Notes under the pieces: model-generated
Seen by the model: the letters and a program-made list of their open reading frames with translations, nothing else
What the model was told of the DNA's origin: nothing
Database searches by the model: none
Program-made: the position numbers and the translations under genes
Part shown: in pieces, positions 1 to 64,000 of the stretch
How positions within the stretch are numbered: position 1 is the stretch's first letter
How the letters are laid out: each line of letters begins with the position of its first letter
Source: Pseudomonadota bacterium
Lineage (GTDB): Bacteria; Pseudomonadota; Alphaproteobacteria; SHVP01
NCBI GenBank assembly: GCA_022566715.1
Contig: JADFIH010000001.1
Span: 2,420-66,419, forward strand
Length of the DNA stretch: 64,000 nucleotides
Reading direction: 5' to 3'

Positions 1-979
1 GGCGCAGAGCGCTCCCTCCTACACCAGCGTGTTCTCGCAAGCCCTGATCGTGGAAGCGGAAGCCGACGAAAAGATCGTCGCCGTCACGGCCGCCATGCCG
101 GCGGGCACGGGCCTCAACAAGTTCGAGGACCGGTTCCCGGATCGCTTCTTCGATGTCGGCATTGCGGAGCAGCACGCCATTACGTTTTGCGGCGGCTTGG
201 CCTGCGAGGGATACAAACCCTTTGCGGCGATCTACTCGACCTTCTTGCAGCGCGCCTACGATCAGGTGGTCCACGACATCGCCATCCAACGGCTGCCGGT
301 ACGCTTCATGCTGGACCGCGCCGGTTTGGTGGGGGCGGACGGCGCCACGCACCAGGGCTCCTACGACATCGCCTATCTCGGCTGCCTGCCCGGCTTCGTG
401 TTGATGGCCGCGAGCGACGGCGCTGAATTGATGCACATGGTGGCGACCGCAGCGGCGATCGACGACAGGCCCTCGGCGCTGCGCTTTCCGCGCGGCGAGG
501 CGGGCGGCGTCGAGTTGCCCGAGAGGGGCGTTCCGCTGGAGATCGGCAAGGGCCGCGTCCTGCGCGAGGGAAGCCGCGTCGCGCTACTGTCCTACGGAAC
601 GCGCTTGGGGGAGGCGCTCAAGGCCGCCGACGAGCTTGCCGGCCGCGGCATGTCGACGACCGTGGCCGACGCCCGCTTTGCAAAACCCCTCGACACCGCG
701 CTCATCCGGCGCCTCGCGGCCGGGCATGAGCTCCTCATCACCCTGGAGGAAGGCGCCATCGGCGGCTTCGCCACCCAGGTCATGCACTTTCTCGCGACAG
801 AGGGGCTTCTCGATTCGCACCTGAAGTTCCGCCCCCTGTGCCTGCCCGACCGGTTCATCGACCATGATAAGCCGGAGCGTCAGTATGCATCGGCGGGCTT
901 GGATGCGGCGAGCATCGTCGCGGCGGCGACGCAAGCGCTGGGCCGCGATCACGAGGTCCTGACCCCGGCGTCAGCCTAG
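1..979 (+). CDS. dxs: 1-deoxy-D-xylulose-5-phosphate synthase, C-terminal part (5' end lies outside window)
   Basis: ORF open to window edge. Translation shows DXS transketolase-like pyrimidine-binding and C-terminal domains ([27 protein letters not shown]). Confidence 0.85.
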
Positions 980-1000
980 CTCCCCGCCTCAAGACAGGTC

Positions 1001-2254
1001 CTAACCTGCCAGCACCGCGCGGGCCGCGGCGCGTCCCGATTGCACGGCTCCCTCGATCGTCGCCGGCAGTCCCGTGTCCGTCCAGTCGCCGGCGAGAAAC
1101 AGGTTTCGCCAGCCCGTCCGGGTGCCGGGCCGGCGCGCGGCCTGTTCGGGGGTCTGCGCAAAGGTGGCGCGGCGTTCCTTGATGATGCGGATCGGGGGTT
1201 GCTCGTTTGCCTCGAGGCCGAGCGCCCGCGCCGTGTCCGCCCAAACCAGCTTGGCGATCTCGCCGGACGGTCTCTCCGCCAGCGCATCGGCGCCGCTGAT
1301 CGTCAGGCTGGCCATGTCGCCGCGCAGAAAGAGCCATTCCGCCGTGCCGCCGATGAGGCCGAGGAAGGTGCCGCCGTCCGGCAGGGACGCCGGCGCGGGC
1401 AATGTGACGTGTGCGTTGACGATGGTGCGGCTTCCCTCGGGAACGGTGAGCTCGGGCACCAGCTCGCGTGCGTTGGCCGGAGGAACGGCGAGCACCAGGT
1501 GATCGCCGGCGCCAAGCTCGATGCGGCCCTGGGCGAACTCCAACGCGCACGCACCGCCTTCGCCGAGTTCGATACCCTTGAGGCCAGAGTTGAAGCGGAC
1601 GGGAACCTGATGATCGGCAAGGAGATCGAGCGCGGGATCGATCAGGCTTGGCGAAAGGCCGTCCCGCGCGACCAGCGGGCGGCATCCCGCGGCGCCCCGG
1701 CCAAAGGTGCGCCACAGCACGGACCAGAGAAGCCGGGCCGATCCTTCTTCCGGCGCGATGTTGAGGGCGGCGACCGCCAGCGGTTTCCAGAAGCGCTCGT
1801 ATAGATCGCCGTTGGCCCCAACCACCGCATGCACCGTTGCGCCGGGCCGGGCGCGGGCAAGCTTCAGACCCGATAGATAATCGCGCGGCCGGGTCCCCGG
1901 GACCCGCCGTTTGGGCGACAGAATCCACCACGGCACGACGCCGCGGTTGGGCCGCAGGGTCCAGCGTTCGCCCGTTCGCAAATCAAGAAAAGAAAAGCCC
2001 GCCGTCTCCGGCCCGGTCAGCGTGCCACGCGCGCCGATGTCGTCGAGATAAGACATCGTGGCCTTGTTTCCGCTGAGCAGCAGGTGGTTGCCGTTGTCGA
2101 TTTGACGCTGGAGTTGCGCGTCGAAGTAGGAGCGGCAACGCCCGCCGGCATGCGCGGCGCTCTCATATAAGACGGCGGCACGCCCCGCCTTGGCGAGGGT
2201 CACGGCGCAGGCAAGCCCGGCAAGGCCGGCGCCGGCAATGTGCGTTACCGCCAA
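1001..2254 (-). CDS. hpnE: hydroxysqualene dehydroxylase (squalene-associated FAD-dependent desaturase)
   Basis: 417 aa. N-terminal FAD-binding GAGLAGL motif with amine-oxidase fold. Lies 4 nt downstream of hpnD, the classic hpnCDE order. Confidence 0.8.
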   Translation of the reverse strand: MAVTHIAGAGLAGLACAVTLAKAGRAAVLYESAAHAGGRCRSYFDAQLQRQIDNGNHLLLSGNKATMSYLDDIGARGTLTGPETAGFSFLDLRTGERWTLRPNRGVVPWWILSPKRRVPGTRPRDYLSGLKLARARPGATVHAVVGANGDLYERFWKPLAVAALNIAPEEGSARLLWSVLWRTFGRGAAGCRPLVARDGLSPSLIDPALDLLADHQVPVRFNSGLKGIELGEGGACALEFAQGRIELGAGDHLVLAVPPANARELVPELTVPEGSRTIVNAHVTLPAPASLPDGGTFLGLIGGTAEWLFLRGDMASLTISGADALAERPSGEIAKLVWADTARALGLEANEQPPIRIIKERRATFAQTPEQAARRPGTRTGWRNLFLAGDWTDTGLPATIEGAVQSGRAAARAVLAG

Positions 2255-2257
2255 GGG

Positions 2258-3127
2258 TCACACAAGCCCGTGGCGCAGGGCGATCCACAATTTTTCCGGA
2301 CGCGAGACACGCACGGGTTGTTTCAAGTTTTCCCAACCGCGCCGTTCGAGCCGTTCGAGAACGCGGTGATAGATCTCGATCATCAGGATGCACGGCTTGA
2401 GCCGCCGCCGGTTACAGCGGGCGATCAACGCGCGGCTTTCATCGAACCGCCGGTGCGCCACCGCCGCGAGGTCCTTGCACACGCTCGGCAACGCCGGATG
2501 GGTCAACACGTCCCGCGGATCGACCGATTCGATGCCGTGCGCCCGCAGCGATTCGCGCGGCAGGTAGAGCCGGTCCATGGCCGCGTCGTCCGTCAAGTCG
2601 CGCAGGATGTTGGTCAGTTGCAAAGCCTCGCCCAGGCAACGGGCGATCTCGGGCGCCTCGGGCTCATCCGCGCCGAAGATGTTGAGGGACAACCGCCCCA
2701 CCGCGCCGGCCACGCGCCGGCAATACGTCTCCAGTTCGGATTGGCTGGGCCCGCGCATGACGCCCCTGAGGTCCATCTCCATGCCGTCGATGACGGCGAG
2801 GAAGGCGTCCCGCGGCAGATCGTGCGCCCGGACCGGCTGCAAAAGCGCGCGGCCGATTGCGGTGCCCGGCTTGCCCGCATAGAGCCGGCCGATCTCCGTC
2901 CGCCACTCCTCCAGCCGCCGCGCCTGATCCTCGCGGTCGCCCGGGTTGTCCACGATATCGTCGACGACCCGGCAAAACCCGTAGACCGCGTACATGGCGT
3001 CGCGGCGGGGCTTGGGCAGGATTCGCATGCTCCAATGGAAGGACGTACCCGATTGGCGCACGAGTTCGCTCGAACGGGCCTGTGGGTCCTTGCGGTCGAG
3101 AACGCCGGCGCCGGTATCTTCAGCCAT
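2258..3127 (-). CDS. hpnD: presqualene diphosphate synthase
   Basis: Squalene/phytoene synthase fold (YAVYGFCRVVDDIVD). Probable start MAEDTG at 3127, 2 nt after the hpnC stop. The ORF-track start at 3202 would overlap hpnC. Confidence 0.8.
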   Translation of the reverse strand: MAEDTGAGVLDRKDPQARSSELVRQSGTSFHWSMRILPKPRRDAMYAVYGFCRVVDDIVDNPGDREDQARRLEEWRTEIGRLYAGKPGTAIGRALLQPVRAHDLPRDAFLAVIDGMEMDLRGVMRGPSQSELETYCRRVAGAVGRLSLNIFGADEPEAPEIARCLGEALQLTNILRDLTDDAAMDRLYLPRESLRAHGIESVDPRDVLTHPALPSVCKDLAAVAHRRFDESRALIARCNRRRLKPCILMIEIYHRVLERLERRGWENLKQPVRVSRPEKLWIALRHGLV

Positions 3128-4073
3128 GCGGTCCCCCGGCGGGCGCGTTTTTATGGGCGTCGCCGCGCCGGCGCCCGGGCAAGGCCCGCCAGCCCAACGC
3201 ACCGAGCGCGCCCACTAACGCGGTCCCCGCAAACGCGAGTTTCGAATGGCGAACCGGTTCCGCAAGGGGATCGTCCTTGCGCAGCCGCCGCGACAGGCTT
3301 TCCGCTAGACGGAGGATCGCCGCCGACTCCATGGCCAGGCGGTGGCTTTCCAGCAACCTTGGCAAAGGCCGCGCCGCAACGAGGAGGTCGTCCACGCCGT
3401 CCAGGCACTTGTCGAAGACCCGGCGCAAGGCGGGGTCGAGCCGCGGTTCGTCGAGCGCCGTCACGTCGAGGCCCTCCGCACCGAGCCAGTCGAGCGGCAC
3501 ATACACGCGGTCGAGGCCGCGGTAGTCGGCTTGCGCATCCTGTAGGTGGTTGATCACCTGGAGCGCCGTGCAAAGCGCGTCGGACGCCGCGTAATCCTTC
3601 CGCGATTCGCCGTGAAGGTCGAGCAGATAGCGCCCGACGGGATTGGCCGAATATTCGCAGTAGGCGAGAAGGCCGGACCAGTCATCGTAGCGCCGCTTGA
3701 CCGCGTCCTGTTTGAAGGCGGTGAGAATATCGACGCAGTGTTTATCCGTCAGGCCGGTCGCGGCGAGACTTTCGCGCATCAGGTGGGCTTTTTTGAGGTC
3801 GGGCGAGTCCCGGTCCCGGCCGGTCACGGCCGCCTCAACCCGGTCGAGGCGCGCGAGCTTATCCGGCGCCGAACGGTTCGGGTCGTCGGCGATGTCGTCG
3901 GCGGCGCGGGCGAAGGCATAGAAGGCCGCGACGTGGGGCCGCAGCCGCGCCGCGATCAGGCGCGAGCCCACGGGAAAGTTTTCGTCGCCCGCACGCTTTG
4001 CCGCGACTTTTACCGCTTTCGTTGCCGATGGCGTCTCGATGTCCGCGGCCCGCGTCATCGTTGCTCCCCACAA
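3120..4073 (-). CDS. hpnC: hydroxysqualene synthase (squalene synthase family)
   Basis: 317 aa with ENFPVGSRL and AFYAFARAADDIADD squalene-synthase motifs and a hydrophobic C-terminal tail. First gene of the hpnCDE array. Confidence 0.8.
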   Translation of the reverse strand: MWGATMTRAADIETPSATKAVKVAAKRAGDENFPVGSRLIAARLRPHVAAFYAFARAADDIADDPNRSAPDKLARLDRVEAAVTGRDRDSPDLKKAHLMRESLAATGLTDKHCVDILTAFKQDAVKRRYDDWSGLLAYCEYSANPVGRYLLDLHGESRKDYAASDALCTALQVINHLQDAQADYRGLDRVYVPLDWLGAEGLDVTALDEPRLDPALRRVFDKCLDGVDDLLVAARPLPRLLESHRLAMESAAILRLAESLSRRLRKDDPLAEPVRHSKLAFAGTALVGALGALGWRALPGRRRGDAHKNAPAGGPHG

Positions 4074-4076
4074 ATA

Positions 4077-5003
4077 CTAGACCGGACCGGCACGCTCGGT
4101 GATGATGCCGTAGTGCTCCGGCCGGCGGTGTTGCGCGAAATCGAACATCGCCTTCTTGTTGTACTGCGCGAGGTCGAGGTCGCAGACGTGGCTGATGAGC
4201 TCGTCGTCCTTGGTCGCCGTCAGCGCCACGATCTCGCCCGACGGCGCAATGATGCACGTTCCGGCCAGCAGATTGCAGCCCTCCTCCATCCCGGCCTTGG
4301 CGACGCCCACCACCCAGGTGCTGTTCTGGTAGGCGCCCGACTGCATCGACAGGTGATTGTGAAACCCGGTGAGGTCGTCGTAGATGGGCTCCCACGGGAT
4401 ATGGGTCGGCGTGTTGTAGCCCAGCATCACGAGCTCGACGCCCTTGAGGCCCATCACGCGATAGGTCTCGGGCCAGCGCCGGTCGTTGCAGATACACATG
4501 CCCATCTTGCCGCCGAAGGCATCCCAAACACCGAAGCCGAGATCGCCGACCTCAAAGAAATACTTTTCGAGGTGTTGGAAGGGCCATTCCGGGCGGTGAT
4601 CGGCGTGGCCCGGCAAGTGAATCTTGCGGTACTTGCCGACGATGGCGCCCGATTTATCGACCAGGATCGAAGTGTTATAGCGATGGGTCTTGCCGCCCTC
4701 GTCCGCGAGCTCGCCGTACCCAAAAGAAAACCCGATCTCTAACCGCTTCGCTTCATCGAACAGCGGCTGCACGGCGGGACCCGGCATTTCGCGCTCGAAG
4801 AAGGACTCGATCTCGGCCGGGTCCTCCATCCACCAGCGCGGAAAGAAGGTGGTGAGCGTGAGTTCGGGAAAGACCACGAGGTCGCATCCGCGGCCGTGGG
4901 CCTGGCGTAAAAGTTCGAGCAGGCGGCTCACGACGACCTGCCTTGATTCGTTGCGCGCGATCGGTCCCATTTGCGCGGCCCCGACGGTGACGTTTCTTGC
5001 CAT
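4077..5003 (-). CDS. N-carbamoyl-D-amino-acid hydrolase (nitrilase superfamily)
   Basis: 308 aa, aligns closely along its full length with Agrobacterium D-carbamoylase (FPELTLTTFFPRW, KIHLPGH, MCICNDRRWPE with catalytic Cys). Confidence 0.75.
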   Translation of the reverse strand: MARNVTVGAAQMGPIARNESRQVVVSRLLELLRQAHGRGCDLVVFPELTLTTFFPRWWMEDPAEIESFFEREMPGPAVQPLFDEAKRLEIGFSFGYGELADEGGKTHRYNTSILVDKSGAIVGKYRKIHLPGHADHRPEWPFQHLEKYFFEVGDLGFGVWDAFGGKMGMCICNDRRWPETYRVMGLKGVELVMLGYNTPTHIPWEPIYDDLTGFHNHLSMQSGAYQNSTWVVGVAKAGMEEGCNLLAGTCIIAPSGEIVALTATKDDELISHVCDLDLAQYNKKAMFDFAQHRRPEHYGIITERAGPV

Positions 5004-5047
5004 GGTGTCCTCCCCTTTTGCGGCCGGCTCTGGCGCGGCGGTGACGC

Positions 5048-6632
5048 CTACGCGTTCTCGCGCAACTTGAAACGCTGAATCTTACCGGTCGCGGTCTTCG
5101 GCAGGTCGCTGATGAAGTTGAACCAGCGCGGGTACTTGTAGGGAGCGAGGCCGGACTTGCAGTGTTGCAGCAACTCCTTGGCGAGATCGGGCGATGCGTC
5201 CGCCGGGTCGTTGAGGACCACATGGGCTTCGGGTTTGATCAGGTTGTCGTCATCGGCCCGGCCGACAATCGCGGCCTCGAGAACCTTGGGATGCTCGACG
5301 AGCTTGGCCTCGATCTCGATCGGCGAGCACCAGATACCGCCGACCTTCAGCATGTCGTCGTTGCGCCCGCAGCAGACGAAGTAGCCGTCCTCGTCCTGGT
5401 AATAGGTATCGCCCGTTGCGAGCCAGCCGCCGAGGAGGCTTTGCGCCGTTTTCTTCGGATTGCGCCAGTAATGCTTGAACAGGGAATCGCCGCGAATCAT
5501 CAGGCGTCCCGTTTCGCCCTGCGGCACATACTTGCCGCCATCGTCGACGATTTTCGCCTCGTAACCGGTGACCAGGCGGCCGCTCGAACCCGGCCGCAGG
5601 TGATCGGCGGTGTTGCAGAGGAAGATGTGCAGGATTTCGGTGGTGCCGATGCTGTCGTAGAGGTCGCGGCCGGTCTTGGCGCGCCAGCGCTCCAGGATGT
5701 CGGGCGGCAAGGCCTCGCCCGCCGAGACATAAACGCGCACCGAAGACAACTCGGGCGAGTCGGTTTCCATGGCGCGCAGCAGCGCCGCATAGAGCGTCGG
5801 CACGCCAAAGAAAATGGTCGGCTTGTAGGCTTCGATGTTTTCGAATATGGCGTCGGGCGCCGGCCGGCCCGCAAATAGCACGGCGGTCGCGCCAAGCCAC
5901 AACGGAAACGTCATTGCGTTGCCCAAACCGTAAGCGAAGAAAAGCTTGGCCGCGGAAAAGCACACATCGTCTTCGGTCATGCCGAGGGTTTCGACCGCGT
6001 AATACTGGCAGGTCGCCGCGAAGGCCGCGTGGGAGTGGACCACGCCCTTGGGCGCACCGGTCGATCCCGACGAATAAAGCCAGAAGCAGTCGTCGTCGGG
6101 GCCCGCGGCGAGGGGCGAAAGGCCGGGCGGCGCGCCGGCCATCAGCGAGACGATTGTCGTCCCCTCCCCATCGACCGGAAGGCGGTGCGTGGGCGCGTGG
6201 CTTGTTTCCTTCAAAGCCGAAGCGACGTCATCGGCGAACTCCGGCGAATAAACCACCGCGCCGCACTGCGAGTTCTCGAAGATGTACTGGAAGTCCTGGG
6301 CGCGTAACATGGTGTTGATGGGAACCGGAATGAACCCGGCTTTGATCGCGCCCCAAAACAGGTAAAAGAACTCGGCGCAGTCCTTGACCACCATGACGAC
6401 GCGCTCTCCCCGCGCGAGCCCGAGGTCCGCCAGCACGTTGCCGCAGCGGTTGACGTTTTCGGCCAGCTCCGCGTAGGTGACGCTGCCGCCCTCGCCAAGA
6501 ATGGCGGCCTTGGCGCCGCGGCCTTCCTCGAGGTGCCGGTCGATGAAACTAACCGCCGCGTTGTACACCGGCGAAAATTCAATCTCGCTGGGCGTCACCG
6601 ACGTATCGACCGCAACCGTATGATCGCGCATG
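5048..6632 (-). CDS. aryl-CoA ligase, benzoate-CoA ligase family (AMP-forming)
   Basis: About 528 aa adenylate-forming enzyme (YSSGSTGAPKGV AMP-binding motif; GWLATGDTYY and KTATGKIQR C-terminal motifs). Probable start MRDHTV at 6632. Divergent from iorA. Confidence 0.75.
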
Positions 6633-6921
6633 AATTTTTCTCCCCGGCCGGAAGCGCGCCGCCTTGCGCCCCTGAAGCAAATCAATACGTTAGAGCAAAT
6701 TCTCCGGGTTGATGGACCGCCTTGGGCGGATCAACCGGGAGCGGCTCCGATCGACCCGGATTCGCTCCAACGGCGGCTATTCTAACGCGGAATGAGCGGG
6801 CCGTTGCAAGATGGACTCTGGCCGCCGCCACCCCCATTTGGCCCTGTATCCGACTTTGAATTTGACTTTCGAACCGGCTGTCCTACCCTGGCCTTCGATC
6901 AACACTTAGAATGCTTCCAAT

Positions 6922-9168
6922 ATGACCGCACAAACGACCCAAAAACCGCGGAAAACCGGCGCTCAGCGGCAGGCTGGCGGGGAACGCTCCTTCGCCAAGG
7001 AGGTGAAGCTTCTGCGCCTGGGCGAGGGCGATATCTTCGAGGGCGAGGGCATCCTGGCCGTCACCAAGGCGGCCCTGCAGGCCGGGGTCAGCTATGTGGG
7101 CGGCTATCAGGGATCGCCCGTTTCGCACCTCGTCGACGTGCTGTCCGAGGCCAAGGATATCCTCGACGAATACGGCGTCCACCTGGAGATCTGCGCCAAT
7201 GAAGCGGGCGCCGCCGCCATGCTGGGCGCCTCGGTCAACTACCCGATTCGTGGCCTGGTGACGTGGAAATCCATCGTCGGCACGAATGTCGCCGCCGACG
7301 CGTTGTCCAGCTTGGCCTCGACCGGCGTCAAGGGCGGCGCCATGGTGGTCATCGGCGAGGATTACGGCGAGGGCGCCAGCATCATTCAGGAGCGCAGCCA
7401 CGCCTATGCGCTGAAATCACAAATTTGGCTGCTCGACCCCCGGCCCAATCTCACATCGATCACCAACATGGTGGAAAAGGGCTTCGAGCTGTCCGAGGCG
7501 ACCAACACGCCCGTCATGTTGGAACTGCGTATCCTCGCCTGCCACGTTCAGGGGCGCTTCGTCTGTAAGGATAACGCGACGCCTAAATATTCGCGCAACA
7601 ACCCGATCAAAATTCCTGAGTTCAATGTGGAGCGGATCGCCCTGCCGCCGTTCACCTACCAGCAGGAGCGCGACAAGGTTACGCGCCGGTTGCCCGCCGC
7701 GATTCAGTTCGTCAAGGACAACAAGCTGAACGAGATGTTCCCGGGCGACATGGAGGAGGTCGGCATCATCGTCCAGGGCGGCCTCTATAACACGCTCATC
7801 CGCTCGCTGGGCCGCCTGGGGCTCGCCGATCTGAACGGGAATTCGCGGCTGCCCCTCTATGTCCTCAACGTGACGCATCCGCTCATCGACGACGAGATCG
7901 TCGAGTTCTGCGCCGGCAAATCCCACGTTCTCATGGTCGAGGAGGGGACGCCCGAATACATCGAGCAGGCCATCCATGTGGCGCTGCGCAAGGCGGACGT
8001 GAACACCAAGGTGAGCGGCAAGGATGTCTTGCCCGCCGCCGGCCAGTACACCAACGACGTGATGCTCACGGGCGTCGCCGAGTTCATCCGCAAGGCGGAA
8101 CCTCGCGGCGCCGACCTGAGCGCGGTTTCGCGGGCGCTTGCGGATACGGCGGCCCTGAAGCAGCAAGCGGCGGACCTGCTGGGTGGCACGGTGCCCGGAC
8201 GCCCCCCAACCTTTTGCACCGGCTGCCCCGAGCGGCCCGTGTTCACCGCAATCAAATTGCTGGAGCGCGAGCTGGGACCGACGCACATCAGCGCCGACAT
8301 CGGCTGCCACACCTTCGCCGCGTTGCCGCCCTTCGGCTTGGGCAACACCGTGCTGGGCTACGGCGCGGGACTTGCGAGCTCGACCGGCATCGCCCCCAAT
8401 TTCGAAAAGCGCACGATCAGCATCATGGGCGACGGCGGATTCTGGCACGGTGGTCTGACGAGCGGTGTGGCGAGCGCCGCCTTCAACCAGGCCGATTCGG
8501 TGCTGATCGTCATGAAGAACGGTTACACCTCGGCCACGGGATGGCAGTACCTGCCGTCAAGCCCCAAGGATGGCGACATGTCGGACACCCGCATGTCGAT
8601 CGAAAAGACCATCAAGGCACTGGGCATCACCTGGCAGAAGAAGGTCCACACCTACGACTTGGGGAAGATGGTCAAGACCCTGCGGGAGGCGATGACCACC
8701 AGCCGGGCCGGCCTCAAGGTCATCATCGCCGAGGCCGAGTGCCAGCTTGCAAAACAACGCCGCGTGAAGGCCGACCGCACCAAGAAGCTCGCCGCCGGCA
8801 AGCGCGCCGTGCGGCCGCGCTTCGGCATCGATGAGGACGTATGCACCGGCGACCACTCGTGTATCCGGCTGTCGGGCTGCCCATCGCTGACTATAAAGCC
8901 CAATCCCGACCCCTTGCGCACCGACCCGGTCGCGCACATCAAAGAGGATTGCGTGGGCTGCGGCCTTTGCGGCGAGATCGCGCACGCCGCGGCGTTGTGC
9001 CCGTCCTTCTACCAAGCCGACATCGTCTACAATCCGAATTTACTGGAGCGCGCCTTGAGCCGGGCGCGGCGCGCCGTCATCGGCCGCTTTTACAGCCGCG
9101 AGGCCGTGCGCCTGGCCGAGCCCGTGGCCGGTGTCCTCGAGGCCGAGGAGTCGCGGGCCGCCGCATGA
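6922..9168 (+). CDS. iorA: indolepyruvate:ferredoxin oxidoreductase alpha subunit (TPP- and 4Fe-4S-binding)
   Basis: 748 aa with a TPP-binding region (GDGGFWHGG) and a C-terminal ferredoxin-like CxxCxxC cysteine cluster. Stop overlaps the iorB start in an ATGA junction. Confidence 0.85.
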   Translation: MTAQTTQKPRKTGAQRQAGGERSFAKEVKLLRLGEGDIFEGEGILAVTKAALQAGVSYVGGYQGSPVSHLVDVLSEAKDILDEYGVHLEICANEAGAAAMLGASVNYPIRGLVTWKSIVGTNVAADALSSLASTGVKGGAMVVIGEDYGEGASIIQERSHAYALKSQIWLLDPRPNLTSITNMVEKGFELSEATNTPVMLELRILACHVQGRFVCKDNATPKYSRNNPIKIPEFNVERIALPPFTYQQERDKVTRRLPAAIQFVKDNKLNEMFPGDMEEVGIIVQGGLYNTLIRSLGRLGLADLNGNSRLPLYVLNVTHPLIDDEIVEFCAGKSHVLMVEEGTPEYIEQAIHVALRKADVNTKVSGKDVLPAAGQYTNDVMLTGVAEFIRKAEPRGADLSAVSRALADTAALKQQAADLLGGTVPGRPPTFCTGCPERPVFTAIKLLERELGPTHISADIGCHTFAALPPFGLGNTVLGYGAGLASSTGIAPNFEKRTISIMGDGGFWHGGLTSGVASAAFNQADSVLIVMKNGYTSATGWQYLPSSPKDGDMSDTRMSIEKTIKALGITWQKKVHTYDLGKMVKTLREAMTTSRAGLKVIIAEAECQLAKQRRVKADRTKKLAAGKRAVRPRFGIDEDVCTGDHSCIRLSGCPSLTIKPNPDPLRTDPVAHIKEDCVGCGLCGEIAHAAALCPSFYQADIVYNPNLLERALSRARRAVIGRFYSREAVRLAEPVAGVLEAEESRAAA

Positions 9169-10712
9169 GCGAGGGGCTGCGTCCCGTAACGGTGCTCATC
9201 GCCGCGATGGGCGGCGAAGGCGGCGGCGTCCTCATGGATTGGATCGTCAGGGCCGCGCGATCCCTGAACCTGCCCGTGCAAGCGACGTCGGTTCCGGGCG
9301 TGGCGCAACGCACCGGGGCCACGACCTATTATGTGGAGCTCCTGGAGACGCCCCGCCAAGCGGACGACGCGCCGGAGCCGGTCATGGATCTGTATCCGGG
9401 CGTCGGCGATATCGATCTCATGATCTCCAGCGAATTGGTCGAGACGGCGCGCGCCATCGAGAGAGGGTTCGTCAGTCCCACGCGCACCACGTTGATCGCC
9501 TCCACCCACCGCGTCTATTCGATCCTCGAGAAGATGTCGATGGGCGATGCGCGCTACGACGGCGACCGCATCATCGCGGCGGCGGGCAAGATGGCGAAGC
9601 GCCGCATCATGTTCGATATGGAGCGCGCCGCGGGCCGGGTCGGATGCCCGATGAACTCCATAATCCTTGGCGCCATCGCCGGTAGCGGCCTGCTCCCGAT
9701 CGCGCCCGAGGTGTTCGAGGAGGGGATACGAACCGGCGGAAAGGCCGTGGAGGCGAACTTGGCGGGCTTCGCCGCGGGCCTTGCCTATGCGCGCGGCGAG
9801 GCCATGGAGGACCCCCCCGCAAAGGACTCCCGCCCCAAGCCGCCCACGTTGAACGGCGCGGCCTTGGCCCTGCGGGCCCGTGTCGAGAATGAATTTCCGG
9901 CGCAAACGCACACCATTCTTTTGGAGGCGGCGGGCCGGGTTCTCGATTACCAGGACCCCCGCTACGCCGCTCTCTATCTCGACCGATTGGCCGATTTCCT
10001 GTCCGTCGACAAGGCGCGCGCCGATTCGGATTACGAATTGACGCGCGAGGTGGGCCGCCACCTGGCCCTGCGCATGACCTACGAGGACATCATCCGGGTC
10101 GCGCAGTTGAAGACGCGGCGGTCGCGCTTCGAGCGCGTGCGCCGCGAGGTCGAGGCCGAACCGGGTCAGCTCGTGAAGATCACCGAGTTCCTGAAGCCCG
10201 GCGTCGAGGAATATGCCTCGGTGCTGCCGCCGTTCGTGGCGCGGCGAATCATTTCCTGGGCCGGCAAAAAGAAAAGCCGGGCGGCCAAACTCCAGATCGG
10301 CATGCACGTGCGGACGGATACGGTGTTCGGTTTCGCCAACCTGCGCCTGGTGGCGGGCTTGCGCCGCGTCCGCCGGCGCGGATACCGCTTCCAGCAGGAG
10401 CAAAAGCTGATCGAAGACTGGTTGGCGCTGGTCCGTGAGGCCGCCGCAGCCGACTACGCGCTGGCCCTCGAAACCACCGAGTGCGCCCGCCTGCTCAAGG
10501 GGTATGGCGATACCCACGCCCGGGGGGCCGAGAACTTCGCCCGCATCGCCGAGGCGGTCATCCGGCCCGCGATCGCAGGCCACGTCCGGGACGCCGCCAA
10601 GGCCGTGCGCCGGGCACGCGACTCCGCCCTTGCCGATCCCGAGGGCAAGGATCTCGCGGAGGTCTTGTCGGAGGTCGGCGCGGGCGCTGCCGCCGACGTC
10701 TCACCGTCCTAA
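9165..10712 (+). CDS. iorB: indolepyruvate:ferredoxin oxidoreductase beta subunit
   Basis: Start MSEGLRPVTVLIAAMGGEGGG at 9165, translationally coupled to iorA. The ORF-track start at 8841 is an in-frame upstream extension. Confidence 0.8.
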   Translation: MSEGLRPVTVLIAAMGGEGGGVLMDWIVRAARSLNLPVQATSVPGVAQRTGATTYYVELLETPRQADDAPEPVMDLYPGVGDIDLMISSELVETARAIERGFVSPTRTTLIASTHRVYSILEKMSMGDARYDGDRIIAAAGKMAKRRIMFDMERAAGRVGCPMNSIILGAIAGSGLLPIAPEVFEEGIRTGGKAVEANLAGFAAGLAYARGEAMEDPPAKDSRPKPPTLNGAALALRARVENEFPAQTHTILLEAAGRVLDYQDPRYAALYLDRLADFLSVDKARADSDYELTREVGRHLALRMTYEDIIRVAQLKTRRSRFERVRREVEAEPGQLVKITEFLKPGVEEYASVLPPFVARRIISWAGKKKSRAAKLQIGMHVRTDTVFGFANLRLVAGLRRVRRRGYRFQQEQKLIEDWLALVREAAAADYALALETTECARLLKGYGDTHARGAENFARIAEAVIRPAIAGHVRDAAKAVRRARDSALADPEGKDLAEVLSEVGAGAAADVSPS

Positions 10713-10865
10713 GCCGTGCCCAATTTATCTTTCGAAGTCCTCACCCTGAGCCTGTCGCCCTGCCGGAGCAAAGCCGCTCCGGCTAAAACTTTGGGGGCGA
10801 GGACAGGTGGCAAACCCTCATACTTCGACAGGCTCAGCATGAGGGCATAGCATTGTCTCAGGCGT
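10713..10865. repeat. alphaproteobacterial REP-like palindromic intergenic repeats (LSLSK-type)
   Basis: Contains CCTCACCCTGAGCCTGTCG and its partner CCCTCATACTTCGACAGGCTCAGCATGAGGG. Near-identical units recur at 15960-16110. Generates the spurious LMLSLSKYEG ORF. Confidence 0.6.
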
Positions 10866-12023
10866 CTACTGCGCGGCCTGGGCTTCCTCCTCGCCGAGGT
10901 GGCGCGTCGCCGGGAAGACCTCATCCCGCAGGTAGTCGAGGGTACGCGTTACGTGCTCGTCGAGAACGTTGCCGATCTTGATGCTGAGCCCGATGCGCGC
11001 GTTGCCGAGTTCCTTGTGCACGGTGTGAATTTGCTCGATCGCCATGTCGGGCGTGCCGCAGATCATTAGGCCGCACTCCATCTTTTCCTCGAAGGACAAG
11101 CCGCCCATGCGCATGTTGACGAATTTTTTCGCCTGTTCCTTCGCCGTCTTCTGGTCCTGGTAGTAGCGCGTCTTCTGCACCACGAGCTTTTGCGCCGTGC
11201 GGATACCACCGCCGAGCACACCAAAGAAATATTCCTGTCCGCTCTTTAGAATCTTGATGGCCTCGTCCTTGGTAGGCGCGATGCAGCAGTTCAAGCCAAC
11301 CGTGAAGTCGAGCGGCCCGGGTTCCCAGCCATATTCCCGGGCGAAGGTGCGATACCGTTCCATGCTGCGGCGCCCATCGTCCATGTCCGAGAGGGCAAGA
11401 AGGCCGGCGATGGCCCGGTGCTTGGCCGCCAGCTTGGCCGATTGTTCGCTCGCCGCGGACATGAGAATCGGCGGGAGGGGCTGCTGCACCGGCTTGGGCC
11501 AGATGGAGACGGCGCGGAACTGATAGTGCTCGCCTTCCCAGCCGAAGGGCTCCGTTTCGGTCCAGCATTTCTTGATCAGTTCCACCGCCTCGTTCATGCG
11601 ACTGTAGGATTCGCTGGGCGGTTCGTTGTAGGCGATATATTCGTGCGGGATGCCGCGCATGAACCCGGCGATCAACCGGCCGCCGCTGAGCACGTCGATC
11701 ATGGCGTACTCTTCCGCGACGCGGATCGGGTTCGCGATCGGCAGGATATTGCCCGACTGCAAGATGCCCGCCTTGGTTGTCTGGTGCGCGAGGACCGCTC
11801 CCACGAGATTCGGGTTGGGCATAAGGCCATAGGGGCTCATGTGATGCTCGTTGCAGCCGATCCAGTCGAAGCCGGCCTGCTCCGCGTAGATCTTGTCCTT
11901 GATGTAGGCCTTGAACATCTTCACGCCCTTTTGCGGGTCGAACTGTTTGTTCGGCACCGGCCAGTCCTGACCCGCCCGGTCGATATCGGTGTAGGGCATG
12001 TGGTGGGTATAGGAATAACGCAC
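10866..12023 (-). CDS. LLM-class (luciferase-like) flavin-dependent monooxygenase, paralog 1
   Basis: 385 aa with a bacterial-luciferase fold (GCNEHHMSPYG, NPxL, GRL). Shows DKCMO-like features. Confidence 0.75.
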   Translation of the reverse strand: MRYSYTHHMPYTDIDRAGQDWPVPNKQFDPQKGVKMFKAYIKDKIYAEQAGFDWIGCNEHHMSPYGLMPNPNLVGAVLAHQTTKAGILQSGNILPIANPIRVAEEYAMIDVLSGGRLIAGFMRGIPHEYIAYNEPPSESYSRMNEAVELIKKCWTETEPFGWEGEHYQFRAVSIWPKPVQQPLPPILMSAASEQSAKLAAKHRAIAGLLALSDMDDGRRSMERYRTFAREYGWEPGPLDFTVGLNCCIAPTKDEAIKILKSGQEYFFGVLGGGIRTAQKLVVQKTRYYQDQKTAKEQAKKFVNMRMGGLSFEEKMECGLMICGTPDMAIEQIHTVHKELGNARIGLSIKIGNVLDEHVTRTLDYLRDEVFPATRHLGEEEAQAAQ

Positions 12024-12034
12024 GGTCTTTCCCC

Positions 12035-12844
12035 CTATGCAGTCGCCGCCGCCGCGTCGAGGCCGGCCGCTTCATCGCCCCAGTTCACCAAGAAGCCTTC
12101 GGCCCGGGTCAGGAAGTCGCGAACCAAAAGCGAAACCCGCTCCGGCTGGTCGATCTCCATGACGTGGGCCGCGTCATAGACGTAGACCAAGAAGGAGCGC
12201 GGGATGAGGCTCTTGAGCAGGCGCGGGCTCTCCTCGGGGATGGCGCCGTCCTCGGTGCCGTGGAGGATCAGGGTCAGGGTCTCGATCTCGCCCAGCCGCG
12301 CGACGAGCGCCTTGTCCATGGGCGATGCATCGTGATAGTGGCCCATGGCCTTACGGTTGTGCGCCACCGTCTCCTCGGGCTTGCCGTCCTCCGGAATCTT
12401 TTCCGGGTGGGCGTACATCTGCTTGACGAATTCCGCGGGATCGCTGGCCAGACCGACGGCGCCGTCCGGCCTGAATCCGGCCGGCCCCTCCAAAACCATC
12501 TGGCCAATCTTGCCGCCATGCAGGACGGCGAGCCACGCCGCGGTCCAGCCGCCAAAGGAGTAGCCGATGACGTCGCACGGACCGCCGATCACCGTGTCGA
12601 TGAATTCGCCGGCGAGATCCGCCAGCCCTTGCATCGAATCGACGCCGTCGAGAAACGGCGTGCCGTCGAACCCGGGCGTCACCGGCATGAAAATTTTAAA
12701 GGATTCGGCCCAGTCGTTGATCGGCTTGCTGGCGAGCCGCACGCCGCCACCGCTGTGCAGATAGAGGACCGGCGGTCCGTCGCCGCCGACAAAATATTTG
12801 ACGGCCCCGGCCGATAGTTTGGCTTCTTTTTCCTGAAAGGTCAT
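12035..12844 (-). CDS. alpha/beta-fold hydrolase
   Basis: 269 aa. HSGGG oxyanion region, GYSFGG nucleophile elbow, and a C-terminal His. Confidence 0.75.
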   Translation of the reverse strand: MTFQEKEAKLSAGAVKYFVGGDGPPVLYLHSGGGVRLASKPINDWAESFKIFMPVTPGFDGTPFLDGVDSMQGLADLAGEFIDTVIGGPCDVIGYSFGGWTAAWLAVLHGGKIGQMVLEGPAGFRPDGAVGLASDPAEFVKQMYAHPEKIPEDGKPEETVAHNRKAMGHYHDASPMDKALVARLGEIETLTLILHGTEDGAIPEESPRLLKSLIPRSFLVYVYDAAHVMEIDQPERVSLLVRDFLTRAEGFLVNWGDEAAGLDAAAATA

Positions 12845-12874
12845 TGCAACACCTGTTTCACGAGGAGGATGTTC

Positions 12875-13993
12875 TCACAAATCGCGTACGTGAGGCAGCA
12901 CCTGGTCTTTGAACAGGTCCATGCCCTTATAGATTGTTTCATCGGGTATGTTGCCCACTTTCATGTTGATGTTCGTCACGCCATGGCCCATGGCCGCGTG
13001 CACGTGCTTGAGCTGGTCGACCACCATCTTGGGCGTTCCACAGAGGATGGTGCCCTGATCGAGCAGGTCGTCCACCGAAATTTGAGCGGATTTGCGCGCA
13101 TCGACGAACTTGCCTTTCATCTCGTCGCCGTAATAACGGGTCTTTTGCAGCACCAATTTCTGCGCCGTGCGAAGCCCGCCACCCAATACCTCGGCGAAGA
13201 ACCGCCGGCCGTTGGTGAGAGTTTCCTTGGCCTCGTCGGCGTCTTCCGCGAGCGAAAGCGTCAAGCTGACGAGAACGTCTTCCGGTTTCGGATCGAATCC
13301 GTGTGCCTTGGCCGACTCTCGATAGATGTCGATCAGATTCCGCGCGTCATCGAACGTTTTCAATTGCGCGATGCCGAACATCGCACCGAATCGACCGGCG
13401 ATCTCCGCCGAGCGTGGCGAACTGCCCGACATGATGATCCGCGGGTGCGGTTGTTGGATGGGGCGCGGCCATATCGAGACGGCCCGGTATTGGTAGTACT
13501 CGCCTTCCCAGCCGAAGGGCTCTGGCTCGGTCCAGGCCTTTATGATGAGCTGCGTCGCCTCGATCAGGCGGCCATAGGACTCGCTCGGCGCCATGTTGTA
13601 GGCAACGTACTCGTGCGGAATGCCGCGGAACATGCCCGCAACGAGCCGGCCACCGCTCAGCACGTCGAGCATGGCGTACTCCTCCGCGACACGCAGCGGG
13701 TTCAGCAATGGGATCAGGTTGCCGACCATGGCGATCTTGATGCGCGTGGTGCGCTGGATCAGCGAAGCCCCGATGAGGTTCGGGTTCGACATCATGCCGA
13801 ACGGGCTCATGTGGTGTTCGTTGCAGCCCACCCAATCGAAGCCGCACTCCTCCGCATACACCATATTGTCGAGGTAGGCGTTGTAGAGCTTCTCGCCCGT
13901 TCGCGGATCGAACCGTTTGTTGGGCACCGGCCAGTCCTGAGTGTGCTCCGGACTCTCCGTGTACGGCATCAAATGAAAGTACGCGAACTTCAT
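12875..13993 (-). CDS. LLM-class (luciferase-like) flavin-dependent monooxygenase, paralog 2
   Basis: Roughly 55-60% identical to the 10866-12023 product. Probable start MKFAYFHLMPYT at 13993. Confidence 0.75.
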   Translation of the reverse strand: MKFAYFHLMPYTESPEHTQDWPVPNKRFDPRTGEKLYNAYLDNMVYAEECGFDWVGCNEHHMSPFGMMSNPNLIGASLIQRTTRIKIAMVGNLIPLLNPLRVAEEYAMLDVLSGGRLVAGMFRGIPHEYVAYNMAPSESYGRLIEATQLIIKAWTEPEPFGWEGEYYQYRAVSIWPRPIQQPHPRIIMSGSSPRSAEIAGRFGAMFGIAQLKTFDDARNLIDIYRESAKAHGFDPKPEDVLVSLTLSLAEDADEAKETLTNGRRFFAEVLGGGLRTAQKLVLQKTRYYGDEMKGKFVDARKSAQISVDDLLDQGTILCGTPKMVVDQLKHVHAAMGHGVTNINMKVGNIPDETIYKGMDLFKDQVLPHVRDL

Positions 13994-14215
13994 GCCCCCC
14001 CCCCAACGCCCGGCCTCGCCGCACGCGCCCTGCGGGCTCATTCAGCGTTACAGCAAAGCGTTTGGCGATTCCACGCCCTGGGGCTAAGAGTCCACAGTTC
14101 GGACAATCCATCGAGAGCGACGGTTTGATGACGGCGAGCGAGGGTTTAAGATCGGGCCGGGCTCGCGGGGGCGAGTGATCGGTGACGACCTAGCCGGCCA
14201 CGAGGGAGAGCAGGG

Positions 14216-15022
14216 GTGGCGAAGTTCCAACAGGAAATGATTTCGGTCGCGGGGTGCCGAGTGAGCGTGTTCCGCGGTGGCGCGGGTGAGCCCCTTCTGC
14301 ACCTGCACGGCGCGGGCGTTGTCCGCAGCGTTATGCCGTTCATGGAATTTCTGGCCGAGACCTTCGACGTGATCATCCCGCAGCATCCGGGCTTCGGCGA
14401 CTCGGACGAACCCGATTGGCTGGAGGGGATGGGGGACCTGGCCTATTTCTATCTCGAATTCATGGAGCAACTGGATCTGCGCGGCGTTCATCTCGGCGGA
14501 ACGAGCCTGGGCGGCTGGCTCGCCATGGAGGTCGCCCTGCGCAACACCGAACGCCTGAAAACGCTCACGCTGGTCGGCGCCGGCGGCATCCATGTCGAGG
14601 GAGTCGAGCGCGGCAAATCACGCGAATGGGGACCGCAGGAGACCATGCGCCAAGTGATCTACAACCAGGTGCTGGCCGAGAAGATGATCGCCACGATGCC
14701 GGCGAACCCGGAACAGGACCCGGTTCACCAGAAAAACCGGCGCACCATCGGCAAGCTTGTCAAGCCGCCGACCTACAATCCCGATATCCAGAAGTGGGCG
14801 CACATCGTGAAGATTCCGGTTCACATCATTTGGGGAGATCACGACCGCCTGCTGCCGATGGCGTTCGCGCCCGAATACGCGAAGCTGTTCGACGACGCCA
14901 CGCTCGACATCATGAAAGAGTGCGGCCACATTCCCTACATGGAGAAGCCGCGCGAGTATGCGGACGTGATCACCCGGTTCATCCAAAAGGCCACGCAGAC
15001 GGAGAACGCCGGCGCCAGGTAA
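14216..15022 (+). CDS. alpha/beta-fold hydrolase
   Basis: 268 aa. HLHGAG, GTSLGG nucleophile elbow, catalytic His near C-terminus (ECGHIP). Confidence 0.75.
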   Translation: MAKFQQEMISVAGCRVSVFRGGAGEPLLHLHGAGVVRSVMPFMEFLAETFDVIIPQHPGFGDSDEPDWLEGMGDLAYFYLEFMEQLDLRGVHLGGTSLGGWLAMEVALRNTERLKTLTLVGAGGIHVEGVERGKSREWGPQETMRQVIYNQVLAEKMIATMPANPEQDPVHQKNRRTIGKLVKPPTYNPDIQKWAHIVKIPVHIIWGDHDRLLPMAFAPEYAKLFDDATLDIMKECGHIPYMEKPREYADVITRFIQKATQTENAGAR

Positions 15023-15108
15023 GGCGCACCGGCGTCCCGCCCGCCAATACGGCGAGGGGAAGAGTTCTGAAACCGCAAACCCTGGGCGATGTCACGGTTT
15101 CGAAACTG

Positions 15109-15936
15109 GTGGAATTCGAAACCCCGTTCATCGGGCGGCAATACGCCCTCCCCGAGTCCACGCGCGAGGTTTTCGACGCCCACCGGGATTGGCTCGCGCC
15201 GCATTTCTTCGATTACTCGGCCGATCTCCTGATCTTCAGCTTCCATACCTTTATCCTGAAGACGCCGCATCACACGATCCTTGTCGATACCTGCGTCGGC
15301 AACCACAAGGAGCGGCCGCTCGAGCACTGGCATATGCGCGACGGGCCCTATCTCGAAGACATGCGCGCGGCCGGCGTGGCGCCCGAATCGGTCGACTATG
15401 TCATGTGCACGCATCTGCACGCCGATCACACCGGCTGGAACACCCGGCTTCGGGATGGCCGTTGGGTCCCCACGTTTCCCAACGCCAAGTATTTGTTTTC
15501 AAAAGACGATTGGAACTTCTTCCAAGACCTGAAAGAGGGCGATCCCGGCTATGCCGCCCTGCGGGACAGTGTCCTGCCGATCATGGAGGCGGGACAGGCG
15601 CAACTCGTGGACAAGGACTTTCAGTTCGACGACGCGGTCCGCGTGGAGCCGACGCCGGGGCACACGCCCGGCCATTACGCCGTCCATCTGTCCTCGAAAG
15701 GCCGGGAGGGCGTTCTGTCCGGCGATCTCATCCATAGTCCGGTGCAGATCAACCGGCCGGACTGGTCGAGCAAGTTCTGCAACGACCCCGACCGGTCCCG
15801 CGAGACGCGCATCGAGTTCGTCGACCGATACGCCGATACGGACGTCATGCTTTTCGCCGCGCACTTCGGCGGGCCGACGGCGGGGCACATTCGCGCGGAC
15901 GGCGATGCCTGCAAGTTTCAGGTCGTCGAGGGCTAG
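15109..15936 (+). CDS. MBL-fold metallo-hydrolase (AHL-lactonase-like)
   Basis: HLHADHTGW (HxHxDH) zinc motif plus downstream His/Asp ligands. No in-frame ATG between the upstream stop (15022) and the motif, so start is uncertain. GTG at 15109 is the first canonical start; an alternative lies near 15064. Confidence 0.6.
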   Translation: MEFETPFIGRQYALPESTREVFDAHRDWLAPHFFDYSADLLIFSFHTFILKTPHHTILVDTCVGNHKERPLEHWHMRDGPYLEDMRAAGVAPESVDYVMCTHLHADHTGWNTRLRDGRWVPTFPNAKYLFSKDDWNFFQDLKEGDPGYAALRDSVLPIMEAGQAQLVDKDFQFDDAVRVEPTPGHTPGHYAVHLSSKGREGVLSGDLIHSPVQINRPDWSSKFCNDPDRSRETRIEFVDRYADTDVMLFAAHFGGPTAGHIRADGDACKFQVVEG

Positions 15937-16120
15937 GCCGAGCCGTTGTTTTTGAGCCGGTGAACTCGTCCTTCGACAGGCTCAAGACGAGGCCTCATGC
16001 TGAGCTTGTCGAAGTATGGGGGAGTTCCCTCTAGGAGGTTCTCCGCCTGAGCACGTTGATGGCCTCATGCTGAGCTTGTCGAAGTATGAGGGGGGAATAA
16101 AGGCGCCGTCGTTACCGGTT
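15937..16120. repeat. REP-like palindromic repeats (two units, LSLSK-type)
   Basis: GGCCTCATGCTGAGCTTGTCGAAGTATG(G/A)GGGG occurs twice. It is the reverse complement of the unit at 10820-10850. Confidence 0.6.
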
Positions 16121-16612
16121 TCATTTTGGTTTTCGGCGAAACGGCGTCCTTCGAAGCGCCGTTTTACGCTTCAGCGGCGTCTTGCGTTTTAACGCCGTTT
16201 TTTGGACCAATGTTCGACGCGTCGGAGCTTTGCGGACTTTTCCGGTCGCTTGAGATTTGGAAACGCCGGTCTCGACCGGTCCGGGCTCAGTTTCAAGGCT
16301 GTGGCCAAGCGCAACGTTCGAGGTCCCGGCGGCCTCACCCGTGGCGACGTAAAGCGCGGCCTTTGAAGCCGTAACGGCGGGCAGCATGACGATAATTTCT
16401 CCCGCGCTATTGCGTGAAGGTTCAGGGATATCCTCACGGTTTGCCATGCGCGCGGCAATCGCCTCTTCAAGGCAATCGGCGGCGCGCGCGATCGCCTCCG
16501 CCACATCGGCGCCTTCGGTAAGCGCCTCCGGCAAATCGGGGAAACTCACGATCATGGTGCCGGACGGCGATTCCTCGAGGTCCGCGGGAAAGGCAAAGGT
16601 CGGGTTCGCCAT
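16121..16612 (-). CDS. HicB-family antitoxin-like protein with Lys/Arg-rich C-terminal tail
   Basis: N-terminal region (MIVSFPDLPEALTEGADVAEAIARAADCLEEAIAARM, then EDIPEPS) fits the HicB/UPF0150 fold. C-terminal 40 aa are KRKT/ALRRT repeats, histone-H1-like. No adjacent HicA. Confidence 0.45.
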   Translation of the reverse strand: MANPTFAFPADLEESPSGTMIVSFPDLPEALTEGADVAEAIARAADCLEEAIAARMANREDIPEPSRNSAGEIIVMLPAVTASKAALYVATGEAAGTSNVALGHSLETEPGPVETGVSKSQATGKVRKAPTRRTLVQKTALKRKTPLKRKTALRRTPFRRKPK

Positions 16613-16759
16613 CGTCAGTCCTCGGAATTTGGCGGGATCTGCTCGCAGTTGCTTAGGAAGTCTGGTCACAAATGCGGGCGAATACAGCCTACACAGAGGC
16701 CGGGTAAAATGTCCGAAAGTAAAGTGCTAAATCGGGCAAATGTGTCCGAACGGATTCCC

Positions 16760-16787
16760 AAAAAAAAGCGGCGCCCGAAGGCGCCGC
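16760..16787 (-). terminator. intrinsic terminator downstream of aceA
   Basis: Minus-strand read GCGGCGCC-TTCG-GGCGCCGC followed by T8, 40 nt after the aceA stop. Confidence 0.7.
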
Positions 16788-16824
16788 AATGGTTGAAAGG
16801 TCGGAGGGCCTTCCGGGCCGCGGA

Positions 16825-18144
16825 CTACTCCGCGGCCGTGTCCAGGGCCCCTTGGTGGAACTGGGCGTCTTCGGTCGAGTCCCTGAGCGCCGTCGTCGAG
16901 GACCGCCCGGCGCTGATCGTCATGGACACCGCATCGAAATAACCCGTGCCGACTTCGCGTTGATGGCGGGTGGCCGAGTAGCCCCGGCCTTCGGCGGCGA
17001 ACTCGGCATCTTGCAGCTCCGAGTAGGCGGCCATGCCGCGCTCGGCGTAGCCGGTGGCCAATTCGAACATGCCGTAGTTGAGGGCATGGAACCCCGCCAG
17101 GGTCACGAACTGGAACTTATAGCCCATGGCCCCGATCTCGCGTTGGAAGCGGGCGATATCGTTGCGGTCGAGATTGGCCGACCAGTTGAACGACGGCGAG
17201 CAGTTGTAGGCCAGCATCTTGCCGGGAAATTCCGCGTGGATCGCATCGGCAAAGCGCCGCGCCTGATCGAGGTTGGGCGTGGACGTCTCCATCCACAGAA
17301 GGTCGGCGTAAGGCGCGTAGGCGAGCCCGCGCGCGACGCAGCGCTCGAAGGAGAGCCCCTCCTTGTGCCGGTAGTAGCCCTCGGCCGTGCGCTCGCCGGT
17401 AATGAACGGCCGGTCGCGCTCGTCCACGTCGCTGGTCAGCAGCTTCGCGCTTTCCGCGTCGGTGCGGGCCAGGATGATCGTGGGCACGCCCATCACATCG
17501 GCGGCAAGCCGCGCCGCGGAAAGATTGGCGATGTGCTGCTGGGTCGGGATGAGCACCTTGCCGCCCATGTGACCGCACTTCTTTTCCGAAGCCAGCTGGT
17601 CCTCGAAGTGCACCGCGGCCACGCCCGATTCGATGTAGGCCTTGGTCAATTCGAAGGCGTTGAGCACGCCGCCGAAGCCCGCTTCGGCGTCCGCGACGAT
17701 CGGCGCAAACCAGTGCGTGGCACCGCCGCCTTCCATGTGCTGGATTTGATCGGCGCGCTGGAAGGTGTTGTTGATGCGCCGCGCAAGCTCGGGGCCGCTG
17801 TCGACGGGATAGAGACTCTGGTCGGGGTACATGGCGCCCGCCGAATTCGCATCGGCGGCGACCTGCCAGCCCGAGAGATAAATGGCCTTGAGACCCGCGC
17901 GCACCATTTGCATGGCCTGGTTGCCCGACAGCGCGCCTAGCGATGCGACGTAATCTTCCTCATGCAGAAGCGTCCACAGGCGATCGGAACCCATGCGGGC
18001 AAGCGTGTGCTCGACGTGAACGGAGCCGCGCAGTTTGGCCACGTCAGCCTTGGTGTAGCCGCGCCGGATGCCGTCCCAGCGGTTCGCCGGAACCGGCGCC
18101 GTCGTCCAATCAAGCGCAGCCATGTCAAGTGTCGCGTCAGCCAT
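16825..18144 (-). CDS. aceA: isocitrate lyase
   Basis: KKCGHMGGK catalytic motif. About 440 aa. Probable start [11 protein letters not shown]. Confidence 0.9.
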
Positions 18145-18155
18145 GATTAATCGCC

Positions 18156-19793
18156 TCAAGTATCGGTGGTGGAAACAAGCCGCTCGTAGGCCGGCAGCGT
18201 CAGAAATTCGGCGAGCTCGGGCTCGAAGATCAGGGTCTCGAACAGTTCGCTGGCGTCTTTTAGGTGCCCCTCGCCAAACACCCCTTGGGGACTACTCGAG
18301 ACCTTCTCGAGCTCCTCGCCCAAGACCTTGCGGATCAGGTCCTCGTCGATCACCCGTCCATCGTCGAGCTTCGCCCCATGGTGGCGCCACTGCCAGACCT
18401 GGGTGCGGGAGATTTCGGCGGTCGCCGCGTCCTCCATCAGGTTGTTGAGGGGGACGCAGCCCGACCCGGCGAGCCAGGCGGCGGTGTACTGAATGCCGAC
18501 GTTGAGGTTCAGACGCAGGCCGGCCTCGGTGATGTCGCCCTCGGGCACCGCGAGCAGGTCCGCCGCCTTCACGTCGACATCCTGACGCACGCGCGCCAAC
18601 TGATTCGCCTCGGGCATTTTTTCGTCGAAGATGGCCATGGCAAGGGGCACCAGACCGGGATGGGCGACCCAGGTGCCGTCGTGGCCGTCGCCGGCTTCGC
18701 GCTCCTTGTCGGCGCGCACCTTCGCAAGCGCCTCCTCGTTGGCGTCGGGGTCGTTCTTGATGGGAATCTGCGCCGCCATGCCGCCGATGGCGTGCGCGCC
18801 GCGGTGGTGGCAGGTCTTGATCGCCAACAAGCTGTAGGACCGCAGGAAATGCCGCGTCATGGTGATGGCGCCGCGGTCCGGCAGCACGAAGTCCGGGTTA
18901 TTCCGGAAGCGCTTGATGAAGCTGAAGATGTAGTCCCAGCGCCCACAGTTGAGCCCGGCGATGTGGTCGCGCAGCTCGTACAGAATTTCGTCCATCTCGA
19001 AGGCCGCGAGAATGGTCTCGATGAGGACGGTGGCCCTGATGGTTCCCGTGGGCAGGCCCAGGGTCGCCTGCGCCGATTCAAAGACGTCGTTCCACAAACG
19101 CGCTTCCAGGTGGCTCTCGATCTTCGGCAGGTAGAAGTAGGGACCCGTTCCCTTATCCAGCGCCGCGCGCGCGTTGTGGAAGAAATACAGCGCGAAATCG
19201 AACAGCGCCGCCGACACCGGCGCGCCGTCCACCCGCATGTGAACCTCTTCGAGGTGCCAGCCCCGCGGCCGGACGATGAGAACCGCGGTTTTTTCGGCGA
19301 GCTCGTAGTGCTTGCCGGATTTCGGATCGTCGAAGCTGATGTCGCCCCGAACCGCATCGCGCAGGTTGATTTGCCCCTCGACGATGTTGCGCCAAGTCGG
19401 CGACAGCGAGTCCTCGAGGTCGGCCATGAAGACCTTGGCGCCCGAATTCAGCGCGTTGATGATCATTTTTCGCTCGACCGGCCCGGTGATCTCCACCCGG
19501 CGGTCCCGCAGGTCCTTCGGGGCCGGCGCGACCTTCCAGTCGCCGGCGCGAACGTCGGCGGTGGAGGCGAGGAAATCCGGCTTGGCCCCCTGGTCCAAGC
19601 GGGCTTGAATCTCCTGGCGGCGTTCGAGCAGCTTTTTGCGTTGGGCGCCGAATTGCCGTTCGAGGTCGGCGACGAAGCCAAGCGCCTCGGGCGTAAGGAT
19701 CTGATCGCCGCCCGGCGGCAGGTCGCCAACGAGTTCGACCCCGTTGCTCGGGTTGGGATTCTTGGGGTCCATCAGCTTGGTCTCAATGCTCAT
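18156..19793 (-). CDS. aceB: malate synthase A
   Basis: Collinear with E. coli AceB ([58 protein letters not shown]). Start [10 protein letters not shown]. Confidence 0.9.
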
Positions 19794-20027
19794 TCCCTGC
19801 CTCATTCGCGTGGTTCCGTGGCCCGGAACGAAGCGAAAGACCCGTTCCGGATGGATGTCCGGGCTACGGATACGACCCACTAGACCGGCGCGGCAGGCCG
19901 GTCTCAAGTGACGGATCGGGGCTAAGCACCTTGTCCGCAGCCTCGCCATAAGGGTAACCCGGTTACCAAAGATGAGATAGCCGGGGCCCAACGCCTGTCG
20001 GGCCACGAAGCCGCCCGACCGGCCCAT

Positions 20028-20260
20028 TTCGGGCCACGGGTGGCGGAAATCTTGGGTTTAGCGCCGCCTTCCGTCCTCCCAATCTCCACGGAGGCAACAG
20101 ACCAGCCTCCACGAACCTTATCCATATTGACAAACTATCGAGAGAAGTCCGCAATGCATTGAAAGTAAAAGAGTTATGTTGTATATATTGCAAATCTATT
20201 ATTAGAGATTTTGTAAAATTTGTAAAGTTCGAGGGCGCGACCGTGGCGGATAAGAAAGCG
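20028..20260. promoter_or_regulatory. divergent aceBA / regulator promoter region with AT-rich TTTG(C/T)AAA operator-like motifs
   Basis: A roughly 100-bp AT-rich tract in a 65% GC genome. Contains TTGCAAA, TTTGTAAAA, TTTGTAAAG and the imperfect palindrome CAAATCTATTATTAGAGATTTTG. These resemble RamB/ScfR-type boxes. Confidence 0.5.
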
Positions 20261-21670
20261 ATGCTTGGCCATAAAATCCGCCGCTTTCGGCAGGATCTGG
20301 GCCTGAACCAATCGGAACTGGCCGAACAGCTCGAGATATCGCCAAGCTATCTCAACCTGATCGAGCACAACCAGCGCCCGGTCACCGTGCCGCTGCTGTT
20401 CCGGCTCAGTCAGTCCTTCGATATCGACCTGCGCGAGTTCGCGGAGGATGAGGAGGCGCGTCACGCGGTGGGCCTGGCGGAGGTGTTCGGCGACCCCCTG
20501 TTCGAGGGGCAGGCGCCGGGCCAGCAGGACATCCGCGCGGTGGCGGCGGCCAGCCCCGCGGCCGCCCGCTCGGTGATTACGCTTTACAACGCCTATCGGT
20601 CGATCCGCGAGGACGCCCAGGCGCTGGCCCACCAACTGGCCGACGACGACGCACTCCAAGCGCTCGGTCAGCGCGGCCAGCCCTTGCAAGAGGTCCGCGA
20701 TTATCAGGAATCGCGCTCCAACCATTTCCCGGAACTCGAGACGGCGGCGGAAGAACTTCGCGGCGGATCGCAGGACGACCTCTATCAAGGCTTGGTGGAC
20801 CATTTGCGGCAAGTCCACGGCCTCGGCGTCAAGATCATGCCCGTCGACGTGCTCCAGGACACGATACGGCGTCACGACCAGCACCGCCGGCGCGTACTGC
20901 TGTCGGAGATCCTGCCGCCCTCGGGCCGCATCTTCCATCTGGCGGCGCAGATCGCGCTTCTGGACCACAGCGACATGCTGGACCGCATCGGCGAGGGTGC
21001 CGATTTCACCAGCGACGATGCCCGCAAGCTGATGCGGGCCGGCCTGTCCAATTACTTCGCGGCGGCCGTGATGATGCCCTACGATGCGTTCCTGACGGCG
21101 GCCCGTGAGCTTCGCTTCGACATCGACATCCTGTGCCGCCGCTTTGGCGCCAGTTTCGAGCAGGTCGCCCACCGGCTGACGACCCTTCAGCGTCCCGCCG
21201 CCCGTGGCATCCCGTTCTTTTTCCTGCGCGTCGATGCCGCCGGCAATGTGTCCAAGCGGCTGTCCGGAGGCGGCTTTCAGTTCGCGCGCTTCGGCGGCGC
21301 CTGCCCGCGCTGGATCGTACACCACGTCTTTCGCAGCCCCGGCGCCATTCGGACGCAGGTGGTCCAGCTGCCTGACGGCGGCGCGTTCTTCACCCTCGCC
21401 CGAACCGTCGATCCCATCGCCGGATGGAGCCAAGGCCCGGGCCCGCAATATGCGATCGGGCTGGGCTGCGATATCAAGGACGCGGGCAAGCTCGTCTATG
21501 CCGACGGCGTGGACCTCAAGAACTTGGACGCGGCAACGCCGATCGGTGTGAGCTGCCGTCTTTGCGAACGCCTGGACTGTAGCCAGCGCGCCTATCCGCC
21601 CATCAACCACCGCCTGAGCATCGAAGATCATATCCGGCGGCTGACGCCCTTTACCTTCGCGCAATCGTAG
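20261..21670 (+). CDS. ScfR/RamB-family transcriptional regulator (XRE HTH, ImmA/IrrE-like metallopeptidase-like and DUF2083 domains)
   Basis: N-terminal XRE HTH (LGHKIRRFRQDLGLNQSELAEQLEISPSYLNLIEHNQR). Long C-terminal region typical of short-chain acyl-CoA regulators. Divergent from aceBA. The ORF-track start at 20159 lies in the AT-rich promoter, so ATG 20261 is used (or GTG 20243). Confidence 0.75.
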   Translation: MLGHKIRRFRQDLGLNQSELAEQLEISPSYLNLIEHNQRPVTVPLLFRLSQSFDIDLREFAEDEEARHAVGLAEVFGDPLFEGQAPGQQDIRAVAAASPAAARSVITLYNAYRSIREDAQALAHQLADDDALQALGQRGQPLQEVRDYQESRSNHFPELETAAEELRGGSQDDLYQGLVDHLRQVHGLGVKIMPVDVLQDTIRRHDQHRRRVLLSEILPPSGRIFHLAAQIALLDHSDMLDRIGEGADFTSDDARKLMRAGLSNYFAAAVMMPYDAFLTAARELRFDIDILCRRFGASFEQVAHRLTTLQRPAARGIPFFFLRVDAAGNVSKRLSGGGFQFARFGGACPRWIVHHVFRSPGAIRTQVVQLPDGGAFFTLARTVDPIAGWSQGPGPQYAIGLGCDIKDAGKLVYADGVDLKNLDAATPIGVSCRLCERLDCSQRAYPPINHRLSIEDHIRRLTPFTFAQS

Positions 21671-21788
21671 TTGGGCCTAGTTTGGCCTAGCTGAGCCTAG
21701 CCGAGTCGTGGCCTCACACTTTTTTGTCGCGGCGCGGCCCGTGGCTGGTCTACCCTTGAGCGGCGGGAACCGGACCGGGAGGGTTGTC

Positions 21789-22499
21789 ATGCACAAGTTC
21801 GAGATATTGCCGAACGTGTTGGAGGCGGTGCAGCGCCGGCGCGGGCGTAAGCACGTGTTCGAGGACTTCGAGCCCTCGACAGCCGCGTTGATTGTCGTGG
21901 ACATGCAGAATTTCTTCTGCGCCGAGGGGCAGCTCGGCGCGCTCCCGGTGGCCCGCGAGATCGTTCCCAACATCAACCGTATTGCCGCGGCCATGCGCGC
22001 GGCGGGCGGACGAGTGGTCTGGATAAAAACGACGTTCAGCGAGAAGATCGCGCGATCGTGGTCGACCTTCTTCGATTATTTCAACACGCCGGAAATGCGC
22101 GCCGCCACCATCGGCGGGTTGACCGCGGGAACGGAAGGGCATGACCTCTATGGCGAGCTCGACGTCCTGCCCGAGGATTTGACCGTCGAGAAGAACCGTT
22201 ACAGCGCCTTCATTCAGGGCGCGTCGGACCTGCACGACATTCTTAAGGGCATTGGCGTGGATACCCTTCTGATTACCGGCACGGTCACGACGGTGTGCTG
22301 CGAGTCCACGGCCCGCGACGCCGCCATGCTCAACTACAAGACCATCATGGTTGCGGACGGAACCGCCGCGGCCAGCGACGTCCAGCACAATGTCGCGCTG
22401 AGCAATCTGTTTGGCGGCTTTTGCGATGTGCTCACCACCGGGCAAATTGTCAAGCGACTCGAGTCGGTGGCGGCGCACCGCGCCCGCGCCGCGGAGTAG
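21789..22499 (+). CDS. isochorismatase-family cysteine hydrolase
   Basis: Start MHKFEIL. Motifs ALIVVDMQNFF and LLITGTVTTVCCESTARDA with catalytic Cys. Confidence 0.75.
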   Translation: MHKFEILPNVLEAVQRRRGRKHVFEDFEPSTAALIVVDMQNFFCAEGQLGALPVAREIVPNINRIAAAMRAAGGRVVWIKTTFSEKIARSWSTFFDYFNTPEMRAATIGGLTAGTEGHDLYGELDVLPEDLTVEKNRYSAFIQGASDLHDILKGIGVDTLLITGTVTTVCCESTARDAAMLNYKTIMVADGTAAASDVQHNVALSNLFGGFCDVLTTGQIVKRLESVAAHRARAAE

Positions 22500-22506
22500 G
22501 CGGCCC

Positions 22507-22800
22507 ATGGCGGATCATACCCATGCCCCCGAAGACGGCAGCCGCAACATGGCCTTCTTCGACCGCCGCGTCGACGCGATCCTGTCGTTGATCACGGGGC
22601 AAGGGACCGGCAAATACGATCCCGATCTTCAGCGCCGCGCCATCGAGCACTACAACCGGTTCGAGGATCCCGCGCGCAGCACATCGGAAAGCTGGATACT
22701 GGCGATCAAGGCGCTGACCGTCGAAACCGGCGCACTGAGCGAAACCGAGATCGAGGAAAAACTCGCGGCGGTGCGCCAAGCGCTCGAATCCGCCACCTGA
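22507..22800 (+). CDS. small conserved hypothetical protein, nitrile-hydratase beta-subunit/accessory-like fold
   Basis: 97 aa. ESWILAIKALTVETGALSETEIEEKL resembles the NHase-beta N-terminal helix region. No NHase genes nearby. Confidence 0.4.
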   Translation: MADHTHAPEDGSRNMAFFDRRVDAILSLITGQGTGKYDPDLQRRAIEHYNRFEDPARSTSESWILAIKALTVETGALSETEIEEKLAAVRQALESAT

Positions 22801-22815
22801 CGCCGAGGGTAATCT

Positions 22816-23820
22816 CTAGCGGTAGGGATCGTCCGTGGCGAGGTACTTACGGACGTAATCGGCCACGCCGTCCTCCAAGGACGTGAAGGGCTTGGCGTAC
22901 CCCGCCGCGCGCAACCGCTCCATGCGGGCCTCGGTGAAATATTGGTATTTATCCCGAAGCCCCGGCGGCGTGTCGACAAACTCGATATTTGGGTCGCGGC
23001 CCAGCGCCGCATAGACCGCGTTGGCGAGATCGAGGAACGTGCGCGACTGCCCGGTCCCCATGTTGAAAAGGCCGCTTACACCGGGATGGTCGAGCAGCCA
23101 AAGCACCACATCAACGCAATCGGCCACGTAAACGAAGTCGCGCCGTTGGCCGCCGTCCGGATAGTCCGGATGATGCGATTTGAATAGGCGCATGGGCTCG
23201 CCCGCCATCGCACGCTCGAATATCTGTATCGCGACGCTGCGCTGCGATCCCTTGTGGTATTCGTTCGGCCCGTAGACGTTGAAGAACTTGAGTCCGGCCC
23301 ATTGCGGGGGCCTGTCGAGCCCACGGCGCAATTTTTCCACCCGCCGGTCGAACTGGTGTTTGCTCCAGCCATAGGCGTTCAAGGGGCGCAGGCGGGCAAG
23401 ATCGTCCGCCGTGAACGCATCGTCGAATCCTTGGCCGCCATCGCCATAGGTCGCCGCCGACGAGGCGTAAATGAAGCGCACCCCATGGCGCGCGCACCAC
23501 GTCCAGAGGTCCAGCGGAAGGCGCACGTTCGTATCATAGATGAGGTCCGCGTCGGTTTCGGTCGTCGAACTGATGGCGCCCATATGAACGACGGCATCGA
23601 CGGGGTGCGAGAAAATCCAGGCCGAACGGGTCAGGCCGTTGAGATAGTCGAACAGGCGCGCGGGCGCGATCAGGTCGGCGATGTTGTGCTTGGCGATGTT
23701 GCGCCACTTGTCGCCGGCGCCGAGCGTGTCGCACACGACGACCCGGTCCCGCCCCTGGCCGGTCAGCGCGCCGACGATGTTGGAGCCGATGAACCCGGCG
23801 CCGCCGGTGACGATGATCAT
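22816..23820 (-). CDS. hldD: ADP-L-glycero-D-manno-heptose 6-epimerase
   Basis: MIIVTGGAGFIGSN Rossmann motif, YxxxK motif, and length all match HldD/RfaD. Confidence 0.85.
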   Translation of the reverse strand: MIIVTGGAGFIGSNIVGALTGQGRDRVVVCDTLGAGDKWRNIAKHNIADLIAPARLFDYLNGLTRSAWIFSHPVDAVVHMGAISSTTETDADLIYDTNVRLPLDLWTWCARHGVRFIYASSAATYGDGGQGFDDAFTADDLARLRPLNAYGWSKHQFDRRVEKLRRGLDRPPQWAGLKFFNVYGPNEYHKGSQRSVAIQIFERAMAGEPMRLFKSHHPDYPDGGQRRDFVYVADCVDVVLWLLDHPGVSGLFNMGTGQSRTFLDLANAVYAALGRDPNIEFVDTPPGLRDKYQYFTEARMERLRAAGYAKPFTSLEDGVADYVRKYLATDDPYR

Positions 23821-23829
23821 GCCGCCCGG

Positions 23830-25302
23830 TCAACCAGAGGTTCGGGCCGTCATTCGGGCGATCGTATCGGTCGTCGAGTGTCCGGGCATGATTTCGGCCA
23901 GCAGAACCTTGCCACCGTAACCCTGCACGATATCGGCCCCCACGACATCATCGACGCTGTAGTCGGCGCCCTTCACGAGCACGTCCGGCCGGATCGCCTC
24001 GATAAGGGCCTGTGGCGTGTCCTCGGCGAACACGACAACCAGATCAACGCCACTCAACGAGGCCAAAACGAGCGAGCGCGACGCCTCCGGCTGAAGCGGG
24101 CGGCCTTCGCCCTTAAGCCGTTGCACCGACTCGTCGCTGTTGAGGCCGACGACCAAGCGGTCGCAGGCGGCCTTTGCTTGGGCAAGAAGAGAGACGTGCC
24201 CCGCGTGGACGAGGTCGAAGCAGCCGTTGGTGAAGCCGATGCGGTCGCCGCGGGCGCGCCAACGCTGAATGATGTCGAGGGCGGGCGCGCGGGTCTTGAC
24301 CTTGGCGTCGCTGGCGAGGACATCGGCGCTGTGCAGCGCCTCGGCAAGATCGTCCGTGCGAACCACGGCGGTGCCGACTTTGGCGACGACGATGCCCGCC
24401 GCCGCGTTCGCGAGGTGTGCGGCGTCGAGGGGCGAAGCGCCGGCAGCGCCGGCGAGCGCAAAGGCGGCAAGCACCGTGTCACCGGCGCCTGACACATCGA
24501 AGACCTCGCGCGCCTGCACGGGAACGTGGTGGGCGCCATCCGCCGTGATCAGGCTCAACCCGCTGGCGCCACGCGTGACAAGAAGCGAGGCGACACCACA
24601 GGAGTCGATGATCGTGCGCGCCGCCTGCTCGACGTCGGCGTCCTCTTCGCACGAAAGCCCGGTCGCCCCCTCCAACTCCGCCCGGTTGGGGGAGACCACG
24701 GCGGCGCCGCGATAGCGCCCATAATCACGGCCTGAAGGATCGACGATAACCGGGACACCCGCGGCCCCCGCCTTTTCCATGACTTCGGCAAGAACCGCAT
24801 CTGTCAGCGCGCCCTTACCGTAGTCGGACACCACCACCGCATTCGCCTCACCGATCACCCGGCCCACCGCGGCGCGCAGCTCGGCTTCCGTTGCGGCGGC
24901 GACCGGCGCCGTATCCTCGTAATCGGCGCGCAAGAGTTGCTGACCCGCGGCGACATAGCGCGTCTTGACCGTCGTCGGGCGCGCGGCATCGGTGACGAGC
25001 GTGCTTTCGACTCCGTCCGTGTCATCGAGCAAGGCCCCCAACTCGCGCGCCGCGCCGTCGTCCCCGACGACGCCGAGAAGACGCGCCTGGCCGCCCAGGC
25101 TGGCGACATTGACCGCGACATTACCGGCGCCCCCGGGCATGGCGGTCTCACGGGCCACCTTGAGCACGGGGATGGGCGCCTCGGGCGAGATGCGCTCCAC
25201 CGAACCGGCGACGAAGCGGTCCAACATCACGTCGCCCACGCACGCGATGCGGCCACGGGGGAAGTCCCCGAGGTACCTGGCGAGATGGCTTTGATCGCTC
25301 AT
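23830..25302 (-). CDS. hldE: bifunctional D-glycero-beta-D-manno-heptose-7-phosphate kinase / heptose-1-phosphate adenylyltransferase
   Basis: N-terminal ribokinase-like domain (GDVMLDRF, DVSGAGDT) plus C-terminal cytidylyltransferase domain (FTNGCFDLVHAGH). Confidence 0.9.
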   Translation of the reverse strand: MSDQSHLARYLGDFPRGRIACVGDVMLDRFVAGSVERISPEAPIPVLKVARETAMPGGAGNVAVNVASLGGQARLLGVVGDDGAARELGALLDDTDGVESTLVTDAARPTTVKTRYVAAGQQLLRADYEDTAPVAAATEAELRAAVGRVIGEANAVVVSDYGKGALTDAVLAEVMEKAGAAGVPVIVDPSGRDYGRYRGAAVVSPNRAELEGATGLSCEEDADVEQAARTIIDSCGVASLLVTRGASGLSLITADGAHHVPVQAREVFDVSGAGDTVLAAFALAGAAGASPLDAAHLANAAAGIVVAKVGTAVVRTDDLAEALHSADVLASDAKVKTRAPALDIIQRWRARGDRIGFTNGCFDLVHAGHVSLLAQAKAACDRLVVGLNSDESVQRLKGEGRPLQPEASRSLVLASLSGVDLVVVFAEDTPQALIEAIRPDVLVKGADYSVDDVVGADIVQGYGGKVLLAEIMPGHSTTDTIARMTARTSG

Positions 25303-25350
25303 TTGGGGCGGTTTATCCGCGCCACGCGACCGGGACCGGGGCCGGGGCCG

Positions 25351-25953
25351 TTATTGCGGCGAGCGCTTGGCAAGAATTCGCTGCAGAGTACGGCGGTGCA
25401 TATTGAGGCGGCGCGCCGTCTCCGAAACGTTGCGGTCGCACAACTCGTAAACGCGTTGGATATGCTCCCAACGCACGCGGTCGGCCGACATTGGACGTTC
25501 GGGCGGCGGCGGCTTGGTCCCGGCGCTCGCAAGCAGGGCGGCCTCGACGGCATCGGCATCCGTCGGCTTGGCCAGATAATCCACCGCGCCGGCCTTTACG
25601 GCAGCGACCGCGGTTGCGATGTTCCCATAGCCCGTGAGCATGATGATGCGCATATCGTTGCGCAGGTTTCGCAGCACGGGCACCACGTCGAGCCCGTTGC
25701 CGTCATCGAGCCGCATGTCGAGAACGGCATAGGCGGGCGCTTGATCCGTCGCCAGCGCGACCGCCTCCGCGATGGTGGGAGCGGTGCGCACGGAAAAGCC
25801 CCGTTGCTCCATCGCCCGCCCCAGGCGGTTCAGGAACGGCAGATCGTCATCGACAAGAAGAAGAGAGCGGTCCTCGGGGTCCGCGGCCGCGCCACCCTCC
25901 GGCGTGCCGTCCATCTCGTCCTTTTCTCCCTCGGCGATCGTCATGCGTGACCC
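25351..25953 (-). CDS. regA: redox response regulator RegA/PrrA/ActR
   Basis: Receiver domain plus the invariant HTH NVSETARRLNMHRRTLQRILAKRSP, nearly identical to Rhodobacter RegA. Start MTIAEGEK at 25953. Confidence 0.9.
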   Translation of the reverse strand, partial: GSRMTIAEGEKDEMDGTPEGGAAADPEDRSLLLVDDDLPFLNRLGRAMEQRGFSVRTAPTIAEAVALATDQAPAYAVLDMRLDDGNGLDVVPVLRNLRNDMRIIMLTGYGNIATAVAAVKAGAVDYLAKPTDADAVEAALLASAGTKPPPPERPMSADRVRWEHIQRVYELCDRNVSETARRLNMHRRTLQRILAKRSPQ

Positions 25954-25963
25954 GTTCCCGGGG

Positions 25964-27352
25964 CTAGACCTCATCCTGCTCCAGTATGGCACGCGGCCAC
26001 GTGATCGCAACCCTGGCCCCGCCGCCGCCCCGGTTGCTGAAGACCACGCGGGCCCCGGTATGCTCCAGCAAGGTCTTGGCGATGAAGACGCCAAGACCCA
26101 TTCCATCCGCCTCGCGCCGCGTCGTGACATAGGGCTCGCCGAGGGCGCCGAGAATTCCCCGGTCGAATCCGGGACCGTCATCTTCCAGTTCGATGCTGAT
26201 TTCGTTGTCGGTCCACCCGACCCGCAGGGCGACCCGGCTCTCGGCGAAATCGACCGCGTTCTCGATCAGGTTGCCAAGGCCGTGCAATATCTCCGGATTT
26301 CGCGCCACAACCGGTTGCGCCCCCTCGGATGCGCCGCCGTCACCCGTTGCGCCGGTCCGGTTCGCGGGATCGACTTCGACCGACAATTCGACCCCGTCCT
26401 TGCGGTGGGGCGCCGCGCTCGCCTCGGCGAGTGCGCTTAAGGGCATGCGATTGAACGGCGAGTCGCCATAGTCGCCCCCTTCGGGCCGCTGCGACAACTC
26501 TCTCAGAATATCGCGGCAGCGGTCGCTCTGGGTGATCAATAGGTCCACGTCGCCGGCCAGCGGGCTTCCCTCGGGGAGTTCGCGGCTCAGTTCCTTGGCG
26601 ACCAAGGCGATGGTGCCGAGCGGCGTTCCCAGTTCGTGGGCGGCGGCGGCGGCCAGTCCGCCCACCGCCGAGAGACGTTGCTCGCGCGCCAACGCCATTT
26701 GGGTCTCGGTCAGGGCATCGGACATGCGCCGGCTTTCTGCCGCGATGCGAAAGGCGTAAACCGTGATGAAGATCATGCTGAGCGCAAGCGCCGACCAGAT
26801 GCCGAAGATGTAACGCTCGGAAATGGCGAAGCCGCCCTCGTCCCACGGGAGCGGCAGATGGAAGAAGGAAAGAATGGTGAGGCTGACGAGGGTCACCGCG
26901 CCGAGCCAGATCGTGCTGCGTAGGCTAAGCGTGGTGGCCGCGATGATCGCCGGCACGAGAACCAGAATGGAGAACGGGTTTTGCACGCCGCCCGTGAGGA
27001 ACAACAGCACCGCGAGCTGAAGGGTGTCGAAGGCGAGGTACAACGCGGCTTCCGAATCGCTCAACCGGGTCGACGCCGGATAGCGCGCGGCGAGGAAGAT
27101 ATTGACGATGGCCGACGCCGCGACCACCGCCAGCACCAGCGCCAACTGCATGTCGAAGCCAAAACCAAACCGCACCACGAGTATGGCCGCCGTCTGACCG
27201 GCAATGGCGACCCAGCGGATCAGGACGAGTGTCTGTAGCCGCACCCGGCCCTTGGTCACCCGGCCCTTTCCTACTCGGCCATTTTCCCCTTGCCCATTTT
27301 TCATTTGATTGGACCCGCGTGCGTCGGCGGGAAGGTCGCGTTCCCTCATCAT
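25964..27352 (-). CDS. regB: redox sensor histidine kinase RegB/PrrB/ActS
   Basis: Six TM segments, H-box AAAAHELGTPLGTI, HATPase_c domain. Immediately upstream of regA. Confidence 0.85.
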   Translation of the reverse strand: MMRERDLPADARGSNQMKNGQGENGRVGKGRVTKGRVRLQTLVLIRWVAIAGQTAAILVVRFGFGFDMQLALVLAVVAASAIVNIFLAARYPASTRLSDSEAALYLAFDTLQLAVLLFLTGGVQNPFSILVLVPAIIAATTLSLRSTIWLGAVTLVSLTILSFFHLPLPWDEGGFAISERYIFGIWSALALSMIFITVYAFRIAAESRRMSDALTETQMALAREQRLSAVGGLAAAAAHELGTPLGTIALVAKELSRELPEGSPLAGDVDLLITQSDRCRDILRELSQRPEGGDYGDSPFNRMPLSALAEASAAPHRKDGVELSVEVDPANRTGATGDGGASEGAQPVVARNPEILHGLGNLIENAVDFAESRVALRVGWTDNEISIELEDDGPGFDRGILGALGEPYVTTRREADGMGLGVFIAKTLLEHTGARVVFSNRGGGGARVAITWPRAILEQDEV

Positions 27353-27466
27353 GCCACCGCGCCGGCCGGGTTCGTGCCCCGCGCCTCACGTGCCTGAGTC
27401 TAGCGAACAAGCGCGGCGCCTGGGAAAAAACTGGCCTTCACGCCATGCAATCTCCATATTGGCCGC

Positions 27467-28249
27467 ATGCACGAGAGCGCAACCCGGGCCGCGATTTCGG
27501 TCGAGAACCTCACCAAGCGCTACGAAAAGGTATTGGCGATTCAATCGCTTACCTTCGACGTTGCGGCGGGGACCACGACCGCCTTGTTGGGCGGAAACGG
27601 CGCCGGCAAGACCACCACGATCGCCATTCTGCTTGGCGTCCTGCTGCCGACGGAGGGGCGCGTTTCGATCCTTGGCGAGGACATGTTGCGCCACCGCCAC
27701 CGCGTGCTGCCGCGCATGAATTTTTCGTCTCCCTATGTCGACCTGCCGCGCCGCTTGACCGTGGCGGAGAACCTTCGGGTCTATGCACACCTTTACGGCT
27801 TGCGCGATGTCAATCGCCGCCTGCGCGAGTTGGGCGAGGCGCTCGACATCGCCAGCCTGATGAAGCGCCCGCTCGGCAATCTGTCGTCGGGCCAGAAGAC
27901 GCGCGTCGCGCTTGCCAAATCGCTGCTGAACGAACCCGATCTGTTGTTGTTAGATGAGCCGACCGCGTCGCTCGACCCCGACACCGGCGAGTGGGTACGC
28001 GATTACCTTCGCGACTATCAGAAAAAGACGGGGGCGACCATCCTGCTCGCCTCCCACAACATGAGCGAGGTCGAGCGCATGTGCGACGATGTCATCATGT
28101 TGCGCGCGGGAACCTTGGTCGACCGCGGCACGCCCGATGCCTTGATCAAGAAGTACGGCCGCAAGACCCTCGAGGAAGTATTCCTCGACATCGCGCGCGG
28201 AAGGGGCCGGGCGGACGAACCCGGCGCCGTGACCACGGCCGCGCAATAA
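27467..28249 (+). CDS. ABC transporter ATP-binding protein (ABC-2 exporter type)
   Basis: Walker A GGNGAGKTT, signature LSSGQKTRV, Walker B LLLLDEPT. Confidence 0.85.
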   Translation: MHESATRAAISVENLTKRYEKVLAIQSLTFDVAAGTTTALLGGNGAGKTTTIAILLGVLLPTEGRVSILGEDMLRHRHRVLPRMNFSSPYVDLPRRLTVAENLRVYAHLYGLRDVNRRLRELGEALDIASLMKRPLGNLSSGQKTRVALAKSLLNEPDLLLLDEPTASLDPDTGEWVRDYLRDYQKKTGATILLASHNMSEVERMCDDVIMLRAGTLVDRGTPDALIKKYGRKTLEEVFLDIARGRGRADEPGAVTTAAQ

Positions 28250-28260
28250 CCGGCCACCCG

Positions 28261-29115
28261 ATGACCGGCGACCCACGTATCCACGGCAAGGACTCGATCC
28301 TGACACGCGCCTCCTTCGCGCCCGTGTCGCTCCGGCGCATCGGCGCCATGGTCTTGCGCTACGGCTATCTCCTGCGGGGGTCGTGGCCGCGCATCATCGA
28401 GCTCGCCTATTGGCCGACCATGCAAGTCATCATGTGGGGGTTCCTGACACAGTTCCTGGCCCAGAATTCGAGCTACTTCGTTCAGGCGTTCGGCGTCCTG
28501 CTCTCGGCGGTCCTGTTGTGGGATGTCCTGTTCCGCGGCCAGCTTGGCGTGTCTATTTCCTTTCTCGAGGAAATGTGGTCGCGAAACCTCGGGCACCTGT
28601 TCGTCAGCCCCTTGCGGCCCTACGAGCTTCCGATCGCGCTGATAACCATCAGCTTCATCCGCACCATCATCGGCGTCGTGCCGGCAACCTTTCTGGCGAT
28701 TGCGTTTTTCGACTTTTCGATCTACTCCCTGGGCTTTGCGCTGATCGGATTCTTTACCAACCTGATCATCATGGGCTGGGCCATCGGCCTGATCATGGCG
28801 GGCGTCGTGCTGCGCTTCGGGCTGGGGGCGGAAAGTCTGGCTTGGGTCGCGATCTTCGCACTTGCGCCCATTAGCGGCATTTATTATCCGCTCGACGTGC
28901 TGCCGGCTTGGATCCAGCCGGTCGCCCAGGCCTTGCCGGCGAGCCACGTGTTCGAGGGTATGCGTTCGATCCTTGTCGACAACACCTACCGGAGCGATCT
29001 CATGCTCAAGGCGGCCCTGCTCAACGTGGTGTATATCGCGGTCGGCTTTGCCGCCTTTTCCGCCTTTTTCCGCGCCGCCCGAATTCGCGGCCTGCTGCTT
29101 AATTTGGGTGAGTAG
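28261..29115 (+). CDS. ABC-2 family transporter permease
   Basis: Start MTGDPRIHG. Six predicted TM helices. Follows the ATPase gene by 11 nt. Confidence 0.75.
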   Translation: MTGDPRIHGKDSILTRASFAPVSLRRIGAMVLRYGYLLRGSWPRIIELAYWPTMQVIMWGFLTQFLAQNSSYFVQAFGVLLSAVLLWDVLFRGQLGVSISFLEEMWSRNLGHLFVSPLRPYELPIALITISFIRTIIGVVPATFLAIAFFDFSIYSLGFALIGFFTNLIIMGWAIGLIMAGVVLRFGLGAESLAWVAIFALAPISGIYYPLDVLPAWIQPVAQALPASHVFEGMRSILVDNTYRSDLMLKAALLNVVYIAVGFAAFSAFFRAARIRGLLLNLGE

Positions 29116-29252
29116 CCCATTCGGGTGAGTGGGAGAGCCGGCGATTCCGGTAACAAAATTGCCCGGCGCTTGCGTCATGGGTTGGCCGGTTTAGACTGAA
29201 CGCCAGACCCTGACCCCAAAACCCTAAACCACAACGACAATGGAGGTTCGCC

Positions 29253-29975
29253 ATGCGCGCCCTTTCGCTTCGGCTCCGGCTTCGATTTCGGCTGGGGGCC
29301 CTGCTCCCCGCACTTATGATCCTGTCCGGGATCGGGCTCGTGCTTTCGCCCGGCGCCGTGGCCGGCCAGGCGGAGGACGCACAGCGTTTGGTCGATAAGG
29401 CCCGGATTACGGTGGACGCCTTCCGCGACGACCCGAACATGGCCGCGCTGCGCGCGCTCGCCAAGGACGCAAAAGCGCTGTTTATCGTGCCCCAACTCAT
29501 TAAGGGCGGCTTCATCTTCGCGGGCGAAGGCGGCACCGGCGTGCTCTTGACCCGCGAAGGCGGCTGGAGCGCGCCTGCCTTTTACACCATGGCGGCGGGC
29601 AGCATCGGTTTTCAGATCGGCGGACAGACGTCGGAGGTGGTGCTTGTGCTCATGACCGACCGGGCCCTCGATGCCGTTCTGCAAAACAAAGTCAAACTCG
29701 GCGCCGACGTGGGCGTCGCTGCGGGGCCTCTCGGTGGCGGCGTGGAGACCGCCATCGCCACCAACCTGCGCGCCGACATCTATACCTACGCAAAAAGCAA
29801 GGGCCTGTTTGCCGGCATTTCCTTCGAGGGCGCCGTTATCACCGAGCGCGGCAAGCTGAATCGGGCTTACTACGGGCGGCGGGTTTCGCCGGAAGACATT
29901 GTCATAAGAAGAACCGTCGACAATCCCAACGCCAACCGCCTGCGGACTTCGCTGGATGGCCTTATCGCCCGCTAG
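29253..29975 (+). CDS. YSC84/SYLF (DUF500) lipid-binding domain protein, secreted
   Basis: Signal peptide followed by a Gly-rich SYLF fold (GGFIFAGEGGTGVLL, GADVGVAAGPLGGGVE). Confidence 0.65.
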   Translation: MRALSLRLRLRFRLGALLPALMILSGIGLVLSPGAVAGQAEDAQRLVDKARITVDAFRDDPNMAALRALAKDAKALFIVPQLIKGGFIFAGEGGTGVLLTREGGWSAPAFYTMAAGSIGFQIGGQTSEVVLVLMTDRALDAVLQNKVKLGADVGVAAGPLGGGVETAIATNLRADIYTYAKSKGLFAGISFEGAVITERGKLNRAYYGRRVSPEDIVIRRTVDNPNANRLRTSLDGLIAR

Positions 29976-30114
29976 AAAGTTGCGCCGGCGCAAAATGCCG
30001 CGCGGCAATGGGACGCAGAGACATGGAGGGCCAAACGCACTAACTGTCCGCCTGTGGGGGTGTGGAGCGACGGGCCTTCGTGGCGACCGCCGAAGCCCTA
30101 CAATGGAGGGACAA

Positions 30115-30889
30115 TATGCTCGATTCTGTTGCAATAATTGACCGCATGGTACGTCGTTCGCGTTCGGTTTTGGTCGTGCTGGCAACCGCACTTATCTTCC
30201 TCGGTGGCACCGCCGTCGTCGATTCGAAACGGGCATCGGCCGACGAGGCGGTAAGTTCGGAAGCGGGTCGGATCGCTCGCGGCGCGCGACTCTACGACAA
30301 GTGGTTCGCCGTCATCGGCGCCGAGAAACCGAAGGAAACCCATTCAGCTTGGCCCGCCTCCAATACCAATAAGAAAGGCAACACCACCTGGCGCTGCAAG
30401 TCCTGTCACGGCTGGGACAATTTGGGTGCGGACGGTGCCTATTCCAGCGGTTCCTACAAGACCGGAATAACGGGTGTTCGCGGGTCGGCCGGGGCCGATC
30501 CAACCGAAATCATCGCCGTCATGAGGGACGGGACCCACGGTCTTGGGGACCTCATGGACGACCGGGACCTTGAAGACTTGGCGCTGTTCATTAGCAAAGG
30601 GCAGGTCGATATGGAGCGCTACATCGACCGCGCCACCAATGCCCCGAAGGGCGACAAGGTCAAGGGTCAGGCTTTCTTCGAGACCTTGTGCGTCGCTTGC
30701 CACGGCACCCAGGGCACGAAGATCAAGGACATGAAAGCATTGGGGGGGCTGATGAAGAATCCCTGGGAGATCATGCACAAGATCACCTTCGGCCAGCCCG
30801 ATGAGGAGATGCCCGCGCTGTACATGTTCGACCGCCAGGTTCCGGCGGATATCATGGCCTATCTGGCAACCCTGCCGAAAGAGAAATAA
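30115..30889 (+). CDS. diheme c-type cytochrome
   Basis: Signal anchor. Two CxxCH motifs (CKSCHG, CVACHG). RBS GGAGGG upstream. Confidence 0.75.
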
Positions 30890-30935
30890 CGGCAGGCTCG
30901 GGGCCCCCACAGGTAAGGGAAAACTTCATAGCGCC

Positions 30936-31508
30936 ATGATCGGTAAACTGTGGTCCTGGTTCTGGGGGCCAACCACCAGATATGGCTGGGGTGCGATTTT
31001 CATTGTCGGCGGTGCCGCGGGCGTAATCTTCTGGGGCGGTTTCAACACGTTCATGGAATATACCAACACGCTTGGGTTCTGTATCGGGTGCCACGAGATG
31101 CGCGATACCGTGTTTCCGGAATACAAGAAGACGGTCCATTTCACCAACCGGACGGGCGTGCGCGTCATCTGCTCCGACTGCCATGTGCCCAAGGACTGGA
31201 CCCCTAAGCTGCTGCGCAAGATCAGGGCGACCAACGAGCTCTATCACAAGGTCGTCGGCACCATTAATACGCCGGAGAAGTTCGAAGCCAAACGTCTGGA
31301 GATGGCGGAGAAGGTTTGGGCCTCCATGGAGGCCTCGGATTCGCGCGAATGCCGCAACTGCCATTCCTTCGAGGCCATGGATTTTTCGAAGCAAGCGCGA
31401 CGCCCGCGGGAAAAACATCCCGCCGCCGCGCAGGCGGGCAAGACCTGCATCAATTGCCACAAGGGAGTCGCGCACAAGCTGCCCGAGGATTACGAAGACG
31501 ACGACTGA
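30936..31508 (+). CDS. NapC/NirT-family tetraheme cytochrome c (CymA-like quinol dehydrogenase)
   Basis: N-terminal TM anchor and four CxxCH motifs (CIGCH, CSDCH, CRNCH, CINCH). Confidence 0.8.
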   Translation: MIGKLWSWFWGPTTRYGWGAIFIVGGAAGVIFWGGFNTFMEYTNTLGFCIGCHEMRDTVFPEYKKTVHFTNRTGVRVICSDCHVPKDWTPKLLRKIRATNELYHKVVGTINTPEKFEAKRLEMAEKVWASMEASDSRECRNCHSFEAMDFSKQARRPREKHPAAAQAGKTCINCHKGVAHKLPEDYEDDD

Positions 31509-31697
31509 ACGTCGCTGCCTGCCGGTTAGCCCGATGTGGCGCGCGGCGGAACCGGGTCAATGCGACAGGCCGCGGCCCGGCCGTTAACCCCTACGAAGCC
31601 ACGATAGTAGACCCCATATCCATGGCGAACCCACTGCATATCCGGGTTCCGAGTTGTACTCCGCGCCAGTCCGGCGGCCGATACTCAGAATCTGGCA

Positions 31698-32108
31698 TCA
31701 ACCGGCATATTCCCGGAGCTTCAAAAGAAAGTCTCTGAAATCGTTATCGTGTTCCAGCGCATGTCTTAGAGACCTTTCAAGGTACTTCCCTAAGTCGTCT
31801 GAAATATTACGAAGTTTTTCGACAACAACAAGTCTAATAACACTACTCAAAACCTTTGCCATGGCACTATGTTGATCCTTGTGACTAACAAGGCTCGGAT
31901 AATTACAACGCTCCATCACTTCCTCTTCGTGGCGGAAATGGATTTGCTCGGATGATTGTAGGTGCAATAGTTCGCGCCTTATGATGGGCAGGTCTTGCGA
32001 AGCTATTGCAGATGTTATCCGATCCACGGATTCAGAAAGTAGCTGATGTTCCGTGCTCATAAGCTCCAAGACATCGTCAAGGATCTCAGCGGGAAGTCTC
32101 GAAGCCAT
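31698..32108 (-). CDS. bacteriohemerythrin-like protein
   Basis: His/Glu/Asp ligand pattern (HFRHEEEVM, HKDQH, HDNDF). Gene GC is about 45%, against about 65% elsewhere. Confidence 0.65.
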   Translation of the reverse strand: MASRLPAEILDDVLELMSTEHQLLSESVDRITSAIASQDLPIIRRELLHLQSSEQIHFRHEEEVMERCNYPSLVSHKDQHSAMAKVLSSVIRLVVVEKLRNISDDLGKYLERSLRHALEHDNDFRDFLLKLREYAG

Positions 32109-32241
32109 CGCGTATCTTGCGGCGAGTAGGTGCGTTTTGGGGCACACGGGTGACCCCGAACGGTACCGTATCCTCCACTAGATTCCTAACAGCGCGACCT
32201 GGTGCGCAGGCTCCGCCGGTTTTTTTGCCGGCGTGACGAGC

Positions 32242-33294
32242 CTAGATGAGCGATGAGCCGATCACGATGAGCAGCAGGAGAACGACGTTCAGAACGCAAC
32301 CGACCGCGTAGAGGAAAAGACCGCGGTGAACGTCGAGCGCGGTTGCCCGCGCCCGCCCGCCCTTGGGGCCGATCCAACGCCAGGTGCGCTCCGGCCCCTC
32401 GGCGGCAAGGGGCGGCCCCGACAGCGAAAGATCGAGAGCACCCGCCGCCGCCGCGATGGGCCAGGCGATACCGCGTGACGCCGACCCGCGGCCCGAGTCC
32501 GACATGGCCGCCAGGGCGCGCAGGGGCCTGGCGCCGGCAACGAAGAGCGCGGCCAGGGACAACAGCAATGCCGCCAGACGCGCCGGCAGGAACGTCACGG
32601 CTTCGTTGAGGCGCGTCGCCGCGAAACCGAACTGTTCGCGCCGCGGCAGCGCGTCGTCCAACACCTCGCCGCACACATTGATGATCCGGTAGAGGATGAT
32701 GCCGGGCAGTCCCAAGAGGACGAACCAGAAGGACTCCGCGATCAAGCCCTCGCTGAAGCGCCCCGCAAGGTGTTCGACCGCGCCGCGCGCCACCGCGTGC
32801 GGATCCCGCGAAAACCCCTTCGACAATTTGCGCGCCGTCAGGACGGGAGAGCGAACCTCGAGCTCCTTTCCGCCGGGTCCGCGTTTTCCCGCCGCCCGGC
32901 GCGCCGCCTCGCGCGCAGCGCCGAACGGCCGGTTCTGGGTGATGAATGCGAGCAGGACGGCGAGCGCAATGATCCAGCCAAACGGCAGCGTGGCGGCCGC
33001 GAAAGACACCGCCGCCGCCAGGCCGCCGCCAACGGCCAAGAGAACCAGAACCAGAATCAGTCCCCGGATGAGACGCGTCGCCGGGCTGCGCATGTCGCGG
33101 TTGAGGCGCCGCTCCAGCCAGAACGTAAAGGCGGTGATGAACCTATCGGGGTGCGGCAGGGGCAGGCGGCGCAACAGGGAGCCGAGCACGGCGTCGAGGG
33201 CCACCGCAAACAAGAAGATAAATATCGGATCGGGCCCCGGCGCCCATGCCGCCAGGCTGAAATCGAGGTCCAAATCCATCAGGCGGTCGAACAT
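32242..33294 (-). CDS. CobD/CbiB-family membrane protein (adenosylcobinamide-phosphate synthase-like)
   Basis: Polytopic membrane protein with CobD-like N-terminus (LDAVLGSLLRRLPLPHPDRFI). Start MFDRLMDL at 33294. Confidence 0.6.
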   Translation of the reverse strand: MFDRLMDLDLDFSLAAWAPGPDPIFIFLFAVALDAVLGSLLRRLPLPHPDRFITAFTFWLERRLNRDMRSPATRLIRGLILVLVLLAVGGGLAAAVSFAAATLPFGWIIALAVLLAFITQNRPFGAAREAARRAAGKRGPGGKELEVRSPVLTARKLSKGFSRDPHAVARGAVEHLAGRFSEGLIAESFWFVLLGLPGIILYRIINVCGEVLDDALPRREQFGFAATRLNEAVTFLPARLAALLLSLAALFVAGARPLRALAAMSDSGRGSASRGIAWPIAAAAGALDLSLSGPPLAAEGPERTWRWIGPKGGRARATALDVHRGLFLYAVGCVLNVVLLLLIVIGSSLI

Positions 33295-33413
33295 TTTGGT
33301 ATCCCGCCCACACGGGTCCGGCGCTCCGCATGGAAGCCCCCAGGAAGGCACCTGGGGAGGCGCCTGAGAGTTTCGCTCCCAGAGGTAAACCGGAGGTGTA
33401 CCGCGCGGCGCCC

Positions 33414-33564
33414 AGAGCAATATCCGATATGATAGAACCAGCTTGGTTCAATCATATCGGATAGAATTGCTCGTCTCTTCAAGATGTTAGAGCAGCTTTA
33501 TCCGTTCGGTAATCGCCACAAGAGATCTCAATGGGGCGATTCCAAGTGAACGGATGCTGCTTTA
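33414..33564. repeat. structured palindromic repeat element, copy 1 (MITE/REP-like or sRNA candidate)
   Basis: A 60-bp near-perfect palindrome (AGAGCAATATCCGATATGATAGAACC / GGTTCAATCATATCGGATAGAATTGCTC) plus a second hairpin (AGCAGCTTTATCCGTTC ... GAACGGATGCTGCT). A reverse-complement copy sits at 56047-56178. Confidence 0.6.
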
Positions 33565-33606
33565 GGGGGTGCTATGACTTATGGCCCAGGGTGGATTTTG
33601 CTTTAG

Positions 33607-33924
33607 GTGGGGAGACGGACCGTGGCGAACCCGAACGATGAGCTCCCGGCCCTTCCAGGCACCGGAAGGGCGGGCTGGCCCACCTACGTTTCCATAGCGC
33701 TTGCCCTGGTGGCGGTGGCCGCGGCATTGCGTGATCCGGATATTCTGGGGAGCAAGGGAACCATTCTCGATCGTCTGTTCGGCGCCCTTCTCGTGGTGGG
33801 TGCGATCGGCAATGCCTTGATCGGATTTCACTGGCGCGTCAGCCGTCCTCTTCGCCTGATCGCCAACCCGGCCTTCGCCTGGCCCGCCGTCGTCGCGGGT
33901 GTCGCCTATGGCATTCTGGCCTAG
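33607..33924 (+). CDS. small hypothetical membrane protein
   Basis: 105 aa with two hydrophobic helices. Codon usage is consistent with the genome but there is no recognisable family. Confidence 0.3.
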   Translation: MGRRTVANPNDELPALPGTGRAGWPTYVSIALALVAVAAALRDPDILGSKGTILDRLFGALLVVGAIGNALIGFHWRVSRPLRLIANPAFAWPAVVAGVAYGILA

Positions 33925-34011
33925 TGGTACGGGCCGTGACTCGCAAACTTGTTCGTTGCCGGATCGGGCCGGCGGTGATGAAATGCGGCCGCCAGACGAC
34001 CGGACGGAAAG

Positions 34012-34491
34012 GTGTCGATCCCCGCAATGCCGCAAAATAAAATTTCCCCGGATAGCGGGACCGCGCCGTTTTGGAAATCGAAATCCCTTGGCGAAATGAC
34101 TCGTCAAGAGTGGGAGTCCCTGTGCGACGGCTGCGGCCGTTGCTGTCTCCTCAAACTCGAGGATGTGGACTCCGGGCACATAGACTTTACCAACGTCGCC
34201 TGCCGGTTGCTCGACCTGGGGACCTGCCGGTGCACGCGCTACGGCGAACGCAAACGCTTCGTGCCGGATTGCGTCGTCCTCACGCCCGGCACTGTCGAGC
34301 AGATTTCCTGGATGCCGGCGACCTGCGCCTATCGGTTGATCGCCGAGGGCCGCGAACTCTATTGGTGGCATCCCCTGGTTTCGGGCAACACCGAAACCGT
34401 GCACAGCGCGGGCGTGTCGGTGCGCGGCCGCGCCATCAGCGAAAAACGAGCCGGCGATCTCGAGGATCATGTCGTCGAGTGGCCGGATTGA
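34012..34491 (+). CDS. YcgN/UPF0260-family Fe-S/zinc cysteine-cluster protein
   Basis: [11 protein letters not shown] ... CRCTRYGER cysteine cluster characteristic of UPF0260. Confidence 0.6.
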
Positions 34492-34730
34492 GCCGGTCCG
34501 GGCGGACGGGATCTTCGTGTCACATGAGAGCGGAGAGCCCTGCAGGCTTGAAAAAGCTTGAGTTTATTTTCACGGACGTTAGTTTGTGACGCGCATGGGC
34601 CTACATGTTTTCCGCGCCTGGCCTTCAACCGGACCGCTCGACCGGCCCGGACCCATCCTTGCCCAACAACACCCCCCGAGACGCACGCGACCGGCCTTAG
34701 AGCCGAGTCGTTCATGACGGCCACAGCCCC

Positions 34731-35435
34731 TTGAACAAAGTCACGAAGTTCGAAACGGTGAATTTGCACGGGCGCGACGTGACCTTGCGCCTGTGCTTCA
34801 ACCGGAGGGCGCGGCACATCAGCCTGCGGGTGGACGAAAAATGGGGCGGCGTAGACCTGATCCTGCCGGGCCGCAACTCCCGAACCGAGGGACTGGAATT
34901 CGCGCACGAGAAATCCCTATGGATCCTGCGCCAGCTCGATGCGCTGCCGGCCCGCGTGCCTTTCGTCGATGGCGCCGTGATTCCCATTCTCGGAACGGAT
35001 CACGTTGTGCGTCACCGGCCCGGCGCGCGCGGCTTCGTTTGGCTGAGCGGCAATGAAATTCACGTCGCGGGGGCGGAGCCCCACATGCCGCGCCGCGTGA
35101 CCGACTGGTTGAAGAAATACGCCCGCGAGGAGATTCGCAAGCGCGCCGACCTTGGCGCACGGTCCGTCGGCCGGAAGATTTCGCGTCTTTCGGTGCGCGA
35201 CACGCGCTCGCGCTGGGGCAGTTGTTCGGAGGACGGGCACCTGTCGTTTTCGTGGCGCCTGATTCTGGCGCCCGAGACGGTGCTCGACTATGTTGTCGCC
35301 CACGAAGTCGCCCACCTGGCCGAGTTGAACCACGGCGGCCGGTTTTGGAAGCTCGTCGACCAGCTGTGTCCGGGCAACAAGGTGCCGCGCTATTGGTTGA
35401 AGCGCCACGGCGCCACCCTGCACCGTTACGGCTGA
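34731..35435 (+). CDS. YgjP-like (DUF45 / M48-like) zinc metallopeptidase
   Basis: HEVAHL zinc-binding HExxH motif near the C-terminus and typical YgjP length. Confidence 0.7.
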   Translation: MNKVTKFETVNLHGRDVTLRLCFNRRARHISLRVDEKWGGVDLILPGRNSRTEGLEFAHEKSLWILRQLDALPARVPFVDGAVIPILGTDHVVRHRPGARGFVWLSGNEIHVAGAEPHMPRRVTDWLKKYAREEIRKRADLGARSVGRKISRLSVRDTRSRWGSCSEDGHLSFSWRLILAPETVLDYVVAHEVAHLAELNHGGRFWKLVDQLCPGNKVPRYWLKRHGATLHRYG

Positions 35436-35559
35436 GTTCCCCCTCGCCTGCCGTCTTGACCACGGGGGAGCCGGCTGCGGATCAGGTCCCAAAAATGCCA
35501 CAGGGCGCTGATTTGTCACTTGAGTCCGGCGCCCTTATAGTTGCGCCCGCCGATCCACG

Positions 35560-40475
<4,916 letters not shown>

Positions 40476-40478
40476 GCG

Positions 40479-41597
40479 TTAAACCCGCATAGGCATAAGG
40501 ACATAGAGGGCACGCTCATCACTAAGGTCGCTCACGATGGTCGGAGAGACCGAGTCCGCGAGCGCGAGCCGCGACACCTCTCCATCTATTTGTCCAGTGA
40601 TATCAAGGAGATACTTGGAGTTAAACCCGATCTCCATGGGTTCTCCCGGATAGGCGACCGACAATTCCTCGGTCGCGCTGCCGCTATCGGGGCTGGTGAC
40701 GGACAGCAGCAGCTTGTCTTTTTCGAGCGTTAGTTTCACCGACCGCGACTTTTCCGTGGAGATCGTCGAGACCCGGTCCACGGCGTCGGCGAATTGCTGC
40801 TTGTCGACATCGAGCATCTTGTCGTTCCCGACGGGGATGACGCGCTCATAATCCGGGAAGGTGCCGTCGATCAGCTTTGTCGTCAGAACCGTACTACCGA
40901 AGACGAACCGTATTTTGGTGTCCGACAGTGCGATTTCGATGTCGTCGTCACGGCCCTCGATCAGGCGCCGCATCTCGGTCACGGCCTTGCGCGGAAAAAT
41001 AATCCCAGGCATTCCCGCCGCGCCTTCCGGCAGCGGCGTTTCGACCTGCGCCAACCGGTGGCCGTCCGTCGCCACGGCGCGCAACATGGCGACGCCGCCG
41101 CTTTCCGCCGCGTGGAGGTAGATTCCGTTCAGGTAATAGCGCGTCTCCTCCGTCGAGATCGCGAAGCGCGTCTTGTCGATCAGGCGGCGAAGCGCCTCGG
41201 CGGACAGGGTGAAGGCGTGCGGTAATTCGCCCTCGCTCATGACCGGGAAATCCTCACGCGGCAGGCAAGGCAGCGTGAACACCGAACGGCCCGCGACCAG
41301 CGACAAACGGCCGCCCCCCTCGTCAAGCGAAAGCTCGACCTGGGCGCCCTCCGGCAGCTTACGCACGATGTCGTACAAGGTGTGGGCCGGGGTCGTCGTC
41401 GCACCGCCCTGCTTCATGTCCACCGGGACAGCCTCGACGATCGCGAGATCTAGATCCGTCGCCGTCAGGCTGAGCCGGCCGTCCTCGACCGACAATAGAA
41501 CGTTGGACAGAATCGGGATCGTGTTGCGGCGCTCGACAACATTTTGGACATGGCCAAGCGCGGACAATAGGGCCGCGCGTTCAATGGTTATCTTCAT
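40479..41597 (-). CDS. dnaN: DNA polymerase III beta sliding clamp
   Basis: Start MKITIERAALL. Three-domain clamp of about 372 aa. Confidence 0.9.
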   Translation of the reverse strand: MKITIERAALLSALGHVQNVVERRNTIPILSNVLLSVEDGRLSLTATDLDLAIVEAVPVDMKQGGATTTPAHTLYDIVRKLPEGAQVELSLDEGGGRLSLVAGRSVFTLPCLPREDFPVMSEGELPHAFTLSAEALRRLIDKTRFAISTEETRYYLNGIYLHAAESGGVAMLRAVATDGHRLAQVETPLPEGAAGMPGIIFPRKAVTEMRRLIEGRDDDIEIALSDTKIRFVFGSTVLTTKLIDGTFPDYERVIPVGNDKMLDVDKQQFADAVDRVSTISTEKSRSVKLTLEKDKLLLSVTSPDSGSATEELSVAYPGEPMEIGFNSKYLLDITGQIDGEVSRLALADSVSPTIVSDLSDERALYVLMPMRV

Positions 41598-41906
41598 CGC
41601 GTCTCTGAATGCTTTTGTTTGGGCGGACCCGGTGGGCCTGTCCTGGATTTCGGTTTCGTCCACGTTGATTCTGCCTCCTGCCCGGCTACGAATCCGGGCC
41701 CTGACGACAAGCCTCCAATTCAGGGTTTGGCGGGGCCTTACCGACCCCCGGACGCCTCAAGTTTTGCCCCAAAGGGGCGGGACACGGGGCCACCGCCCTG
41801 GTTGGCGATTATACCACAGGGACCGCGCCGAGGCCAGGACTCGACGCCCCGCGGGACGCCGCCGGTTGGCGCGCAAAGCACTGAAATCAAGCCGTATTTT
41901 TGGCGC

Positions 41907-43307
41907 CTAGGTCTCGAGCATGCGGCGCAGAAGATCGACGTCCTCGGCCAGATTGCTATCGCTCTCGCGCAACTCGTTGATCCGCTTGACGGCATGCATG
42001 ACCGTGGTGTGGTCGCGCCCGCCGAACTTGCGGCCAATCTCGGGCAAGGACCGCGAGGTCAACTGCTTGGCCAGGAACATCGCCACCTGGCGTGGCCGGG
42101 CCACGGCCCGCGCCCGGCGCGCGGAATGCATCTCCGAGATACGGATGTTGTAGTGCTCGGCCACCCGTTTCTGGATGTCCTCGATGGTGATGCGGCGGTC
42201 GTTGGACCGCAGGAGGTCACGCAACACCTCTTGGGTAGTGTCGATCGTGATGGCCTGCCCCACCAGATTGGAATAGGCCAGCACGCGGTTCAGGGCGCCT
42301 TCCAGTTCGCGCACGTTCGAGGTTATGCGGTGCGCCAGAAATTCCAGCACCTGAAGCGGTACGTTCTTGGCGTCGAGGTGCTGGACCTTCGACTGCAGAA
42401 TGCCGACGCGCAGCTCGTAGTCGGTCGAATGGATATCGGCCACGAGCCCCCAGCCGAGCCGCGAGCGCATGCGTTCCTCCATCCCATCGAGGTTCGAGGG
42501 CGAGCGGTCGCCGGAAATAATGATCTGCCGGTTCTGATCCACCAACGCATTGAATGTATGGAAGAATTCTTCTTGGGTGGATTCCTTGCCGCTAATGAAC
42601 TGCACGTCGTCGATCATCAGCACGTCGACCGAACGGAACAGTTGTTTGAACTGCATCACGTCCTTGAACCGCAGCGCGCGGATGAACTGGTACATGAACT
42701 TTTCCGCCGACAGGTAGATCACCTTACGGTCGGGATCGCGTTCGCGGATGTGCCAGGCGATGGCGTGCATGAGATGGGTCTTGCCCAACCCAACACCGCC
42801 GTAGAGGAAGAGAGGATTAAAGGGCACGGTCGGAGATTCGGCGGCGCGCCGCGAGGCCGCATACGCGAGTTCGTTGGTTTTGCCAACGACGAAATTTTCG
42901 AAAGTGAAGCGCGGGTCGAGTGGTGCGCCCGGGTCGGACAACGCGGACATCGGTCCGGCCGGCGTCGGGCGCCCGGCCTCAGCCCCTTTCGCCGCCTCCG
43001 GCGCAGGTTCGGACACCCGAGGTCCCGCGGGACGAACGTGAATCTCGGCCGCCGCGGTCGTATCGAACTCGTCGTTCCACAACGATCTTATCTTTTCCGC
43101 GTAGTGGGAAATCACCCAATCGCGCATGAACCGGGTCGGCAGGGTCATCATCATCCGGCCATCCCGCCCACGGGTCAGGTCGAGCTGGCGCAACCAACTG
43201 TTGAATGCGGCGTCACCTACCTCAGCTTTAAGTCGCCCCCTCAGGCGTTGCCAACTCTGGGAATCCTCGGGCGAAAGCCCCTGAGACGATGACACCGGCC
43301 CCACCAT
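41907..43307 (-). CDS. dnaA: chromosomal replication initiator protein DnaA
   Basis: AAA+ Walker A GGVGLGKTHL, Walker B LMIDDVQF, C-terminal DNA-binding domain (VARPRQVAMFLAKQLTSRSLPEIG). Confidence 0.95.
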   Translation of the reverse strand: MVGPVSSSQGLSPEDSQSWQRLRGRLKAEVGDAAFNSWLRQLDLTRGRDGRMMMTLPTRFMRDWVISHYAEKIRSLWNDEFDTTAAAEIHVRPAGPRVSEPAPEAAKGAEAGRPTPAGPMSALSDPGAPLDPRFTFENFVVGKTNELAYAASRRAAESPTVPFNPLFLYGGVGLGKTHLMHAIAWHIRERDPDRKVIYLSAEKFMYQFIRALRFKDVMQFKQLFRSVDVLMIDDVQFISGKESTQEEFFHTFNALVDQNRQIIISGDRSPSNLDGMEERMRSRLGWGLVADIHSTDYELRVGILQSKVQHLDAKNVPLQVLEFLAHRITSNVRELEGALNRVLAYSNLVGQAITIDTTQEVLRDLLRSNDRRITIEDIQKRVAEHYNIRISEMHSARRARAVARPRQVAMFLAKQLTSRSLPEIGRKFGGRDHTTVMHAVKRINELRESDSNLAEDVDLLRRMLET

Positions 43308-43308
43308 A

Positions 43309-43725
43309 TCAGGCCTGAATCCAGGGAAGGCCGGCGGCCTTCCAGCCCCCGGTCACGCCGCGGTGCCGGTCGCCGTCAAGATCGCCCTCGAACCCACCGG
43401 CTACGTTGAAGCACTTCGAATACCCTGCCGCCGTCATGGCGACCGCAGCCGCTTGGGACCGTGCGCCCGACCGGCAAAGAAATAAGATGCTCGCATCGGT
43501 GTCGGTGGCCTGCGCCCGAACCTCCTCGACGAAGGCCGGGTTCTGCTCCATCTTCGGTAGTGTTTGCCAAGACACCCGAACGGCCTGTTTCCGGATTCCA
43601 GAAAGATCGGGGGCGCCGACGAAGTTCCACTCCGCGGCCGTGCGCACGTCGACGAGTACCGCCGAGGATTCGTCGCCCAATCGGCGCCACGCTTCTTCGA
43701 CACTAATATCGCCTGAGTACGTCAT
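43309..43725 (-). CDS. rhodanese-domain sulfurtransferase
   Basis: Single rhodanese domain with active-site loop CRSGARS. Its stop codon abuts the dnaA start codon. Confidence 0.75.
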   Translation of the reverse strand: MTYSGDISVEEAWRRLGDESSAVLVDVRTAAEWNFVGAPDLSGIRKQAVRVSWQTLPKMEQNPAFVEEVRAQATDTDASILFLCRSGARSQAAAVAMTAAGYSKCFNVAGGFEGDLDGDRHRGVTGGWKAAGLPWIQA

Positions 43726-44268
43726 CGGAATTTGTATCTACCAATCTTCGGCTTGGAGCTATTCGCATCGAACTATTTTTTGAACCGATTATTTCGAGCG
43801 ATCATCCACCGCCCATGGCTCGTTCTATTGCGGCCCCTCAAACCATCACGTTTTAATTTTTTCCGTATGTGTTTACGACTCGAAATTTTATTGTGACTCA
43901 AGAATCGAAGTACGCTAGCGGCGACAGATCAATTGAACAATTGAACCGCAGCCCCACTCAGTACACTTCAAATTATCAAGTAATACTTCGGAGGCCCTCC
44001 CTTGCCCCCGGGTCGTATGCAACACATTAATGCCCCGCCCGGCGCCATGCAACTGCCTCGCCGTCCGCGAACGAGAAATTACCTCGCCGCATAGGCACAT
44101 GGGCAACACACTACATTTTGCTTGAAGTTGGCACACCGTCCCAAGATGTTTGGGCATCCTGTTTGAACAACAGAAAATTTTTCAACCCTGCGATTTGGCG
44201 ACGGCATGCCCCGAGGCACAAAAAAACCGCGCCAACCCCGGGCGCGGTTTTGTGTCGAAAAAAAACTT
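43726..44268. promoter_or_regulatory. AT-rich rpsT-dnaA intergenic region: candidate oriC / dnaA promoter
   Basis: A 540-bp region of markedly lower GC. Contains a DnaA-box-like ATCATCCAC, tandem AATTGAAC-AATTGAAC, and three GANTC sites within 35 bp. Confidence 0.4.
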
Positions 44269-44535
44269 TCAGACCGACATCGATTTAACGCGGCGCGACA
44301 GTTTCGACACGCGGCGCGATGCGGTGTTCTGTTTCATCACGCCCCGCCGAACACCACGCATGAGCTCTGGCTCGGCCTTCTTCAGCGCGTCCGCGGCCGC
44401 TTCACGGTCGCCACCTGCAACAGCGGTTTCGACATTCTTGATATGGGTGCGAATCCGGCTGACGCGCGCACGATTGATCGCGGTGCGGGTCTTGGTGCGG
44501 CGAATGCGCTTTTGGGCTGACTTATGATACGCCAT
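44269..44535 (-). CDS. rpsT: 30S ribosomal protein S20
   Basis: MAYHKSAQKRIRRTKTRTAINRARVSRIRT is a near-canonical S20 sequence. Confidence 0.9.
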   Translation of the reverse strand: MAYHKSAQKRIRRTKTRTAINRARVSRIRTHIKNVETAVAGGDREAAADALKKAEPELMRGVRRGVMKQNTASRRVSKLSRRVKSMSV

Positions 44536-44702
44536 GGCTACAACAATGAGTTTGGTTTGGAACGCGGCCTTATATCGCCTGGGGCCTCCACCGTCAACAT
44601 GCCAATTTCTGGCTGTTTTCCGCGGCGTTTCAGGGGAGAATTTGGCGAAGGGCCGGCCTGGGGGCCTAAACCGAACGGATGGCCCAAGGGGGCGCCCGCC
44701 GG

Positions 44703-45479
44703 TCAAGCGTGCTTGAAGTCGGGTTTTCGCTTTTCGACGAACGCCGCCATGCCTTCTTTTTGATCCGCCAGCGCGAATGTCGCATGAAAAAGGCGCCGTT
44801 CGAACCGCACGCCTTCCGACAAAGTCGTTTCATAGGCGCGGTTGACAGCTTCCTTCGCCATCATCACCGAAGGGCGCGACAGCGCGGCAATCTCGCCGGC
44901 AACCCGAACCGCTTCATCGACGAGCTCGGCGACGGGCAAAACTCGGCTGACCAGACCCGCCCGCTCGGCTTCGTCCGCGTCCATCGTACGGCCGGTCAGG
45001 ACCATCTCCATCGCTTTTGATTTACCAATGAAGCGTGTCAAACGTTGTGTGCCACCCGATCCCGGTATGACGCCCAATTTGATTTCCGGTTGGCCGAACT
45101 TTGCGTTTTCTCCGGCGAGTATGAAGTCGCACATCATCGCGATTTCACAACCGCCACCGAGTGCAAAGCCCGCGACCGCCGCAATGACCGGCTTGCGGCA
45201 GGTCGTGATCCGTTCCCAGTCTGAAGTAATAAAGTCTTCGGAGTAGGCCTGCGCAAAAGACTTGTCCTGCATCTCCTTGATATCGGCGCCGGCCGCGAAG
45301 GCCTTTTCGTTGCCCGTGATGACGACGGCGCCGATCGCGCCGTCATCCTCGAACGCATCGAGCGCCGATCCAAGCTCACGCATGAGCCTTGCGTTCAGCG
45401 CGTTAAGTGCGTCCGGCCGATTGAGCGTGATGAGTCCCACGGCGCCGCGGGTCTCGACAAGAATGTTTTCATAGGGCAT
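44703..45479 (-). CDS. enoyl-CoA hydratase (crotonase family)
   Basis: 258 aa with [11 protein letters not shown] and catalytic Glu residues ([17 protein letters not shown]). Confidence 0.85.
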
Positions 45480-45615
45480 GGCGCGCCTTTCCTCCCCAGT
45501 GCGGATCGATTTTGGCCGGGATCACCGCGCGGGGCGGTTCATGGAGCGAATCCGGCAACCCGAATATTTCGCTCTAACTTATTGATGTGGAGGGGATTCA
45601 CAAGTTTTGTCCGCA

Positions 45616-46449
45616 CTAACGCTGGCGGCGGGAGCAGAAGAATGTCGAGCGGCCGCTCTGGACGATTCGCTGGATGGCGCCGCCGCAGTCGCAGCCGGCG
45701 CAGCTCTCGCCCTCGCGGCCGTAGACGGCGAAGCGGTGCTGAAAATAACCGAGCTCGCCCGACGCCTGGACGTAATCGCGCAGGGTGGACCCCCCCGCTT
45801 CGATTGCCTCGTTGAGGATGCCCTTGATGGCCGGCGCCAGCCTTTCGGCCCGCCGCCCGGCCACGGAAGCGGCGGCCCGGCGGGGCGATATCCCCGCCCG
45901 GAACAAAGCTTCACAGACATAGATGTTGCCGAGTCCCGCCACGGTGTGTTGATCCAGAAGCGCCGCCTTGATCGGGGTCCTGCGCCCACGCAGCGCCGCC
46001 GACAGCGAGGGGCCATTGAAGGCGTTGCCAAGGGGCTCCGGCCCCAAATCGCGCAGCAAGGGATGTTCCGCTAGGTCCGCCTGGAGCGCCAGGGTCATCA
46101 GGCCAAACCGCCGGACGTCGCGGTAGACCAGCGTCGTTCCGTCATCGAGCGTGAATTCGACGTGGTCGTGGGGGCCGGGCGGCTCGGCGGGCCGGCCGTC
46201 GTGGATGACCCACTGACCCGACATGCCCAGGTGAACGATCAGAGCCGTCCCGCCAGACAGCCGCGCCACGATGTATTTGGCGCGCCGGTCGAGCCGGGTG
46301 ACGGTCCGGCCCTCCAGCCGGCGGCTGAAGTTTTCCGGGAACGGAATACGCAAATCGGGCCGGCGCACAATGACGCGCGACAGGGTGCGCCCTTCGAGAC
46401 GCGGCCGCAGGCCGCGCACAATGGTCTCTACCTCCGGAAGTTCCGGCAC
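45616..46449 (-). CDS. mutM: formamidopyrimidine-DNA glycosylase
   Basis: N-terminal PELPEVETI (GTG start), H2TH domain, and C-terminal zinc finger [23 protein letters not shown]. Confidence 0.9.
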
Positions 46450-46457
46450 CGCCGCAC

Positions 46458-46868
46458 CTATTTCCGCGTGGGATTCCGGAATTTCAGGGGCAGCAACTCG
46501 GAAATCGGAAGGCTTTCCGGGCCATTGTCGGTTTGGACGATCACCTTGGCGCGGGCCCCGTAGTCGCTGATCATCTCGCGGCACATTCCGCAGGGAGAGG
46601 CCAGCATCGGGGTTTCGTCCTCCGGACTCACTTGCAGCACAGCGACGATGGTTTCTATTTCGTCCTCGCCCTCGGACACGGCCTTGCCGAGCGCCACCGC
46701 CTCCGCGCAGACCGCGATGCGGCCCACGTGCGTGTCGAGGTTGACGGCGGTGTAGACCCTGCCCGAACGCATCCGTACGGCGCTGCCCACCTTGTGCCGC
46801 GCATCACGGAACGCGCTACGGATGATGGCGCGCGCCCGGTCGATCAACTCCCGATCCCGTTCGTCCAT
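46458..46868 (-). CDS. cdd: cytidine deaminase
   Basis: CAEAVA and PCGMCRE zinc-binding motifs. 136 aa. Confidence 0.7.
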
Positions 46869-46974
46869 ATTACCCTTTGTCCGTCAGGTGGGTGGCGCCC
46901 ATCACTTGGCCCCATTTGATGGGCGCGCACAACTTGTCGAAAGTAGCGCGGTTGATGGCGCTGCGCTATGGTCG

Positions 46975-47020
46975 CCACTAGAGCGGTTCCGACTTAGTCG
47001 GAACCACTCTAGCTTTTTGT
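46975..47020 (+). terminator. orphan plus-strand intrinsic terminator (possible 3' end of an unannotated small RNA)
   Basis: 17-bp stem CTAGAGCGGTTCCGACT / AGTCGGAACCACTCTAG followed by CTTTTTGT. No plus-strand CDS lies upstream, and a 10-bp GC hairpin sits at 46895-46935. Confidence 0.5.
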
Positions 47021-47145
47021 CACTCGCGGCGGCGGACCGGAAGGTCCGCGCCTGCGCGGGCGCGCCGGATAACCGGCGGGCCGCCTTGCGGCCTCGAGCG
47101 ATTCCAGCAGCCTTGAGCGGGTTCTGATGAACTGGAATCGCTCTA

Positions 47146-47979
47146 ATGACGCGGAGCGAAGAAATGCCCGACACAGCGTCGGATAACGGCGGCGCGGACG
47201 CCGAGGATACCACCGATTTTGGCTACCGCCGCGTGACGGCCGCGGAAAAACCGGAGCTGGTCCGCGGCGTCTTTGATTCAGTGGCCAACCGGTACGATCT
47301 CATGAACGATCTCATGAGCGGTGGCGTCCACCGCCTCTGGAAGAGCGCGCTGGTCGCCAAGCTCGATCCCCGGCCGCCCCTGCATTTCGTCGACGTGGCC
47401 GGCGGCACCGGCGATATCGCCTTTCGCATCCTTGCGCGCCTGAAGGCCCGCGCCGCGAAATCCGGCGAGGAGGCCGGAGCCGAGCGGAACCGCGCCACCA
47501 TCATCGACATCAACCAGCATATGCTGGACGTGGGCCGCGACCGGGCGCTCGACCGCGGTCTTATAGCCGGGCTGGACTGGGTTTGCGGCGACGCCACGGC
47601 CCTGCCGCTGGACGACTCGTCCGTCGATGCCTACACCATTGGGTTTGGCATTCGCAACGTCACCGGTATCGAGGAGGCTCTGAGGGAGGCCCGCCGCGTT
47701 CTGCGGCCGGGCGGCAGGTTCCTCTGCCTCGAATTCTGTCCGGTCGAGCGGCCCCTGCTGCGCCCCCTATACGACGCTTACTCCTTCGCGGTCGTGCCGG
47801 CGTTGGGCCGGGCCGTCGCGGGCGACGCCGAGTCCTATCGCTATCTGGTGGAAAGCATTCGCCGCTTCCCCGGACCGGAGAAGTTTACCGCCCTCATGGA
47901 GGCCGCGGGCCTCGAGCAGGTGCGGGTCCGCGCCTTAACCGGCGGTGTGGTCGCGCTGTACTCGGGTTGGCGCCTCTAG
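47146..47979 (+). CDS. ubiE: ubiquinone/menaquinone biosynthesis C-methyltransferase
   Basis: SAM-binding VDVAGGTGD and the conserved UbiE N-terminus FDSVANRYDLMNDLMSGGVHRLWK. Confidence 0.9.
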   Translation: MTRSEEMPDTASDNGGADAEDTTDFGYRRVTAAEKPELVRGVFDSVANRYDLMNDLMSGGVHRLWKSALVAKLDPRPPLHFVDVAGGTGDIAFRILARLKARAAKSGEEAGAERNRATIIDINQHMLDVGRDRALDRGLIAGLDWVCGDATALPLDDSSVDAYTIGFGIRNVTGIEEALREARRVLRPGGRFLCLEFCPVERPLLRPLYDAYSFAVVPALGRAVAGDAESYRYLVESIRRFPGPEKFTALMEAAGLEQVRVRALTGGVVALYSGWRL

Positions 47980-47991
47980 GCGCGATCCTTC

Positions 47992-49539
47992 GTGTTCCGC
48001 GCCGCCCGTAATATTCTTCGGCTGATCAGCATCGCCCGCATTCTGGCGCGCCACGACGCCCTGTTCGTGCTCGATCTGCTCGGCCTGGGGCCCACGCCAG
48101 CACGCCTGGGCCGATTTTTTCTCCGCGGACCGCGCCGGGGCAGCCCTTTGCGCCAAGGGCAGCGACTGGCGGCCGCCCTGCGCGAACTTGGACCCGCCTT
48201 CATCAAGTTCGGCCAGACCTGGTCGACCCGCGCCGATCTCATCGGGGAAGAGATGGCCGACGATCTGGGGGAGTTGCGCGACCGGCTGCCGCCGTTCCCG
48301 TCCGATCGGGCCCGTCAAACCGTGGTAAAGGAACTCGGCCGTCCGATCGAGGAGCTGTTTTCCGAGTTCACCGACCAGCCGACCGCTGCCGCTTCCATCG
48401 CACAGGTCCATTTCGCGGTGACGATGGAGGGCGAGGAGGTCGCCGTGAAGGTCCTGCGGCCCGGCATCGAGAAGGCTTTTCAGCGCGACATCGAATTGCT
48501 CTTATGGCTCGCCGAGACCGCCGAGCGCACCCAGCCCGCAATGCGGAGGCTCAAACCGGTCGAGGTCGTCCGCGGCTTCTCGGATGTCGTCGACATCGAG
48601 ATGGACCTGCGCTTCGAGGCCGCGGCGGCCTCCGAGTTGCGCCAGAATTTCGAGGACGATCCGACCTTTCAGGTGCCGACCGTTCACTGGGCGCTCACCA
48701 GCCGCCGCGTACTCACCTTGGCGCGCATAACCGGAACCCCGCTCAGCGACCGCCAGACCCTGCTCGACGCGGGAATCGAGCCCAAGACGGTCATCACCAA
48801 TCTGTTGAACGCCTTTCTGCGCCAGGTCTTCCGCGACGGATTTTTTCATGCCGACCTGCACCCGGGAAACCTCTTCGCCGACGCCGACGGCAACATCCTT
48901 GCGGTCGATTTCGGGATCATGGGGCGCCTCGACATGCAATCGCGCCTGTTCCTTGCCGAATTGCTGCTCGCTTTCCTCTTGCGCGACTATTGGCGCGCCG
49001 CGGAGGTTCATTTTGAAGCGGGGTACATTCCCGCCGACCAATCGCTCGAGGCCTTCGCGCAGGCTTGCCGGTCGATTGGGGAGCCGATCCTGGGAAAACC
49101 GGCGACCGAGATCTCGATTGGCCGGCTGCTCTCCCAGCTCTTGCAAACGACGGAAAAGTTTCAGATGGAAACCCAACCGCAACTGCTGCTGCTGCAAAAA
49201 ACCATGGTGGTTGCGGAGGGGGTGTCGCGCCGCCTCGACCCGAACGTCGTGGTCTGGGAGATCTCACGGCCGGTTATCGAGGAATGGATACGCGGCAACC
49301 TGGGCCCGCAGGCTCAGCTGCGCGATTCGGCGAAGCAAGCCGTGGCGCTGGTGCGGCGCCTGCCGGCCCTGGTCGAGCGGGTGGAGAGCGTCATCGACCA
49401 ACTGGCGGGGGACGGCCTCAAGCTCGATCCCGAGAGCGCCAAGCTTATCGCCGCGGGCCAGAGCCGCGGCCGGTCCTTCGAGCGTACCCTGATCGTCATT
49501 GGGATACTTATCCTGCTCGCGGTCACGATCCTCTCGTAA
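47992..49539 (+). CDS. ubiB: ubiquinone biosynthesis regulatory kinase-like protein UbiB (ABC1/ADCK family)
   Basis: ABC1 kinase-like domain (AAASIAQVH, FFHADLHPGN, DFG) and a C-terminal TM helix. Follows ubiE by 13 nt. Confidence 0.9.
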   Translation: MFRAARNILRLISIARILARHDALFVLDLLGLGPTPARLGRFFLRGPRRGSPLRQGQRLAAALRELGPAFIKFGQTWSTRADLIGEEMADDLGELRDRLPPFPSDRARQTVVKELGRPIEELFSEFTDQPTAAASIAQVHFAVTMEGEEVAVKVLRPGIEKAFQRDIELLLWLAETAERTQPAMRRLKPVEVVRGFSDVVDIEMDLRFEAAAASELRQNFEDDPTFQVPTVHWALTSRRVLTLARITGTPLSDRQTLLDAGIEPKTVITNLLNAFLRQVFRDGFFHADLHPGNLFADADGNILAVDFGIMGRLDMQSRLFLAELLLAFLLRDYWRAAEVHFEAGYIPADQSLEAFAQACRSIGEPILGKPATEISIGRLLSQLLQTTEKFQMETQPQLLLLQKTMVVAEGVSRRLDPNVVVWEISRPVIEEWIRGNLGPQAQLRDSAKQAVALVRRLPALVERVESVIDQLAGDGLKLDPESAKLIAAGQSRGRSFERTLIVIGILILLAVTILS

Positions 49540-49645
49540 AATCATGGCCTGGGATCGGTATCCGAGCCGATCTTGGGGTCTTGTGCCCGCGGAAGCTCCA
49601 TATTAAATATACAACTAACTACCGTACTTAATCGAGGTTCCCACA

Positions 49646-50923
49646 TTGGCGGCAAGCAAACGGGTGCTGCTCATCATCTCGGGCGGCATCGCGGCCTATA
49701 AATGCCTGGAGCTGATCCGCCGTCTGACGGACGCGGACATCGCCGTGCGCTGCATCATGACGAAAGCGGCGGAGCGGTTCGTGACGCCCCTGTCGGTGGG
49801 CGCGCTGAGCCGCGATACGGTGTATTCGGACCTGTTCTCGCTCAAGGACGAGAGCGAGATGGGCCATATTCGGCTCTCGCGGGAGGCCGACCTGGTGGTG
49901 GTCGCCCCGGCAACCGCCGACATCATCGCCAAGATGGCCGCGGGTCTCGCCGATGACCTGGCGACAACGACCCTGGTGGCGACGGACAAACCGGTCCTGA
50001 TCGCACCCGCCATGAACGTGGCCATGTGGAAACATCCGGCGACCCAGCGCAACATTGCCCAGCTACGCGAGGACGGCATCGCCCTGATCGGCCCGGAAAC
50101 GGGGGAACTCGCGGACGGCGAGTACGGTACGGGCCGTATGTCCGAACCGGACGCTATCCTGCAAGCGATCGAGTCCCGCCTCGGCGGTCCCAAGGTGATC
50201 GGCCGCGACCGGTTTGTGGGACCGGGAACCGCCCTCAAGGGGCGCAGGGCCATTGTCACCGCCGGGCCGACCCACGAGGCGATCGACCCCGTTCGCTTCA
50301 TCGCCAACCGGTCGAGCGGCAAGCAGGGCTACGCCATTGCCGCCGCCCTTGCGCTTGCGGGAGCCGAGACCATCCTGGTGACGGGCCCCACGGACCTTGC
50401 GGCGCCGGACGGCGTCACGGTGGTTCCGGTGGAATCGGCCCGCGACATGCTGGCCGCCAGCACCGATTCGTTGCCCGCCGACATCGCCATCTGCGTTGCC
50501 GCCGTGGCCGATTGGCGCGTCGAGAATGAAACCGGCGCCAAACTCAAAAAAGGCGCCACGCCACCCGAGCTCAAGCTCATCCCAAACCCCGACATCCTGG
50601 CCATCCTGGCGGCATCGCGGACCCGCCCCGCGCTGGTCATCGGCTTTGCCGCCGAGACCGAACGCGTGGTCGAGAATGCCGCGGAGAAAAGGGTCCGGAA
50701 AGGCTGCGACTGGATGGTGGCGAACGATGTCTCGCCGGGCACGGGCACCTTTGGCGGCGACCGCAACCAAGTGCATCTGATTACCGCGGATGGCGCGGAA
50801 AGCTGGCCGAGCATGTCGAAAACGGAGGTCGCGGAGTGGCTCGTCGCCCGCATCGTCCGGACGCTGGGCCGCAAGGAAGACTCAACCCCCGGGCACGGCC
50901 CGACCCAGATCGCCGGCTCATGA
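49646..50923 (+). CDS. coaBC: bifunctional phosphopantothenoylcysteine decarboxylase / phosphopantothenate-cysteine ligase
   Basis: Flavoprotein N-domain ([13 protein letters not shown]) plus a CoaB C-domain. 425 aa. Confidence 0.9.
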
Positions 50924-51438
50924 GCGAAGCCGTCGTTCACGTCGAGCGGCTTGCTCACGCCGCCGGCCTGCCGCTCCCGGCCTATGCGACGCGGGACAGC
51001 GCCGGCGCCGATCTCTGCGCCGCCGTCTCGCAAGACGTCGTGCTGCGCCCAGGCGAACGGGCGCTCATTCCCTCGGGCTTTAAAATGGCCGTCAGCCCCG
51101 GATACGAGGCCCAACTCCGGCCACGCTCGGGCCTCGCCCTGCGCCACGGGGTCACGGTGCTGAACAGCCCGGGGACGATCGACGCGGATTACCGGGGAGA
51201 GGTGGGCGTCGTGCTGATCAACCTGGGAGACCGGGATTTCACGGTTCGGCGCGGCGACCGAATCGCCCAGATCGTCATTGGCCGGGTCGAAAGCGCGGTT
51301 TGGCGGGAAACCAGCACGCTAACGGAGACCTCACGTGGTTCGGCGGGTTTCGGTTCGACCGGACACGGTTCGACTAAGTTGACCGGCGGCGACGCCACGC
51401 CGCGCCGGGCACCGGGCCCCGTGACCGAGGCGTCCTAG
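50920..51438 (+). CDS. dut: dUTP diphosphatase
   Basis: dUTPase motifs ([30 protein letters not shown]). ATGA overlap with coaBC. About 20-aa C-terminal extension. Confidence 0.85.
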
Positions 51439-51442
51439 GGCG

Positions 51443-51895
51443 ATGCTTCATCTATCGAAAAAGATGCTGTTCGCCCTCGAGGCCGTGGTCGACATCGCCT
51501 ATAACGCCGGCAGCGAGCCCGTGCAATCCAAGGAGATCACGCGGCGCCAGGGCATCCCCCAACGCTACCTCGAGCAAGTCATGCAACGCCTTGTCCGTGC
51601 CGGCATCCTCAAGGGTGTGCGCGGCCCGCGCGGCGGTTATCGCCTGGCCCGGGAGCGCCGGCGCGTCACCGTCGGCCAAATCGCGCAGGTGGTGTACGAC
51701 CTCGATGAAGACGATGGCCCGGCCTATCCCACCGCGTCGCCGCTGGGGACGAAAGTGGTCCAACCCATGTGGGCGGAACTCCAGGACGGTTTGATGAATC
51801 GCCTCGACGCGATCACCGTTGAGGATTTATGCCGCCGCGCCCACGATACGGGTGTCGAAAGCGAGTCCCGGAAACGGCTGGACTACACGATTTGA
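51443..51895 (+). CDS. Rrf2-family transcriptional regulator lacking the IscR Fe-S cysteine triad (CymR-like)
   Basis: Winged-helix Rrf2 N-terminus. Only one Cys in the C-terminal half, so not IscR/NsrR. Immediately upstream of cysK. Confidence 0.8.
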   Translation: MLHLSKKMLFALEAVVDIAYNAGSEPVQSKEITRRQGIPQRYLEQVMQRLVRAGILKGVRGPRGGYRLARERRRVTVGQIAQVVYDLDEDDGPAYPTASPLGTKVVQPMWAELQDGLMNRLDAITVEDLCRRAHDTGVESESRKRLDYTI

Positions 51896-51916
51896 GGCGC
51901 GCCCGGCGCGTTCGGA

Positions 51917-52895
51917 GGTAACCGGTATGGACCCCCGCCCGGAGGCCCAGAAATGGTGCCGCGGCCAAATCTATGACAGCGTTGTCGATACCATCGGCGC
52001 GACGCCCTTGGTGCGCCTGCGCGCCCTCTGCGCCGAAGCGAACTGCAAAGCCGACGTTGTCGGCAAGCTTGAGTATTTCAACCCGTTGGCCTCGGTGAAG
52101 GACCGTATCGGCCGGGCCATGATCGAGGCCGCCGAACGCGAGGGCCGCATTCGCGACGGCACGGTCTTGGTCGAGCCCACGTCGGGCAATACGGGCCTGG
52201 CGCTGGCGTTCATATGCGCCGCCAAGGGATACCGCTTGATCCTGACCATTCCGGATAATACGACGGCCGGGCGGCGCAAGATGCTGGAGCTTCTGGGCGC
52301 CGAGATTCGCCTGACGCCGGCCTCGCAAGGTATGCGCGGCGCGATCCTCAAGGCGCACGAGATCGTTGAGGACCTGCCGGATGCGCTACTGTTGCAGCAG
52401 TTCGAGAATCCGGCCAATCCGGAGGCGCACCGCACCACGACGGGCGAGGAGATTTGGACGGATACGGCGGGTGAAGTCGATGTACTGGTGGCGGGCGTGG
52501 GCACCGGGGGCACGTTGACGGGCGTGGCGGAGTTGCTTAGGGAGCGCAAGCCGGAGGTTATGATCGTCGCCGTGGAGCCTGAGGATTCGGCTGTCCTGAC
52601 GGGTGGCCCCGCCGGGACGCATGCCATCGAAGGCATTGGCGCGGGGTTCAAGCCCGCCATATTGAAGGCGGAGCTGATTGACGAGATCGTGACCATCGCC
52701 AACGAAACGGCCCGGACGACCTCGCGCCGCGCCGCGCGCCTGCAAGGGCTGGCGGTGGGAATCTCCTCGGGCGCGGCCATCGCCGCGGCGCTGGAGGTGG
52801 GCTCGCGCCCCGGCATGGAGGGCAAGCTGATCGTGGCCGTGTTGCCGGATTTCGCCGAACGCTACCTATCGACACCCCTGTTCGACGATCTCTAG
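51917..52895 (+). CDS. cysK: cysteine synthase (CysK/CysM family, PLP-dependent)
   Basis: PLP-lysine motif SVKDRIG, TSGNTG, GVGTGGT. RBS GGAGG precedes ATG 51917. Confidence 0.85.
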
Positions 52896-52915
52896 GGCCC
52901 CTGTTCGAAACCCTC

Positions 52916-53722
52916 ATGGCTGAACCGATGGACTTTTCCGAGGAGCAAATCCAGCGCTATGCCCGGCACATCATCCTTTCCGAGGTGGGCGGCACGGGGC
53001 AGGCCAAGCTGCTCGAGTCCAAGGTCCTGGTCATCGGGGCGGGGGGCCTTGGATCGCCCGTGTTGATGTATCTCGCCGCGGCCGGGGTCGGAACCATCGG
53101 CATCGTCGACGATGACCAAGTCAGCCTGTCGAACTTGCAGCGCCAGATCATTCACACGAGCGGCCGGATCGGCGAGAATAAGACGGAAAGCGCCGCCGCG
53201 ACCCTGGCGGCCATCAATCCGGACGTATCCGTCGTCCGGCACACCCTGCGCCTGAACGCCGGCAACGTCATGGACCTGATCGCGGATTACGATGTCGTGG
53301 CCGACGGGTCGGACAATTTCGAGACCCGCTTCCTCGTCAACGACGCCTGCCATATCGGCGGAAAGACCCTGGTCTCGGCCGCCATCCTGCGCTTCGACGG
53401 TCAGCTTTCCACCTTCAGATCCCACGAAGGGGACGGCCATCCGTGCTACCGCTGCATCTTCCCCGAGGCGCCGCCCCCTGGCCTGATCCCGAGTTGCGCC
53501 GAGGGGGGCGTGTTGGGAGCGTTGGCGGGCACGATGGGATCAATGCAGGCCACCGAGGTCATCAAGGAACTCCTGGGCATCGGCGAGAGCCTGTCGGGCA
53601 CCCTATTGATCTACGATGGCCTCGCAACGTCCTTCCGCAAGGTGAGGGTCCGCCCCGACCCGGCCTGCAAGCTGTGCGGGGCGCAGGCCACCATTACGGA
53701 CCTGTCCGCCCATGCCGCCTGA
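52916..53722 (+). CDS. ThiF/MoeB-family E1-like adenylyltransferase (MoeZ-like, no rhodanese domain)
   Basis: Nucleotide-binding GAGGLGS, then a Cys4 zinc site (CYRC ... CKLC). Confidence 0.8.
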   Translation: MAEPMDFSEEQIQRYARHIILSEVGGTGQAKLLESKVLVIGAGGLGSPVLMYLAAAGVGTIGIVDDDQVSLSNLQRQIIHTSGRIGENKTESAAATLAAINPDVSVVRHTLRLNAGNVMDLIADYDVVADGSDNFETRFLVNDACHIGGKTLVSAAILRFDGQLSTFRSHEGDGHPCYRCIFPEAPPPGLIPSCAEGGVLGALAGTMGSMQATEVIKELLGIGESLSGTLLIYDGLATSFRKVRVRPDPACKLCGAQATITDLSAHAA

Positions 53723-54161
53723 TTCCGAACCGCCCCGCCCGTCCAAGCTCTCGCTCGTCGTCTCTTCGGGCGATTTCGACAAGGTGCATTATGCCTTGGC
53801 CATGGCGAGCGCCGCGGTGGCCGTCAATGTGCCGGCGACCCTGTTTTTCACCATGGAAGCGATCCACGCGCTCAAGAAACCGGGCGGCGGAGAGTCCCCG
53901 GGCTGGCACGTTTTGCGCGCGGGAGACGGACGGCGGGCGCGCGAAGTCGACGAGCAATACGCTAGCCGCGGCGTCGCCCGCTTCAATGAGCTCTTGGAGG
54001 CCTGCCGCGACCTGGGCGCGGCCTTCATGATCTGCGACATGGGGCTGCGCGCCACCGGGCTCGAAATGGCCGATCTGCGCGACGATATCGACTACCGGCA
54101 AGGCGGACTCGTGACCTTCCTGAACGACGCCCGCGCCGATGGCGCCATGGTGTTCATCTAA
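53712..54161 (+). CDS. DsrE/DsrF-like sulfur-relay family protein
   Basis: DsrE fold pattern with a candidate active Cys in FMICDMG. Start overlaps the thiF/moeB 3' end. Confidence 0.6.
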   Translation: MPPDSEPPRPSKLSLVVSSGDFDKVHYALAMASAAVAVNVPATLFFTMEAIHALKKPGGGESPGWHVLRAGDGRRAREVDEQYASRGVARFNELLEACRDLGAAFMICDMGLRATGLEMADLRDDIDYRQGGLVTFLNDARADGAMVFI

Positions 54162-54165
54162 CAGA

Positions 54166-54290
54166 GAACAGAGGACAGGGATCAGGGATCAGGGATCAGG
54201 GATCAGGGATCAGACAGAGGGCCGAAAACAGGAATCAGGGATCAGAGAAGGCGAAACGCCTCTGATTACTGATATCTGATCCCTGGAATC
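54166..54290. repeat. CAGGGAT heptamer microsatellite with inverted partner forming a long hairpin (bidirectional terminator region)
   Basis: Five perfect tandem CAGGGAT copies (54166-54200), extra GGAATCAGGGATCAGAG, and downstream inverted copies (CTGATATCTGATCCCTGGAATCTGAT). Sits between convergent dsrE-like and 2-hydroxyacid dehydrogenase genes. Confidence 0.7.
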
Positions 54291-54307
54291 TGATGCCTGT
54301 CTTCTGA

Positions 54308-55294
54308 CTAAAGCAGTTGCGGCAGCACCCGGTCCGGTGGCCGATGGCCGTCAAAAAAGGTGCGGATGTTGATCAGCACCTTCTCGCCCATATCGATCCG
54401 GCCTTCCAGGGTGGCCGAACCGATGTGCGGTAAAAGAACCACGTTATCCAGCGCCAGCAGCTCGGGGTTCACTTTTGGCTCGTGCTCGTAGACGTCGAGC
54501 CCGGCGCCGCTCAATTCGCCGTCCCTGAGCATTTGCACCAGAACCTCCTCGTCCACGACCTCGCCGCGCGAGGTGTTGACGACGTAGGCGCTGGGCTGCA
54601 TCAGCTTGAGCCGGCGCCCGGACAAGAGATGATAGGTGGCGGGCGTATGCGGACAATTGACCGAGACGATGTCCATATGCGCTAGCATTTGATCGAGGCT
54701 CTCCCAATAGGTGGCCTCCAGTTCGGCCTCGGTGTCCTCGGCCACGCGATTGCGGTTGTGGTAGTGGATCGACAAGCCGAAGCCGCGGGCGCGCCGCGCC
54801 ACGGCCGTACCGATGCGCCCCATCCCGAGGATGCCCAGGCGTTTGCCCCAAATCCGGCGGCCCAACATGAAGTTCGGCGCCCAACCCGTCCACTTTCCGG
54901 CGCGCAACAGACGCTCGCCTTCGCCAAGCCGCCGGGGGACCGAGAGGATGAGCGCCATGGTCATGTCCGCCGTATCCTCGGTCAGGACCCCCGGCGTGTT
55001 GGTCACGGTAATGCCGCGCTCACTCGCAGCGGCGAGGTCTATGTGGTCGATCCCGGTGCCGAAGCTGGCGATCAGTTTTAGGCGCGGCGCGGCCTCGGCG
55101 ATGATTTGGGCGTCGACCCGGTCGGTCACGGTCGGCACAAGAACATCCGCCGATTGCACGGCGCCGATCAGATCTTCCCGCGACAACGCCTTGTCCGCCA
55201 CGTTGAGGCGGGCGTCGAACAGCTCCATCATCCGTGTCTCCACCGGATCGGGCAGCTTACGGGTTACGAAAACGACCGGTTTTTTCGTGGACAT
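54308..55294 (-). CDS. D-isomer-specific 2-hydroxyacid dehydrogenase (glyoxylate/hydroxypyruvate reductase-like)
   Basis: NAD-binding GILGMGRIGTAVARRA, catalytic Arg/Glu/His (NTSRG, LPHIGSAT). Start MSTKKPVVFV. Confidence 0.85.
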   Translation of the reverse strand: MSTKKPVVFVTRKLPDPVETRMMELFDARLNVADKALSREDLIGAVQSADVLVPTVTDRVDAQIIAEAAPRLKLIASFGTGIDHIDLAAASERGITVTNTPGVLTEDTADMTMALILSVPRRLGEGERLLRAGKWTGWAPNFMLGRRIWGKRLGILGMGRIGTAVARRARGFGLSIHYHNRNRVAEDTEAELEATYWESLDQMLAHMDIVSVNCPHTPATYHLLSGRRLKLMQPSAYVVNTSRGEVVDEEVLVQMLRDGELSGAGLDVYEHEPKVNPELLALDNVVLLPHIGSATLEGRIDMGEKVLINIRTFFDGHRPPDRVLPQLL

Positions 55295-55508
55295 GGCGGG
55301 TTCGACGACCGTTGCGGGGGCCAGACGGCTACCATTTCTTAGCAAATCCCCCCTATGGCGGCAAATGGCGCCCTCCAAGGAACGCGGGGCTTGACCGCTA
55401 TTCGAGTGCCTGGGCATAAAGGCGCGGAGCTTTCGGCGGCGGCCAAAGGTTCAATGTTCCGTTCAGTTTGGATTTGTCGAGGTTAGAGCCACGACCGCCT
55501 ATTTTAGT

Positions 55509-56009
55509 ATGCGCCGCGTTTGGCAAACCGCCCTTGTTGTACTGTCCGTTTTGGTGGTGCTGGCCTGGGAGAGCCCTGCCGTCCGGGCCAGCGAAAACGG
55601 GGGCTTCCTGCCGCACTTCGTCTCGTTGCGCGCGGACAAGGTGAACGTTCGCGCAGGACCGGGCATGCGCTATCCCATCTCTTGGGTGTTCCGCCGCGCC
55701 GGACTTCCGGTGGAAGCCATCGCCGAGTTCGATAATTGGTTCAAGGTGCGGTACGCCGACGGCGACGTGGGATGGGTTCACCGGCGCCTGCTCTCGGCCA
55801 GGCGCACCGCGGTCATCGCCGGCAAACTTCGGATCCTTCGGCGCGACCCCAAACCGGACGGAACCCCCGTGCTGCAGGCGGAGGAGGGGGTCCAGGGACA
55901 ACTCCTGACCTGCCAGGACGCCTGGTGTCAGTTGCAGATCGGGGGGAAAAAGGGTTGGCTCCCGCGCGAAGCCCTTTGGGGCGTGTACCCCGACGAAAAC
56001 TTCAATTAG
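55509..56009 (+). CDS. periplasmic SH3b-domain protein
   Basis: Signal peptide then an SH3-like domain (VNVRAGPGMRYPISWVF, WVHRRLL). The arrangement is common in alphaproteobacteria. Confidence 0.6.
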   Translation: MRRVWQTALVVLSVLVVLAWESPAVRASENGGFLPHFVSLRADKVNVRAGPGMRYPISWVFRRAGLPVEAIAEFDNWFKVRYADGDVGWVHRRLLSARRTAVIAGKLRILRRDPKPDGTPVLQAEEGVQGQLLTCQDAWCQLQIGGKKGWLPREALWGVYPDENFN

Positions 56010-56046
56010 CGCGATTCCGGTTCATCCGGAATCGTTCAAGGCCGCC

Positions 56047-56178
56047 AGAGCAGCATCCGTTCAGGTGAACGCCTTCGCCGCTCACCGAACGGATAAAGCT
56101 GCTCTTGCATATTGAAAAGTAGAGCAATTTTATCCGAGTGATCGAACCGGACCGGTTCAATCACTTCGGATATTGCTC
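56047..56178. repeat. structured palindromic repeat element, copy 2 (reverse orientation relative to copy 1)
   Basis: Reverse complement aligns with 33414-33564, including palindrome arms and the AGCAGCTTTATCCGTTCGG / GAACGGATGCTGCT hairpin. Arm differences are partly compensatory. Confidence 0.6.
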
Positions 56179-56303
56179 TAGGCGCCCCGCCGGTTATCCG
56201 GCGCGCCCGCGCAGGCGCGGACATCCTTAATTCATCCGAGATTGGCCCGTCCGAAGCCGTGAGCGACAAAAACTAGCGCGCCGACCCGGCGCCGCAATGC
56301 GCT

Positions 56304-56858
56304 CTATTCGAAATCGCCGGCCAGCGCTTCACGCGCTTCGGCGGGCAGGACCGCGGTATGGCCATAATTGGGATGGCCGATTCCGACCAGCACCTCGACC
56401 GCGGGATCGCGGAACCCGGCCACCTGCGCGTCGCTGAAGGGGAAATGCAGAAAATGGACGGACGAGGCCTTGCCGTCGCTCCGGGTGCGCTCGACATCGT
56501 CTTCGGGCACGGCGGTGATCGTTTCCTGCCCCACCTTTAAGGTGACCGTGCCCTCGACGCCGCCAAGCCGGCGCAGCTCCCGGCCGCGCCGTTCCGGATC
56601 GGGAATTTCGAACATCAGTGTCGCCACGAGTTCACGCCCCTTCGGCACGAGCGGGTTGTAGGCCGCAAGTTCGCCCTCGACCTGCGCCTCGCCACCCTTT
56701 TCGATGTGAAGCATCTCGTGAATCTGGATCCACATGGTGTCGTAGCTCTCGAAATAGAGGGTGGCGAAGGGACCGACCTCGACCCGGCGTTTTTTCTTGA
56801 TGGCCGACGCTTCGGCGCGCCGCTGTTTGCGGACGTCGGCGTAATCCGCCATCGGCAT
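56304..56858 (-). CDS. DUF3501-family protein
   Basis: Conserved partner of HdrD-like Fe-S proteins and rubrerythrin. Start MPMADYADVRK. Confidence 0.65.
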   Translation of the reverse strand: MPMADYADVRKQRRAEASAIKKKRRVEVGPFATLYFESYDTMWIQIHEMLHIEKGGEAQVEGELAAYNPLVPKGRELVATLMFEIPDPERRGRELRRLGGVEGTVTLKVGQETITAVPEDDVERTRSDGKASSVHFLHFPFSDAQVAGFRDPAVEVLVGIGHPNYGHTAVLPAEAREALAGDFE

Positions 56859-56907
56859 GATGTCGGCGCGAGTGATTTCCCGTTTCAAAGCGCTCACCGT
56901 CCGACCC

Positions 56908-58275
56908 TCACTCCGCCCCACTCTCCGACCCAATCTCCGAAATGCCGTAGGCGCGCGCCATGAGCTCCACCGGGTGGTAGGCGCGGCCACCAGGGACGGG
57001 CTCCTGGCCGAGCTTTTCCACCCCTTGAACGATGTGCTTGGCCGCCAAGGGACATTCGGATGCGAGGTAAGCCTTGCCGGCCTCGCGCGCCTTTTTGGCC
57101 ACGGGCTTGCCCACCTTTATGGCGACCTCGAAATTCTCACGTTTGATGCCCCACGATCCGCCATGCCCGGAGCAGCGTTCGATCACCGAGACATCCGTGT
57201 CGGGCAACAGGCGCAGGAGCTCGGCCGCCTTCGGGCCCATATTCTGGGCCCGCGCGTGGCAGGCGAGATGCACCGCGACGCCCCCCGGTAAGGGCGACAG
57301 GCCGTCCGCCAGCCCCTCGGCGCGGGCAATATCGACAATGTATTCGGTGATGTCCTTCGTCGCCCGCGAAAGCCGTTTGACGTCCGGGTCATCGGGCAGG
57401 ATGAGCGGCCATTCGAACTTCAGCATGAGAGAGCAAGACGGGATCAAGGCGACGATGTCGTAACCCTTCCCGATCCATGGCGCCATTTCCCGGGCGATCC
57501 GGCGGGCCCGGTTCGCAACCGACTCCAAATCGCCCTGCTCAAATTGCGGCATGCCGCAGCATTCTGGATAGACCACCTCGGTTTCGACGCCGTTCTTGGC
57601 GAGAACCCCCTGAGCCGCAACGCCGATTCCGGGACTGTTGTAATTCGCGAAACACGTCGCGTAGAGCACGGCCTTGCGCGCGGACGCCGGTGCATCGGAC
57701 GCAACCCGCGGCGGCGCCGACTTGCTTCGTCCGGCGAAGGTCTTGCGGTGGAATCGGGGCAGCTCCACGTCGCGGTGAATCCCGGCGATCCCCTCCAGCA
57801 GGGGCCGCGTCAGGCCATTGCCGCGCTTGGAGCCCCAGTTCGCCAGACCCGAAACCTTGCCCGCCAACCGCCCGTTGCGGTCGGTCTTGGCGATCTGCCG
57901 GTCGAAAAAACCGATGCCGTGGGATTTCTTTTCGGCGACCCGGTAGCGCAGCATGAGATGGGGGAAGTCGAGGTTGAACTCGTGCGGCGGCACATAAGGA
58001 CATTTGGTCATGAAGCACATGTCGCACAGGGTGCAGGCATCGACCACCGGAGCAAAGTCCTTGCTGTCCACCGAATCGAGCTCGCCGGTTTCCGAGCCGT
58101 CGATCAAATCGAAGAGGCGCGGGAACGAATCGCATAAGTTGAAACAGCGCCGGCAACCGTGGCAAATGTCGAAAACACGCCGAAGCTCCGCGTCGAGCTT
58201 GCCCGTGTCGGTGAAATCGGGATTGCGCCAATCGATGGGATGGCGTATCGGCGCTTCGGTGCCGCCCTCTTTCAT
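56908..58275 (-). CDS. heterodisulfide-reductase-related (HdrD/GlpC-like) Fe-S protein with two CCG domains
   Basis: Two ferredoxin-like cysteine motifs (CHGCRRCFNLC, CTLCDMCFMTKCP) and CCG-domain cysteines (YPECCGMP). Confidence 0.75.
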   Translation of the reverse strand: MKEGGTEAPIRHPIDWRNPDFTDTGKLDAELRRVFDICHGCRRCFNLCDSFPRLFDLIDGSETGELDSVDSKDFAPVVDACTLCDMCFMTKCPYVPPHEFNLDFPHLMLRYRVAEKKSHGIGFFDRQIAKTDRNGRLAGKVSGLANWGSKRGNGLTRPLLEGIAGIHRDVELPRFHRKTFAGRSKSAPPRVASDAPASARKAVLYATCFANYNSPGIGVAAQGVLAKNGVETEVVYPECCGMPQFEQGDLESVANRARRIAREMAPWIGKGYDIVALIPSCSLMLKFEWPLILPDDPDVKRLSRATKDITEYIVDIARAEGLADGLSPLPGGVAVHLACHARAQNMGPKAAELLRLLPDTDVSVIERCSGHGGSWGIKRENFEVAIKVGKPVAKKAREAGKAYLASECPLAAKHIVQGVEKLGQEPVPGGRAYHPVELMARAYGISEIGSESGAE

Positions 58276-58353
58276 GTCGCTGTTCGACCCCGTGCCTGAG
58301 AGGAAAAAGGGGGCCGCGATGAAGCCCCCTTCTCTAAGATCAGTTGAGTGGTT

Positions 58354-58773
58354 CTAGTCGAGCGTGTCCAGCGCCTTCTGGAAACGGCCGGCGTGAGATT
58401 TCTCGGCCTTTGCCAGGGTTTCAAACCAATCGGCGATTTCCTCGAACCCCTCGTCCCGCGCGGTACGCGCCATGCCGGGATACATGTCGGTGTACTCATG
58501 GGTCTCGCCGACGACAGCGGCCTTGAGGTTCAGCTGCGTACTGCCTATGGGCTCTCCCGTCGCCGGGTCGCCGGTTTCCTCGAGATACTCGAGATGCCCA
58601 TGGGCATGGCCGGTCTCACCCTCGGCGGTGGAGCGGAAGACCGCCGACACGTCGTTGTAGCCTTCGACATCCGCCTTTTGGGCGAAATAGAGATAGCGGC
58701 GATTCGCCTGCGACTCACCTGCAAACGCATCCTTCAAATTTTTTTCCGTCTTCGAACCGGCAAGCGATGCCAT
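58354..58773 (-). CDS. rubrerythrin-family diiron protein (no rubredoxin domain)
   Basis: Ferritin-like ExxH pairs (EGETGHAHGH, EYTDMYPGMARTARDEGFEEIADWFETLAKAEKSHAGRF). 139 aa. Confidence 0.8.
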   Translation of the reverse strand: MASLAGSKTEKNLKDAFAGESQANRRYLYFAQKADVEGYNDVSAVFRSTAEGETGHAHGHLEYLEETGDPATGEPIGSTQLNLKAAVVGETHEYTDMYPGMARTARDEGFEEIADWFETLAKAEKSHAGRFQKALDTLD

Positions 58774-58940
58774 CGTTCCTCCTCCTATCTGGATTTTCGA
58801 GTTTCATATGGCGAGATGGCGAGCGCGCCACCCCGTTTTGCCAGCCCTCCAATTGACAATTGACTGGCGAGAAAGCACGCGGCCATGCGCCCCGGCCGCG
58901 ATGATGGATATTTAATGCATCCCACGCAGCGAGTCAATAC

Positions 58941-58958
58941 ATTAGAATCGTTCTAATT
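58941..58958. promoter_or_regulatory. Irr-box / iron control element (ICE)-like palindrome upstream of rubrerythrin operon
   Basis: ATTAGAATCGTTCTAATT matches the ICE consensus TTTAGAA-N3-TTCTAAA at 12 of 14 positions. Lies 170 bp upstream of rubrerythrin and 100 bp downstream of irr. Confidence 0.5.
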
Positions 58959-58990
58959 ACCGACGAGCCAGAAATTTCCGGGAGTCAGCG

Positions 58991-59078
58991 ATCCCCGGTA
59001 ACGCGCCAAATACGACCGGGGACTATCTATCCCCGGTAACGCGCCAAAACGACCGGGGATTATCTATCCCCGGTAACA
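58991..59078. repeat. 2.4 tandem copies of a 37-38-bp hairpin-containing repeat overlapping the irr 3' end
   Basis: Unit ATCCCCGGTAACGCGCCAAA(T)ACGACCGGGGA(C/T)TATCT. Each unit holds the inverted repeat TCCCCGGT/ACCGGGGA. The partial third copy encodes the last 5 codons and stop of irr. Confidence 0.7.
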
Positions 59079-59494
59079 CGTATGACGACGTCGACGCTGG
59101 CGATCCGCTTTCCGGCGGGCGGATCGGGAAGCCGGCCGAGGACGACCGAACTACCGGGAATGTCTTCCAGGCGCCCAATGTCCTCATGATAGAAATGATG
59201 GTGCTCGGTCGTGTTGGTATCGAAATAGGATTTTCCGGGATCGACGACCACTTCATCGAGCAGGCCAACCTTCACGAACTGATGCAGGGTGTTGTAAATG
59301 GTCGCCAGCGAGACACGAACGCCCGCATCGACCGCTTCGGCGTGAAGCGCCTCCGCCGTCACGTGACGATGGGAGTCGCCGAAAAGAAGGCCGGCCAGGG
59401 CGAGCCGCTGCCGCGTGGGCCGCAGACCAACCTGCTTGAGACATCTCAAGGCGCCGCCATCACCGCGTGTGCTTGCACCCTGTGTGTTTGCCAT
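59060..59494 (-). CDS. irr: Fur-family regulator, Irr-like (iron response regulator)
   Basis: Fur winged-helix with the HHH motif (TEHHHFYHE) typical of Irr. Lacks the C-terminal Cys4 structural zinc site of Fur/PerR. Confidence 0.65.
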   Translation of the reverse strand: MANTQGASTRGDGGALRCLKQVGLRPTRQRLALAGLLFGDSHRHVTAEALHAEAVDAGVRVSLATIYNTLHQFVKVGLLDEVVVDPGKSYFDTNTTEHHHFYHEDIGRLEDIPGSSVVLGRLPDPPAGKRIASVDVVIRVTGDR

Positions 59495-59603
59495 GGCTTA
59501 TCTTAGCCTAAAACCCCAGAGTGTAGGGGGTATTTTCGAGGCATCGGCCGCTCCCAAATGGGTCATGCCCCAAAGGTCAAGTCCATGTGGGCCCTGTCCC
59601 GGT

Positions 59604-60998
59604 CTAGTCCCCCGTGGCAATACGTTCCACAAGCTGCCCGACCGTTGGGATGAAACCGTTGGAATAGAACGGATCCGTGGCGAATCGGTAGCCCCCGTGG
59701 CCGGAGAACATCAGTTGGTCTTCGATATCATCGGAGTGGGCGATCGACTGCAAGGTCTTTTGGATGCAAAAGCTGCGCGGATCGGCCTTCCGGCCCGTAC
59801 CGCGGCCCTCGCCCTGCGACCAGTTCGAAAAGCGGCATGAGCTCAGGCAACCCATGCATTCGATCTGGTCGGTTCGGATCTGGTTGGCCTTCTGGGGGGT
59901 GACGAAGATCAGAGTCGAACCGGGCGTGCGCAACGCGTCGGTGAAGCCGGCGGCGATCCAGGCCTCCGCCCGCGCCTTGTCTTGTTCGGCGACGTAAACG
60001 ATCCGCTTTCGGGGTCCGATCGGAAGCTCGGCGTTGTGTTCGCCGACGGGTTGAGTCGTATAGGCGACTTGCCGCCCATTTCGTTCACGCAATTCCTTGA
60101 TGAAGTTGTTGTCGACCGCCGAGGACCAGAACCCCGTCGGACTGTAGTGATTGAGAAAGATATCACCCTCCTTGAGGGTCACGAGTTTCGCCTTCCAAGC
60201 ATCCGAGATGGGGCATTCCTTGGTCAGAAGGGCCCGGGTGCCGAATTGGAAGGCGATGGGCCCCAACTCCTTGTTGTCGAACCAGTCCTGCCACTCGCGC
60301 AGATACCAGACCCCACCCGCCATGATGATGGGCGTTTCGCCGAGACCGTATTCCCGCATCTTGTTACGAAGCTCGACGACCCGTGGAAAGGGATCTTCGG
60401 GTACTTCGGGGTCTTCGCTGTTCGACAGGCCGTTGTGGCCGCCGGCCAGCCAAGGATCCTCGTAGACCACCCCGCCGAGCATGTCGGAGAACTTGTGATA
60501 GGCGCGTTTCCATAGGGCACGAAAGGCGCGCGAGGACGACACGATGGGATAATAGGATATGCCAAAGTTGGCCGCGATCTGGGCGATGCGGTAAGGCATA
60601 CCGGCGCCGCAGGTGACACCGTTGATCAGACCCTTGGCCCCTTCGAGCACGCCATTGAGCACGCGCTCCGCGGCCCCCATTTCCCACAGAACGTTTATGT
60701 GAATGGGGCCGCCCCGGGCGAGCTCGTAAGCGGCCTTCGCCTGGGTTATGCCGCCGTCGATCGCATAACGCACGAGTTCCTCGTGACGCTCCCGCCGCGT
60801 GCGGCCACTATAAATCTGCGGAATGACGCGGCCATTGTCGTCATAGGAATCCGCGTTGACGCCGGAGAAGGTGCCGATTCCCCCGGCGGCGGCCCAGGCG
60901 CCGGAGCACTCGCCGTTGGTGATGGCGACGCCCTTGCCCCCTTCGACCAAGGGCAGCACGTCGTGGCCCGACATGCGGATTGAGTTAAGCGCTTTCAA
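59604..60998 (-). CDS. nitronate monooxygenase (NMO / 2-nitropropane dioxygenase family, FMN-dependent, long form)
   Basis: 464 aa TIM-barrel NMO with FMN-binding glycine-rich segments (GVTCGAGMP, IMAGGVW). Confidence 0.75.
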   Translation of the reverse strand: MKALNSIRMSGHDVLPLVEGGKGVAITNGECSGAWAAAGGIGTFSGVNADSYDDNGRVIPQIYSGRTRRERHEELVRYAIDGGITQAKAAYELARGGPIHINVLWEMGAAERVLNGVLEGAKGLINGVTCGAGMPYRIAQIAANFGISYYPIVSSSRAFRALWKRAYHKFSDMLGGVVYEDPWLAGGHNGLSNSEDPEVPEDPFPRVVELRNKMREYGLGETPIIMAGGVWYLREWQDWFDNKELGPIAFQFGTRALLTKECPISDAWKAKLVTLKEGDIFLNHYSPTGFWSSAVDNNFIKELRERNGRQVAYTTQPVGEHNAELPIGPRKRIVYVAEQDKARAEAWIAAGFTDALRTPGSTLIFVTPQKANQIRTDQIECMGCLSSCRFSNWSQGEGRGTGRKADPRSFCIQKTLQSIAHSDDIEDQLMFSGHGGYRFATDPFYSNGFIPTVGQLVERIATGD

Positions 60999-61141
60999 GG
61001 CCCGTCACCATCAAGGAAAAAGCCGAGGCGCCCGGTGCGCCTCCCCCTAATATAGAATGATTCAAGACAAGGAAAAGTGGTCCAGCGGGGATTTTACAAC
61101 CCCCGCTAGTGAAAATCGTTCACCCCACCACTTTCTGATTT

Positions 61142-63283
61142 TCAAGTATTCGCTTCGGCCTCTACTTTTGTTTCCTGGGCCGCATTCTTTTCTTTCCCGG
61201 TTTCTTGATCGATCATTTTCATGCTTAGGCGCACCTTGCCGCGGTCATCGAAACTGAGGACCTTGACCCAGACCTCATCGCCTTCGTTGACGATATCGGT
61301 GACCTTGCCGACACGGCGCGGCGCCAACTCGCTGATGTGCACTAAGCCGTCCTTAGAGCCGATGAAGTTCACGAAAGCGCCGAAGTCGACGACTTTCACG
61401 ACCTTGCCCTTATAGATCACGCCGATCTCGGGTTCGGCGACGATGTCCTTGATCCACTTGATGGCGGCTTCTCCCGCGGCCGTATCCGCGCTCGCCACCT
61501 TGATCGTACCGTCATCCTCGATGTCGATCTTGGCGCCGGTCGTTTCGCAGATCTCACGAATGACCTTGCCGCCGGTGCCGATGACCTCGCGGATCTTGTC
61601 TTTCGGGATCGTTATCGTCGTGATCCGCGGCGCGTATTCGGCCACAGAAGCGCGGGAACTGGAGAGCGCCTTGGCCATTTCGCGGAGGATGTGCTTGCGT
61701 CCCTCGTGCGCCTGGTCCAGGGCGGCCTGCATGATCTCCCGCGTGATCCCGGTGACCTTGATGTCCATCTGGAGCGCGGTGATGCCGTCCTCCGTCCCGG
61801 CGACCTTGAAGTCCATGTCGCCGAGATGATCTTCGTCGCCAAGAATGTCGGACAGAACAGCGTAACCATCGTCCTCCAGAATAAGCCCCATGGCGATGCC
61901 GGCGCAGGCCGCCTTCAGGGGGACGCCCGCTCCCATCATCGACAGGGACGATCCGCAAACCGTCGCCATGGAAGACGATCCATTCGACTCGGTCACTTCG
62001 GACACGACGCGAATGGTGTAGGGGAAGGTCTCACGGTCGGGCATGAGCGCGTGCAACGCGCGCCAGGCGAGTTTGCCGTGGCCAATCTCCCGGCGGCCGG
62101 GCGAGGCCATGAATTTCGTTTCGCCGACCGAATAGGGCGGAAAGTTGTAATGCAGCATGAAGTGCTCGCGGTACTCGCCGTCGAGCGCATCCACGATCTG
62201 TTCGTCCTGGCCCGTCCCCAGGGTGGTGACGACCAGCGCCTGGGTTTCACCGCGCGTGAACAGGGCCGAGCCATGGGTGCGCGGCAGCACATCCGTCTCG
62301 GCGACGATCTCCCGGACGGTCTTGGTGTCGCGGCCGTCGATGCGCACGCCCGTGTCGAGCACCTGCCTGCGAACGATGTGCTTCTCCATCGACTTGACCA
62401 GGTCCTTGACCACGTTCGGCCCAAGCTCCTCATCGTTCTCGAACGCCGCCGCCGCCTTTTCGCGGGCCGCGGCAAGCAGGACGGTGCGGGGCTGTTTGAC
62501 CTTTTCCTCGTAGGCCGCGCGCAAGTCGGCCCCGATGACCTCCTCGAGTTTCGCGGCGGTCTTGGAATGGTCTTCCTCTTCGGGAAGCGCCCAGGGCTCC
62601 TTCGCGCATTCCTCGGCCAGTTCGATGATCATCTTGAGCACCGGCTGAAACTGCTCTTGCCCGAACATCACGGCGCCGAGCATCACGTCTTCACTGAGCT
62701 CGGAGGCTTCGGATTCGACCATGAGCACCGCGTCGGCTGTTCCGGCGACGATGAGGTCCAAATCCGAGGACGCCATGTCGTCGATCAGCGGGTTGAGGAC
62801 GTACGCGCCGTCCACATAGCCGACCCGGGCGCCCGCGATGGGCCCAAGGAACGGAATCCCCGAAATCGTCAACGCCGCCGAGGCGCCGACCAACGCGGGA
62901 ATATCGGAATTGTTCTCCAGATCGTGCGACAGGACCGTGCAGATAACCTGGGTCTCGTTGCGGAAACTCTTATGAAACAAGGGCCGGATGGGCCGGTCGA
63001 TCAGCCGGGAGGTCAGGGTTTCCTTCTCGGCGGGGCGTCCCTCACGTTTGAAAAACCCGCCCGGTATCTTGCCGGCCGCGAAGGTCTTTTCCTGGTAATT
63101 GACGGTGAGGGGGAAAAAGTCGATTCCGACTCGCGGCGTTTTTTGCGCGACGGCGGTACAAAGGACGACGGTGTCGCCATAACTTACGAGGACGGCGCCG
63201 TCGGCCTGACGGGCCATTCTTCCCGTCTCGAGGACGAGCTTGCGGCCGCCCCAGTCGATTTCTTTTCGACGTACATCAAACAT
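61142..63283 (-). CDS. pnp: polyribonucleotide nucleotidyltransferase (PNPase)
   Basis: 713 aa with two RNase PH domains plus KH and S1 domains. Confidence 0.95.
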
Positions 63284-63553
63284 GTATCTCTATTCCTTCC
63301 ATGCGGCCGCGGAACCCAATGCCCCGCGGCAAGCCCGCCACGCAAGCGCGTCCCCCAAGGGGACCCGTAAATCGTCGATGCTTTCGTGGCGGCATTCAAA
63401 TTCGACCCGGGCTAACCCGAGCCACGGTTCGACCCGAGTTCACTCGGGCCACGGATAACCGCCGGGACCGGTATTCGGTCCCACGGTTGCGGGCAGGACT
63501 TGCCCCGTGCCGCGGCGTAACGCGGCGCGAGATGCAACTGGCCCTGCGACAAA
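63284..63553 (-). promoter_or_regulatory. rpsO terminator / pnp 5' leader with multiple GC hairpins
   Basis: Several stable stem-loops (GCCGCG-GCGTAA-CGCGGC, GGGACCG-GTATT-CGGTCCC, CCCGAG-TTCA-CTCGGG) between rpsO and pnp. By analogy to E. coli these mark the RNase III autoregulatory leader. Confidence 0.55.
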
Positions 63554-63823
63554 TTATTTCCTTAGACCTAGGCGCTTGATCAGCCCTACGTAGCGCGGCG
63601 CGTCGATACTCTTCAGATAATCGAGTAACCGCCGCCGGCGGTTGACCATCATCAACAGGCCCCTTCGGGAGTGCAGATCCTTCTTATGATCCTTGAAATG
63701 CCCCGTCAGGTTAACGATTCGCTCGGTGAGAATTGCAACTTGCACCTCCGGCGAGCCAGTGTCGTTACTATTGGTGGCGTATTCCTTGATGAGTTCGGAC
63801 TTGCGGTCCGCTGTAATCGACAT
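63554..63823 (-). CDS. rpsO: 30S ribosomal protein S15
   Basis: [15 protein letters not shown] ... [16 protein letters not shown] is canonical S15. AGGAGA RBS upstream. Confidence 0.95.
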
Positions 63824-63837
63824 CGCGTCTCCTGAAA

Positions 63838-64000
63838 TCAGAGGTTAAAGACTCGAACCGGCTGCACCTCACCGCCCGCCACCCGAGCGAGCGCCACGGC
63901 CCGTCCATCGGCCATCACGCATACGGTTCCGTCTTCGGTACCAGAGACCTGGACACATTGTCCCCGCCTAAGGCGGTTCGCGTCTGTTCCAGTCAAGGCC
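63838..64000 (-). CDS. truB: tRNA pseudouridine(55) synthase, C-terminal PUA region (5' part outside window)
   Basis: Reverse-strand translation ends ...[26 protein letters not shown]. Position upstream of rpsO-pnp matches the conserved truB-rpsO-pnp order. Confidence 0.6.

Follow-up and report, generated by a model that had tools for sequence, protein, structure and literature searches.

A conserved four-gene module of luciferase-like monooxygenases and serine hydrolases, with a possible role in Baeyer-Villiger oxidation and ester cleavage

The window, that is, the whole 64-kb stretch of alphaproteobacterial DNA analysed here, contains a block of five enzyme genes: two for luciferase-like monooxygenases (LLMs), two for alpha/beta-hydrolases (ABHs) and one for an MBL-fold hydrolase (Table 1). 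All five ORFs are present where the initial annotation had placed them, Pfam agrees with the folds it assigned, and the block indeed holds no regulator or transporter gene. The proposed arrangement in two LLM-ABH pairs is incorrect: the real order is a minus-strand operon, LLM2>ABH1>LLM1, in which 30 and 11 nt separate the genes, and a divergent ABH2>MBL. In general, what had been observed was confirmed, while its interpretation is supported in part only. A longer LLM2 ORF extends to 14041; the start at 13993 fits, since the homologue in locus L088 is 372 aa long. The MBL gene had been started at about 15109, where a GTG is the first canonical start codon; its homologues are 289 aa long and begin with MKPQTLGD, and this start maps to a CTG at 15067.

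Table 1. Genes and other features of the block (positions in the window)
Feature	Position	Strand	Basis and remarks
Left REP hairpin	10713..10865		Convergent IORb/LLM1 spacer; arms 10737-10757, 10815-10848; fold z = -3.05
LLM1	10866-12023	-	ORF, Pfam; final gene of operon
ABH1	12035-12844	-	ORF, Pfam; alpha/beta-fold serine hydrolase
LLM2	12875-13993	-	ORF, Pfam; leading gene of operon
GTCCACAGTTCGGAC palindrome (GTCC-N7-GGAC)	14090..14104		ABH2/LLM2 divergent promoter region; candidate operator
ABH2	14216-15022	+	ORF, Pfam; divergent from LLM operon
MBL	15067..15936	+	ORF, Pfam; MBL-fold lactonase-like hydrolase, co-oriented with ABH2
Right REP array, three units	15937..16120		Convergent MBL/p182 spacer; units 15965-15992, 15991-16022, 16059-16092; fold z = -3.45

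The conserved unit within this block is a set of four genes that code for a pair of luciferase-like flavin monooxygenases and a pair of serine hydrolases; the MBL gene and the flanking REPs are neighbours of this unit rather than parts of it. The four-gene layout recurs in L009 at 67-78% identity to the window module and in an unrelated context, where RND efflux and OsmC genes flank it at one end and genes for a TPP enzyme and an SDR at the other. The divergent placement of ABH2 is kept both in L088 and in L009 (the L009 copy is 67% identical), and ABH2-like genes adjoin LLM genes also in L001, L078 and L087. The spacer between ABH2 and LLM2 contains the palindrome GTCC-N7-GGAC in the window, in L088 and in the distant L009, whose spacer is otherwise unalignable to that of the window; in 1.6 Mb of loci the pattern has a background frequency of 0.025 per kb. 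A single promoter region holding this palindrome may serve both the LLM2-ABH1-LLM1 operon and the divergent ABH2. The earlier claim that the LLMs and alpha/beta-hydrolases form a linked functional unit is borne out by conserved gene linkage. MBL was found in none of 83 LLM loci.

The MBL protein (Lactamase_B, 5e-20) is lactonase-like, as had been suggested: its nearest PDB entries are 4XUK, LrsL (7Y7U, 9.6e-21), AncDHCH1 and MPH, and thus include an AHL lactonase and the dihydrocoumarin-hydrolase/MPH clade. It shares the metal-binding motif HLHADH with LrsL/AidB/MPH-type MBL-fold lactonases, but differs from them in falling below every NCBIfam lactonase cut-off (the AidB model, for example, gives 77.9 bits where 360 are required). 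In more distant relatives (L089, L090 and L091) the gene lies beside malate synthase, with neither LLM nor ABH. We conclude that MBL is a chromosomal backbone gene, an older neighbour from the malate synthase region, and not a member of the module. Its lineage-specific recruitment is possible, since MBL follows ABH2 on the same strand after a short gap (44 nt in the window and 12 nt in L088).

With up to 2 mismatches allowed, the REP core, CTGAGCYTGTCGAAG, is matched four times in the 64 kb (0.19 expected), each time within one of the two spacers flanking the block. Both spacers are predicted to fold as long hairpins, and both are convergent gene ends, the usual location of REPs. In L086 a REP pair is present in the IORb/LLM1 spacer; the same spacer is just 13 nt long in L085, and L088, where MBL is 68 nt from isocitrate lyase, lacks the right REPs. 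The initial annotation saw here an island bracketed by REPs, in which a diketocamphane-monooxygenase (DKCMO)-type LLM would form a lactone to be opened by ABH1, ABH2 and the MBL lactonase. The confinement of the REPs to both sides of the block, the lactonase-like character of MBL and its close, co-oriented position behind ABH2 are consistent with such an island. However, L085 and L088 carry the block without REPs at the identical site, and its GC3 (0.80-0.84) is the same as that of the flanks; the REPs are not island boundaries. Given also the distribution of MBL and the remoteness of the DKCMO match (see below), the five-gene model is largely refuted by synteny and we regard it as improbable. 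The REPs are probably secondary insertions between genes, or else terminator hairpins where convergent genes end. Elsewhere the cassette is mobile: in L001 it is enclosed by a 1.45-kb IS present in two copies of opposite orientation.

Both LLMs belong to the Bac_luciferase family (PF00296; 2e-50 for LLM1 and 3.9e-51 for LLM2). Their proposed paralogy agrees with 51% amino acid identity; their DNA is 76-78% identical over stretches of 276 and 174 nt. They are anciently diverged paralogs. In a neighbor-joining tree LLM2 sits in an LLM2-type clade, and its orthologues in L088, L085 and L009 are 93%, 85% and 78% identical to it, respectively.

The LLMs have their nearest relatives in RslO1 and LuxA. 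RslO1 (PDB 7BIP), from rishirilide biosynthesis in Streptomyces bottropensis, is their best sequence match (family profile, 3.8e-45; best PDB match of LLM2, 6.8e-36) and also the best fold match, sharing the TIM-barrel LLM fold (Foldseek E 2e-22, TM ~0.73-0.85). The AF2 model of LLM1 (pLDDT 83.5) retrieves RslO1, E. salina LuxA and 2I7G on top, followed by 3,6-DKCMO and LuxA. RslO1 differs from the LLMs in its ~23% identity and its setting, a polyketide biosynthetic cluster with no alpha/beta-hydrolase neighbour. LuxA (V. harveyi, 1BRL/3FGC; the homodimeric E. salina enzyme, 8CBB), in which an FMNH2-peroxide attacks a carbonyl, shares with the LLMs the EHH motif (the NEHH of the LLMs aligns to LuxA His44/His45), GL..NP after it and a PxR.AE...LD..S.GR block. 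The identity is ~19-22%, the module has no lux operon context, and light emission is not suggested.

The likeness to DKCMO, on which the initial annotation had relied, is real at the level of a shared FMN-type LuxA/RslO1/DKCMO structural neighbourhood, but not as a specific relationship. 3,6-Diketocamphane 1,6-monooxygenase (a type II BVMO, 4UWM/5AEC) is an FMN-dependent two-component LLM, as LLM1 and LLM2 would be, and it ranks 8 in Foldseek (E 9e-18, TM ~0.7). Its sequence relation is marginal: phmmer gives ~1e-4 (3e-4 and 9e-5, neither with a significant stretch) where RslO1 reaches 1e-27 to 1e-36, the profile E of 7e-11 covers the N-terminal third only, and its context is that of the cam plasmid. 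The EHH, NPxL and GRL motifs, taken before as DKCMO-like, are generic LuxA-type and align equally to LuxA His44/His45 and the residues around them.

Two other readings of the LLMs bear on this family assignment. First, the LLMs might be oxidoreductases that depend on F420 and work without O2, since the top NCBIfam match of LLM1 is TIGR03619 (F420_Rv2161c, 100.9 bits). That score does not reach the cut-off (166.9), both profile and fold searches place FMN enzymes far ahead, and an LLM-ABH pair in Neorhizobium petrolearium adjoins a gene for an FMN reductase, making this reading extremely improbable. The LLMs fall into an FMN-type neighbourhood rather than an F420 or SsuD/NTA clade. Second, with LuxA and LuxB among the best PDB matches and neighbouring LLM paralogs in several lineages, one may think of a LuxAB-like heterodimeric aldehyde monooxygenase, made of a catalytic and a structural subunit, with ABH1 as a LuxD-like acyl-transferase/thioesterase. 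This is very improbable: the invariant active-site positions are all kept in both paralogs, in most loci an ABH is accompanied by one LLM only, homodimers are formed by the top homologues, RslO1 and E. salina LuxA (PMC8093152, bioRxiv 10.1101/2023.02.27.530324), genes resembling LuxC/LuxE were not noted, and a Pfam scan of ABH1 gave no match to a LuxD-type acyltransferase family.

ABH1 and ABH2 are Ser-Asp-His hydrolases, both of Abhydrolase_1/6 (Abhydrolase_1 at 4.5e-21 for ABH2, whose nucleophile motif is GTSLGG). The catalytic triad of ABH1 (Ser96, Asp199, His227) shows no variation across 16 aligned homologues, and across 68 its conservation is at least 95%. Among curated models the ABH1 family comes nearest to those of lactonases and esterases, PcaD being an example.

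The pairing of LLM with an ABH1-type hydrolase is strongly conserved. Among 99 non-identical LLM genes, mostly from uncultured Alphaproteobacteria and Binatia, 55 lie no more than 200 nt from an ABH1-type hydrolase gene of the same strand, and one more has an ABH within 400 nt; in 9 cases another LLM separates the two, and in 12 a transporter stands between the LLM and an ABH of its locus. Altogether 76 of the 99 are tied to an ABH-type hydrolase in some way, almost always of the ABH1 type. Unbiased clustering of neighbours likewise gave ABH as the top real partner (62 of 82 loci).

In ~37 of the 82 loci ABC importers are embedded with the cassette, and in 25 pairs of CN-hydrolases (amidases), which suggests polar, possibly nitrogen-containing substrates there. 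The Rut pathway is built in a similar way, with RutA as its LLM, RutD as its alpha/beta-hydrolase and an amidohydrolase. The serine hydrolase, with amidases elsewhere, might first deacylate an imported substrate that the LLM then hydroxylates or cleaves; or else the LLM peroxyflavin might attack an amide or lactam carbonyl as in RutA, the hydrolases processing the ring-opened product. Consistent with this are a seven-gene operon (LysR | LLM - CN_hydrolase x2 - ABC ATPase/permease/SBP - ABH) conserved in Binatia and Rhodospirillaceae, the order LysR-ABH-LLM-Fer2 in L093, one gene away from an NMT1-type SBP and ABC transporter, and the neighbouring hydantoinase, amidase and Amdase genes in L003; SBP-dependent import argues for hydrophilic substrates. 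On the other hand, the window module has neither amidase nor transporter, the RutA/NtaA-type model TIGR03860 scores 35-42 bits on the LLMs, far below LuxA-type models, and ABH1 has the lactonase/esterase affinity described above. A hydrolase-first or Rut-like pathway is therefore rather unlikely.

Our best mechanistic guess is a Baeyer-Villiger step followed by ester hydrolysis. A four-gene module of FMN-type LLMs and serine hydrolases acting in this way, with MBL and the REPs outside it, is a quite possible but tentative reading; gene structure, families, linkage and synteny are its observed basis, from which we infer FMN dependence, Baeyer-Villiger chemistry, step order and substrate. LLM1 and LLM2, which both retain the His-His active-site motif of LuxA, would be LuxA-like, FMNH2-dependent two-component class C flavin monooxygenases, FMNH2 being provided by a reductase encoded elsewhere. 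The C4a-peroxyflavin on the LLM would attack a substrate carbonyl, and Baeyer-Villiger-type oxygen insertion would yield an ester or lactone, which the partner serine hydrolase may cleave to acid and alcohol. Having two LLM/hydrolase sets could allow the module to process a pair of related substrates, or a first and then a second carbonyl. The nearest FMN enzymes with carbonyl attack or oxygen transfer are RslO1, LuxA, Atu2307 and 3,6-DKCMO. The same logic of monooxygenase-serine hydrolase linkage is found in BVMO-esterase operons (for example, type I BVMO and esterase for methyl ketones); the classical examples are FAD/NADPH type I BVMOs. An LLM of C. tardaugens, EGO55_13860, converts progesterone to testosterone acetate by Baeyer-Villiger oxidation (PMC12239570), although no dedicated esterase gene lies alongside, and an FMNO/type II BVMO plus esterase scheme has been proposed for SAR202 (PMC5395668). 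The weak similarity to DKCMO and the importers and amidases around the cassette in other loci speak against the Baeyer-Villiger reading. Also against it, the reported chemistry of RslO1, the closest solved homologue and a homodimeric FMN-type enzyme (PMC8093152), is epoxide formation (PMC11354265), and sequence features do not separate Baeyer-Villiger LLMs from hydroxylating or epoxidising ones. A search for one reductase type gave no flavin reductase near the module in the window; in N. petrolearium the FMN reductase gene (PF03358, 92.5 bits) immediately precedes the LLM-ABH pair and is read in the same direction. Finally, SDR or alcohol dehydrogenase genes are found near the cassette in L087, L001 and L009, compatible with alcohol-to-ketone priming.

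All five ORFs of the block have the folds that the initial annotation had assigned to them, as Pfam agrees (see the table), and the two luciferase-like flavin monooxygenases, LLM1 and LLM2, are indeed paralogs (51% identity). The same genes had been read as duplicated monooxygenase-hydrolase pairs. The genes are there, but they do not form two tandem pairs: LLM2>ABH1>LLM1 form a tightly packed minus-strand operon, with gaps of 30 and 11 nt, and the second alpha/beta-fold hydrolase gene and the MBL-fold hydrolase gene (ABH2>MBL) are divergent from it.

Genes of the block and the neighbouring ORF p182 (positions in the window)
Gene	Position	Strand	Content
LLM1	10866-12023	-	Bac_luciferase PF00296, 2e-50 (Pfam)
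ABH1	12035-12844	-	Abhydrolase_1/6 (Pfam)
LLM2	12875-13993	-	Bac_luciferase PF00296, 3.9e-51 (Pfam)
ABH2	14216-15022	+	Abhydrolase_1/6 (Pfam)
MBL	end at 15936	+	Lactamase_B (Pfam)
p182	16121-16669	-	ORF of 182 aa, flanked by the right REP array and isocitrate lyase

The gene linkage is real and biologically meaningful. Modules of this kind are known: a two-component flavin monooxygenase together with an esterase-type hydrolase. The initial annotation had proposed other boundaries and other closest relatives. Two approaches to a survey of 83 loci agreed, a tblastn search using the proteins of the window and an unbiased clustering in which all neighbouring ORFs were compared with one another. 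The dominant real neighbour of the LLM genes in the clustering is an ABH1-type hydrolase, present in 62 of 82 loci. Among 99 non-identical LLM genes, 55 have a hydrolase gene on the same strand within 200 nt and one more has it within 400 nt; another LLM gene lies between the two in nine cases, and in 12 a transporter separates the two within one locus. No hydrolase accompanies 22 of the genes, five of them at contig ends. With 55 LLM genes next to a same-strand hydrolase gene and a total of 76 showing some form of linkage, the monooxygenase and the hydrolase do constitute a linked unit, and their adjacency is conserved across lineages as in a cassette: the loci surveyed are from Alphaproteobacteria, Binatia, Burkholderiales and Gammaproteobacteria. 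A neighbor-joining tree of the LLMs shows a deep split between an LLM1-type and an LLM2-type clade, and an ABH1-type partner is found in both. The hosts are nearly all metagenome-assembled genomes (MAGs), those of Defluviicoccus, Stellaceae and Binatia and of Alphaproteobacteria from freshwater, the deep sea and sponges; the only cultured genus found with the family is Neorhizobium. The literature gave no specific match for a characterised cassette of an LLM and an alpha/beta-hydrolase. At least three separate loci of this LLM subfamily were seen in single MAGs (L006/L070/L077; L010/L037/L075; L008/L035/L078; L066/L072/L073), a paralog expansion that recalls the FMNO expansions reported for SAR202.

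The real module comprises four genes, and the MBL gene and the REPs are coincidental neighbours. The same ABH2 | LLM2-ABH1-LLM1 arrangement is present in a different Alphaproteobacteria MAG (locus L009, 67-78% identity), in a context unrelated to that of the window: RND efflux and OsmC genes on one side, TPP enzyme and SDR genes on the other. The spacer between ABH2 and LLM2, a divergent promoter region, contains a GTCC-N7-GGAC palindrome in the window (14090-14104), in L009 (7823-7837) and in the related locus L088 (2604-2618), against a background frequency of 0.025 per kb. The palindrome is kept in L009 although the rest of the spacer is unalignable there. We consider it a candidate operator; no regulator is encoded within the module, and the cognate one would be encoded outside it. 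A functional link to the adjacent IOR genes, left of LLM1, was rejected given their convergent orientation and their absence beside the L009 module.

Synteny also separates the MBL gene from the module. Its lactonase-like character is borne out by the HLHADH metal motif, of the HxHxDH type, and by similarity to characterised lactonases: among solved structures it comes closest to 4XUK, the AHL lactonase LrsL (7Y7U, 9.6e-21), AncDHCH1 (3.8e-20)/MPH and AidC (4ZO2, 8.5e-14). It stays below the cut-offs of the curated equivalogs AidB, YtnP, AttM and AiiA (AidB 77.9 vs 360, YtnP 60.6 vs 425). However, its proposed membership in the module is contradicted by its absence from all 83 LLM loci. In three more distantly related loci (L089, 70% identity; L090 and L091, 64%) the MBL gene lies directly beside genes for malate synthase, isochorismatase, epimerase, HldE and a response regulator, with no LLM or hydrolase gene beside it, and this malate synthase backbone is the one downstream in the window. 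The MBL gene is therefore an older chromosomal neighbour, which the four-gene module now adjoins. Because ABH2 and MBL are co-oriented and close (44 nt in the window, 12 nt in L088), lineage-specific co-transcription may occur. Homologues of the MBL protein have 289 aa and the N-terminus MKPQTLGD. In the window, the codon at the position of their ATG (15067) is CTG, just preceded by the Shine-Dalgarno-like run GAGGGGAAGAG, and the next canonical start is a GTG at 15109, 14 residues shorter. The CTG may itself serve as a non-canonical start, or it may reflect a sequencing error or the recent loss of a start codon.

The block had been described as an accessory island bounded by REP elements. REPs are present on both sides: the core CTGAGCYTGTCGAAG occurs four times in 64 kb (0.19 expected), all within the two flanking spacers, both of which fold to long hairpins (z = -3.05 and -3.45). 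Their role as boundaries does not hold. Both REP blocks lie between convergent genes, and convergent gene ends are the usual location of REPs. In locus L085, which is 85% (IORa), 74% (IORb), 90% (LLM1), 86% (ABH1) and 85% (LLM2) identical to the window and has the order hpnCD - CN_hydrolase - acyl-CoA ligase - IORab - LLM1<ABH1<LLM2, the IORb-LLM1 spacer is 13 nt long with no REP, while L086 carries a REP pair in it. L088 has LLM1<ABH1<LLM2 | ABH2>MBL> followed by isocitrate lyase 68 nt on, with neither REP nor p182. Close relatives thus carry the block at the same site with or without REPs, and the GC3 of its five genes (0.80-0.84) is that of the flanks (0.80-0.86); therefore the REPs are variable intergenic elements rather than module boundaries. 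Neither an integrase nor a transposase was seen among the block's ORFs. The original model of a five-gene REP island with a lactonase is improbable, given this native composition, the relatives that have the block but no REPs, and the synteny of the MBL gene. The only deviating gene is p182 (GC3 0.62, vs ~0.82 for all neighbours), the N-terminus of which gave a weak HicB-antitoxin-like match (E 9e-4, below the cut-off). The REP array and p182 are probably the only truly variable insertion here.

The LLMs had been compared with diketocamphane monooxygenases (DKCMO). Their luciferase-like TIM-barrel fold is confirmed by PF00296 and by an AlphaFold (AF2) model of LLM1 (pLDDT 83.5) with LLM fold matches. 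Among solved structures, the ranking was the same for single LLM sequences and for a 28-sequence family profile (E values of the profile): RslO1 (7BIP, 3.8e-45), Enhygromyxa LuxA (8CBB, 7e-34), V. harveyi LuxA (2e-25), PuwE, Atu2307 and LuxB. 3,6-DKCMO ranked far below RslO1, LuxA, PuwE and Atu2307, with E values of 3e-4 and 9e-5 and no significant stretch for single sequences, and 7e-11 over only the N-terminal third for the profile. SsuD and F420 enzymes ranked lower still. Foldseek with the LLM1 model gave RslO1, E. salina LuxA and 2I7G, then 3,6-DKCMO (rank 8, TM ~0.7) and LuxA. The residues N58 E59 H60 H61, invariant in 28 sequences, align with LEHH of LuxA (His44/His45), and the LLMs carry both the His-His pair and the loop motifs after it that characterise the LuxA-like branch. 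The EHH, NPxL and GRL motifs quoted for DKCMO align with His44/His45 of LuxA and their surroundings, and equally well with RslO1, so they are generic to the LuxA-like branch. The LLMs thus share their fold with type II Baeyer-Villiger enzymes of the DKCMO type, but no closer kinship to 3,6-DKCMO than to other LLM subfamilies is seen, and the assignment is unsupported. All 24-27 LLM models of NCBIfam stayed below their own cut-offs (best TIGR03619, 100.9 vs 166.9; TIGR03858, 95.5 vs 462). Since the LLMs lie outside the F420 and alkanesulfonate (SsuD)/NTA clades, the placement named by the initial annotation as decisive against a Baeyer-Villiger module is not what is found. F420 dependence is very unlikely in light of the low rank of the F420 enzymes. 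A LuxAB/LuxD-like aldehyde system, with which the high rank of LuxA would agree, is scarcely more probable.

Both hydrolases appear to be serine esterases or lactonases with an intact Ser-Asp-His triad. In ABH1 the triad (Ser96, Asp199, His227) does not vary among 16 homologues and shows at least 95% conservation among 68; ABH2 has GTSLGG, and its Asp and His are conserved. Alpha/beta-fold epoxide hydrolases have an Asp nucleophile in the nucleophile elbow. The elbow contains Ser in both proteins (GYSFGG in ABH1), which excludes an epoxide-hydrolase role and, with it, a pairing of epoxidase and epoxide hydrolase. C-C hydrolases of the MCP type have the elbow GNSMGG and a Trp after the catalytic His; such a role is unlikely, as the window proteins have neither.

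The likeliest reading, to which we give somewhat less than even weight, is a Baeyer-Villiger step followed by ester or lactone cleavage. LLM1 and LLM2 would be FMNH2-dependent LuxA-like monooxygenases, the C4a-peroxyflavin of which would attack a substrate carbonyl; a Baeyer-Villiger-type insertion would give an ester or lactone, and the partner serine hydrolase would then cleave it. An LLM is known to carry out Baeyer-Villiger oxidation of progesterone (PMC12239570), and a scheme of LLM/BVMO plus esterase was proposed for SAR202 (PMC5395668).

The gene context in cultured bacteria is consistent with this Baeyer-Villiger reading. In Neorhizobium petrolearium (NZ_CP123001, cluster at 93146-98607) the order is ABH2-like - LLM | GntR | FMN reductase - LLM (52%) - ABH1-like, where the reductase gene (PF03358, 92.5 bits) is directly upstream of the LLM-ABH pair on the same strand; in N. 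petrolearium and N. galegae alike, an FMN reductase gene precedes the homologous pair and a GntR regulator gene is adjacent. This context supports FMNH2 dependence, and the SDR, alcohol dehydrogenase and aldehyde dehydrogenase genes near the N. petrolearium cluster fit alcohol-to-ketone priming. An FMN_red-type reductase had no match in the window and, among all loci, was found only in Neorhizobium.

Other lineages bring in the main rival, less likely but still a serious one: a hydrolase-first or Rut-like pathway acting on polar compounds that contain amides. ABC-transporter genes are linked to the cassette in about 37 of 82 loci (most Fbp/PhnS2-like, one of the NMT1/SsuA type), and a CN-hydrolase pair in 25, under a LysR regulator in those loci that were inspected closely. 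Uptake dependent on substrate-binding proteins (SBP), together with amidases, points to substrates in those lineages that are polar, perhaps nitrogen-containing, rather than camphor-like terpenoids. Binding proteins of these transporters are encoded at L092 9923-10969 and L073 8926-9981, and the NMT1-type one at L093 11207-12292. The window contains no orthologues of these cassette-linked transporters and CN-hydrolases, only a generic ATPase at 27.5 kb and a distant CN_hydrolase (4077-5003).

Outside the window lineage, the cassette is mobile. In locus L001, a 10.5-kb segment with LLM-ABH-ABH (76% identity to LLM1) is bounded by a pair of inverted IS copies (1647-3100 and 13595-15048) of 1.45 kb, 99.7% identical and encoding a 448-aa DDE transposase. 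The arrangement resembles a composite transposon, and there are more IS elements around it. An operon of seven genes (LLM - CN_hydrolase x2 - ABC ATPase - fused permease - SBP - ABH) is present in Binatia (L004/L021) and Rhodospirillaceae (L092) MAGs, where near-identical versions occur, and in about 18 further loci; in the Rhodospirillaceae loci a LysR gene stands in front of it. The same order in MAGs of different phyla suggests horizontal transfer or binning problems.

Few enzyme families of uncultured aquatic bacteria are as expanded, or as poorly understood, as the LLMs, for which a role as type II Baeyer-Villiger enzymes acting on recalcitrant organic matter has been proposed (PMC5395668). 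Here one LLM subfamily is repeatedly and tightly coupled to what appears from its sequence to be a catalytically intact serine hydrolase, often also to an ABC importer. Speculatively, the LLM/ABH1 pair might represent an undescribed family of widely distributed monooxygenase-esterase cassettes, type II Baeyer-Villiger (or Rut-like carbonyl-attacking) in their chemistry and in many cases coupled to ABC importers. Expanded to at least three copies per genome in uncultured Alphaproteobacteria and Binatia of freshwater, the deep sea and sponges, they would be a route dedicated to the oxidation of dissolved organic matter that is polar and bears carbonyls. If so, the cultured Neorhizobium homologues would be the experimental entry point. 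The two-enzyme unit is widely distributed and well defined, and the cultured homologues and the linked, ligand-screenable binding proteins make the question of its substrate testable. For annotation, the gain is that the four-gene module can be told apart from the coincidental MBL gene and REPs.

Some further genes of the window may be mentioned. The stretch 16825-21670 has an isocitrate lyase and malate synthase operon on the minus strand and a divergent XRE-M78-ScfR gene (a short-chain fatty acyl-CoA regulator, RamB-like) at 20159-21670; in L089-L091, malate synthase is present at this site and the isocitrate lyase gene is lacking. At 1001-4073 (minus strand) there is a hopanoid/squalene-type trio, consisting of an amine-oxidase-like (HpnE-like) gene and two SQS_PSY genes (HpnD/HpnC-like). 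CN_hydrolase and acyl-CoA ligase come after it, an order shared with L085, where hydantoinase A/B genes are inserted in addition.

Follow-up and report, generated by a model that had tools for sequence, protein, structure and literature searches.

We describe a gene in which the antitoxin half of a TA system appears to have outlasted both its toxin and its own DNA-binding domain. It lies on the minus strand of the window, by which we mean the whole stretch of 64,000 nucleotides (64 kb) of DNA that was analysed, and encodes a HicB protein of 163 aa. The reading that we favour, with a probability of roughly 0.6, is that the locus is a decayed, vertically inherited chromosomal class-3 hicAB between aceA and an MBL gene, in which a truncated orphan antitoxin has been retained. 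The ancestor would have encoded a HicA of 70 aa and a HicB of 195 aa, the latter composed of the N-domain, an HTH, a beta-strand and an extension of ~50 aa ending in a polybasic tail, with two TCGGACA-N4-TGTCCGA palindromes ahead of hicA. In the lineage of the window, hicA has been deleted except for its last 20 codons, and hicB has lost 99 nt that encode the second half of the HTH, recognition helix included. The palindromes have degenerated, and the remaining ORF is intact with its N-domain and tail under selection. The features on which this reading is built are the following.

16121-16612, minus strand: coding sequence of hicB without the HTH (hicB-deltaHTH), 163 codons plus the stop codon at 16121-16123, defined by ORF translation, synteny and a dN/dS below 1
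16325-16612, minus strand: HicB N-terminal domain (residues 1-96), acidic (pI 4.05), with a partial RNase H fold
16301-16312, minus strand: junction of the 99-nt deletion, located in the DNA alignment, where the protein passes from ...VALG to HS...
16241-16300, minus strand: linker (residues ~105-124) with pLDDT below 50, including HSLETEP, the degenerate remnant of the beta-strand that follows the HTH
16124-16240, minus strand: polybasic tail (residues 125-163) with hexapeptide-like repeats KTALKR, KTPLKR and KTALRR
16619-16623, minus strand: Shine-Dalgarno sequence GAGGA of hicB, kept in all relatives by sequence and alignment, as is the start codon
16625-16684, minus strand: hicA remnant, the last 20 codons (YSPAFVTRLPKQLRADPAKF), detected by tblastn with the syntenic HicA (E 8e-6, 75% identity) and in the DNA alignment
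16700-16749, no strand: two degenerate palindromes, one at 16732-16749 with 1 mismatch and one at 16700-16716 that is badly degraded
16760-16787, minus strand: intrinsic terminator of aceA, an 8-bp all-GC hairpin (GCGGCGCC-TTCG-GGCGCCGC) followed by T8, which separates aceA from hicB
16825-18159, minus strand: aceA (isocitrate lyase), the upstream neighbour of hicB, 97% identical to the gene of locus L001 that carries Pfam ICL
15965-16092, no strand: REP-like palindromic repeats, between hicB and the convergent gene of an MBL-fold hydrolase

The hicB gene and its N-terminal domain

The ORF is intact and begins with ATG, 7 nt downstream of GAGGA. Copies of the gene at the same syntenic site fall into seven sequence clusters, so that the ORF is conserved in relatives; lack of such conservation had been proposed as a sign that it was not a real gene. 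Two other starts deserve mention. The NCBI annotation gives a hypothetical protein of 137 aa with an internal start. Also, an ORF of 182 aa beginning at GTG 16669 is seen because the former hicA stop codon TGA reads CGA in the window (16622-16624). This GTG was rejected as the true start, the extension being the hicA remnant read through the mutated stop, with no Shine-Dalgarno sequence before it.

In HicB antitoxins, neutralisation of HicA falls to the N-domain and recognition of palindromic operators to a C-terminal HTH or RHH domain (PMC10865869; PMC11594946). The preliminary description of this DNA had recognised a HicB fold in the N-terminal region, and the structure prediction run as a check agrees, with HicB structures as the top PDB fold matches. 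Pfam scores of the 163-aa protein lie below the gathering thresholds (PF15919, HicB_lk_antitox, 20.1 bits, and PF15970, HicB-like_2, 19.6 bits, versus 27 and 30). The assignment of the N-domain to HicB is secure despite these scores, given four lines of evidence. Residues 7-90 match E. coli HicB by phmmer (6hpb_B, 6u0i; E 1e-9). PF15970 is found in all of the 120 relatives listed from 353 database matches. The AF2 model, built from 71 sequences, has the topology b-b-b-a-b-a, with strands at residues 7-14, 20-23, 32-34 and 73-76, helices at 37-57 and 79-94, and a pLDDT above 90 for residues 10-90. Lastly, the best Foldseek hits in the PDB are E. coli HicB structures (6u0i and 6hpb_B; 38% identity, rmsd 1.4-1.9 Å across 87-89 columns); the HicBs of B. 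pseudomallei, Y. pestis and S. pneumoniae come next. Among the matches listed, named relatives usually bear the source name 'antitoxin HicB'. In the same model residues 97-163 are predicted to be disordered, and no folded domain is present past residue 96. PADLOC matched neither HicB nor HicA, and a second HicB signal is absent from the whole 64-kb window.

Loss of the HTH and origin of the polybasic tail

The absence of the HTH, already remarked upon in the preliminary description, was confirmed by comparison with full-length relatives. Two of these, P0005 and P0006, have 195 aa; they share the N-domain and the tail of the window protein and possess a complete HTH (…ISNVALGRRIGVDERQIRRLIDPRHRSNLADIDRALMSLDRRLEI…). 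P0006 aligns with E. coli HicB over its whole length, HTH included. The short forms, namely the window protein, P0002 to P0004 and P0007, have 162-168 aa and are devoid of 33 residues, equivalent to RRIGKPKQEITRLFNLHHATKIDAVQLAAKALG of E. coli HicB, which span the last part of helix 2, the recognition helix and the helix after that (RRIG...KALG). At the DNA level this is an exact in-frame gap of 99 nt (33 codons), located in the same place in all five short forms. When the full-length locus L001 was scanned for repeats, 14-nt direct repeats (CGCTTGGCCGCCGC and CGCTCGACCGCCGC) were found to bracket the deleted interval with a spacing of exactly 99 nt, which suggests that the HTH was lost by repeat-mediated deletion. 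The junction bases of the window are not those found in the other four short forms, so that the deletion could be a single event followed by divergence or could have occurred twice.

The claim of a basic tail was borne out as well: its 39 aa contain 18 K/R and no D/E, with a pI of 12, and are predicted to be disordered. The tail is nearly identical in all members of the clade, full-length HicBs included, and in P0005 and P0006 it reads KAPTRRTLxRKTALKRKTPLKRKTALRRKP…. It had been proposed that the tail replaced the HTH. This part of the proposal did not survive, since in the HicA-paired P0005 and P0006 the tail stands C-terminal to an intact HTH. By these alignments, the C-terminal tail is ancestral in this clade of HicBs, and the HTH was excised between it and the N-domain.

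The search for the basic-tail architecture in relatives found it across a small clade, also in members with an intact HTH. Among the 120 relatives listed, 21 are extended C-terminally by 12 residues or more, and many of these extensions are K/R-rich. Basic C-terminal extensions are recurrent in this HicB subfamily; the KT[AP]L[KR]R repeat tail is confined to one small clade, which is known solely from metagenomes and comprises the seven clusters. GTDB species representatives contained no close relative of the window HicB (best identity 53%) and no further short or long forms. Polybasic tails are not mentioned in a 2024 survey of HicA and HicB architectures (PMC10865869). As for the likeness to histone H1 put forward earlier, it is one of composition only, as the window protein has no Pfam or NCBIfam match to a linker-histone, Hc1-type or other NAP family. 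A tail-only search, in which an alignment of six tails was run against an index of 5.8 billion proteins, returned four candidates, none of which scored; it also missed the clade's own members and is thus uninformative, the query being short and of biased composition. With tblastn against phage genomes the tail gave one meaningless match (E=6), and the 18-nt repeats of the tail went undetected by Tandem Repeats Finder.

Between the junction and the tail, the linker retains a trace of the strand that once followed the HTH. In E. coli HicB the beta-strand after the HTH mediates dimerisation (PMC11594946). The corresponding sequence is RRLEIEL in L005, L006 and L008, RRPETEL in L007 and the degenerate HSLETEP in the window. 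Given this degeneration, by analogy with the E. coli protein, the oligomeric state of the window HicB may differ.

A hicA remnant upstream of hicB

In L001 and in L002 to L004, an ORF of 70 aa ends 10-12 bp before hicB. Direct searches with this ORF gave no match to HicA in Pfam, NCBIfam or the PDB (phmmer), and a word-index search retrieved two proteins only. It was identified as HicA through intermediates and a family profile rather than by direct search. The ORF is 63% identical to the one upstream of the next HicB clade, which has the RGKGSH motif, and shares 48% identity (E 9e-19) with another ORF, which scores above the threshold of Pfam PF07927 (HicA_toxin). PF07927 was found in 24 of 33 aligned relatives, a count that includes the 70-aa ORF itself and comes mainly from an exhaustive HMMER search. 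The profile of the family matches the PDB HicA entries 1whz, 6hpb_A, 5yrz_B and 4p78_C, and its alignment contains the GKGSH motif. Judged from these sequence relationships, the 70-aa ORF is a member of the HicA family.

The preliminary description had stated that hicB had no HicA partner. This holds for a functional gene, as no intact hicA lies on either side of hicB and no other HicA signal occurs in the 64-kb window, but it overlooked the 20 codons that persist immediately upstream. An adjacent hicA pseudogene, which had been named as the mark of a simple decayed TA pair, is what tblastn found at 16625-16684. The junction of the hicA deletion falls between 16684 and 16685. In the alignment of the upstream region, the window and L005 retain only the last ~60 nt of hicA; in L006 to L008 the 5' part is retained and ~80 nt of the 3' part are gone. 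The toxin-less lineages thus carry two different hicA deletions. Among PLSDB plasmids, HicA of this subfamily was not found, and the plasmid matches to HicB were distant only.

Probable operator palindromes and genomic neighbourhood

Just before hicA, L001 has two perfect TCGGACA-N4-TGTCCGA palindromes, 33 nt apart, and perfect copies are also present in L002. The same palindrome precedes hicA in many distant loci. Allowing at most two mismatches, 49 of 77 distant loci from several phyla have it no more than 450 nt ahead of hicB, in a tight cluster mostly at 250-270 nt, and none of 74 control regions has it. Characterised HicBs use their C-terminal DBD to bind palindromic operators (PMC10865869; PMC11594946); by analogy, the E. 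coli-type HicB-HTH subfamily very probably has its operator in this sequence. In this sense, the degeneration of both palindromes in the window fits the loss of the HTH. A sigma-70-like promoter was not detected between the aceA terminator and the hicB start codon, and we infer expression of the window hicB from the selection acting on it.

The neighbourhood matches the gene order of L001 (MAG GCA_022565955.1, the locus of P0006), which consists of malate synthase, ICL, the 70-aa ORF and the 195-aa HicB, with an MBL hydrolase and an abhydrolase on the opposite strand. Compared with L005 and L006, the window, L007 and L008 have a downstream hairpin that is apparently truncated. That the gene lies next to a cluster of REP-like repeats (15965-16092) was correctly noted before. 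It had also been placed directly upstream of aceA, with a possible role as a regulator of that gene. Since aceA runs from 18159 to 16825 on the same minus strand, hicB is situated downstream of it and past its terminator, whose hairpin and T8 tract are placed at 16768-16787. This position lends no support to such regulation.

Selection on the orphan gene

Rates were estimated by the Nei-Gojobori method on a codon alignment of only seven alleles. Among the five toxin-less forms, dN/dS was 0.23-0.42 for the N-domain and 0.08-0.42 for the tail; for the junction plus linker (residues ~100-124) it was 0.8-1.6 in comparisons with the window. At the first, second and third codon positions, the N-domain had 23/13/54 variable sites, the tail 7/9/19 and the linker 7/13/14. 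The excess at third positions in the N-domain and tail points to constraint on the HicB reading frame and not on an overlapping DNA or RNA element.

Between the N-domains of the window and L005 there are 24 synonymous changes in 74 sites and 22 non-synonymous changes in 220 sites (Fisher p 2e-5); L006 versus L007 and L006 versus L008 gave similar values. In each of these pairs (dN/dS about 0.25, p about 2e-5) both members carry one and the same hicA deletion and would therefore have diverged after it. The mosaic similarity among the short forms suggests recombination, which blurs the claim of divergence after the deletion. None of the five short forms carries a frameshift or a stop codon, at dS values of 0.2-0.45. 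Taken together, the substitution pattern indicates that the N-domain and tail have been under purifying selection after toxin loss and that the linker has no detectable constraint.

The dS between the window and L001 is about 0.30 for the neighbouring genes and 0.36 for hicB, a similarity that fits vertical co-inheritance. With a dN/dS of 0.05 for aceA and 0.15 for the MBL gene, hicB is the least constrained of the three. The weaker constraint on hicB (0.25-0.4) than on its neighbours is an observation that counts against the reading that we favour.

Discussion

The orphan hicB had been supposed to be kept in spite of lacking a partner, and the dN/dS of the toxin-less forms agrees with this. 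As the gene is still maintained by selection, a retained or new role is plausible. With the recognition helix gone, we infer that the window HicB has lost both operator binding and autoregulation. In characterised systems the N-domain neutralises HicA without the rest of the protein, and HicBs naturally devoid of a DBD exist (PMC10865869; PMC11594946). Since the acidic HicA-binding fold is conserved, the window protein may still sequester HicA-type toxins made elsewhere, acting as a solitary antitoxin of the anti-addiction type. No HicA target turned up in the 64-kb window, and the finding of no plasmid HicA of this subfamily in PLSDB gives this idea no added support. Anti-toxin activity alone leaves the conservation of the tail unexplained. 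From its composition alone, the disordered polycationic tail most likely provides non-specific affinity for DNA or RNA, and in the ancestor it presumably assisted the HTH on DNA. A speculative order of events is that autorepression was lost first, that hicA then became a liability and that it was deleted twice, as the five short forms share the HTH gap and carry two different hicA deletions.

Other explanations have to be weighed against that of a decayed hicAB with a retained antitoxin. One, which we regard as rather unlikely, is that the gene is a functionless relic, a slowly decaying pseudogene whose apparent constraint is a legacy of its recent membership of a TA pair or has been produced artificially by recombination among alleles. 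The losses of hicA and of the HTH, the degraded operator and the apparently truncated downstream hairpin of the window, L007 and L008 would all suit a relic, as would the neutral evolution of the linker and of the dimerisation-strand remnant in the window, the failure to find a promoter-like site between the aceA terminator and the start codon, and the shortened NCBI gene call of 137 aa. However, a pseudogene should hardly have left five short forms free of frameshifts and stops at such dS values, nor a dN/dS of about 0.25 in pairs sharing the same hicA deletion, nor a strong third-position bias in the N-domain and tail, nor a conserved Shine-Dalgarno sequence and start codon. A very different idea is that the DNA of the tail is conserved as a structured element on either strand, such as a terminator or a REP-type hairpin, and not for its peptide. 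The tail-coding DNA does contain short inverted repeats (AAACGGCG...CGCCGTTT) and one weak terminator-like site on the plus strand (16166-16180), but terminator-like matches are no commoner than in shuffled sequence, and the third-position changes keep the amino acids while altering the hairpin arms (ACG/ACT/ACC/ACA, CCG/CCT/CCC, CGT/CGC/CGA). We find this idea highly improbable, and an overlapping hairpin or terminator was rejected as the cause of tail conservation because synonymous changes are concentrated in the hicB frame.

The preliminary description had suggested a domesticated antitoxin. In such a case the HicB N-domain and tail, once toxin and HTH were lost, would have been exapted as a nucleoid-associated or regulatory nucleic-acid binder, possibly acting on aceA or glyoxylate-shunt expression. 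At least five toxin-less lineages have kept the ORF intact at a dN/dS below 1, as domestication would lead one to expect; moreover, no part of the protein is better conserved than the polycationic tail, and the position beside aceA is stable across relatives. Yet both the tail and the adjacency to aceA predate the orphan state, as they are seen in intact hicAB loci, and hicB follows aceA with a strong terminator in between. The protein retains no sequence-specific DNA-binding domain and matches no histone-like or NAP family, and the clade is tiny, with its seven clusters and none among the GTDB species representatives. Domestication of this kind seems to us unlikely. We are equally doubtful of the narrower proposal that the (KT[AP]L[KR]R)n tail is a clade-specific nucleic-acid-binding module and that N-domain and tail together were exapted as an RNA or DNA binder, for example a chaperone or a nucleoid-associated factor. 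If true, this would be a case of an antitoxin domesticated via an appendage and not via its canonical DNA-binding domain.

Under the preferred reading of a decaying hicAB, the locus constitutes a stepwise natural record of the decay of a chromosomal type II TA system at the same site and with the same housekeeping neighbours. The stages, each of them seen in relatives, comprise intact hicAB, a HicA whose catalytic His is changed to Gln, two hicA deletions, the 99-nt deletion in the HTH and the decay of the operator. It bears on the open question of whether orphan antitoxins are functional, through anti-addiction, cross-talk or a new role, or are debris. As a by-product, the E. coli-type HicB-HTH subfamily seems to use TCGGACA-N4-TGTCCGA as a conserved operator in several phyla. 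The mechanism of HicAB as it is known stays unchanged. The clade is small and found in metagenomes only.

Comparison with known systems

The closest known system is class 3 hicAB, represented by HicA/HicB of E. coli K-12 (PDB 6HPB, 6U0I). The N-domain is homologous, the full-length relatives within the clade match end to end, and the intact relatives of the window share the order hicA then hicB with palindromic operators upstream. Compared with class 3 systems, the window has only 20 codons of hicA, lacks 33 residues of the HTH and has degenerate operators. Unlike E. coli HicB, which has no such extension, the HicBs of this clade carry ~50 aa more, ending in the polybasic repeat tail.

Polybasic tails resembling histone H1 occur in several bacterial proteins, such as mycobacterial HupB/Hlp, Pseudomonas AlgP and chlamydial Hc1. 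The window protein likewise has a cationic repeat tail, predicted to be disordered, on a folded domain. It differs from them in having no family match and in its repeat, which is K-T-[AP]-L-[KR]-R and not the K/A/P-rich PAKKA, KPAA or S/TPKK.

The window HicB can also be compared with the small HicBs of classes 1 and 2, which likewise have the HicB fold and no recognisable DBD (Gerdes 2024, PMC10865869). Those DBD-less proteins have 63-103 aa and are paired with hicA (PMC10865869), whereas the window protein has 163 aa, no partner and a disordered linker and tail of 60 aa. Here the DBD of a class-3 ancestor was lost secondarily, through a recent deletion. Antitoxins without a partner are frequent, and roles in anti-addiction or regulation have been put forward for them (PMC7192599; Klebsiella survey); solitary hicB genes have been noted as well (PMC10865869). 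Orphan antitoxins and DBD-less HicBs are therefore already known; the KT[AP]L[KR]R tail is previously undescribed. Like other orphans, the gene of the window is an antitoxin homologue at an original TA site, where the toxin has been lost and the gene retained in the population. In contrast to them, it has also lost its DNA-binding domain and keeps a conserved polybasic tail.

Decay of the toxin gene

In the window, the former hicA stop codon (16622-16624, minus strand) has changed from TGA to CGA, so that hicB and the hicA remnant now share one reading frame. A 182-aa ORF starting from a GTG at 16669 (16121-16669, minus strand) is the product of this in-frame reading and was rejected as spurious. 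The NCBI annotation of the window hicB begins internally and is limited to 137 aa (MCH8181553.1). The hicA genes compared are:

L002:814-1026 (also L003 and L004), hicA beside the full-length HicB P0005, motif GRESQG
L001:2194-2406, hicA of the intact hicAB relative, motif GRESHG

In the HicA partner of P0005 the nearly invariant catalytic His is replaced by Gln (GRESQG vs GRESHG in L001; family consensus GKGSHG), and between the L001 and L002 hicA genes non-synonymous differences predominate, with a dN/dS of about 2 on small counts. Both observations suggest that toxin inactivation may have occurred before the deletion of hicA.

The antitoxin tail and the flanking elements

The polybasic HicB tail varies in repeat number by whole hexapeptides, since the P0007 allele (L007:377-883) has one additional 18-nt unit encoding one more TPLKR[KN]. 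Directly 3' of the hicB stop, the toxin-less loci L005 and L006 present a GC hairpin followed by a T-tract, GGCGGCGCC-TTCG-GGCGCCGC-TTTTAT. In the window (16095-16121), L007 and L008, only the first hairpin arm (GGCGCC-TTTATT) is found before a REP element, and the hicB terminator therefore appears truncated. The REP-like family of the window, also present 3' of hicB in L001 and L005 to L008, comprises:

15965-16092, downstream of hicB, CTCATGCTGAGCTTGTCGAAGTATG as a direct pair 70 nt apart, with an inverted partner
10819-10843, a further copy of CTCATGCTGAGCTTGTCGAAGTATG

On the other side, the aceA terminator hairpin of L001 contains an insertion of ~140 nt (L001:1962-2101) that is missing from the window and L002. 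The insertion is bounded by inverted repeats (CTAGAGCAATATCCG / CGGATGCTGCTCTAG), has palindromes in its interior and resembles a MITE-type element.

Comparison with other HicB loci

In a separate lineage with a 5-Mb genome, the HicB P0031 (L012-L014:3001-3483) is solitary but retains its HTH and ends in a short basic tail, RKTPKKGPPAARRRAIV; no hicA lies upstream of hicB and the upstream neighbour gene is divergent, 122 bp away.

Immediately 5' of hicA, E. coli-type hicAB loci carry the palindrome TCGGACA-N4-TGTCCGA:

L001:2138-2188, palindrome region
Window 16700-16749, palindrome region
Further loci, among them L009, L015, L028, L033, L035, L044, L060, L065, L072, L077, L086 and L093

Allowing up to 2 mismatches, it is present in 49/77 loci, in most cases 250-270 nt ahead of hicB; the count for control regions is 0/74. 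Its hosts include cyanobacteria, acidobacteria and several proteobacterial classes, and it is probably the conserved operator of the E. coli-type HicB-HTH subfamily.

Follow-up and report, generated by a model that had tools for sequence, protein, structure and literature searches.

The two copies of a bulged two-hairpin element found in the 64-kb stretch of DNA analyzed here (hereafter, the window) are probably members of a non-coding, non-autonomous, MITE-like mobile repeat found widely among Alphaproteobacteria and similar in type to CIR, Bru-RS, and RIME. The element is small, non-coding, and multi-copy, carries short terminal inverted repeats, and occurs at filled sites whose empty counterparts fit a target-site duplication, as is characteristic of MITEs. 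It is an ordinary kind of genomic repeat, and nothing suggests a new kind of system. An earlier note on this DNA had offered two readings, a mobile element of the MITE or REP type and a dispersed structured RNA family, and had argued against a gene-specific operator; the many copies, the borders, the filled and empty sites, and the strong covariation uphold a MITE-like element, whereas the RNA reading is not favored.

Two copies of a two-hairpin element in the window

Each copy consists of two bulged hairpins and an AT-rich linker of ≈17 nt, for an overall length of ≈135 to 150 bp (Table 1). Both lie where the earlier note had placed them, and the spans given here include the flanking tetranucleotides. 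The copies are 82% identical over ≈150 alignment columns, and their flanks are unrelated. The sole large difference between them is in the loop of hairpin 2, which is 16 nt longer in copy 1 than in the other copies; the orthologous copy of a relative (L200) has the same long loop. The tetranucleotides that flank copy 1 are degenerate (CCAG ... TTAG; canonical, CTAG on both sides), and copy 2 is bordered by CTAG at 56178-56181 and a degenerate CCAG at 56045-56048. The gene contexts differ as had been claimed, with copy 1 between a divergent CobD/CbiB gene and a small ORF, and copy 2 between convergent SH3 and DUF3501 genes.

Table 1 Features of the two copies and of module M, in window positions
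Feature	Positions	Strand	Basis and remarks
Copy 1, whole element	33412-33565	+	Sequence, alignment to copy 2, model R1
Copy 1, hairpin 1	33415-33472	+	20-nt inverted repeat, 95% complementary; fold −32.5 kcal/mol; motif matches; 5′ arm GAGCAAT-ATCCGA..., 3′ arm ...TCGGAT-AGA(3-nt bulge)-ATTGCTC, apex GAACCAGCTTGGTTC
Copy 1, AT-rich linker	33473-33489	+	GTCTCTTCAAGATGTTA; joins hairpin 1 to hairpin 2
Copy 1, hairpin 2	33490-33562	+	Sequence, alignment, fold; 5′ arm GAGCAGC-TTT(bulge)-ATCCGTTCGG..., 3′ arm ...GAACGGAT-GCTGCTT
Copy 2, whole element	56045-56181	−	Inverted relative to copy 1; sequence, model R1
Copy 2, hairpin 1	56122-56178	−	Fold −34.2 kcal/mol, motif matches
Copy 2, linker	56105-56121	−	Sequence, alignment to copy 1
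Copy 2, hairpin 2	56048-56104	−	Fold −37.5 kcal/mol; without a GANTC site
Module M, first half	56182-56276	−	97.7% identical over 43 nt to intact M at 47 kb
Module M, other half	56006-56044	−	GATTCCGG...CCGGAATC hairpin and TTAG border
Module M, uninterrupted	46978-47146	+	Alignment across junction; paralogous 'empty site'

The motif GAGCA-N(1-6)-ATCCG occurs seven times in the window, each time inside one of the two copies; shuffled windows contain 1.5 on average, and none of 100 shuffles reached seven. Neither blastn-short nor a covariance model with filters off found a third close copy in the window, and the latter returned a distant cousin of the element at ≈6690-6772 (24.8 bits). Besides the two copies, the window has CTAG-bounded GAGC...GCTC hairpins at 46978-47013, 47096-47143, and the site of this cousin, ≈6690-6772. 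The repeats at 10.7 and 16.0 kb, judged by eye, belong to a different family, in agreement with the earlier note. The string TTATCCG resembles a DnaA box but lacks the CACA half, and this candidate was rejected.

Copy 2 sits within a second kind of repeat, module M, which it interrupts where the intact paralogue reads C-TT-G (...GGGCCGCC-TT-GCGGCC..., with the TT at 47086-47087). The first half of the interrupted module extends to a CTAG at 56273-56276, and the TTAG border of the other half holds the TAG stop codon of the SH3 gene. At the orthologous locus L118, where the DUF3501 protein is 92% identical in amino acid sequence, copy 2 is absent and only the terminal hairpin of module M is present. 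Module M also occurs in L099 (86%); this locus was considered as an empty site and rejected, as its match to window positions 46969-47107 reflects the shared module, not orthology. The nesting, the CTAG borders, the relation of hairpin 2 to hairpin 1 described below, and the CIR-like architecture were absent from the earlier note.

Conserved lower stems and covariation

The lower stem of each arm is conserved across orders, with GAGCA-RY-ATCCG pairing with CGGAT-(3-nt bulge)-RY-TGCTC, and the upper stem is variable and differs from genome to genome. Across the family, the arms are 46 to 73 nt long, and the linker is conserved in length but variable in sequence. Arm 2 is an inverted version of arm 1, so that the outer 12 to 13 bp form short terminal inverted repeats (GAGCA-RY-ATCCG / CGGAT-RY-TGCTC), each of which also pairs with an inner repeat.

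Either strand of each copy folds into two hairpins, with z scores of −8.2 to −12.1 against dinucleotide shuffles. The consensus structure comprises 40 pairs in two independently folding arms, and 94.5% of the cells in its stems are paired, versus 83.3% in shuffles. Covariation across the aligned copies is strong in both stems: 169 cells carry double changes, as compared with 52 in shuffles (none of 500 reached 169) and 22 to 40 in slid controls. The claim that changes on one arm of hairpin 1 are matched on the other is true in substance when copy 1 is compared with copy 2. Two pairs, one in mid-stem and one closing the loop, are fully compensated from A:T to G:C; one A.A mismatch corresponds to a T.G wobble in the other copy, and a 1-nt bulge abolishes one pair.

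A family dispersed across Alphaproteobacteria

A genome scan found the hairpin pattern in at least 116 loci and in at least ≈55 alphaproteobacterial assemblies. The carriers among the matches listed are nearly all Alphaproteobacteria, from Acetobacteraceae, Hyphomicrobiaceae, Devosia, Geminicoccaceae, and Kiloniellaceae to MAGs; neither Caulobacter nor Brucella is among them. At least 51 full two-hairpin elements lie beyond the window, 53 with both window copies, and their lengths range from 134 to 167 bp. A covariance model (R1) built from 37 elements of other genomes, with the window copies left out, recovers copy 2 at 56043-56184 (−) with 122.2 bits (E = 3e-30) and copy 1 at 33409-33567 (+) with 111.1 bits (E = 2e-27), both over model positions 1 to 145. 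Copies within a genome are near-identical, and the upper stems are genome-specific. We found no published name for this repeat family.

A blastn search of 72,556 PLSDB plasmids with a window copy and an Acetobacteraceae variant gave no match, and a pattern scan of 2.9 million viral contigs gave one, probably by chance. This absence from plasmids and phages is atypical of horizontally spreading IS derivatives and counts against the reading that we prefer.

Insertion at CTAG-like sites

The borders take the form C-TA-[GAGCA...TGCTC]-TA-G, beyond which the flanks are random. On the left, before GAGCA, C, T, and A occupy their positions in 45, 42, and 47 of 50 elements; on the right, after TGCTC, T occurs 38, A 39, and G 43 times, with T and A counted over 47. 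No element has G in front of TAG; 45 of 50 have C. CTAG itself is rare in the window (36 sites versus 214 expected from base composition). All 53 elements are intergenic. At 13+4 of 106 borders, the terminal TAG doubles as the stop codon of a neighboring ORF, counting ORFs that span 80 codons or more and are high in GC3. In L110, a gene ends as TAC-TAG directly at the element, and the orthologous gene in L107 ends as TAC-TGA.

A gain of the element is evident at the loci orthologous to copy 1. The insertion is present in L199 (CobD 99% identical) and L200 (90%) and absent from L201 (83%) and L202/L203 (79%), which have no element at all. The interval CATAGCACC...GGTACACC measures 32 nt at both empty sites, and subtracting the core plus a single tetranucleotide brings the filled sites to the same 32 nt, which fits a TA duplication at CTAG. 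The empty sites, in relatives at 79 to 83%, read GTGA and ACGC rather than CTAG, so that the evidence for duplication comes from length accounting and the border logo and not from a pre-insertion site of identical sequence. The palindromic ends make it impossible to distinguish a duplication of 2 bp (TA) from one of 4 bp (CTAG). The filled and empty sites, the nesting of copy 2 in module M, and the stop-codon junction of L110 and L107 all fit a target-site duplication. The best explanation is that copy 1 was inserted before the split from the lineage whose CobD is 90% identical, and that the insertions of both copies are of old date and have decayed slightly.

Proposed mobilization and a less likely REPIN-like alternative

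The element inserted between genes at CTAG-like sites, frequently at a gene's own TAG stop codon, and its junctions correspond to a duplicated central TA or, equivalently, a duplicated CTAG. We propose that insertion was catalyzed in trans by a transposase encoded elsewhere; the junctions bear the signature of TA-duplicating DDE enzymes, for example those of the IS630/Tc1 family or IS711-like members of the IS5 family, and the conserved bulged lower stems would be the recognition sites of this enzyme. IS630-family elements duplicate TA, with IS630 preferring the TA within CTAG (PMC2170065), and IS711 duplicates the TA of YTAR (PMC2266754). Propagation of a copy would require its hairpins to form, in single-stranded or cruciform DNA, which would explain the compensatory changes. 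Copy 2 landed inside module M. Any effects on neighboring genes are secondary, one possible example being those of the GANTC methylation site that most members carry in arm 2.

The search for an enzyme returned no candidate. All-against-all clustering of 3,049 ORFs from the 116 loci revealed no transposase near the copies; within 8 kb per copy, the recurrent ORF families are housekeeping only (ABC ATPase, SDR, dehydrogenase, and kinase). Pairs of outer ends spaced 0.6 to 4 kb apart, as sought for an autonomous element, were absent from ≈0.8 Mb of flanking DNA. Two further observations count against the proposed enzyme class. The ends of the element (TA|GAGCA) do not appear to resemble those of IS630 or Tc1. 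Complementarity, moreover, is conserved inside the individual arms instead of from one end of the element to the other; this is dispensable for a DDE transposase that binds duplex DNA and is more typical of hairpin-recognizing enzymes.

The leading alternative, which we regard as unlikely, is a REP/REPIN-like system in which a single-copy HUH (Y1) transposase of the RAYT/IS200-IS605 type recognizes each bulged hairpin in single-stranded form. The inverted hairpins would then be a mobile doublet and CTAG the cleavage or target tetranucleotide, comparable to GTAG in classical REPs, with no true duplication. Many compensatory changes keep the pairing within each arm while the arms come to differ from each other, the fixed 3-nt bulge gives polarity, and the arms are opposed like inverted REP doublets, each separately bounded by TAG/CTAG. 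The genome-specific upper stems, the near-identity of copies within a genome, and the absence from plasmids and phages are likewise expected of vertically inherited REPIN populations. Insertion 3′ of CTAG by an element that itself ends in CTAG could, moreover, mimic the junctions of a 4-bp duplication. The unpaired GTAG or CGTC tag that defines the REP superfamilies (PMC3733652) is absent, however, and membership in those superfamilies was rejected on the border logo, in which TAG follows C in 45 of 50 cases and G in no case. The arms of 46 to 73 nt exceed the 20 to 40 bp typical of REPs and, unlike REPIN arms, cannot pair with one another along their length. Nor does a recurrent Y1-transposase-like ORF lie beside the copies, although the number of deeply sampled genomes is small. 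The bulged hairpins also brought to mind the attC sites of integrons and the ends of IS200/IS605, but the core motifs differ. Ends of the IS200/IS605 type would, moreover, have both hairpins on one strand; the polarities of the two hairpins here are opposite.

More broadly, the two-arm elements, CIR, Bru-RS, and RIME, and the other CTAG-bounded GAGC...GCTC hairpins of the window could conceivably form one ancient superfamily that spans the class. It would be transmitted vertically on alphaproteobacterial chromosomes and propagated by a probably single-copy (domesticated) enzyme that recognizes the bulged lower stem in its DNA-hairpin form and uses CTAG as its insertion site. We hold this only as a speculative possibility. 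If true, the superfamily would be the alphaproteobacterial counterpart of REPIN-RAYT systems, with a different tag and possibly another class of enzyme, and the GANTC of the loop would perhaps link it to CcrM methylation.

GANTC sites and a possible host function

GANTC is enriched in the family, with 61 sites in 53 elements as compared with 28.7 ± 5.5 in shuffles. Most sites share a single position (GCGATTCC) in arm 2, within its upper stem; in the short arms of Acetobacteraceae, GANTC lies at the apex (GGAATCG). Copy 1 has a single site (GATTC at 33538, in hairpin 2). Enrichment at a fixed spot, together with lower stems conserved across orders, could indicate a DNA site kept by the host, either a regulatory or cell-cycle mark that depends on CcrM methylation of GANTC or a site, for binding or of a structural kind, for a nucleoid protein, with mobility serving as a means of dispersal only. 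BIMEs, for instance, serve as sites for IHF and gyrase. CIR repeats share the two-arm layout with GANTC at a terminal loop (PMC2229807), and a cell-cycle/CcrM regulatory role was speculated for them. We nevertheless consider a host-kept site improbable. Copy 2 lacks GANTC, 13 of the 53 elements in all lack it (40 carry it), the positions of elements differ between close relatives, and their placement relative to promoters is inconsistent. No binding protein is known, and with 188 sites the window as a whole shows no depletion of GANTC.

A probable DNA element, not an RNA

With no strand asymmetry, no significant orientation bias, and no Rfam match, the repeat has the appearance of a DNA element and not of a dedicated RNA. 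The opposite view, that the repeat is primarily a structured RNA, either a dispersed small-RNA family or a cis module such as a terminator, processing site, or 3′-end stabilizer, draws on the very stable folds (z of −8 to −12) and the strong covariation. Convergent genes flank about one-third of the copies, and many copies directly adjoin stop codons, places where a stabilizing 3′ hairpin could act, and REP and repeat elements of Sinorhizobium meliloti are reportedly transcribed (PMC2873474). A weak trend also places arm 1 toward gene 3′ ends (32 versus 20 borders; 11 versus 4 tandem contexts), although the orientation of the 53 elements relative to neighboring genes shows no significant bias.

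Neither strand folds better, however, with the top strand favored in 26 of 53 elements and the bottom in 27 (Wilcoxon p = 0.82). Gene contexts are mixed among the 53 elements (divergent 14, convergent 16, tandem 15), and both orientations occur; a strand-specific RNA was rejected on the equal folding together with these contexts. No Rfam family was found in the window or in 18 element-bearing loci at the gathering score, and relaxed thresholds gave only chance-level matches to unrelated families for copy 2 (E of 0.4 to 8). Simple scans detected no promoter-like signal and no terminator-like hairpin plus T run inside either copy; the nearest terminator-like site is that of the DUF3501 operon itself at 56278-56292, upstream of copy 2. 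The elements also contain no conserved ORF. Finally, the orthologous sites of close relatives are empty, so no locus-specific RNA function is conserved, and we consider a primarily RNA-level role quite improbable.

A duplication that arose by chance or by local segmental copying, confined to this genome and without a wider family, would suit the presence of just two copies in the window but is refuted by the further full elements, the more than 100 hairpins in at least ≈55 other assemblies, the matches of the foreign-built R1 (E ≈1e-27 to 1e-30), and the unrelated flanks of the two copies, and it retains practically no probability.

Relation to known repeats and significance

A MITE-like mobile repeat of this kind has practical consequences. 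Metagenome assemblies break at the elements, as seen in two Logan or MAG contigs that terminate within them; one of these, the sole exact match for the SH3 protein, is 969 bp long. The elements also cause spurious ORFs and false small-RNA or terminator predictions in alphaproteobacterial intergenic regions, and an R1-like model could mask them. Their presence or absence at orthologous sites provides lineage markers among uncultured relatives.

Among known repeats, the REP/REPIN-RAYT systems and BIMEs of Gammaproteobacteria and the GTAG- and CGTC-tagged REPs resemble the family in their bulged imperfect palindromes with polarity, inverted doublets, genome-specific populations, chromosomal location and seemingly vertical transmission, and tendency to form mosaics with other repeats. 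The present family differs in its longer arms, its duplication-like junctions, and the absence of a GTAG/CGTC tag and of any RAYT gene within the 8 kb per copy. CGTC-type REPs, moreover, are reported missing from Acetobacteraceae (PMC3733652), where the present family is common. Correia/NEMIS, RUP, and ERIC are small, non-coding, mostly intergenic MITEs with TA at both ends by target duplication (PMC2229807), and the present elements share their size class, copy number, intergenic location, and TA ends. The preference of IS630 for TA inside CTAG corresponds exactly to the border logo observed here. Each of those MITEs, however, forms one long end-to-end hairpin, whereas here the halves self-fold and the terminal repeat is 12 to 13 bp; their end sequences are unrelated to those of the family, and RUP has a cognate IS630-Spn1, of which no counterpart was found in the ≈0.8 Mb of flanking DNA.

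Closer in kind are Bru-RS1 and Bru-RS2 of Brucella and RIME1, RIME2, the Sm-repeats, and the AB/C palindromes of S. meliloti, intergenic palindromic repeats of ≈100 to 190 bp that occur in dozens of copies and have no known function (PMC2573895, PMC2267715, PMC10800456). Compared by description only, Bru-RS and RIME match the present elements in size, intergenic palindromic nature, and occurrence in Alphaproteobacteria, and copy 2 inside module M recalls their 'mosaic elements'. Bru-RS are preferred targets of IS711 (PMC2266754), and its use of YTAR fits the CTAG-rich borders here. The 72,556 plasmids without a blastn match presumably include rhizobial megaplasmids, so the family is at least not close to the sequences that these plasmids carry.

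The closest likeness, again by description only, is to CIR1-CIR4 (Chen & Shapiro 2003) of Caulobacter crescentus, Brucella, and other Alphaproteobacteria (Delihas 2008, PMC2229807). CIR elements are multi-copy, strictly intergenic repeats of ≈110 bp with 5′-TA-3′ termini, in which two long inverted repeats fold as separate arms with a linker, GANTC lies at or near one loop, and no autonomous partner is known (PMC2229807). The present elements are longer and share the two arms and linker, the intergenic placement (0 of 53 within genes), the multi-copy occurrence in Alphaproteobacteria, the TA termini, and the GANTC, which copy 1 carries and copy 2 lacks; for neither family is an autonomous partner known. 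The mode of mobility of two-arm CIR-type repeats and their target-site duplication are listed as unknown in that review (PMC2229807), whereas here the filled and empty sites support a duplication and, together with the CTAG logo and the landing on TAG stop codons, provide a testable lead to the class of the enzyme and the part of the element that it recognizes.

A two-hairpin element shared across Alphaproteobacteria

The inverted pair of repeats that the earlier note picked out from sequence alone is present at both places it named. The copies share 82% identity over ~150 aligned columns, and their sole large difference is the loop of the second hairpin, which is 16 nt longer in copy 1. Seven instances of the motif GAGCA-N(1-6)-ATCCG lie in the window, every one within one of the two copies, compared with a mean of 1.5 in shuffles, none of which (0/100) reached seven. 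Both strands of both copies adopt a two-hairpin fold (z-scores of -8 to -12), and the G+C content of the elements is 47-51%, versus 63.7% for the window. No third close copy was found in the window, either by sequence or with R1, a covariance model of the family; a distant cousin is listed in the table. The LSLSK-type repeats, which had been called unrelated, indeed lack the GAGCA/ATCCG motifs.

Each hairpin follows a common plan, with one arm reading GAGCA-RY-ATCCG and the other CGGAT-NNN-RY-TGCTC (NNN, either RAA or TTT, forms a bulge of 3 nt), and with a variable upper stem and loop between them. The bulge lies on the 3' arm in hairpin 1 and on the 5' arm in hairpin 2, so hairpin 2 is an inverted version of hairpin 1 and the element consequently has short terminal inverted repeats (12-13 bp); yet each half folds on itself. 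In Acetobacteraceae, another second arm, TAGAGCGTTTCCG...CGGAAAACGCTCTAG, is attached to the first, indicating that the design is modular.

Using one hairpin with both conserved arms as the query, we scanned one genome per species and matched at least 116 loci. About 10 of the 116 listed loci are non-palindromic chance matches in other phyla, and the remaining listed loci are true hairpins from at least about 55 assemblies, as counted by contig prefixes. Carriers among the matches listed include Acidocella, Acidiphilium, Acidisphaera, Lichenicoccus, Elioraea, Asaia, Hyphomicrobium, Devosia, Geminicoccaceae, Kiloniellaceae, and many alphaproteobacterial MAGs. A profile of both window copies recovered at least 53 complete two-hairpin elements, 134-167 bp long, the window's two included. 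R1, trained on 37 elements from other genomes and on neither window copy, retrieves both copies at full length with 122 and 111 bits, and by this fair test of membership both belong to the family. The two stretches are family members and not a private duplication; the wider search that had been proposed finds many further copies in other alphaproteobacterial genomes. Some metagenome and Logan contigs stop within or at the element (L099 at 5867 and L117 at 969), which is thus an assembly breaker for such contigs.

Coordinates of the element, its host module M, and neighboring features (window positions unless a locus is named)
Feature	Position	Strand	Description
Distant cousin	~6690-6772	both	divergent intergenic region; R1 24.8 bits, E 7e-5; TTAGAGCAAATTCTCCGGGTTGATGGACCGCC...GGCGGATCAACCGGG...CCGGATTCGCTCCAA
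LSLSK-type repeats	10700-10840, 15990-16095		different family, CTCATGCTGAGCTTGTCGAAGTATG...
Tandem 10-bp units	21671-21700		GTTGGGCCTAG TTTGGCCTAG CTGAGCCTAG; ends GGCCTAG/AGCCTAG; immediately behind the TAG stop codon of a gene; 3 of the window's 36 CTAG sites
Copy 1	33412-33565	+	two-hairpin element
ORF	41907-43352	-	~480 aa
AT-rich gap	43.7-44.0 kb		44% G+C; between rpsT and the ORF
rpsT	about 44269-44530	-	ribosomal protein S20
M, intact	46978-47146		~170 bp; CTAG/CTAA-bounded
31-bp hairpin	46978-47013		GAGCGGTTCCGACTTAGTCGGAACCACTC; CTAG on both sides, then a T run
M, pieces	56006-56044, 56182-56276		CTAG/CTAA-bounded
Copy 2	56045-56181	inverted	two-hairpin element
Terminator-like hairpin	56278-56292	-	GCGCCGGGTCGGCGC then GCTAGTTTTT; directly after the DUF3501 stop codon
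M in L099	5553-5689		CTAG/CTAA-bounded
Copy 1 orthologue in L200	3408-3575		9-nt insertion in hairpin 1, several unpaired changes

Borders and orthologous sites

The elements form a dispersed, strictly intergenic family with conserved CTAG borders and conserved hairpin potential. Across 50 elements, the three bases preceding GAGCA on the left are C (45), T (42), and A (47), and those following TGCTC on the right are T (38), A (39), and G (43), with random sequence beyond, giving the pattern C-TA-[element]-TA-G. CTAG is strongly under-represented in the window: base composition predicts 214 sites and a trinucleotide Markov estimate 54, but there are 36, several of them located at stop codons or at the borders of repeats. 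None of 53 elements is intragenic according to a crude GC3-based gene caller, and at 13+4 of 106 borders a long ORF with high GC3 uses the terminal TAG as its stop codon. One gene ends TAC-TAG directly before an element at one locus (L110), whereas its orthologue at another (L107) ends TAC-TGA. The terminator-like hairpin behind DUF3501 indicates that this operon carries a terminator of its own, upstream of copy 2.

We located the copy 1 site in relatives via CobD homologues. Relatives with 99% (L199) and 90% (L200) amino-acid identity have copy 1, unusual long loop included, and it is absent from those with 83% (L201) and 79% (L202/L203), where no element of any kind was found across up to 21 kb. 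The conserved anchors CATAGCACC and GGTACACC enclose 32 nt in both empty sites, and the filled sites also come to 32 nt once the core and one flanking tetranucleotide, not two, are removed, as target-site duplication predicts. Copy 1 is flanked by CTAA...CTGG in the window and by CTGG...CTAG in L200, so the ancestor had CTAG on both sides. The L200 orthologue shows the slow decay of an immobile old copy. DnaA, DnaN, RecF, and GyrB are encoded near cobD in L202, which may place the window in the vicinity of the dnaA/origin region.

Copy 2 is nested within one copy of a second repeat module, M, whose parts are one small hairpin (TTTTTGTC), the GC-rich stretch GTCCGCGCCTGCGCGGGCGCGCCGGATAACCGGCGGG, and GAGCGATTCC...GGAATCGCTC, a hairpin at its end. 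Its junction reads ...GCC-TA[GAGCA...TGCTC]TG-GCGG..., compared with ...GCC-TT-GCGG... in intact M. The TTAG border of M at 56006-56009 includes the stop codon of the SH3 gene. A relative with a 92% identical DUF3501 protein (L118) lacks copy 2 and most of M, and none of 80 more distant DUF3501 loci carries the element. Where intact M has its CTAG-flanked 31-bp hairpin, just one CTAG (56273-56276) stands in the copy of M at 56.2 kb; short single GAGC...GCTC-style hairpins may thus insert in the same manner as the element.

Proposed mobilization

The family shows gain and loss at orthologous sites, and its junctions fit a duplication, bearing out the target-site check that had been proposed. 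No protein family recurs beside the copies, and no outer-end pair brackets 0.6-4 kb in the loci around them. A blastn search of 72,556 plasmids gave zero matches, and a pattern scan of 2.9 million viral contigs gave one. The element is non-autonomous and chromosomal. We infer that a TA/CTAG-targeting transposase acting in trans mobilizes it, in which case the enzyme would read the conserved bulged lower stems and propagation would need hairpin formation. The complementarity within each arm is better accounted for by the main rival, a REPIN-like route via a hairpin-binding HUH enzyme; however, the REP tag is missing from the elements and no RAYT was seen.

Constraint on the hairpins

Covariation across family members is strong. 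Paired cells make up 94.5% of the total versus 83.3% in shuffles, and double-change cells number 169 versus 52 in shuffles (0/500 reach 169) and 22-40 in slid controls, with compensated changes at 23 of 40 pairs. Between copies 1 and 2, the matched arm changes described earlier are correct in substance, hairpin 1 showing two pairs with full compensation, a single mismatch/wobble site, and a single bulge. The better-folding strand is the top in 26 and the bottom in 27 of 53 elements (p=0.82), gene contexts are convergent (16), divergent (14), and tandem (11+4), and simple scans detect no promoter or terminator signal within the element. Equal strand folding, mixed gene contexts, and the lack of any Rfam match lead us to reject a dedicated strand-specific RNA. 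What is constrained is hairpin-forming DNA, or else either transcript to the same degree, and RNA-level or methylation-linked host roles are possible as secondary uses. Of the earlier note's two readings, a mobile MITE/REP-type element or a dispersed structured RNA family, the first holds.

Comparison with known repeat families

The defining tag of REP superfamilies is GTAG or CGTC (PMC3733652), which the border logo of the present family does not match. IS630-family elements duplicate TA, with IS630 itself preferring TA within CTAG (PMC2170065), and IS711 duplicates the TA of YTAR and favors Bru-RS repeats (PMC2266754, PMC3163539); the border logo and junctions described here match this TA-duplicating transposition. 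Bru-RS and RIME resemble the family in their published descriptions. The closest description we found is that of the CIR, the CcrM-associated intergenic repeats of Caulobacter, Brucella, and other Alphaproteobacteria, which are about 110 bp long and strictly intergenic, with two inverted repeats that each make up one arm, a linker between the arms, GANTC at a terminal loop, and TA termini (PMC2229807). The present family has all of these architectural features, as compared with the published description, and GANTC is enriched in its elements (61 sites versus 28.7 +/- 5.5), most of the sites falling at a single position in arm 2. Placed by its architecture, it is a new, apparently unnamed family within the known alphaproteobacterial two-arm intergenic repeats. 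For CIR, the review gives target-site duplication as unknown and leaves mobility unexplained (PMC2229807); the most useful by-product of our analysis is evidence for CTAG target-site duplication in two-arm intergenic repeats.

Follow-up and report, generated by a model that had tools for sequence, protein, structure and literature searches.

The AT-rich gap upstream of a rhodanese–dnaA pair in an alphaproteobacterium is probably a dnaA control region rather than a replication origin

Introduction

We asked whether an AT-rich gap lying 5' of a rhodanese gene and dnaA is a chromosomal origin of replication (oriC) or the control region of the dnaA transcription unit. The gap lies in a stretch of 64,000 nucleotides of alphaproteobacterial DNA, all of which was analysed and is hereafter called the window. 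The original prediction had named the gap the best oriC candidate in the window, with a dnaA/rhodanese promoter as the fallback. Mistaking the gap for the origin would mislead replichore assignment and coverage-based growth-rate estimates for this uncultured lineage. We regard the gap as most probably a control region of an ordinary intergenic kind, which comprises the rpsT terminator followed by the promoter and a long untranslated leader of the rhodanese–dnaA operon.

Gene order and composition of the gap

Pfam and NCBIfam searches placed fpg, an enoyl-CoA hydratase gene, rpsT, the gap, rhodanese, dnaA, dnaN, recF and gyrB on the minus strand in this order, which bore out the order that had been read from the sequence between rpsT and gyrB. 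rpsO-pnp, located further right of the gap, is likewise on the minus strand. The genes next to the gap were as follows:

44269–44535, minus strand: coding sequence of rpsT (ribosomal protein S20), which borders the gap upstream; Pfam Ribosomal_S20p, E 4e-24
43309–43725, minus strand: single-domain rhodanese, 138 aa; Pfam Rhodanese, E 2.9e-12, with the catalytic loop CRSGARS in the translation
41907–43307, minus strand: dnaA; TIGR00362 DnaA, E 1.9e-170, and Pfam

On identical contigs, rpsT is called as an 88-aa gene. Judged by identical proteins, the sequence belongs to an uncultured alphaproteobacterial MAG, GCA_022566865.1, and also occurs in several metagenomes. The gap between rpsT and rhodanese (43726–44268) is 543 bp long and has a GC content of 0.49 compared with 0.637 for the window; thus, it is indeed much poorer in GC than its surroundings, as had been claimed. 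In its rhodanese-proximal half (43700–44000), GC was 0.38–0.46 per 100 nt, and this segment is among only four places in the window that fall below 0.48 per 200 nt. Elsewhere, a 752-bp ORF-poor gap (31490–32241) lies 5' of a CobD-like gene, with GC of 0.42–0.47 at 31651–32050, and the approximately 1.8 kb at 15000–16800 contains no ORF with a Pfam family match. A glyoxylate-shunt cluster (16825–21670) consists of isocitrate lyase (16825–18159, minus strand), malate synthase (18156–20057, minus strand) and a divergent HTH/ScfR-type regulator (approximately 20246–21670, plus strand), with an AT-rich intergenic region at 20051–20350.

The gap was rejected as a repeated or mobile element, as nothing similar to it was seen in the rest of the window or, same-species contigs excepted, in other loci. 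An 80-aa ORF at 43915–44157 is not coding; it had no family match, and the conserved block contains frame-breaking indels. Rfam returned nothing at gathering thresholds across the window, and the sub-threshold matches fell only on the terminator hairpin described below. Strain-level SNPs among eight near-identical contigs were too few to inform.

A DnaA homolog search combined with contig look-ups yielded eight loci with 78–95% DnaA identity, all of which showed the order rpsT-gap-rhodanese-dnaA-dnaN-recF(-gyrB). Six sequences, those of the window and of five relatives with 83–95% identical DnaA, were aligned (alignment A1), and per-position conservation was taken from A1. In addition, we scanned species genomes with DnaA and metagenomes with rhodanese, which yielded approximately 85 independent alphaproteobacterial loci with the order fpg-ech-rpsT-gap-(rhodanese)-dnaA-dnaN and gaps of mostly 300–800 bp.

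The rpsT-proximal end of the gap is occupied by a terminator:

44216–44251, minus strand: rpsT intrinsic terminator; 11-bp perfect stem (44251–44241 / 44233–44223), 7-nt loop, then U7

Its RNA fold was calculated at -20.8 kcal/mol (z -2.55), conservation in the six-sequence alignment peaked here at 0.88, and the words of the stem and T-run were found again in many relatives. With its GC-rich hairpin and U-run directly after the rpsT stop codon, this structure has the hallmarks of a rho-independent terminator, and rpsT transcription ends at this strong hairpin and U-run (44251–44216). Another terminator-like structure was observed in the divergent cdd/ubiE intergenic region (46978–47019), where a 35-nt near-perfect palindrome, CTAGAGCGGTTCCGACT T AGTCGGAACCACTCTAG, is followed by CTTTTTG, yet no gene ends there.

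Origin motifs and GC skew

If the gap were oriC or overlapped it, DnaA would act on weak, non-consensus boxes and the AT-rich stretch at approximately 43840–43900 would be unwound. The location of the gap beside dnaA-dnaN-recF-gyrB and its low-GC segment, one of the lowest in the window, are in keeping with such a role, as are its GANTC sites, which are also present in Caulobacter Cori. We scanned both strands of the whole window for the DnaA box TTATCCACA and found no perfect match, three matches with one mismatch (none in the gap) and 94 sites at ≤2 mismatches. The gap was not enriched: it held 2 sites at ≤2 mismatches, compared with approximately 0.8 expected, and one of these was inside the rpsT terminator. 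Without any box of ≤1 mismatch in the gap, its single real 7/9 match is at about chance level:

43802–43810, plus strand: DnaA-box-like 9-mer TCATCCACC, 7/9 to TTATCCACA in the mismatch scan; adjoins a species-specific 26-nt insertion (43775–43800)

A DnaA-box-like 9-mer of 7/9 had been predicted, and one exists; however, it is not the string ATCATCCAC given for 43801–43809, which on comparison by eye matched TTATCCACA position for position at only 2/9. Another word, TTATCAAGT at 43973–43981, matched the DnaA box at 6/9. The 9-mer sits where the gap is least conserved, a stretch of 40 nt (43808–43769) with the conservation minimum of 0.05–0.18. The adjoining insertion is missing from locus L169, in which DnaA is 95% identical, and the L169 sequence aligned to the box is GTTCAATAT; that is, the site is unconserved and already absent at 95% DnaA identity. 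Among the homologous gaps, a box of ≤1 mismatch was found in just 18 of 86, with a maximum of 2 per gap.

In E. coli, the dnaA region has a DnaA box between two promoters, which results in autoregulation, and GATC methylation and SeqA act there. The gap resembles this region in that a single initiator-box-like site and methylation-type motifs lie 5' of dnaA, which would suggest autoregulation. However, the box in the window is a 7/9 match and unconserved, the motif is GANTC instead of GATC, and two promoters were not evident.

The gap has no TTAA-N7-TTAA CtrA site (≤1 mismatch) and no IHF consensus, and no TCCCCA W-box was seen on reading its sequence. Although an AT-rich stretch is present, the gap contains no repeated AT-rich 13-mers, only the 8-nt tandem considered below. 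The genes on both sides of the gap, rpsT included, share one orientation (minus), and hemE, DUF299, parAB and gidAB were not found in the 64-kb window. The Caulobacter origin is located at hemE/CCNA_00001 (PMC6393856), and the predicted origins of sphingomonads and Azospirillum also sit at hemE. The gap shares with these hemE-type origins its intergenic, AT-rich character, its GANTC sites and its closeness to replication genes. By contrast, Cori is situated between hemE and DUF299 and combines DnaA sites of the G-box and W-box types with five CtrA sites and one IHF site; nothing of this was found in the gap or the window.

GC skew within 64 kb decides neither for nor against an origin. Over 20 kb on either side of the gap, strand-corrected GC3 skew was -0.033 (left) and +0.016 (right), which is an origin-like direction, but the two values are only approximately 1.9 sd apart. 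The replication-related skew term after strand correction was -0.007 on the left and +0.016 on the right of the gap and was not significant. For the change point of the corrected skew, z was approximately 1.0 at the gap; the best value, approximately 2.0 before multiple-testing correction and not significant, was near 48 kb rather than 44 kb. Raw cumulative GC skew falls throughout the right half of the window, but this trend misleads, since a coding-strand effect of -0.105 dominates the skew at third codon positions.

Two other gaps, dnaA–dnaN and the divergent cdd–ubiE, were considered as origins and rejected; both lack DnaA-box-like sites, and no 200-nt segment of either has a GC content under 0.48. 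The dnaA–dnaN spacer (41664–41906) contains an extended -10, TGGTATAAT (41816–41808), which suggests that dnaN has its own promoter, and a GANTC pair at 41667 and 41690 flanks the dnaN ribosome-binding site.

The gap did not hold up as the best oriC candidate: it lacks a DnaA-box cluster, CtrA and IHF sites and a hemE-type neighbourhood, and its one box-like 9-mer is unconserved. We regard its being or overlapping oriC as highly improbable. The fallback fared better: the rpsT–dnaA synteny of Caulobacter and a conserved promoter block in close relatives support the reading as a dnaA/rhodanese promoter.

Putative promoter, upstream blocks and putative leader

Footprinting with close relatives located the constrained part of the gap in its GC-richer centre. 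Besides the terminator, the conservation peaks of A1 were two upstream blocks, the -35/-10 and an element of 30 nt; over 44058–43969, conservation was 0.82–0.99. In the direction of transcription, the features were as follows:

44159–44185, minus strand: A/T tract TTGAAAAATTTTC, then palindrome CTGTTGTTCAAACAG; candidate UP element or operator, conservation 0.82–0.89
44089–44120, minus strand: block CAAAATGTAGTGTGTTGCCCATGTGCCTATGC; candidate regulator site, conservation 0.94, near-invariant in alignments A1 and A2
44024–44052, minus strand: putative sigma-70-type promoter; -35 TTGCAT (44052–44047), 17-nt spacer, -10 TAATGT (44029–44024)
43986–44015, minus strand: 30-nt invariant element CGACCCGGGGGCAAGGGAGGGCCTCCGAAG, just 3' of the -10; identical in 6/6 A1 sequences, conservation 0.98–0.99
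43726–44017, minus strand: predicted 5' leader of the rhodanese–dnaA mRNA, approximately 290 nt, from the putative promoter to the rhodanese ATG

The two blocks upstream of the putative promoter are likely regulator sites. Words resembling GAAAAATTTTCT were found in 21 distant gaps. In the second block, CAAAATGTAGTGTGTTGCCCATGTGC (44120–44095) formed the conservation peak of 0.94 in the six-sequence alignment, and in L172 and L173 the 3' portion of CAAAATGTAGTGTGTTGCCCATGTGCCTATGC reads as a perfect palindrome of 12 bp, CATGTGCACATG. This block (44089–44120) was also the top local match between the window and the distant locus L090, with a score of 28 that none of 200 shuffles reached.

Across the six sequences, TTGCATGGC was invariant and the -10 was TAATGT or TAGTGT. 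At 73–80% DnaA identity, the conserved blocks were still alignable, and the putative promoter aligned with TTGAAA/TTGCAA/TTGCCA ... TAGTCT/TAGGGT/TAGTGT. A TTGCnn-N17-TAGAGT(C) layout was present in approximately 20 more distant loci, 215–290 nt 5' of the first gene. The link from these to the window through L133 is marginal (E 0.04; 12 of 200 shuffles reached the score), and an nhmmer profile for which 20 distant relatives supplied the promoter block found no match in the gap of the window. A simple, strict E. coli-type consensus scan did not pass TTGCAT-N17-TAATGT. Because of the conservation in close relatives and the same layout in approximately 20 distant loci, we infer that 44052–44024 is the promoter of the rhodanese–dnaA operon and that 44017–43726 is its leader. 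That is, transcription of the operon would start from a sigma-70-type promoter, TTGCAT-N17-TAATGT, approximately 165 bp past the terminator.

The transcript would then have a leader of approximately 290 nt, whose first 30–60 nt are invariant among relatives and whose AT-rich remainder is fast-evolving; leaders delimited in the same way in relatives were 213–486 nt long. The AT-rich portion that had attracted attention as a candidate origin corresponds to the distal 250 nt of this putative leader, and conservation within the leader drops to 0.05–0.7. The 30-nt element can fold into a 7-bp hairpin (44010–43989) with an SD-like loop, AAGGGAGG, at -13.4 kcal/mol, with a z of only -0.98. Covariation of the leader hairpin with more distant relatives was weak, as RNAalifold gave only 4 pairs and -2.4 kcal/mol, and the full leader was not unusually structured (z -0.69).

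The tandem repeat, the GANTC sites and a possible promoter in the AT-rich half

The AT-rich half contains two further motifs that had been singled out, and both were present as described:

43931–43946, no strand assigned: tandem AATTGAAC x2 (GTTCAATT GTTCAATT on the gene strand), perfect in the window
43877–43906, no strand assigned: three GANTC sites starting at 43877, 43895 and 43902 and thus within 35 bp; cGATTCt, tGAGTCa and cGAGTCg on the gene strand

The tandem is imperfect in L169 and L170, reduced to a single copy in L173 and absent from L171. In view of these differences among relatives, it looks like a recent duplication by slippage, with TTCAATTGATC as the conserved core. The window has perfect tandems of period 8 at 4 places in all, and one inside the gap is only mildly unusual. 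Both the tandem 8-mer and the DnaA-box-like 9-mer appear, from the alignments, to be recent and lineage-specific, with no sign of constraint.

The GANTC triple is the sole one within 35 bp in the window; from 188 sites per 64 kb, a Poisson model predicts approximately 0.7 such triples in the window and approximately 0.006 for the gap. Compared with close relatives, the site at 43902 is species-specific. The site at 43895 is kept in 3 of 5 relatives (L169, L170 and L173), and that at 43877 in 3 of 5 as well (L169, L173 and L171), next to an invariant GTCGTA. Words resembling AAATTTCGAGTC were found in 11 distant gaps.

At the Caulobacter dnaA promoter, GANTC sites are functional (bioRxiv 10.1101/2024.03.01.583015; PMC6393856). 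A methylation-linked role is plausible for the sites of the window; the two semi-conserved GAGTC sites may serve for methylation of the CcrM type and adjust expression, like the GANTC sites of the Caulobacter dnaA promoter. Such a role is unproven because the sites lie approximately 115–145 nt 3' of the putative -10; in relatives, GANTC overlaps the -35 or -10.

These sites raise the alternative that the main, cell-cycle-regulated promoter is in the AT-rich half, at or just 3' of the GAGTC sites and controlled, like Caulobacter PdnaA, by CcrM methylation and GcrA, and that the central TTGCAT-N17-TAATGT is secondary or serves otherwise. The GcrA motif, which we take to be YGAKTCK, is fitted by cGATTCt and cGAGTCg of this half. 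The partial conservation of two GAGTC sites, the invariant GTCGTA and the recurrence of AAATTTCGAGTC-like words would also agree with it, as would the Caulobacter dnaA promoter, in which GAGTC lies 5' of the -35 (PMC6393856). However, the GAGTC sites are not followed by an acceptable -35/-10 pair, and conservation in the AT-rich half was 0.6–0.75, compared with 0.85–0.99 at the central element. The sole regular-expression match in this half was TTGTTC-N17-TAGCGT (43938–43910), which overlaps the tandem repeat and was rejected as a second promoter, as none of L169, L170 and L173 conserves its -10. Therefore, we consider a main promoter in the AT-rich half unlikely and retain the central element as the putative promoter of the rhodanese–dnaA operon.

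The dnaA control region in other Alphaproteobacteria

As a dnaA control region, the gap represents an ordinary arrangement in Alphaproteobacteria. The distant gaps were mostly 5–15 GC points under their locus average, and none had a DnaA-box cluster; the long, AT-richer spacer is, as far as composition and motifs tell, a family trait that is nowhere origin-like. The intergenic region between rpsT and dnaA in Caulobacter is defined as the dnaA promoter; a 155-nt leader controls dnaA translation there, and approximately 400 bp of the region can be replaced by Plac (PMC4489657). Like the gap, the Caulobacter crescentus promoter and leader lie between rpsT and the dnaA transcription unit; they are not the origin, and the gap is most probably not one either. 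The lengths are similar (approximately 400–500 bp), with a leader of 155 nt in Caulobacter crescentus and a predicted leader of approximately 290 nt in the window, and both control regions contain GANTC/GAGTC motifs. In the window, unlike in Caulobacter crescentus, a rhodanese gene, apparently coupled to dnaA, is located between the leader and dnaA, dnaN-recF-gyrB follow dnaA, and the GANTC sites are 3' of the putative promoter instead of 5' of the -35. The two regions share no detectable sequence similarity, and the window is known from sequence alone.

The wider set of relatives showed further promoter motifs. GTTC-N7-G[AT]TC abuts the -35 of the dnaA operon in 19 of 85 relatives, compared with 1.4 expected from shuffles (loci include L092, L099, L100, L109, L110, L114, L131, L136, L138, L141, L163, L009 and L010), and is absent from the window. 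This motif matches the alphaproteobacterial LexA box, GTTCN7GTTC (PMC12700426), which suggests that many Alphaproteobacteria place dnaA under SOS control through a LexA-like box at the -35. In many relatives (L109, L110, L138, L141, L160, L163, L164, L008, L009 and L131), the -10 is TAGAGTC, with an embedded GANTC that was lost in the lineage of the window (TAATGT). Rhodobacterales (L021–L041) have a fixed array of GATTC, 21 bp, GAGTCAAG, the -35, the -10 and GCGATTCAC.

The rhodanese–dnaA pair and its significance

The TGA stop codon of rhodanese lies 1 nt before the ATG of dnaA (TGAtATG), and translation of the two proteins is probably coupled. We compared the pair of the window (43309–43725 and 41907–43307) with loci L089–L176. 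dnaA was directly 3' of rhodanese in 53 of the 60 metagenome loci whose rhodanese was 51–64% identical, with a spacing of approximately 0–30 nt in the closest group. rpsT was located 5' of the pair in 38 of the 47 rhodanese loci with sufficient upstream sequence. Our literature search found nothing on a rhodanese gene upstream of dnaA. A sulfur-related cluster (51443–54161), located 8–10 kb from rhodanese, encodes an Rrf2 regulator, a PLP enzyme (cysteine-synthase-like), a ThiF/MoeB-family protein and a DsrE-like protein.

One could speculate that the rhodanese–dnaA pair, the invariant leader element and the upstream blocks together form an undescribed control module, widespread in Alphaproteobacteria, that ties DnaA synthesis to the sulfur or redox state. 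We find this doubtful; if it were true, the initiator would be translated together with a catalytically competent rhodanese, and the LexA-type box at the -35 in many relatives would add DNA-damage control.

For the chromosome of this lineage, the origin is to be sought elsewhere, most likely beside hemE. Within the gap, constraint is seen on the putative promoter, the two upstream blocks and the 30-nt leader element, and the eye-catching motifs are unconstrained. Modest leads on the regulation of the replication initiator in Alphaproteobacteria come from the conserved rhodanese–dnaA operon and from relatives whose promoters carry LexA-like motifs or GANTC.

Follow-up and report, generated by a model that had tools for sequence, protein, structure and literature searches.

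A DsrE-fold protein whose gene overlaps that of a MoeB-type E1 enzyme may feed persulfide sulfur to the carriers that this E1 adenylates. The two genes close a run of six, coaBC-dut-rrf2-cysK-thiF-dsrE-like, and judged from sequence comparison we give about an even chance to the reading that the run is a conserved housekeeping operon of the Rhodospirillales type, made of three separable modules and containing such a sulfur donor. coaBC-dut would be an ancient pair, rrf2-cysK would combine a local Rrf2-family regulator with a canonical cysteine synthase using O-acetylserine and sulfide, and moeB-dsrE-like would join a MoeB-type E1 to a dedicated DsrE-fold protein. The preliminary description of this DNA had proposed a cysteine synthesis module fed by a sulfur carrier or persulfide; that proposal is not borne out.

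Layout and conservation of the probable operon

The window is the whole stretch of DNA analysed, 64 kb in length. The open reading frames of Rrf2, CysK, ThiF/MoeB and the DsrE-like protein lie at the positions and on the strand first given, and profile matches agree with their stated families. The features discussed below are:

49580..49632, + strand: candidate operon promoter with operator or leader 5′ of coaBC, read from sequence
49580-49585, + strand: -35-like CTTGTG within this candidate promoter
49603-49608, + strand: -10-like TTAAAT within this candidate promoter
49612-49630, + strand: conserved element ACAACTAACTACCGTACTT within the candidate promoter/operator region 5′ of coaBC
49646..50923, + strand: coaBC, phosphopantothenoylcysteine synthetase/decarboxylase (TIGR00521, 409.4 bits against a cut-off of 219.7)
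50920..51438, + strand: dut, dUTP diphosphatase (NF001862, 195.9 bits against 103)
51443..51895, + strand: Rrf2-family regulator (PF02082, 99.8 bits)
51927..52895, + strand: CysK, cysteine synthase of the O-acetylserine sulfhydrylase A type (TIGR01139, 400.9 bits against 350.95)
52916..53722, + strand: MoeB/ThiF-type E1-like adenylyltransferase (PF00899, 268.7 bits)
53712..54161, + strand: DsrE-fold protein of the DrsE_2 family, proposed persulfide carrier (PF13686, 42.2 bits against 25)
54033..54035, + strand: codon of Cys108, the predicted persulfide-carrying residue of the DsrE-like protein (motif [ML][VI]C[ED]MGLRA)

The last four genes follow directly on coaBC and dut, which overlap by 4 nt, with a gap of 4 nt between the dut stop and the Rrf2 ATG. 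The 20 nt separating the CysK stop from the ThiF ATG and the 11-nt overlap of thiF with the DsrE-like gene are also as originally described. The gap between Rrf2 and CysK had been given as 21 nt and measures 31 nt (Rrf2 stop at 51895, CysK ATG at 51927); the Shine-Dalgarno sequence GGAGG of cysK occupies 51914-51918, and no in-frame start codon for CysK is present at 51917. Between coaBC and the stop of the DsrE-like gene, simple scans detect a single promoter-like site, which is no excess above chance, and nothing resembling a terminator on the coding strand. coaBC is the probable first gene of the transcription unit.

About 90 fetched loci, chiefly from Rhodospirillales, contain the block, and since 60 fetched loci share the same six-gene order the arrangement is not due to chance. 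It splits into the modules coaBC-dut, rrf2-cysK and moeB-dsrE-like. Six full-length loci and one truncated locus (L020, L042, L055, L061, L072, L080, L045) hold coaBC-dut-thiF-dsrE-like without rrf2-cysK, and in two more (L004, L033) thiF-dsrE-like lies outside the coaBC block. The spacing from cysK to thiF ranges from -4 to 1482 nt; an unrelated 358-aa gene stands between the two in many Thalassospira, where spacers of 226-287 nt also occur. Because these loci belong to related lineages, some of the conservation reflects inherited synteny and not independent selection.

The tight coupling of the E1 with the DsrE-fold protein, part of the preliminary description, is supported. Of 87 loci whose upstream sequence is long enough to tell, 86 have thiF directly 5′ of the DsrE-like gene; the remaining one has it as a truncated gene call, so that the pair is never separated. 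The two genes share 11 nt at their stop and start in 48 loci, and in another 14 the overlap is 14, 8 or 4 nt; this conserved overlap points to selection for coupled expression.

The MoeB-type E1 and its DsrE-fold neighbor

The E1 comprises 268 aa and consists of the ThiF domain alone, with a 13-residue tail beyond the second CxxC. Both CxxC pairs are kept, in agreement with its earlier description as a stand-alone enzyme with a Cys4 zinc site and no rhodanese domain, and alignment to E. coli MoeB (1jw9) shows that the crossover-loop cysteine of SCAEGGV is retained along with the zinc cysteines. The protein is placed in the MoeB/ThiF family by PF00899 and by the MoeB subfamily model NF004281 (307.5 against 266), and among structures it scores 191.7 bits with 1jw9 and 182.6 with ThiF. 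It falls below the cut-offs of the equivalog models that assign a pathway, namely MoeB TIGR02355 (216.9 against 376.55) and ThiF TIGR02356 (249.1 against 275.25). The best raw scores of this rhodanese-less enzyme are to models of rhodanese-fused MoeB and of MoeZ. The top score belongs to NF006444 (386 against 449), matched at profile positions 116-377 of 387, which is the ThiF part; the MoeZ model NF005902, also below its cut-off (330 against 647), covers query residues 6-263 including the C-terminal tail. This tail was considered as a mark of genomes with a DsrE-like gene and discarded, being not specific to them.

The neighboring protein belongs to the DsrE superfamily by PF13686 and, at a borderline score, by PF02635 (22.8 against 22.7). 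Its AlphaFold2 model (pLDDT 90.6) has the DsrE fold, with 3pnx (1.4e-10), 2qs7 (2.6e-10), 3mc3, YchN and DsrEFH as the top Foldseek matches, and a profile of the protein run against the PDB finds 2qs7 at E = 3.8e-11. The conserved cysteine reported earlier is Cys108, which is invariant in 24 of 24 aligned homologues. It aligns with the cysteine of the DsrE3-like structures 2qs7 and 3pnx, i.e., with the DsrE active-site position, and in the model lies at the end of a strand (104-108) ahead of a helix (109-114). In DsrE-family proteins the cysteine at the equivalent position carries sulfur in vivo and in vitro (PMC11094781, PMC4175335). Alignment and model together predict that Cys108 is the persulfide-carrying residue. 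A second conserved cysteine, C98, is found 10 residues away in 22 of 24 sequences. The protein does not reach the DsrE2 equivalog NF047629 (31.7 against 210, with the C-terminal third alone matched) and forms a small clade of its own, with 58 clusters (50% identity) at E ≤ 1e-30. Automated annotation names it a 'peroxiredoxin family protein'.

Stand-alone MoeB depends on a persulfide donor in trans, while MOCS3 uses a fused rhodanese domain (PMC5372717). A DsrE-type persulfide carrier in place of the MoeZ-type rhodanese domain, as the preliminary description had suggested, is in our judgment the most economical reading of the pair. MoeB would adenylate ubiquitin-like sulfur carriers at their C-terminal glycine; these carriers would be encoded at other sites of the genome, MoaD being the expected one and ThiS a possible one. 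A cysteine desulfurase or some relay protein would load Cys108 with a persulfide, and the DsrE-like protein would hand this sulfur on to the acyl-adenylated carrier bound by MoeB, yielding a thiocarboxylate. We infer each of these transfer steps, as well as the identity of the carrier. Such a transfer would make the DsrE-like protein the in-trans counterpart of the rhodanese domain of MoeZ, MOCS3 and Uba4, and of TusA for E. coli MoeB.

Known systems share several elements with this scheme. MoeZ, MOCS3, Uba4 and the rhodanese-MoeB fusions also match a MoeB-type E1 one-to-one with a single-cysteine persulfide carrier, and the chemistry proposed here is that described for MOCS3 (PMC5372717), but the partner here is a separate DsrE-fold polypeptide rather than a rhodanese domain. 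Like the E1 of the window, E. coli MoeB is a stand-alone protein of about 250-270 aa with a zinc Cys4 and a small persulfide carrier in trans (PMC5372717). However, the TusA that serves it together with IscS has another fold and is not encoded beside moeB, whereas in the window the gene of the proposed carrier overlaps that of the E1. The DsrEFH/TusBCD proteins and DsrE2-DsrE5 (closest 3pnx and 2qs7) have the same fold and an invariant cysteine where the strand ends and the helix starts. DsrEFH and TusBCD form a three-subunit set in contrast to the single gene here, and the partner of all these proteins is TusE, DsrC, TusA or sHdr instead of an E1. Unlike DsrEFH and DsrE2-DsrE5, the present protein is found in non-sulfur-oxidizer contexts.

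No carrier gene accompanies the pair. The preliminary description saw no GG-ended carrier ORF, and indeed no credible one of 55-140 aa exists anywhere in the 64-kb window. Across 87 sequences (86 related loci and the window, 1.26 Mb), tblastn with MoaD and ThiS of E. coli and CysO of M. tuberculosis as queries, together with clustering of GG-ended ORFs, produced neither a MoaD-, ThiS- or CysO-like match nor a conserved GG-ended ORF. One weak ThiS-like match lies about 4 kb downstream in a single locus (L039). The window contains no carrier gene, cysteine desulfurase, or molybdenum cofactor or thiamine gene, and in none of the loci is the pair linked to a downstream thiolation enzyme. An Rfam search of the window and 5 loci for riboswitches of the Moco, TPP or SAM type gave no match at gathering score, and 4 loci in which a long spacer precedes thiF gave none at E ≤ 0.5.

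CysK and the Rrf2 regulator

The synthase scores above the cut-off of the CysK equivalog TIGR01139, matches PALP with 232 bits and shows the SVKDR and TSGNTG motifs in its translation. It fails both CysM models (TIGR01138, 273.8 against 394.2; NF008735, 266.1 against 413). Among solved structures M. tuberculosis CysK1 (2q3b, 373.6 bits) is its closest relative, and none of the top 60 is a chain named as a CysM-type enzyme. By these comparisons it is a canonical sulfide-dependent O-acetylserine sulfhydrylase, apart from CysM and the O-phosphoserine enzymes, an outcome that the preliminary description had itself named as counting against a carrier-fed module. Its link to the sulfur-transfer pair would be indirect only: CysK would supply cysteine for CoaB and for the desulfurases from which persulfide is formed. 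The coaBC product consumes cysteine.

The regulator belongs to the Rrf2 superfamily (PF02082, cut-off 30; TIGR00738, 101.5 against 73.3). It fails the models of IscR (79.2 against 207.55) and CymR (69.2 against 195), and as far as such scores can tell it is a member of no named subfamily. The IscR ligand set is Cys92, Cys98 and Cys104; bar isolated singletons, cysteine is absent from positions 90-110 across 68 orthologues. The protein had been called Cys-less, which is correct for the IscR ligand positions but not for the protein as a whole, because Cys130 is present and conserved in 66 of the 68 orthologues. IscR of Rhodobacter sphaeroides is also an Rrf2 protein with a single C-terminal cysteine, and it binds an Fe-S cluster (PMC4618611). 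Like CymR-CysK of Bacillus and Staphylococcus, and like IscR, the protein is a winged-helix Rrf2 regulator; it is without the three-Cys site and is associated with cysK. Unlike CymR, it is nearer to IscR among solved structures (IscR of T. potens and E. coli, then B. subtilis CymR, 2y75, at 54.9 bits, below IscR), and its gene adjoins cysK, probably in the same transcription unit.

The layout of promoter and element 5′ of coaBC is kept in most related loci. Of 62 distinct loci with rrf2, 45 contain the element ACAC-N8-12-CGT[ATG]AAw, against 0 of 7 without rrf2 (Fisher p = 3e-4; background 1.4% per 123-nt window), an association that can only suggest a link because the pattern was drawn up from these same sequences after inspection and the loci are related. 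The palindrome TGTAG-N-CTACA, found in some rrf2-cysK spacers, was set aside, as it is absent from the window. We infer the targets and signal of Rrf2: it probably controls the whole unit through the coaBC promoter and, in some lineages, from a site in front of cysK.

Alternative roles and significance

One alternative, that of the preliminary description, is that CysK, or a CysM-like activity of it, is fed by an E1-activated carrier or by the DsrE-like persulfide, giving a protected route similar to that of CysO, CysM and MoeZ under a CymR-like regulator. The block shares with the M. tuberculosis CysO-CysM-MoeZ-Mec pathway that an E1 and a homologue of PLP-dependent cysteine synthases are encoded in one neighborhood. 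In favor of this alternative, the adjacency of cysK and thiF is widespread, it is kept in loci that lack rrf2 or the DsrE-like gene (L085, L086, L087, L036), the gaps are short in most lineages outside Thalassospira, and the genome could encode a carrier at another site. Against this, the synthase is of the CysK type and closest to a sulfide-dependent enzyme, the E1 is without a rhodanese domain, the window and the related loci hold no CysO-, MoaD- or ThiS-like gene, and Rrf2 fails the CymR model; a JAMM protease was not seen beside the cluster. thiF-dsrE-like occurs without cysK in nine loci, and Thalassospira sets cysK and thiF apart, so rrf2-cysK and the E1-DsrE pair, once described as one cysteine module, are separable. 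Also counting against such a module, the coaBC-dut-linked position of the E1 holds a close homologue, 73% identical in two of the three cases, in three fetched genomes (L085, L086, L087) that have no DsrE-like gene. With a canonical CysK, separable modules and no carrier found in the window or the related loci, a CysO-type or persulfide-fed cysteine route is unsupported, and we regard it as very improbable.

The same three genomes bear on what the DsrE-like protein does, since they keep MoeB and show that its partner is dispensable or replaceable. The protein may have a job unrelated to the E1, such as buffering or detoxification of reactive sulfur or general persulfide relay, and sit in the operon for co-expression only. 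Several DsrE subgroups are of unknown or proposed detoxification function (PMC11094781), and the peroxiredoxin label would agree with this. Among the best 150 matches of a profile search of 1.84 billion representatives there is no fusion of ThiF with the DsrE-like protein, which leaves the pairing without that kind of backing; one 7219-aa match in this search resembles a repeat artefact. Yet the adjacency to thiF is invariant, even after relocation, and the conserved overlap of 4-14 nt implies selection for stoichiometric expression coupled to the E1, not to cysK or coaBC. An unrelated job is unlikely. Somewhat less likely still is a role beside or downstream of the E1, in which the protein takes sulfur from the thiocarboxylated carrier for, e.g., a tRNA-thiolation enzyme, or C98 and C108 resolve an acyl-disulfide. 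The spacing of two conserved cysteines would suit the latter, MOCS3 requires a second cysteine to release the thiocarboxylate (PMC5372717), and proteins of the DsrE family act in sulfur relays as acceptors as well as donors (PMC11094781). However, the crossover-loop cysteine of MoeB could itself resolve the intermediate, and the pair has no thiolation enzyme linked to it.

Persulfide donation by the DsrE-like protein to MoeB-bound carriers is left as the preferred reading, and the pairing is a plausible addition, on sequence grounds, to the known scheme of carrier sulfuration. Sulfur reaches the carriers through IscS/TusA in E. coli and through a fused rhodanese domain in eukaryotes and actinobacteria; to our knowledge, its delivery to adenylated MoaD or ThiS is settled for a few organisms only. 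No paper describing a DsrE-MoeB pairing was found in searches combining DsrE with MoeB, ThiF, MoaD or adenylyltransferase, for PF13686/COG2210, or for Rrf2 with cysK and Alphaproteobacteria. The most specific form of the proposal is put forward tentatively, at slightly less than an even chance: a MoeB-type E1 would have in the DsrE-fold protein a persulfide donor of its own, dedicated to it and made in stoichiometric amount. Next to fused rhodanese domains and TusA/YnjE-type donors this would be a third way of bringing sulfur to the adenylates of ubiquitin-like carriers, placed in one Rrf2-controlled operon with cysteine and CoA biosynthesis. A new cysteine route was the more exciting idea and has been removed as unsupported. 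The analysis also draws attention to an uncharacterized single-Cys Rrf2 protein linked to cysK in alphaproteobacteria, with candidate operators. If the proposal is true, the DsrE-fold partner of MoeB would represent a new class of donor for carrier sulfuration and would provide a first function for an uncharacterized DsrE-family clade from organisms that are not sulfur oxidizers.

The gene block and its surroundings

A ubiquinone-gene pair precedes a co-directional run of six genes that includes the sulfur cluster and is followed by a convergent gene.

Genes of the block and its flanks (window coordinates, strand, gene)
47146-47979, +, ubiE
47992-49539, +, ubiB
49646-50923, +, coaBC
50920-51438, +, dut
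51443-51895, +, Rrf2-family gene
51927-52895, +, cysK (ATG at 51927, GGAGG at 51914-51918)
52916-53722, +, thiF/moeB, encoding a ThiF/MoeB-type E1
53712-54161, +, DsrE-like gene
54308-55417, convergent to the DsrE-like gene, 2-hydroxyacid dehydrogenase

The gaps of 4 nt (dut/rrf2), 20 nt (cysK/thiF) and -11 nt (thiF/DsrE-like) in the preliminary description match the sequence; the rrf2-cysK gap, given there as 21 nt, measures 31 nt with the cysK ATG at 51927. From coaBC to the end of the DsrE-like gene, simple scans detected nothing resembling a terminator on the coding strand and a single promoter-like site, which is no excess over chance. No credible small GG-ended carrier ORF is visible across the 64-kb window, as originally observed, and Pfam annotation of 43 further window ORFs gave no MoaD, ThiS, molybdenum cofactor (Moco), thiamine or cysteine-desulfurase gene. 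A tandem heptamer array, (CAGGGAT)n, at 54160-54214 (100% matches over 54176-54213) occupies part of the intergenic region that separates the DsrE-like gene from the convergent dehydrogenase gene. Adjoining the cluster at 56304-58773 is a block encoding a DUF3501 protein, a CCG-domain (heterodisulfide-reductase-like) protein and rubrerythrin, which is kept in several relatives (loci L001, L085 and L087) and is there followed by Fur.

The genes gyrB, recF, dnaN and dnaA on the minus strand (36817-45615) mark a replication-origin neighbourhood, so that dnaA and the sulfur cluster are no more than about 10 kb apart. The gene immediately upstream of dnaA (43309-43725) encodes a single-domain rhodanese of 138 aa. 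Next, before fpg, come roughly 1.9 kb that lack a convincing ORF and may contain oriC. Farther away, the glyoxylate-shunt genes for isocitrate lyase and malate synthase (16825-21670) stand beside a divergent ScfR-type regulator (HTH, Peptidase_M78, ScfRs).

Gene order in relatives

In a pattern scan limited to one genome per species, 386 loci encoded a relative of the DsrE-like protein; the best 80 of the 386 were fetched, and exact-protein look-ups added 11 further loci. Among the named genera are Thalassospira, Magnetospirillum, Paramagnetospirillum, Telmatospirillum, Terasakiella, Magnetovibrio and Skermanella. Examples of complete genomes with the block are those of Thalassospira lucentensis (CP191544.1), T. 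australica (CP085258.1) and Paramagnetospirillum caucaseum.

Gene orders among the fetched loci (the others are truncated contigs with only part of the block)
coaBC-dut-rrf2-cysK-thiF-dsrE-like: 60 loci
coaBC-rrf2-cysK-thiF-dsrE-like, without dut: 3 loci
coaBC-dut-thiF-dsrE-like, without rrf2-cysK: 6 full-length loci and 1 truncated
thiF-dsrE-like at a different place: 2 loci (L004, L033)
dut-cysK-thiF-dsrE-like, without rrf2: 1 locus (L036)
(rrf2)-cysK-thiF kept, DsrE-like gene absent: 3 loci (L085, L086 and L087, the last from Zavarzinia)

The block is modular, being composed of coaBC-dut, rrf2-cysK and thiF-dsrE-like, and the flanks of the six-gene unit vary by lineage. Of the 87 loci with enough sequence upstream, 86 have thiF next to the DsrE-like gene, and the remaining one (L088) has a truncated thiF call. 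The overlap of the thiF stop with the DsrE-like start is 11 nt long in 48 loci; another 14 loci have overlaps of 14, 8 or 4 nt. By contrast, the spacing from cysK to thiF ranges from -4 to 1482 nt. An unrelated 358-aa ORF sits between these two genes at 6111-7187 of locus L021, and at the same position in many Thalassospira. Among the three modules only thiF-dsrE-like has the hallmarks of obligate co-function: the two genes are always adjacent, their translational coupling is conserved, and the pair persists where the neighbouring module has been deleted and where the pair itself has been relocated.

The cysteine synthase and the Rrf2 regulator

The preliminary description saw in these genes a possible cysteine-synthesis module fed by a sulfur carrier or persulfide under a CymR-like regulator. 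The synthase passes the CysK equivalog cut-off (400.9 against 350.95) and falls below that of both CysM models. Its top solved relatives are structures of M. tuberculosis CysK1 (2q3b and 3zei, about 373 bits), and no chain among the 60 best structure matches is a CysM-type enzyme by name. By every available sequence test it is an ordinary O-acetylserine sulfhydrylase. None of the fetched loci has a gene resembling MoaD, ThiS or CysO, or a GG-ended ORF that is conserved. The cysteine-synthesis reading fails on the CysK/CysM test, on the lack of a carrier in the window and the fetched loci, and because cysK and the E1 pair can be separated. The link of cysK to that pair is more plausibly one of metabolic bookkeeping, in which its product cysteine would be consumed by CoaB and turned into persulfide by desulfurases.

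The Rrf2 protein scores below the IscR and CymR cut-offs and is nearer IscR than CymR among solved structures. It was called Cys-less; it does lack cysteine at the IscR ligand positions, but the term is inaccurate because C130 is kept, in 66 of 68 orthologues. Lack of the three cysteines is compatible with a cofactor: the IscR of Rhodobacter sphaeroides, which has a single Cys, is able to bind an Fe-S cluster (PMC4618611).

Upstream of coaBC most loci carry a CTTGCx -35-like hexamer, an AT-rich -10-like box and, further down, the element ACAC-N8-12-CGT[ATG]AAw (window 49580-49632 for the promoter-like region and element). The element is a candidate operator of the operon's own Rrf2 protein, since it occurs in 45 of 62 distinct upstream regions of loci with rrf2 and in 0 of 7 without (background 1.4%, Fisher p = 3e-4); it is only a lead, because the pattern was set after seeing the same data and the loci are related. 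The rrf2-cysK spacer of 7 loci, and in Zavarzinia the region ahead of coaBC, contain a different, AT-rich palindrome, TGTAG-N11-13-CTACA, which the window lacks.

Sites of TGTAG-N11-13-CTACA (locus, coordinates), 8 of the 33 matches with at most 1 mismatch across the roughly 1.3 Mb fetched
L017, 6121-6142
L056, 2928-2949
L068, 6079-6101
L079, 6206-6227
L083, 6059-6080
L027 and L028, 4878-4898
L087, 3718-3738

The E1 and its proposed DsrE-like partner

As first described, the E1 stands alone without a rhodanese domain: it consists of nothing but a ThiF domain, which keeps both CxxC pairs of the Cys4 site. It exceeds the cut-off of the MoeB subfamily model (307.5 against 266) but that of no pathway-specific equivalog. 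Full-length alignments to E. coli MoeB (191.7 bits) and E. coli ThiF (182.6 bits) show that the zinc site and the crossover-loop Cys are retained. The highest raw scores come from the ThiF portions of rhodanese-fused models, namely NF006444 (positions 116-377 of 387) and MoeZ. Thirteen residues extend past the end of E. coli MoeB and are covered by the MoeZ profile. This tail beyond the last CxxC, xTITDLSxH (window 53680-53722; also at the ThiF C-termini in L001-L087), is conserved with or without a DsrE-like gene behind thiF. It resembles the linker into the rhodanese domain of MoeZ-type fusions, a likeness that hints at descent of the E1 from a rhodanese-fused ancestor.

The DsrE-like protein matches PF13686 and misses the DsrE2 cut-off. 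Its predicted fold (pLDDT 90.6) has 3pnx, 2qs7, 3mc3, YchN and DsrEFH as structural neighbours. An invariant residue, Cys108, lies within the motif [ML][VI]C[ED]MGLRA and, in the model, at a strand-helix junction; in alignments it coincides with the Cys of 2qs7 and of 3pnx. C98 is nearly invariant. At the position equivalent to Cys108, DsrE3A, DsrE3C and DsrE have a sulfur-carrying Cys (PMC4175335, PMC11094781). The family is small, with 58 clusters (50% identity) at E <= 1e-30 and 290 at E <= 1e-10. One 7219-aa representative, P0454, matches positions 7-55 of the profile in 34 stretches, probably an alanine-rich repeat artefact.

The most economical role for the DsrE-like protein would be that of a trans-acting persulfide donor of the rhodanese-less E1, with sulfur-transfer steps, a carrier and a pathway (Moco, thiamine or other) that we infer; the carriers would be encoded elsewhere in the genome. 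Such a donor would be analogous to the fused rhodanese domain of MOCS3 and to TusA, which serves E. coli MoeB (PMC5372717). Full-text literature searches found no paper linking a DsrE-family protein to MoeB, ThiF or MoaD and none combining Rrf2, cysK and Alphaproteobacteria, and the DsrE classification papers used for comparison do not mention an E1-linked group. The logic of an E1 plus a persulfide donor is well known; what would be new, as judged from comparative genomics only, is the DsrE fold of the donor and its fixed gene pair with the E1.
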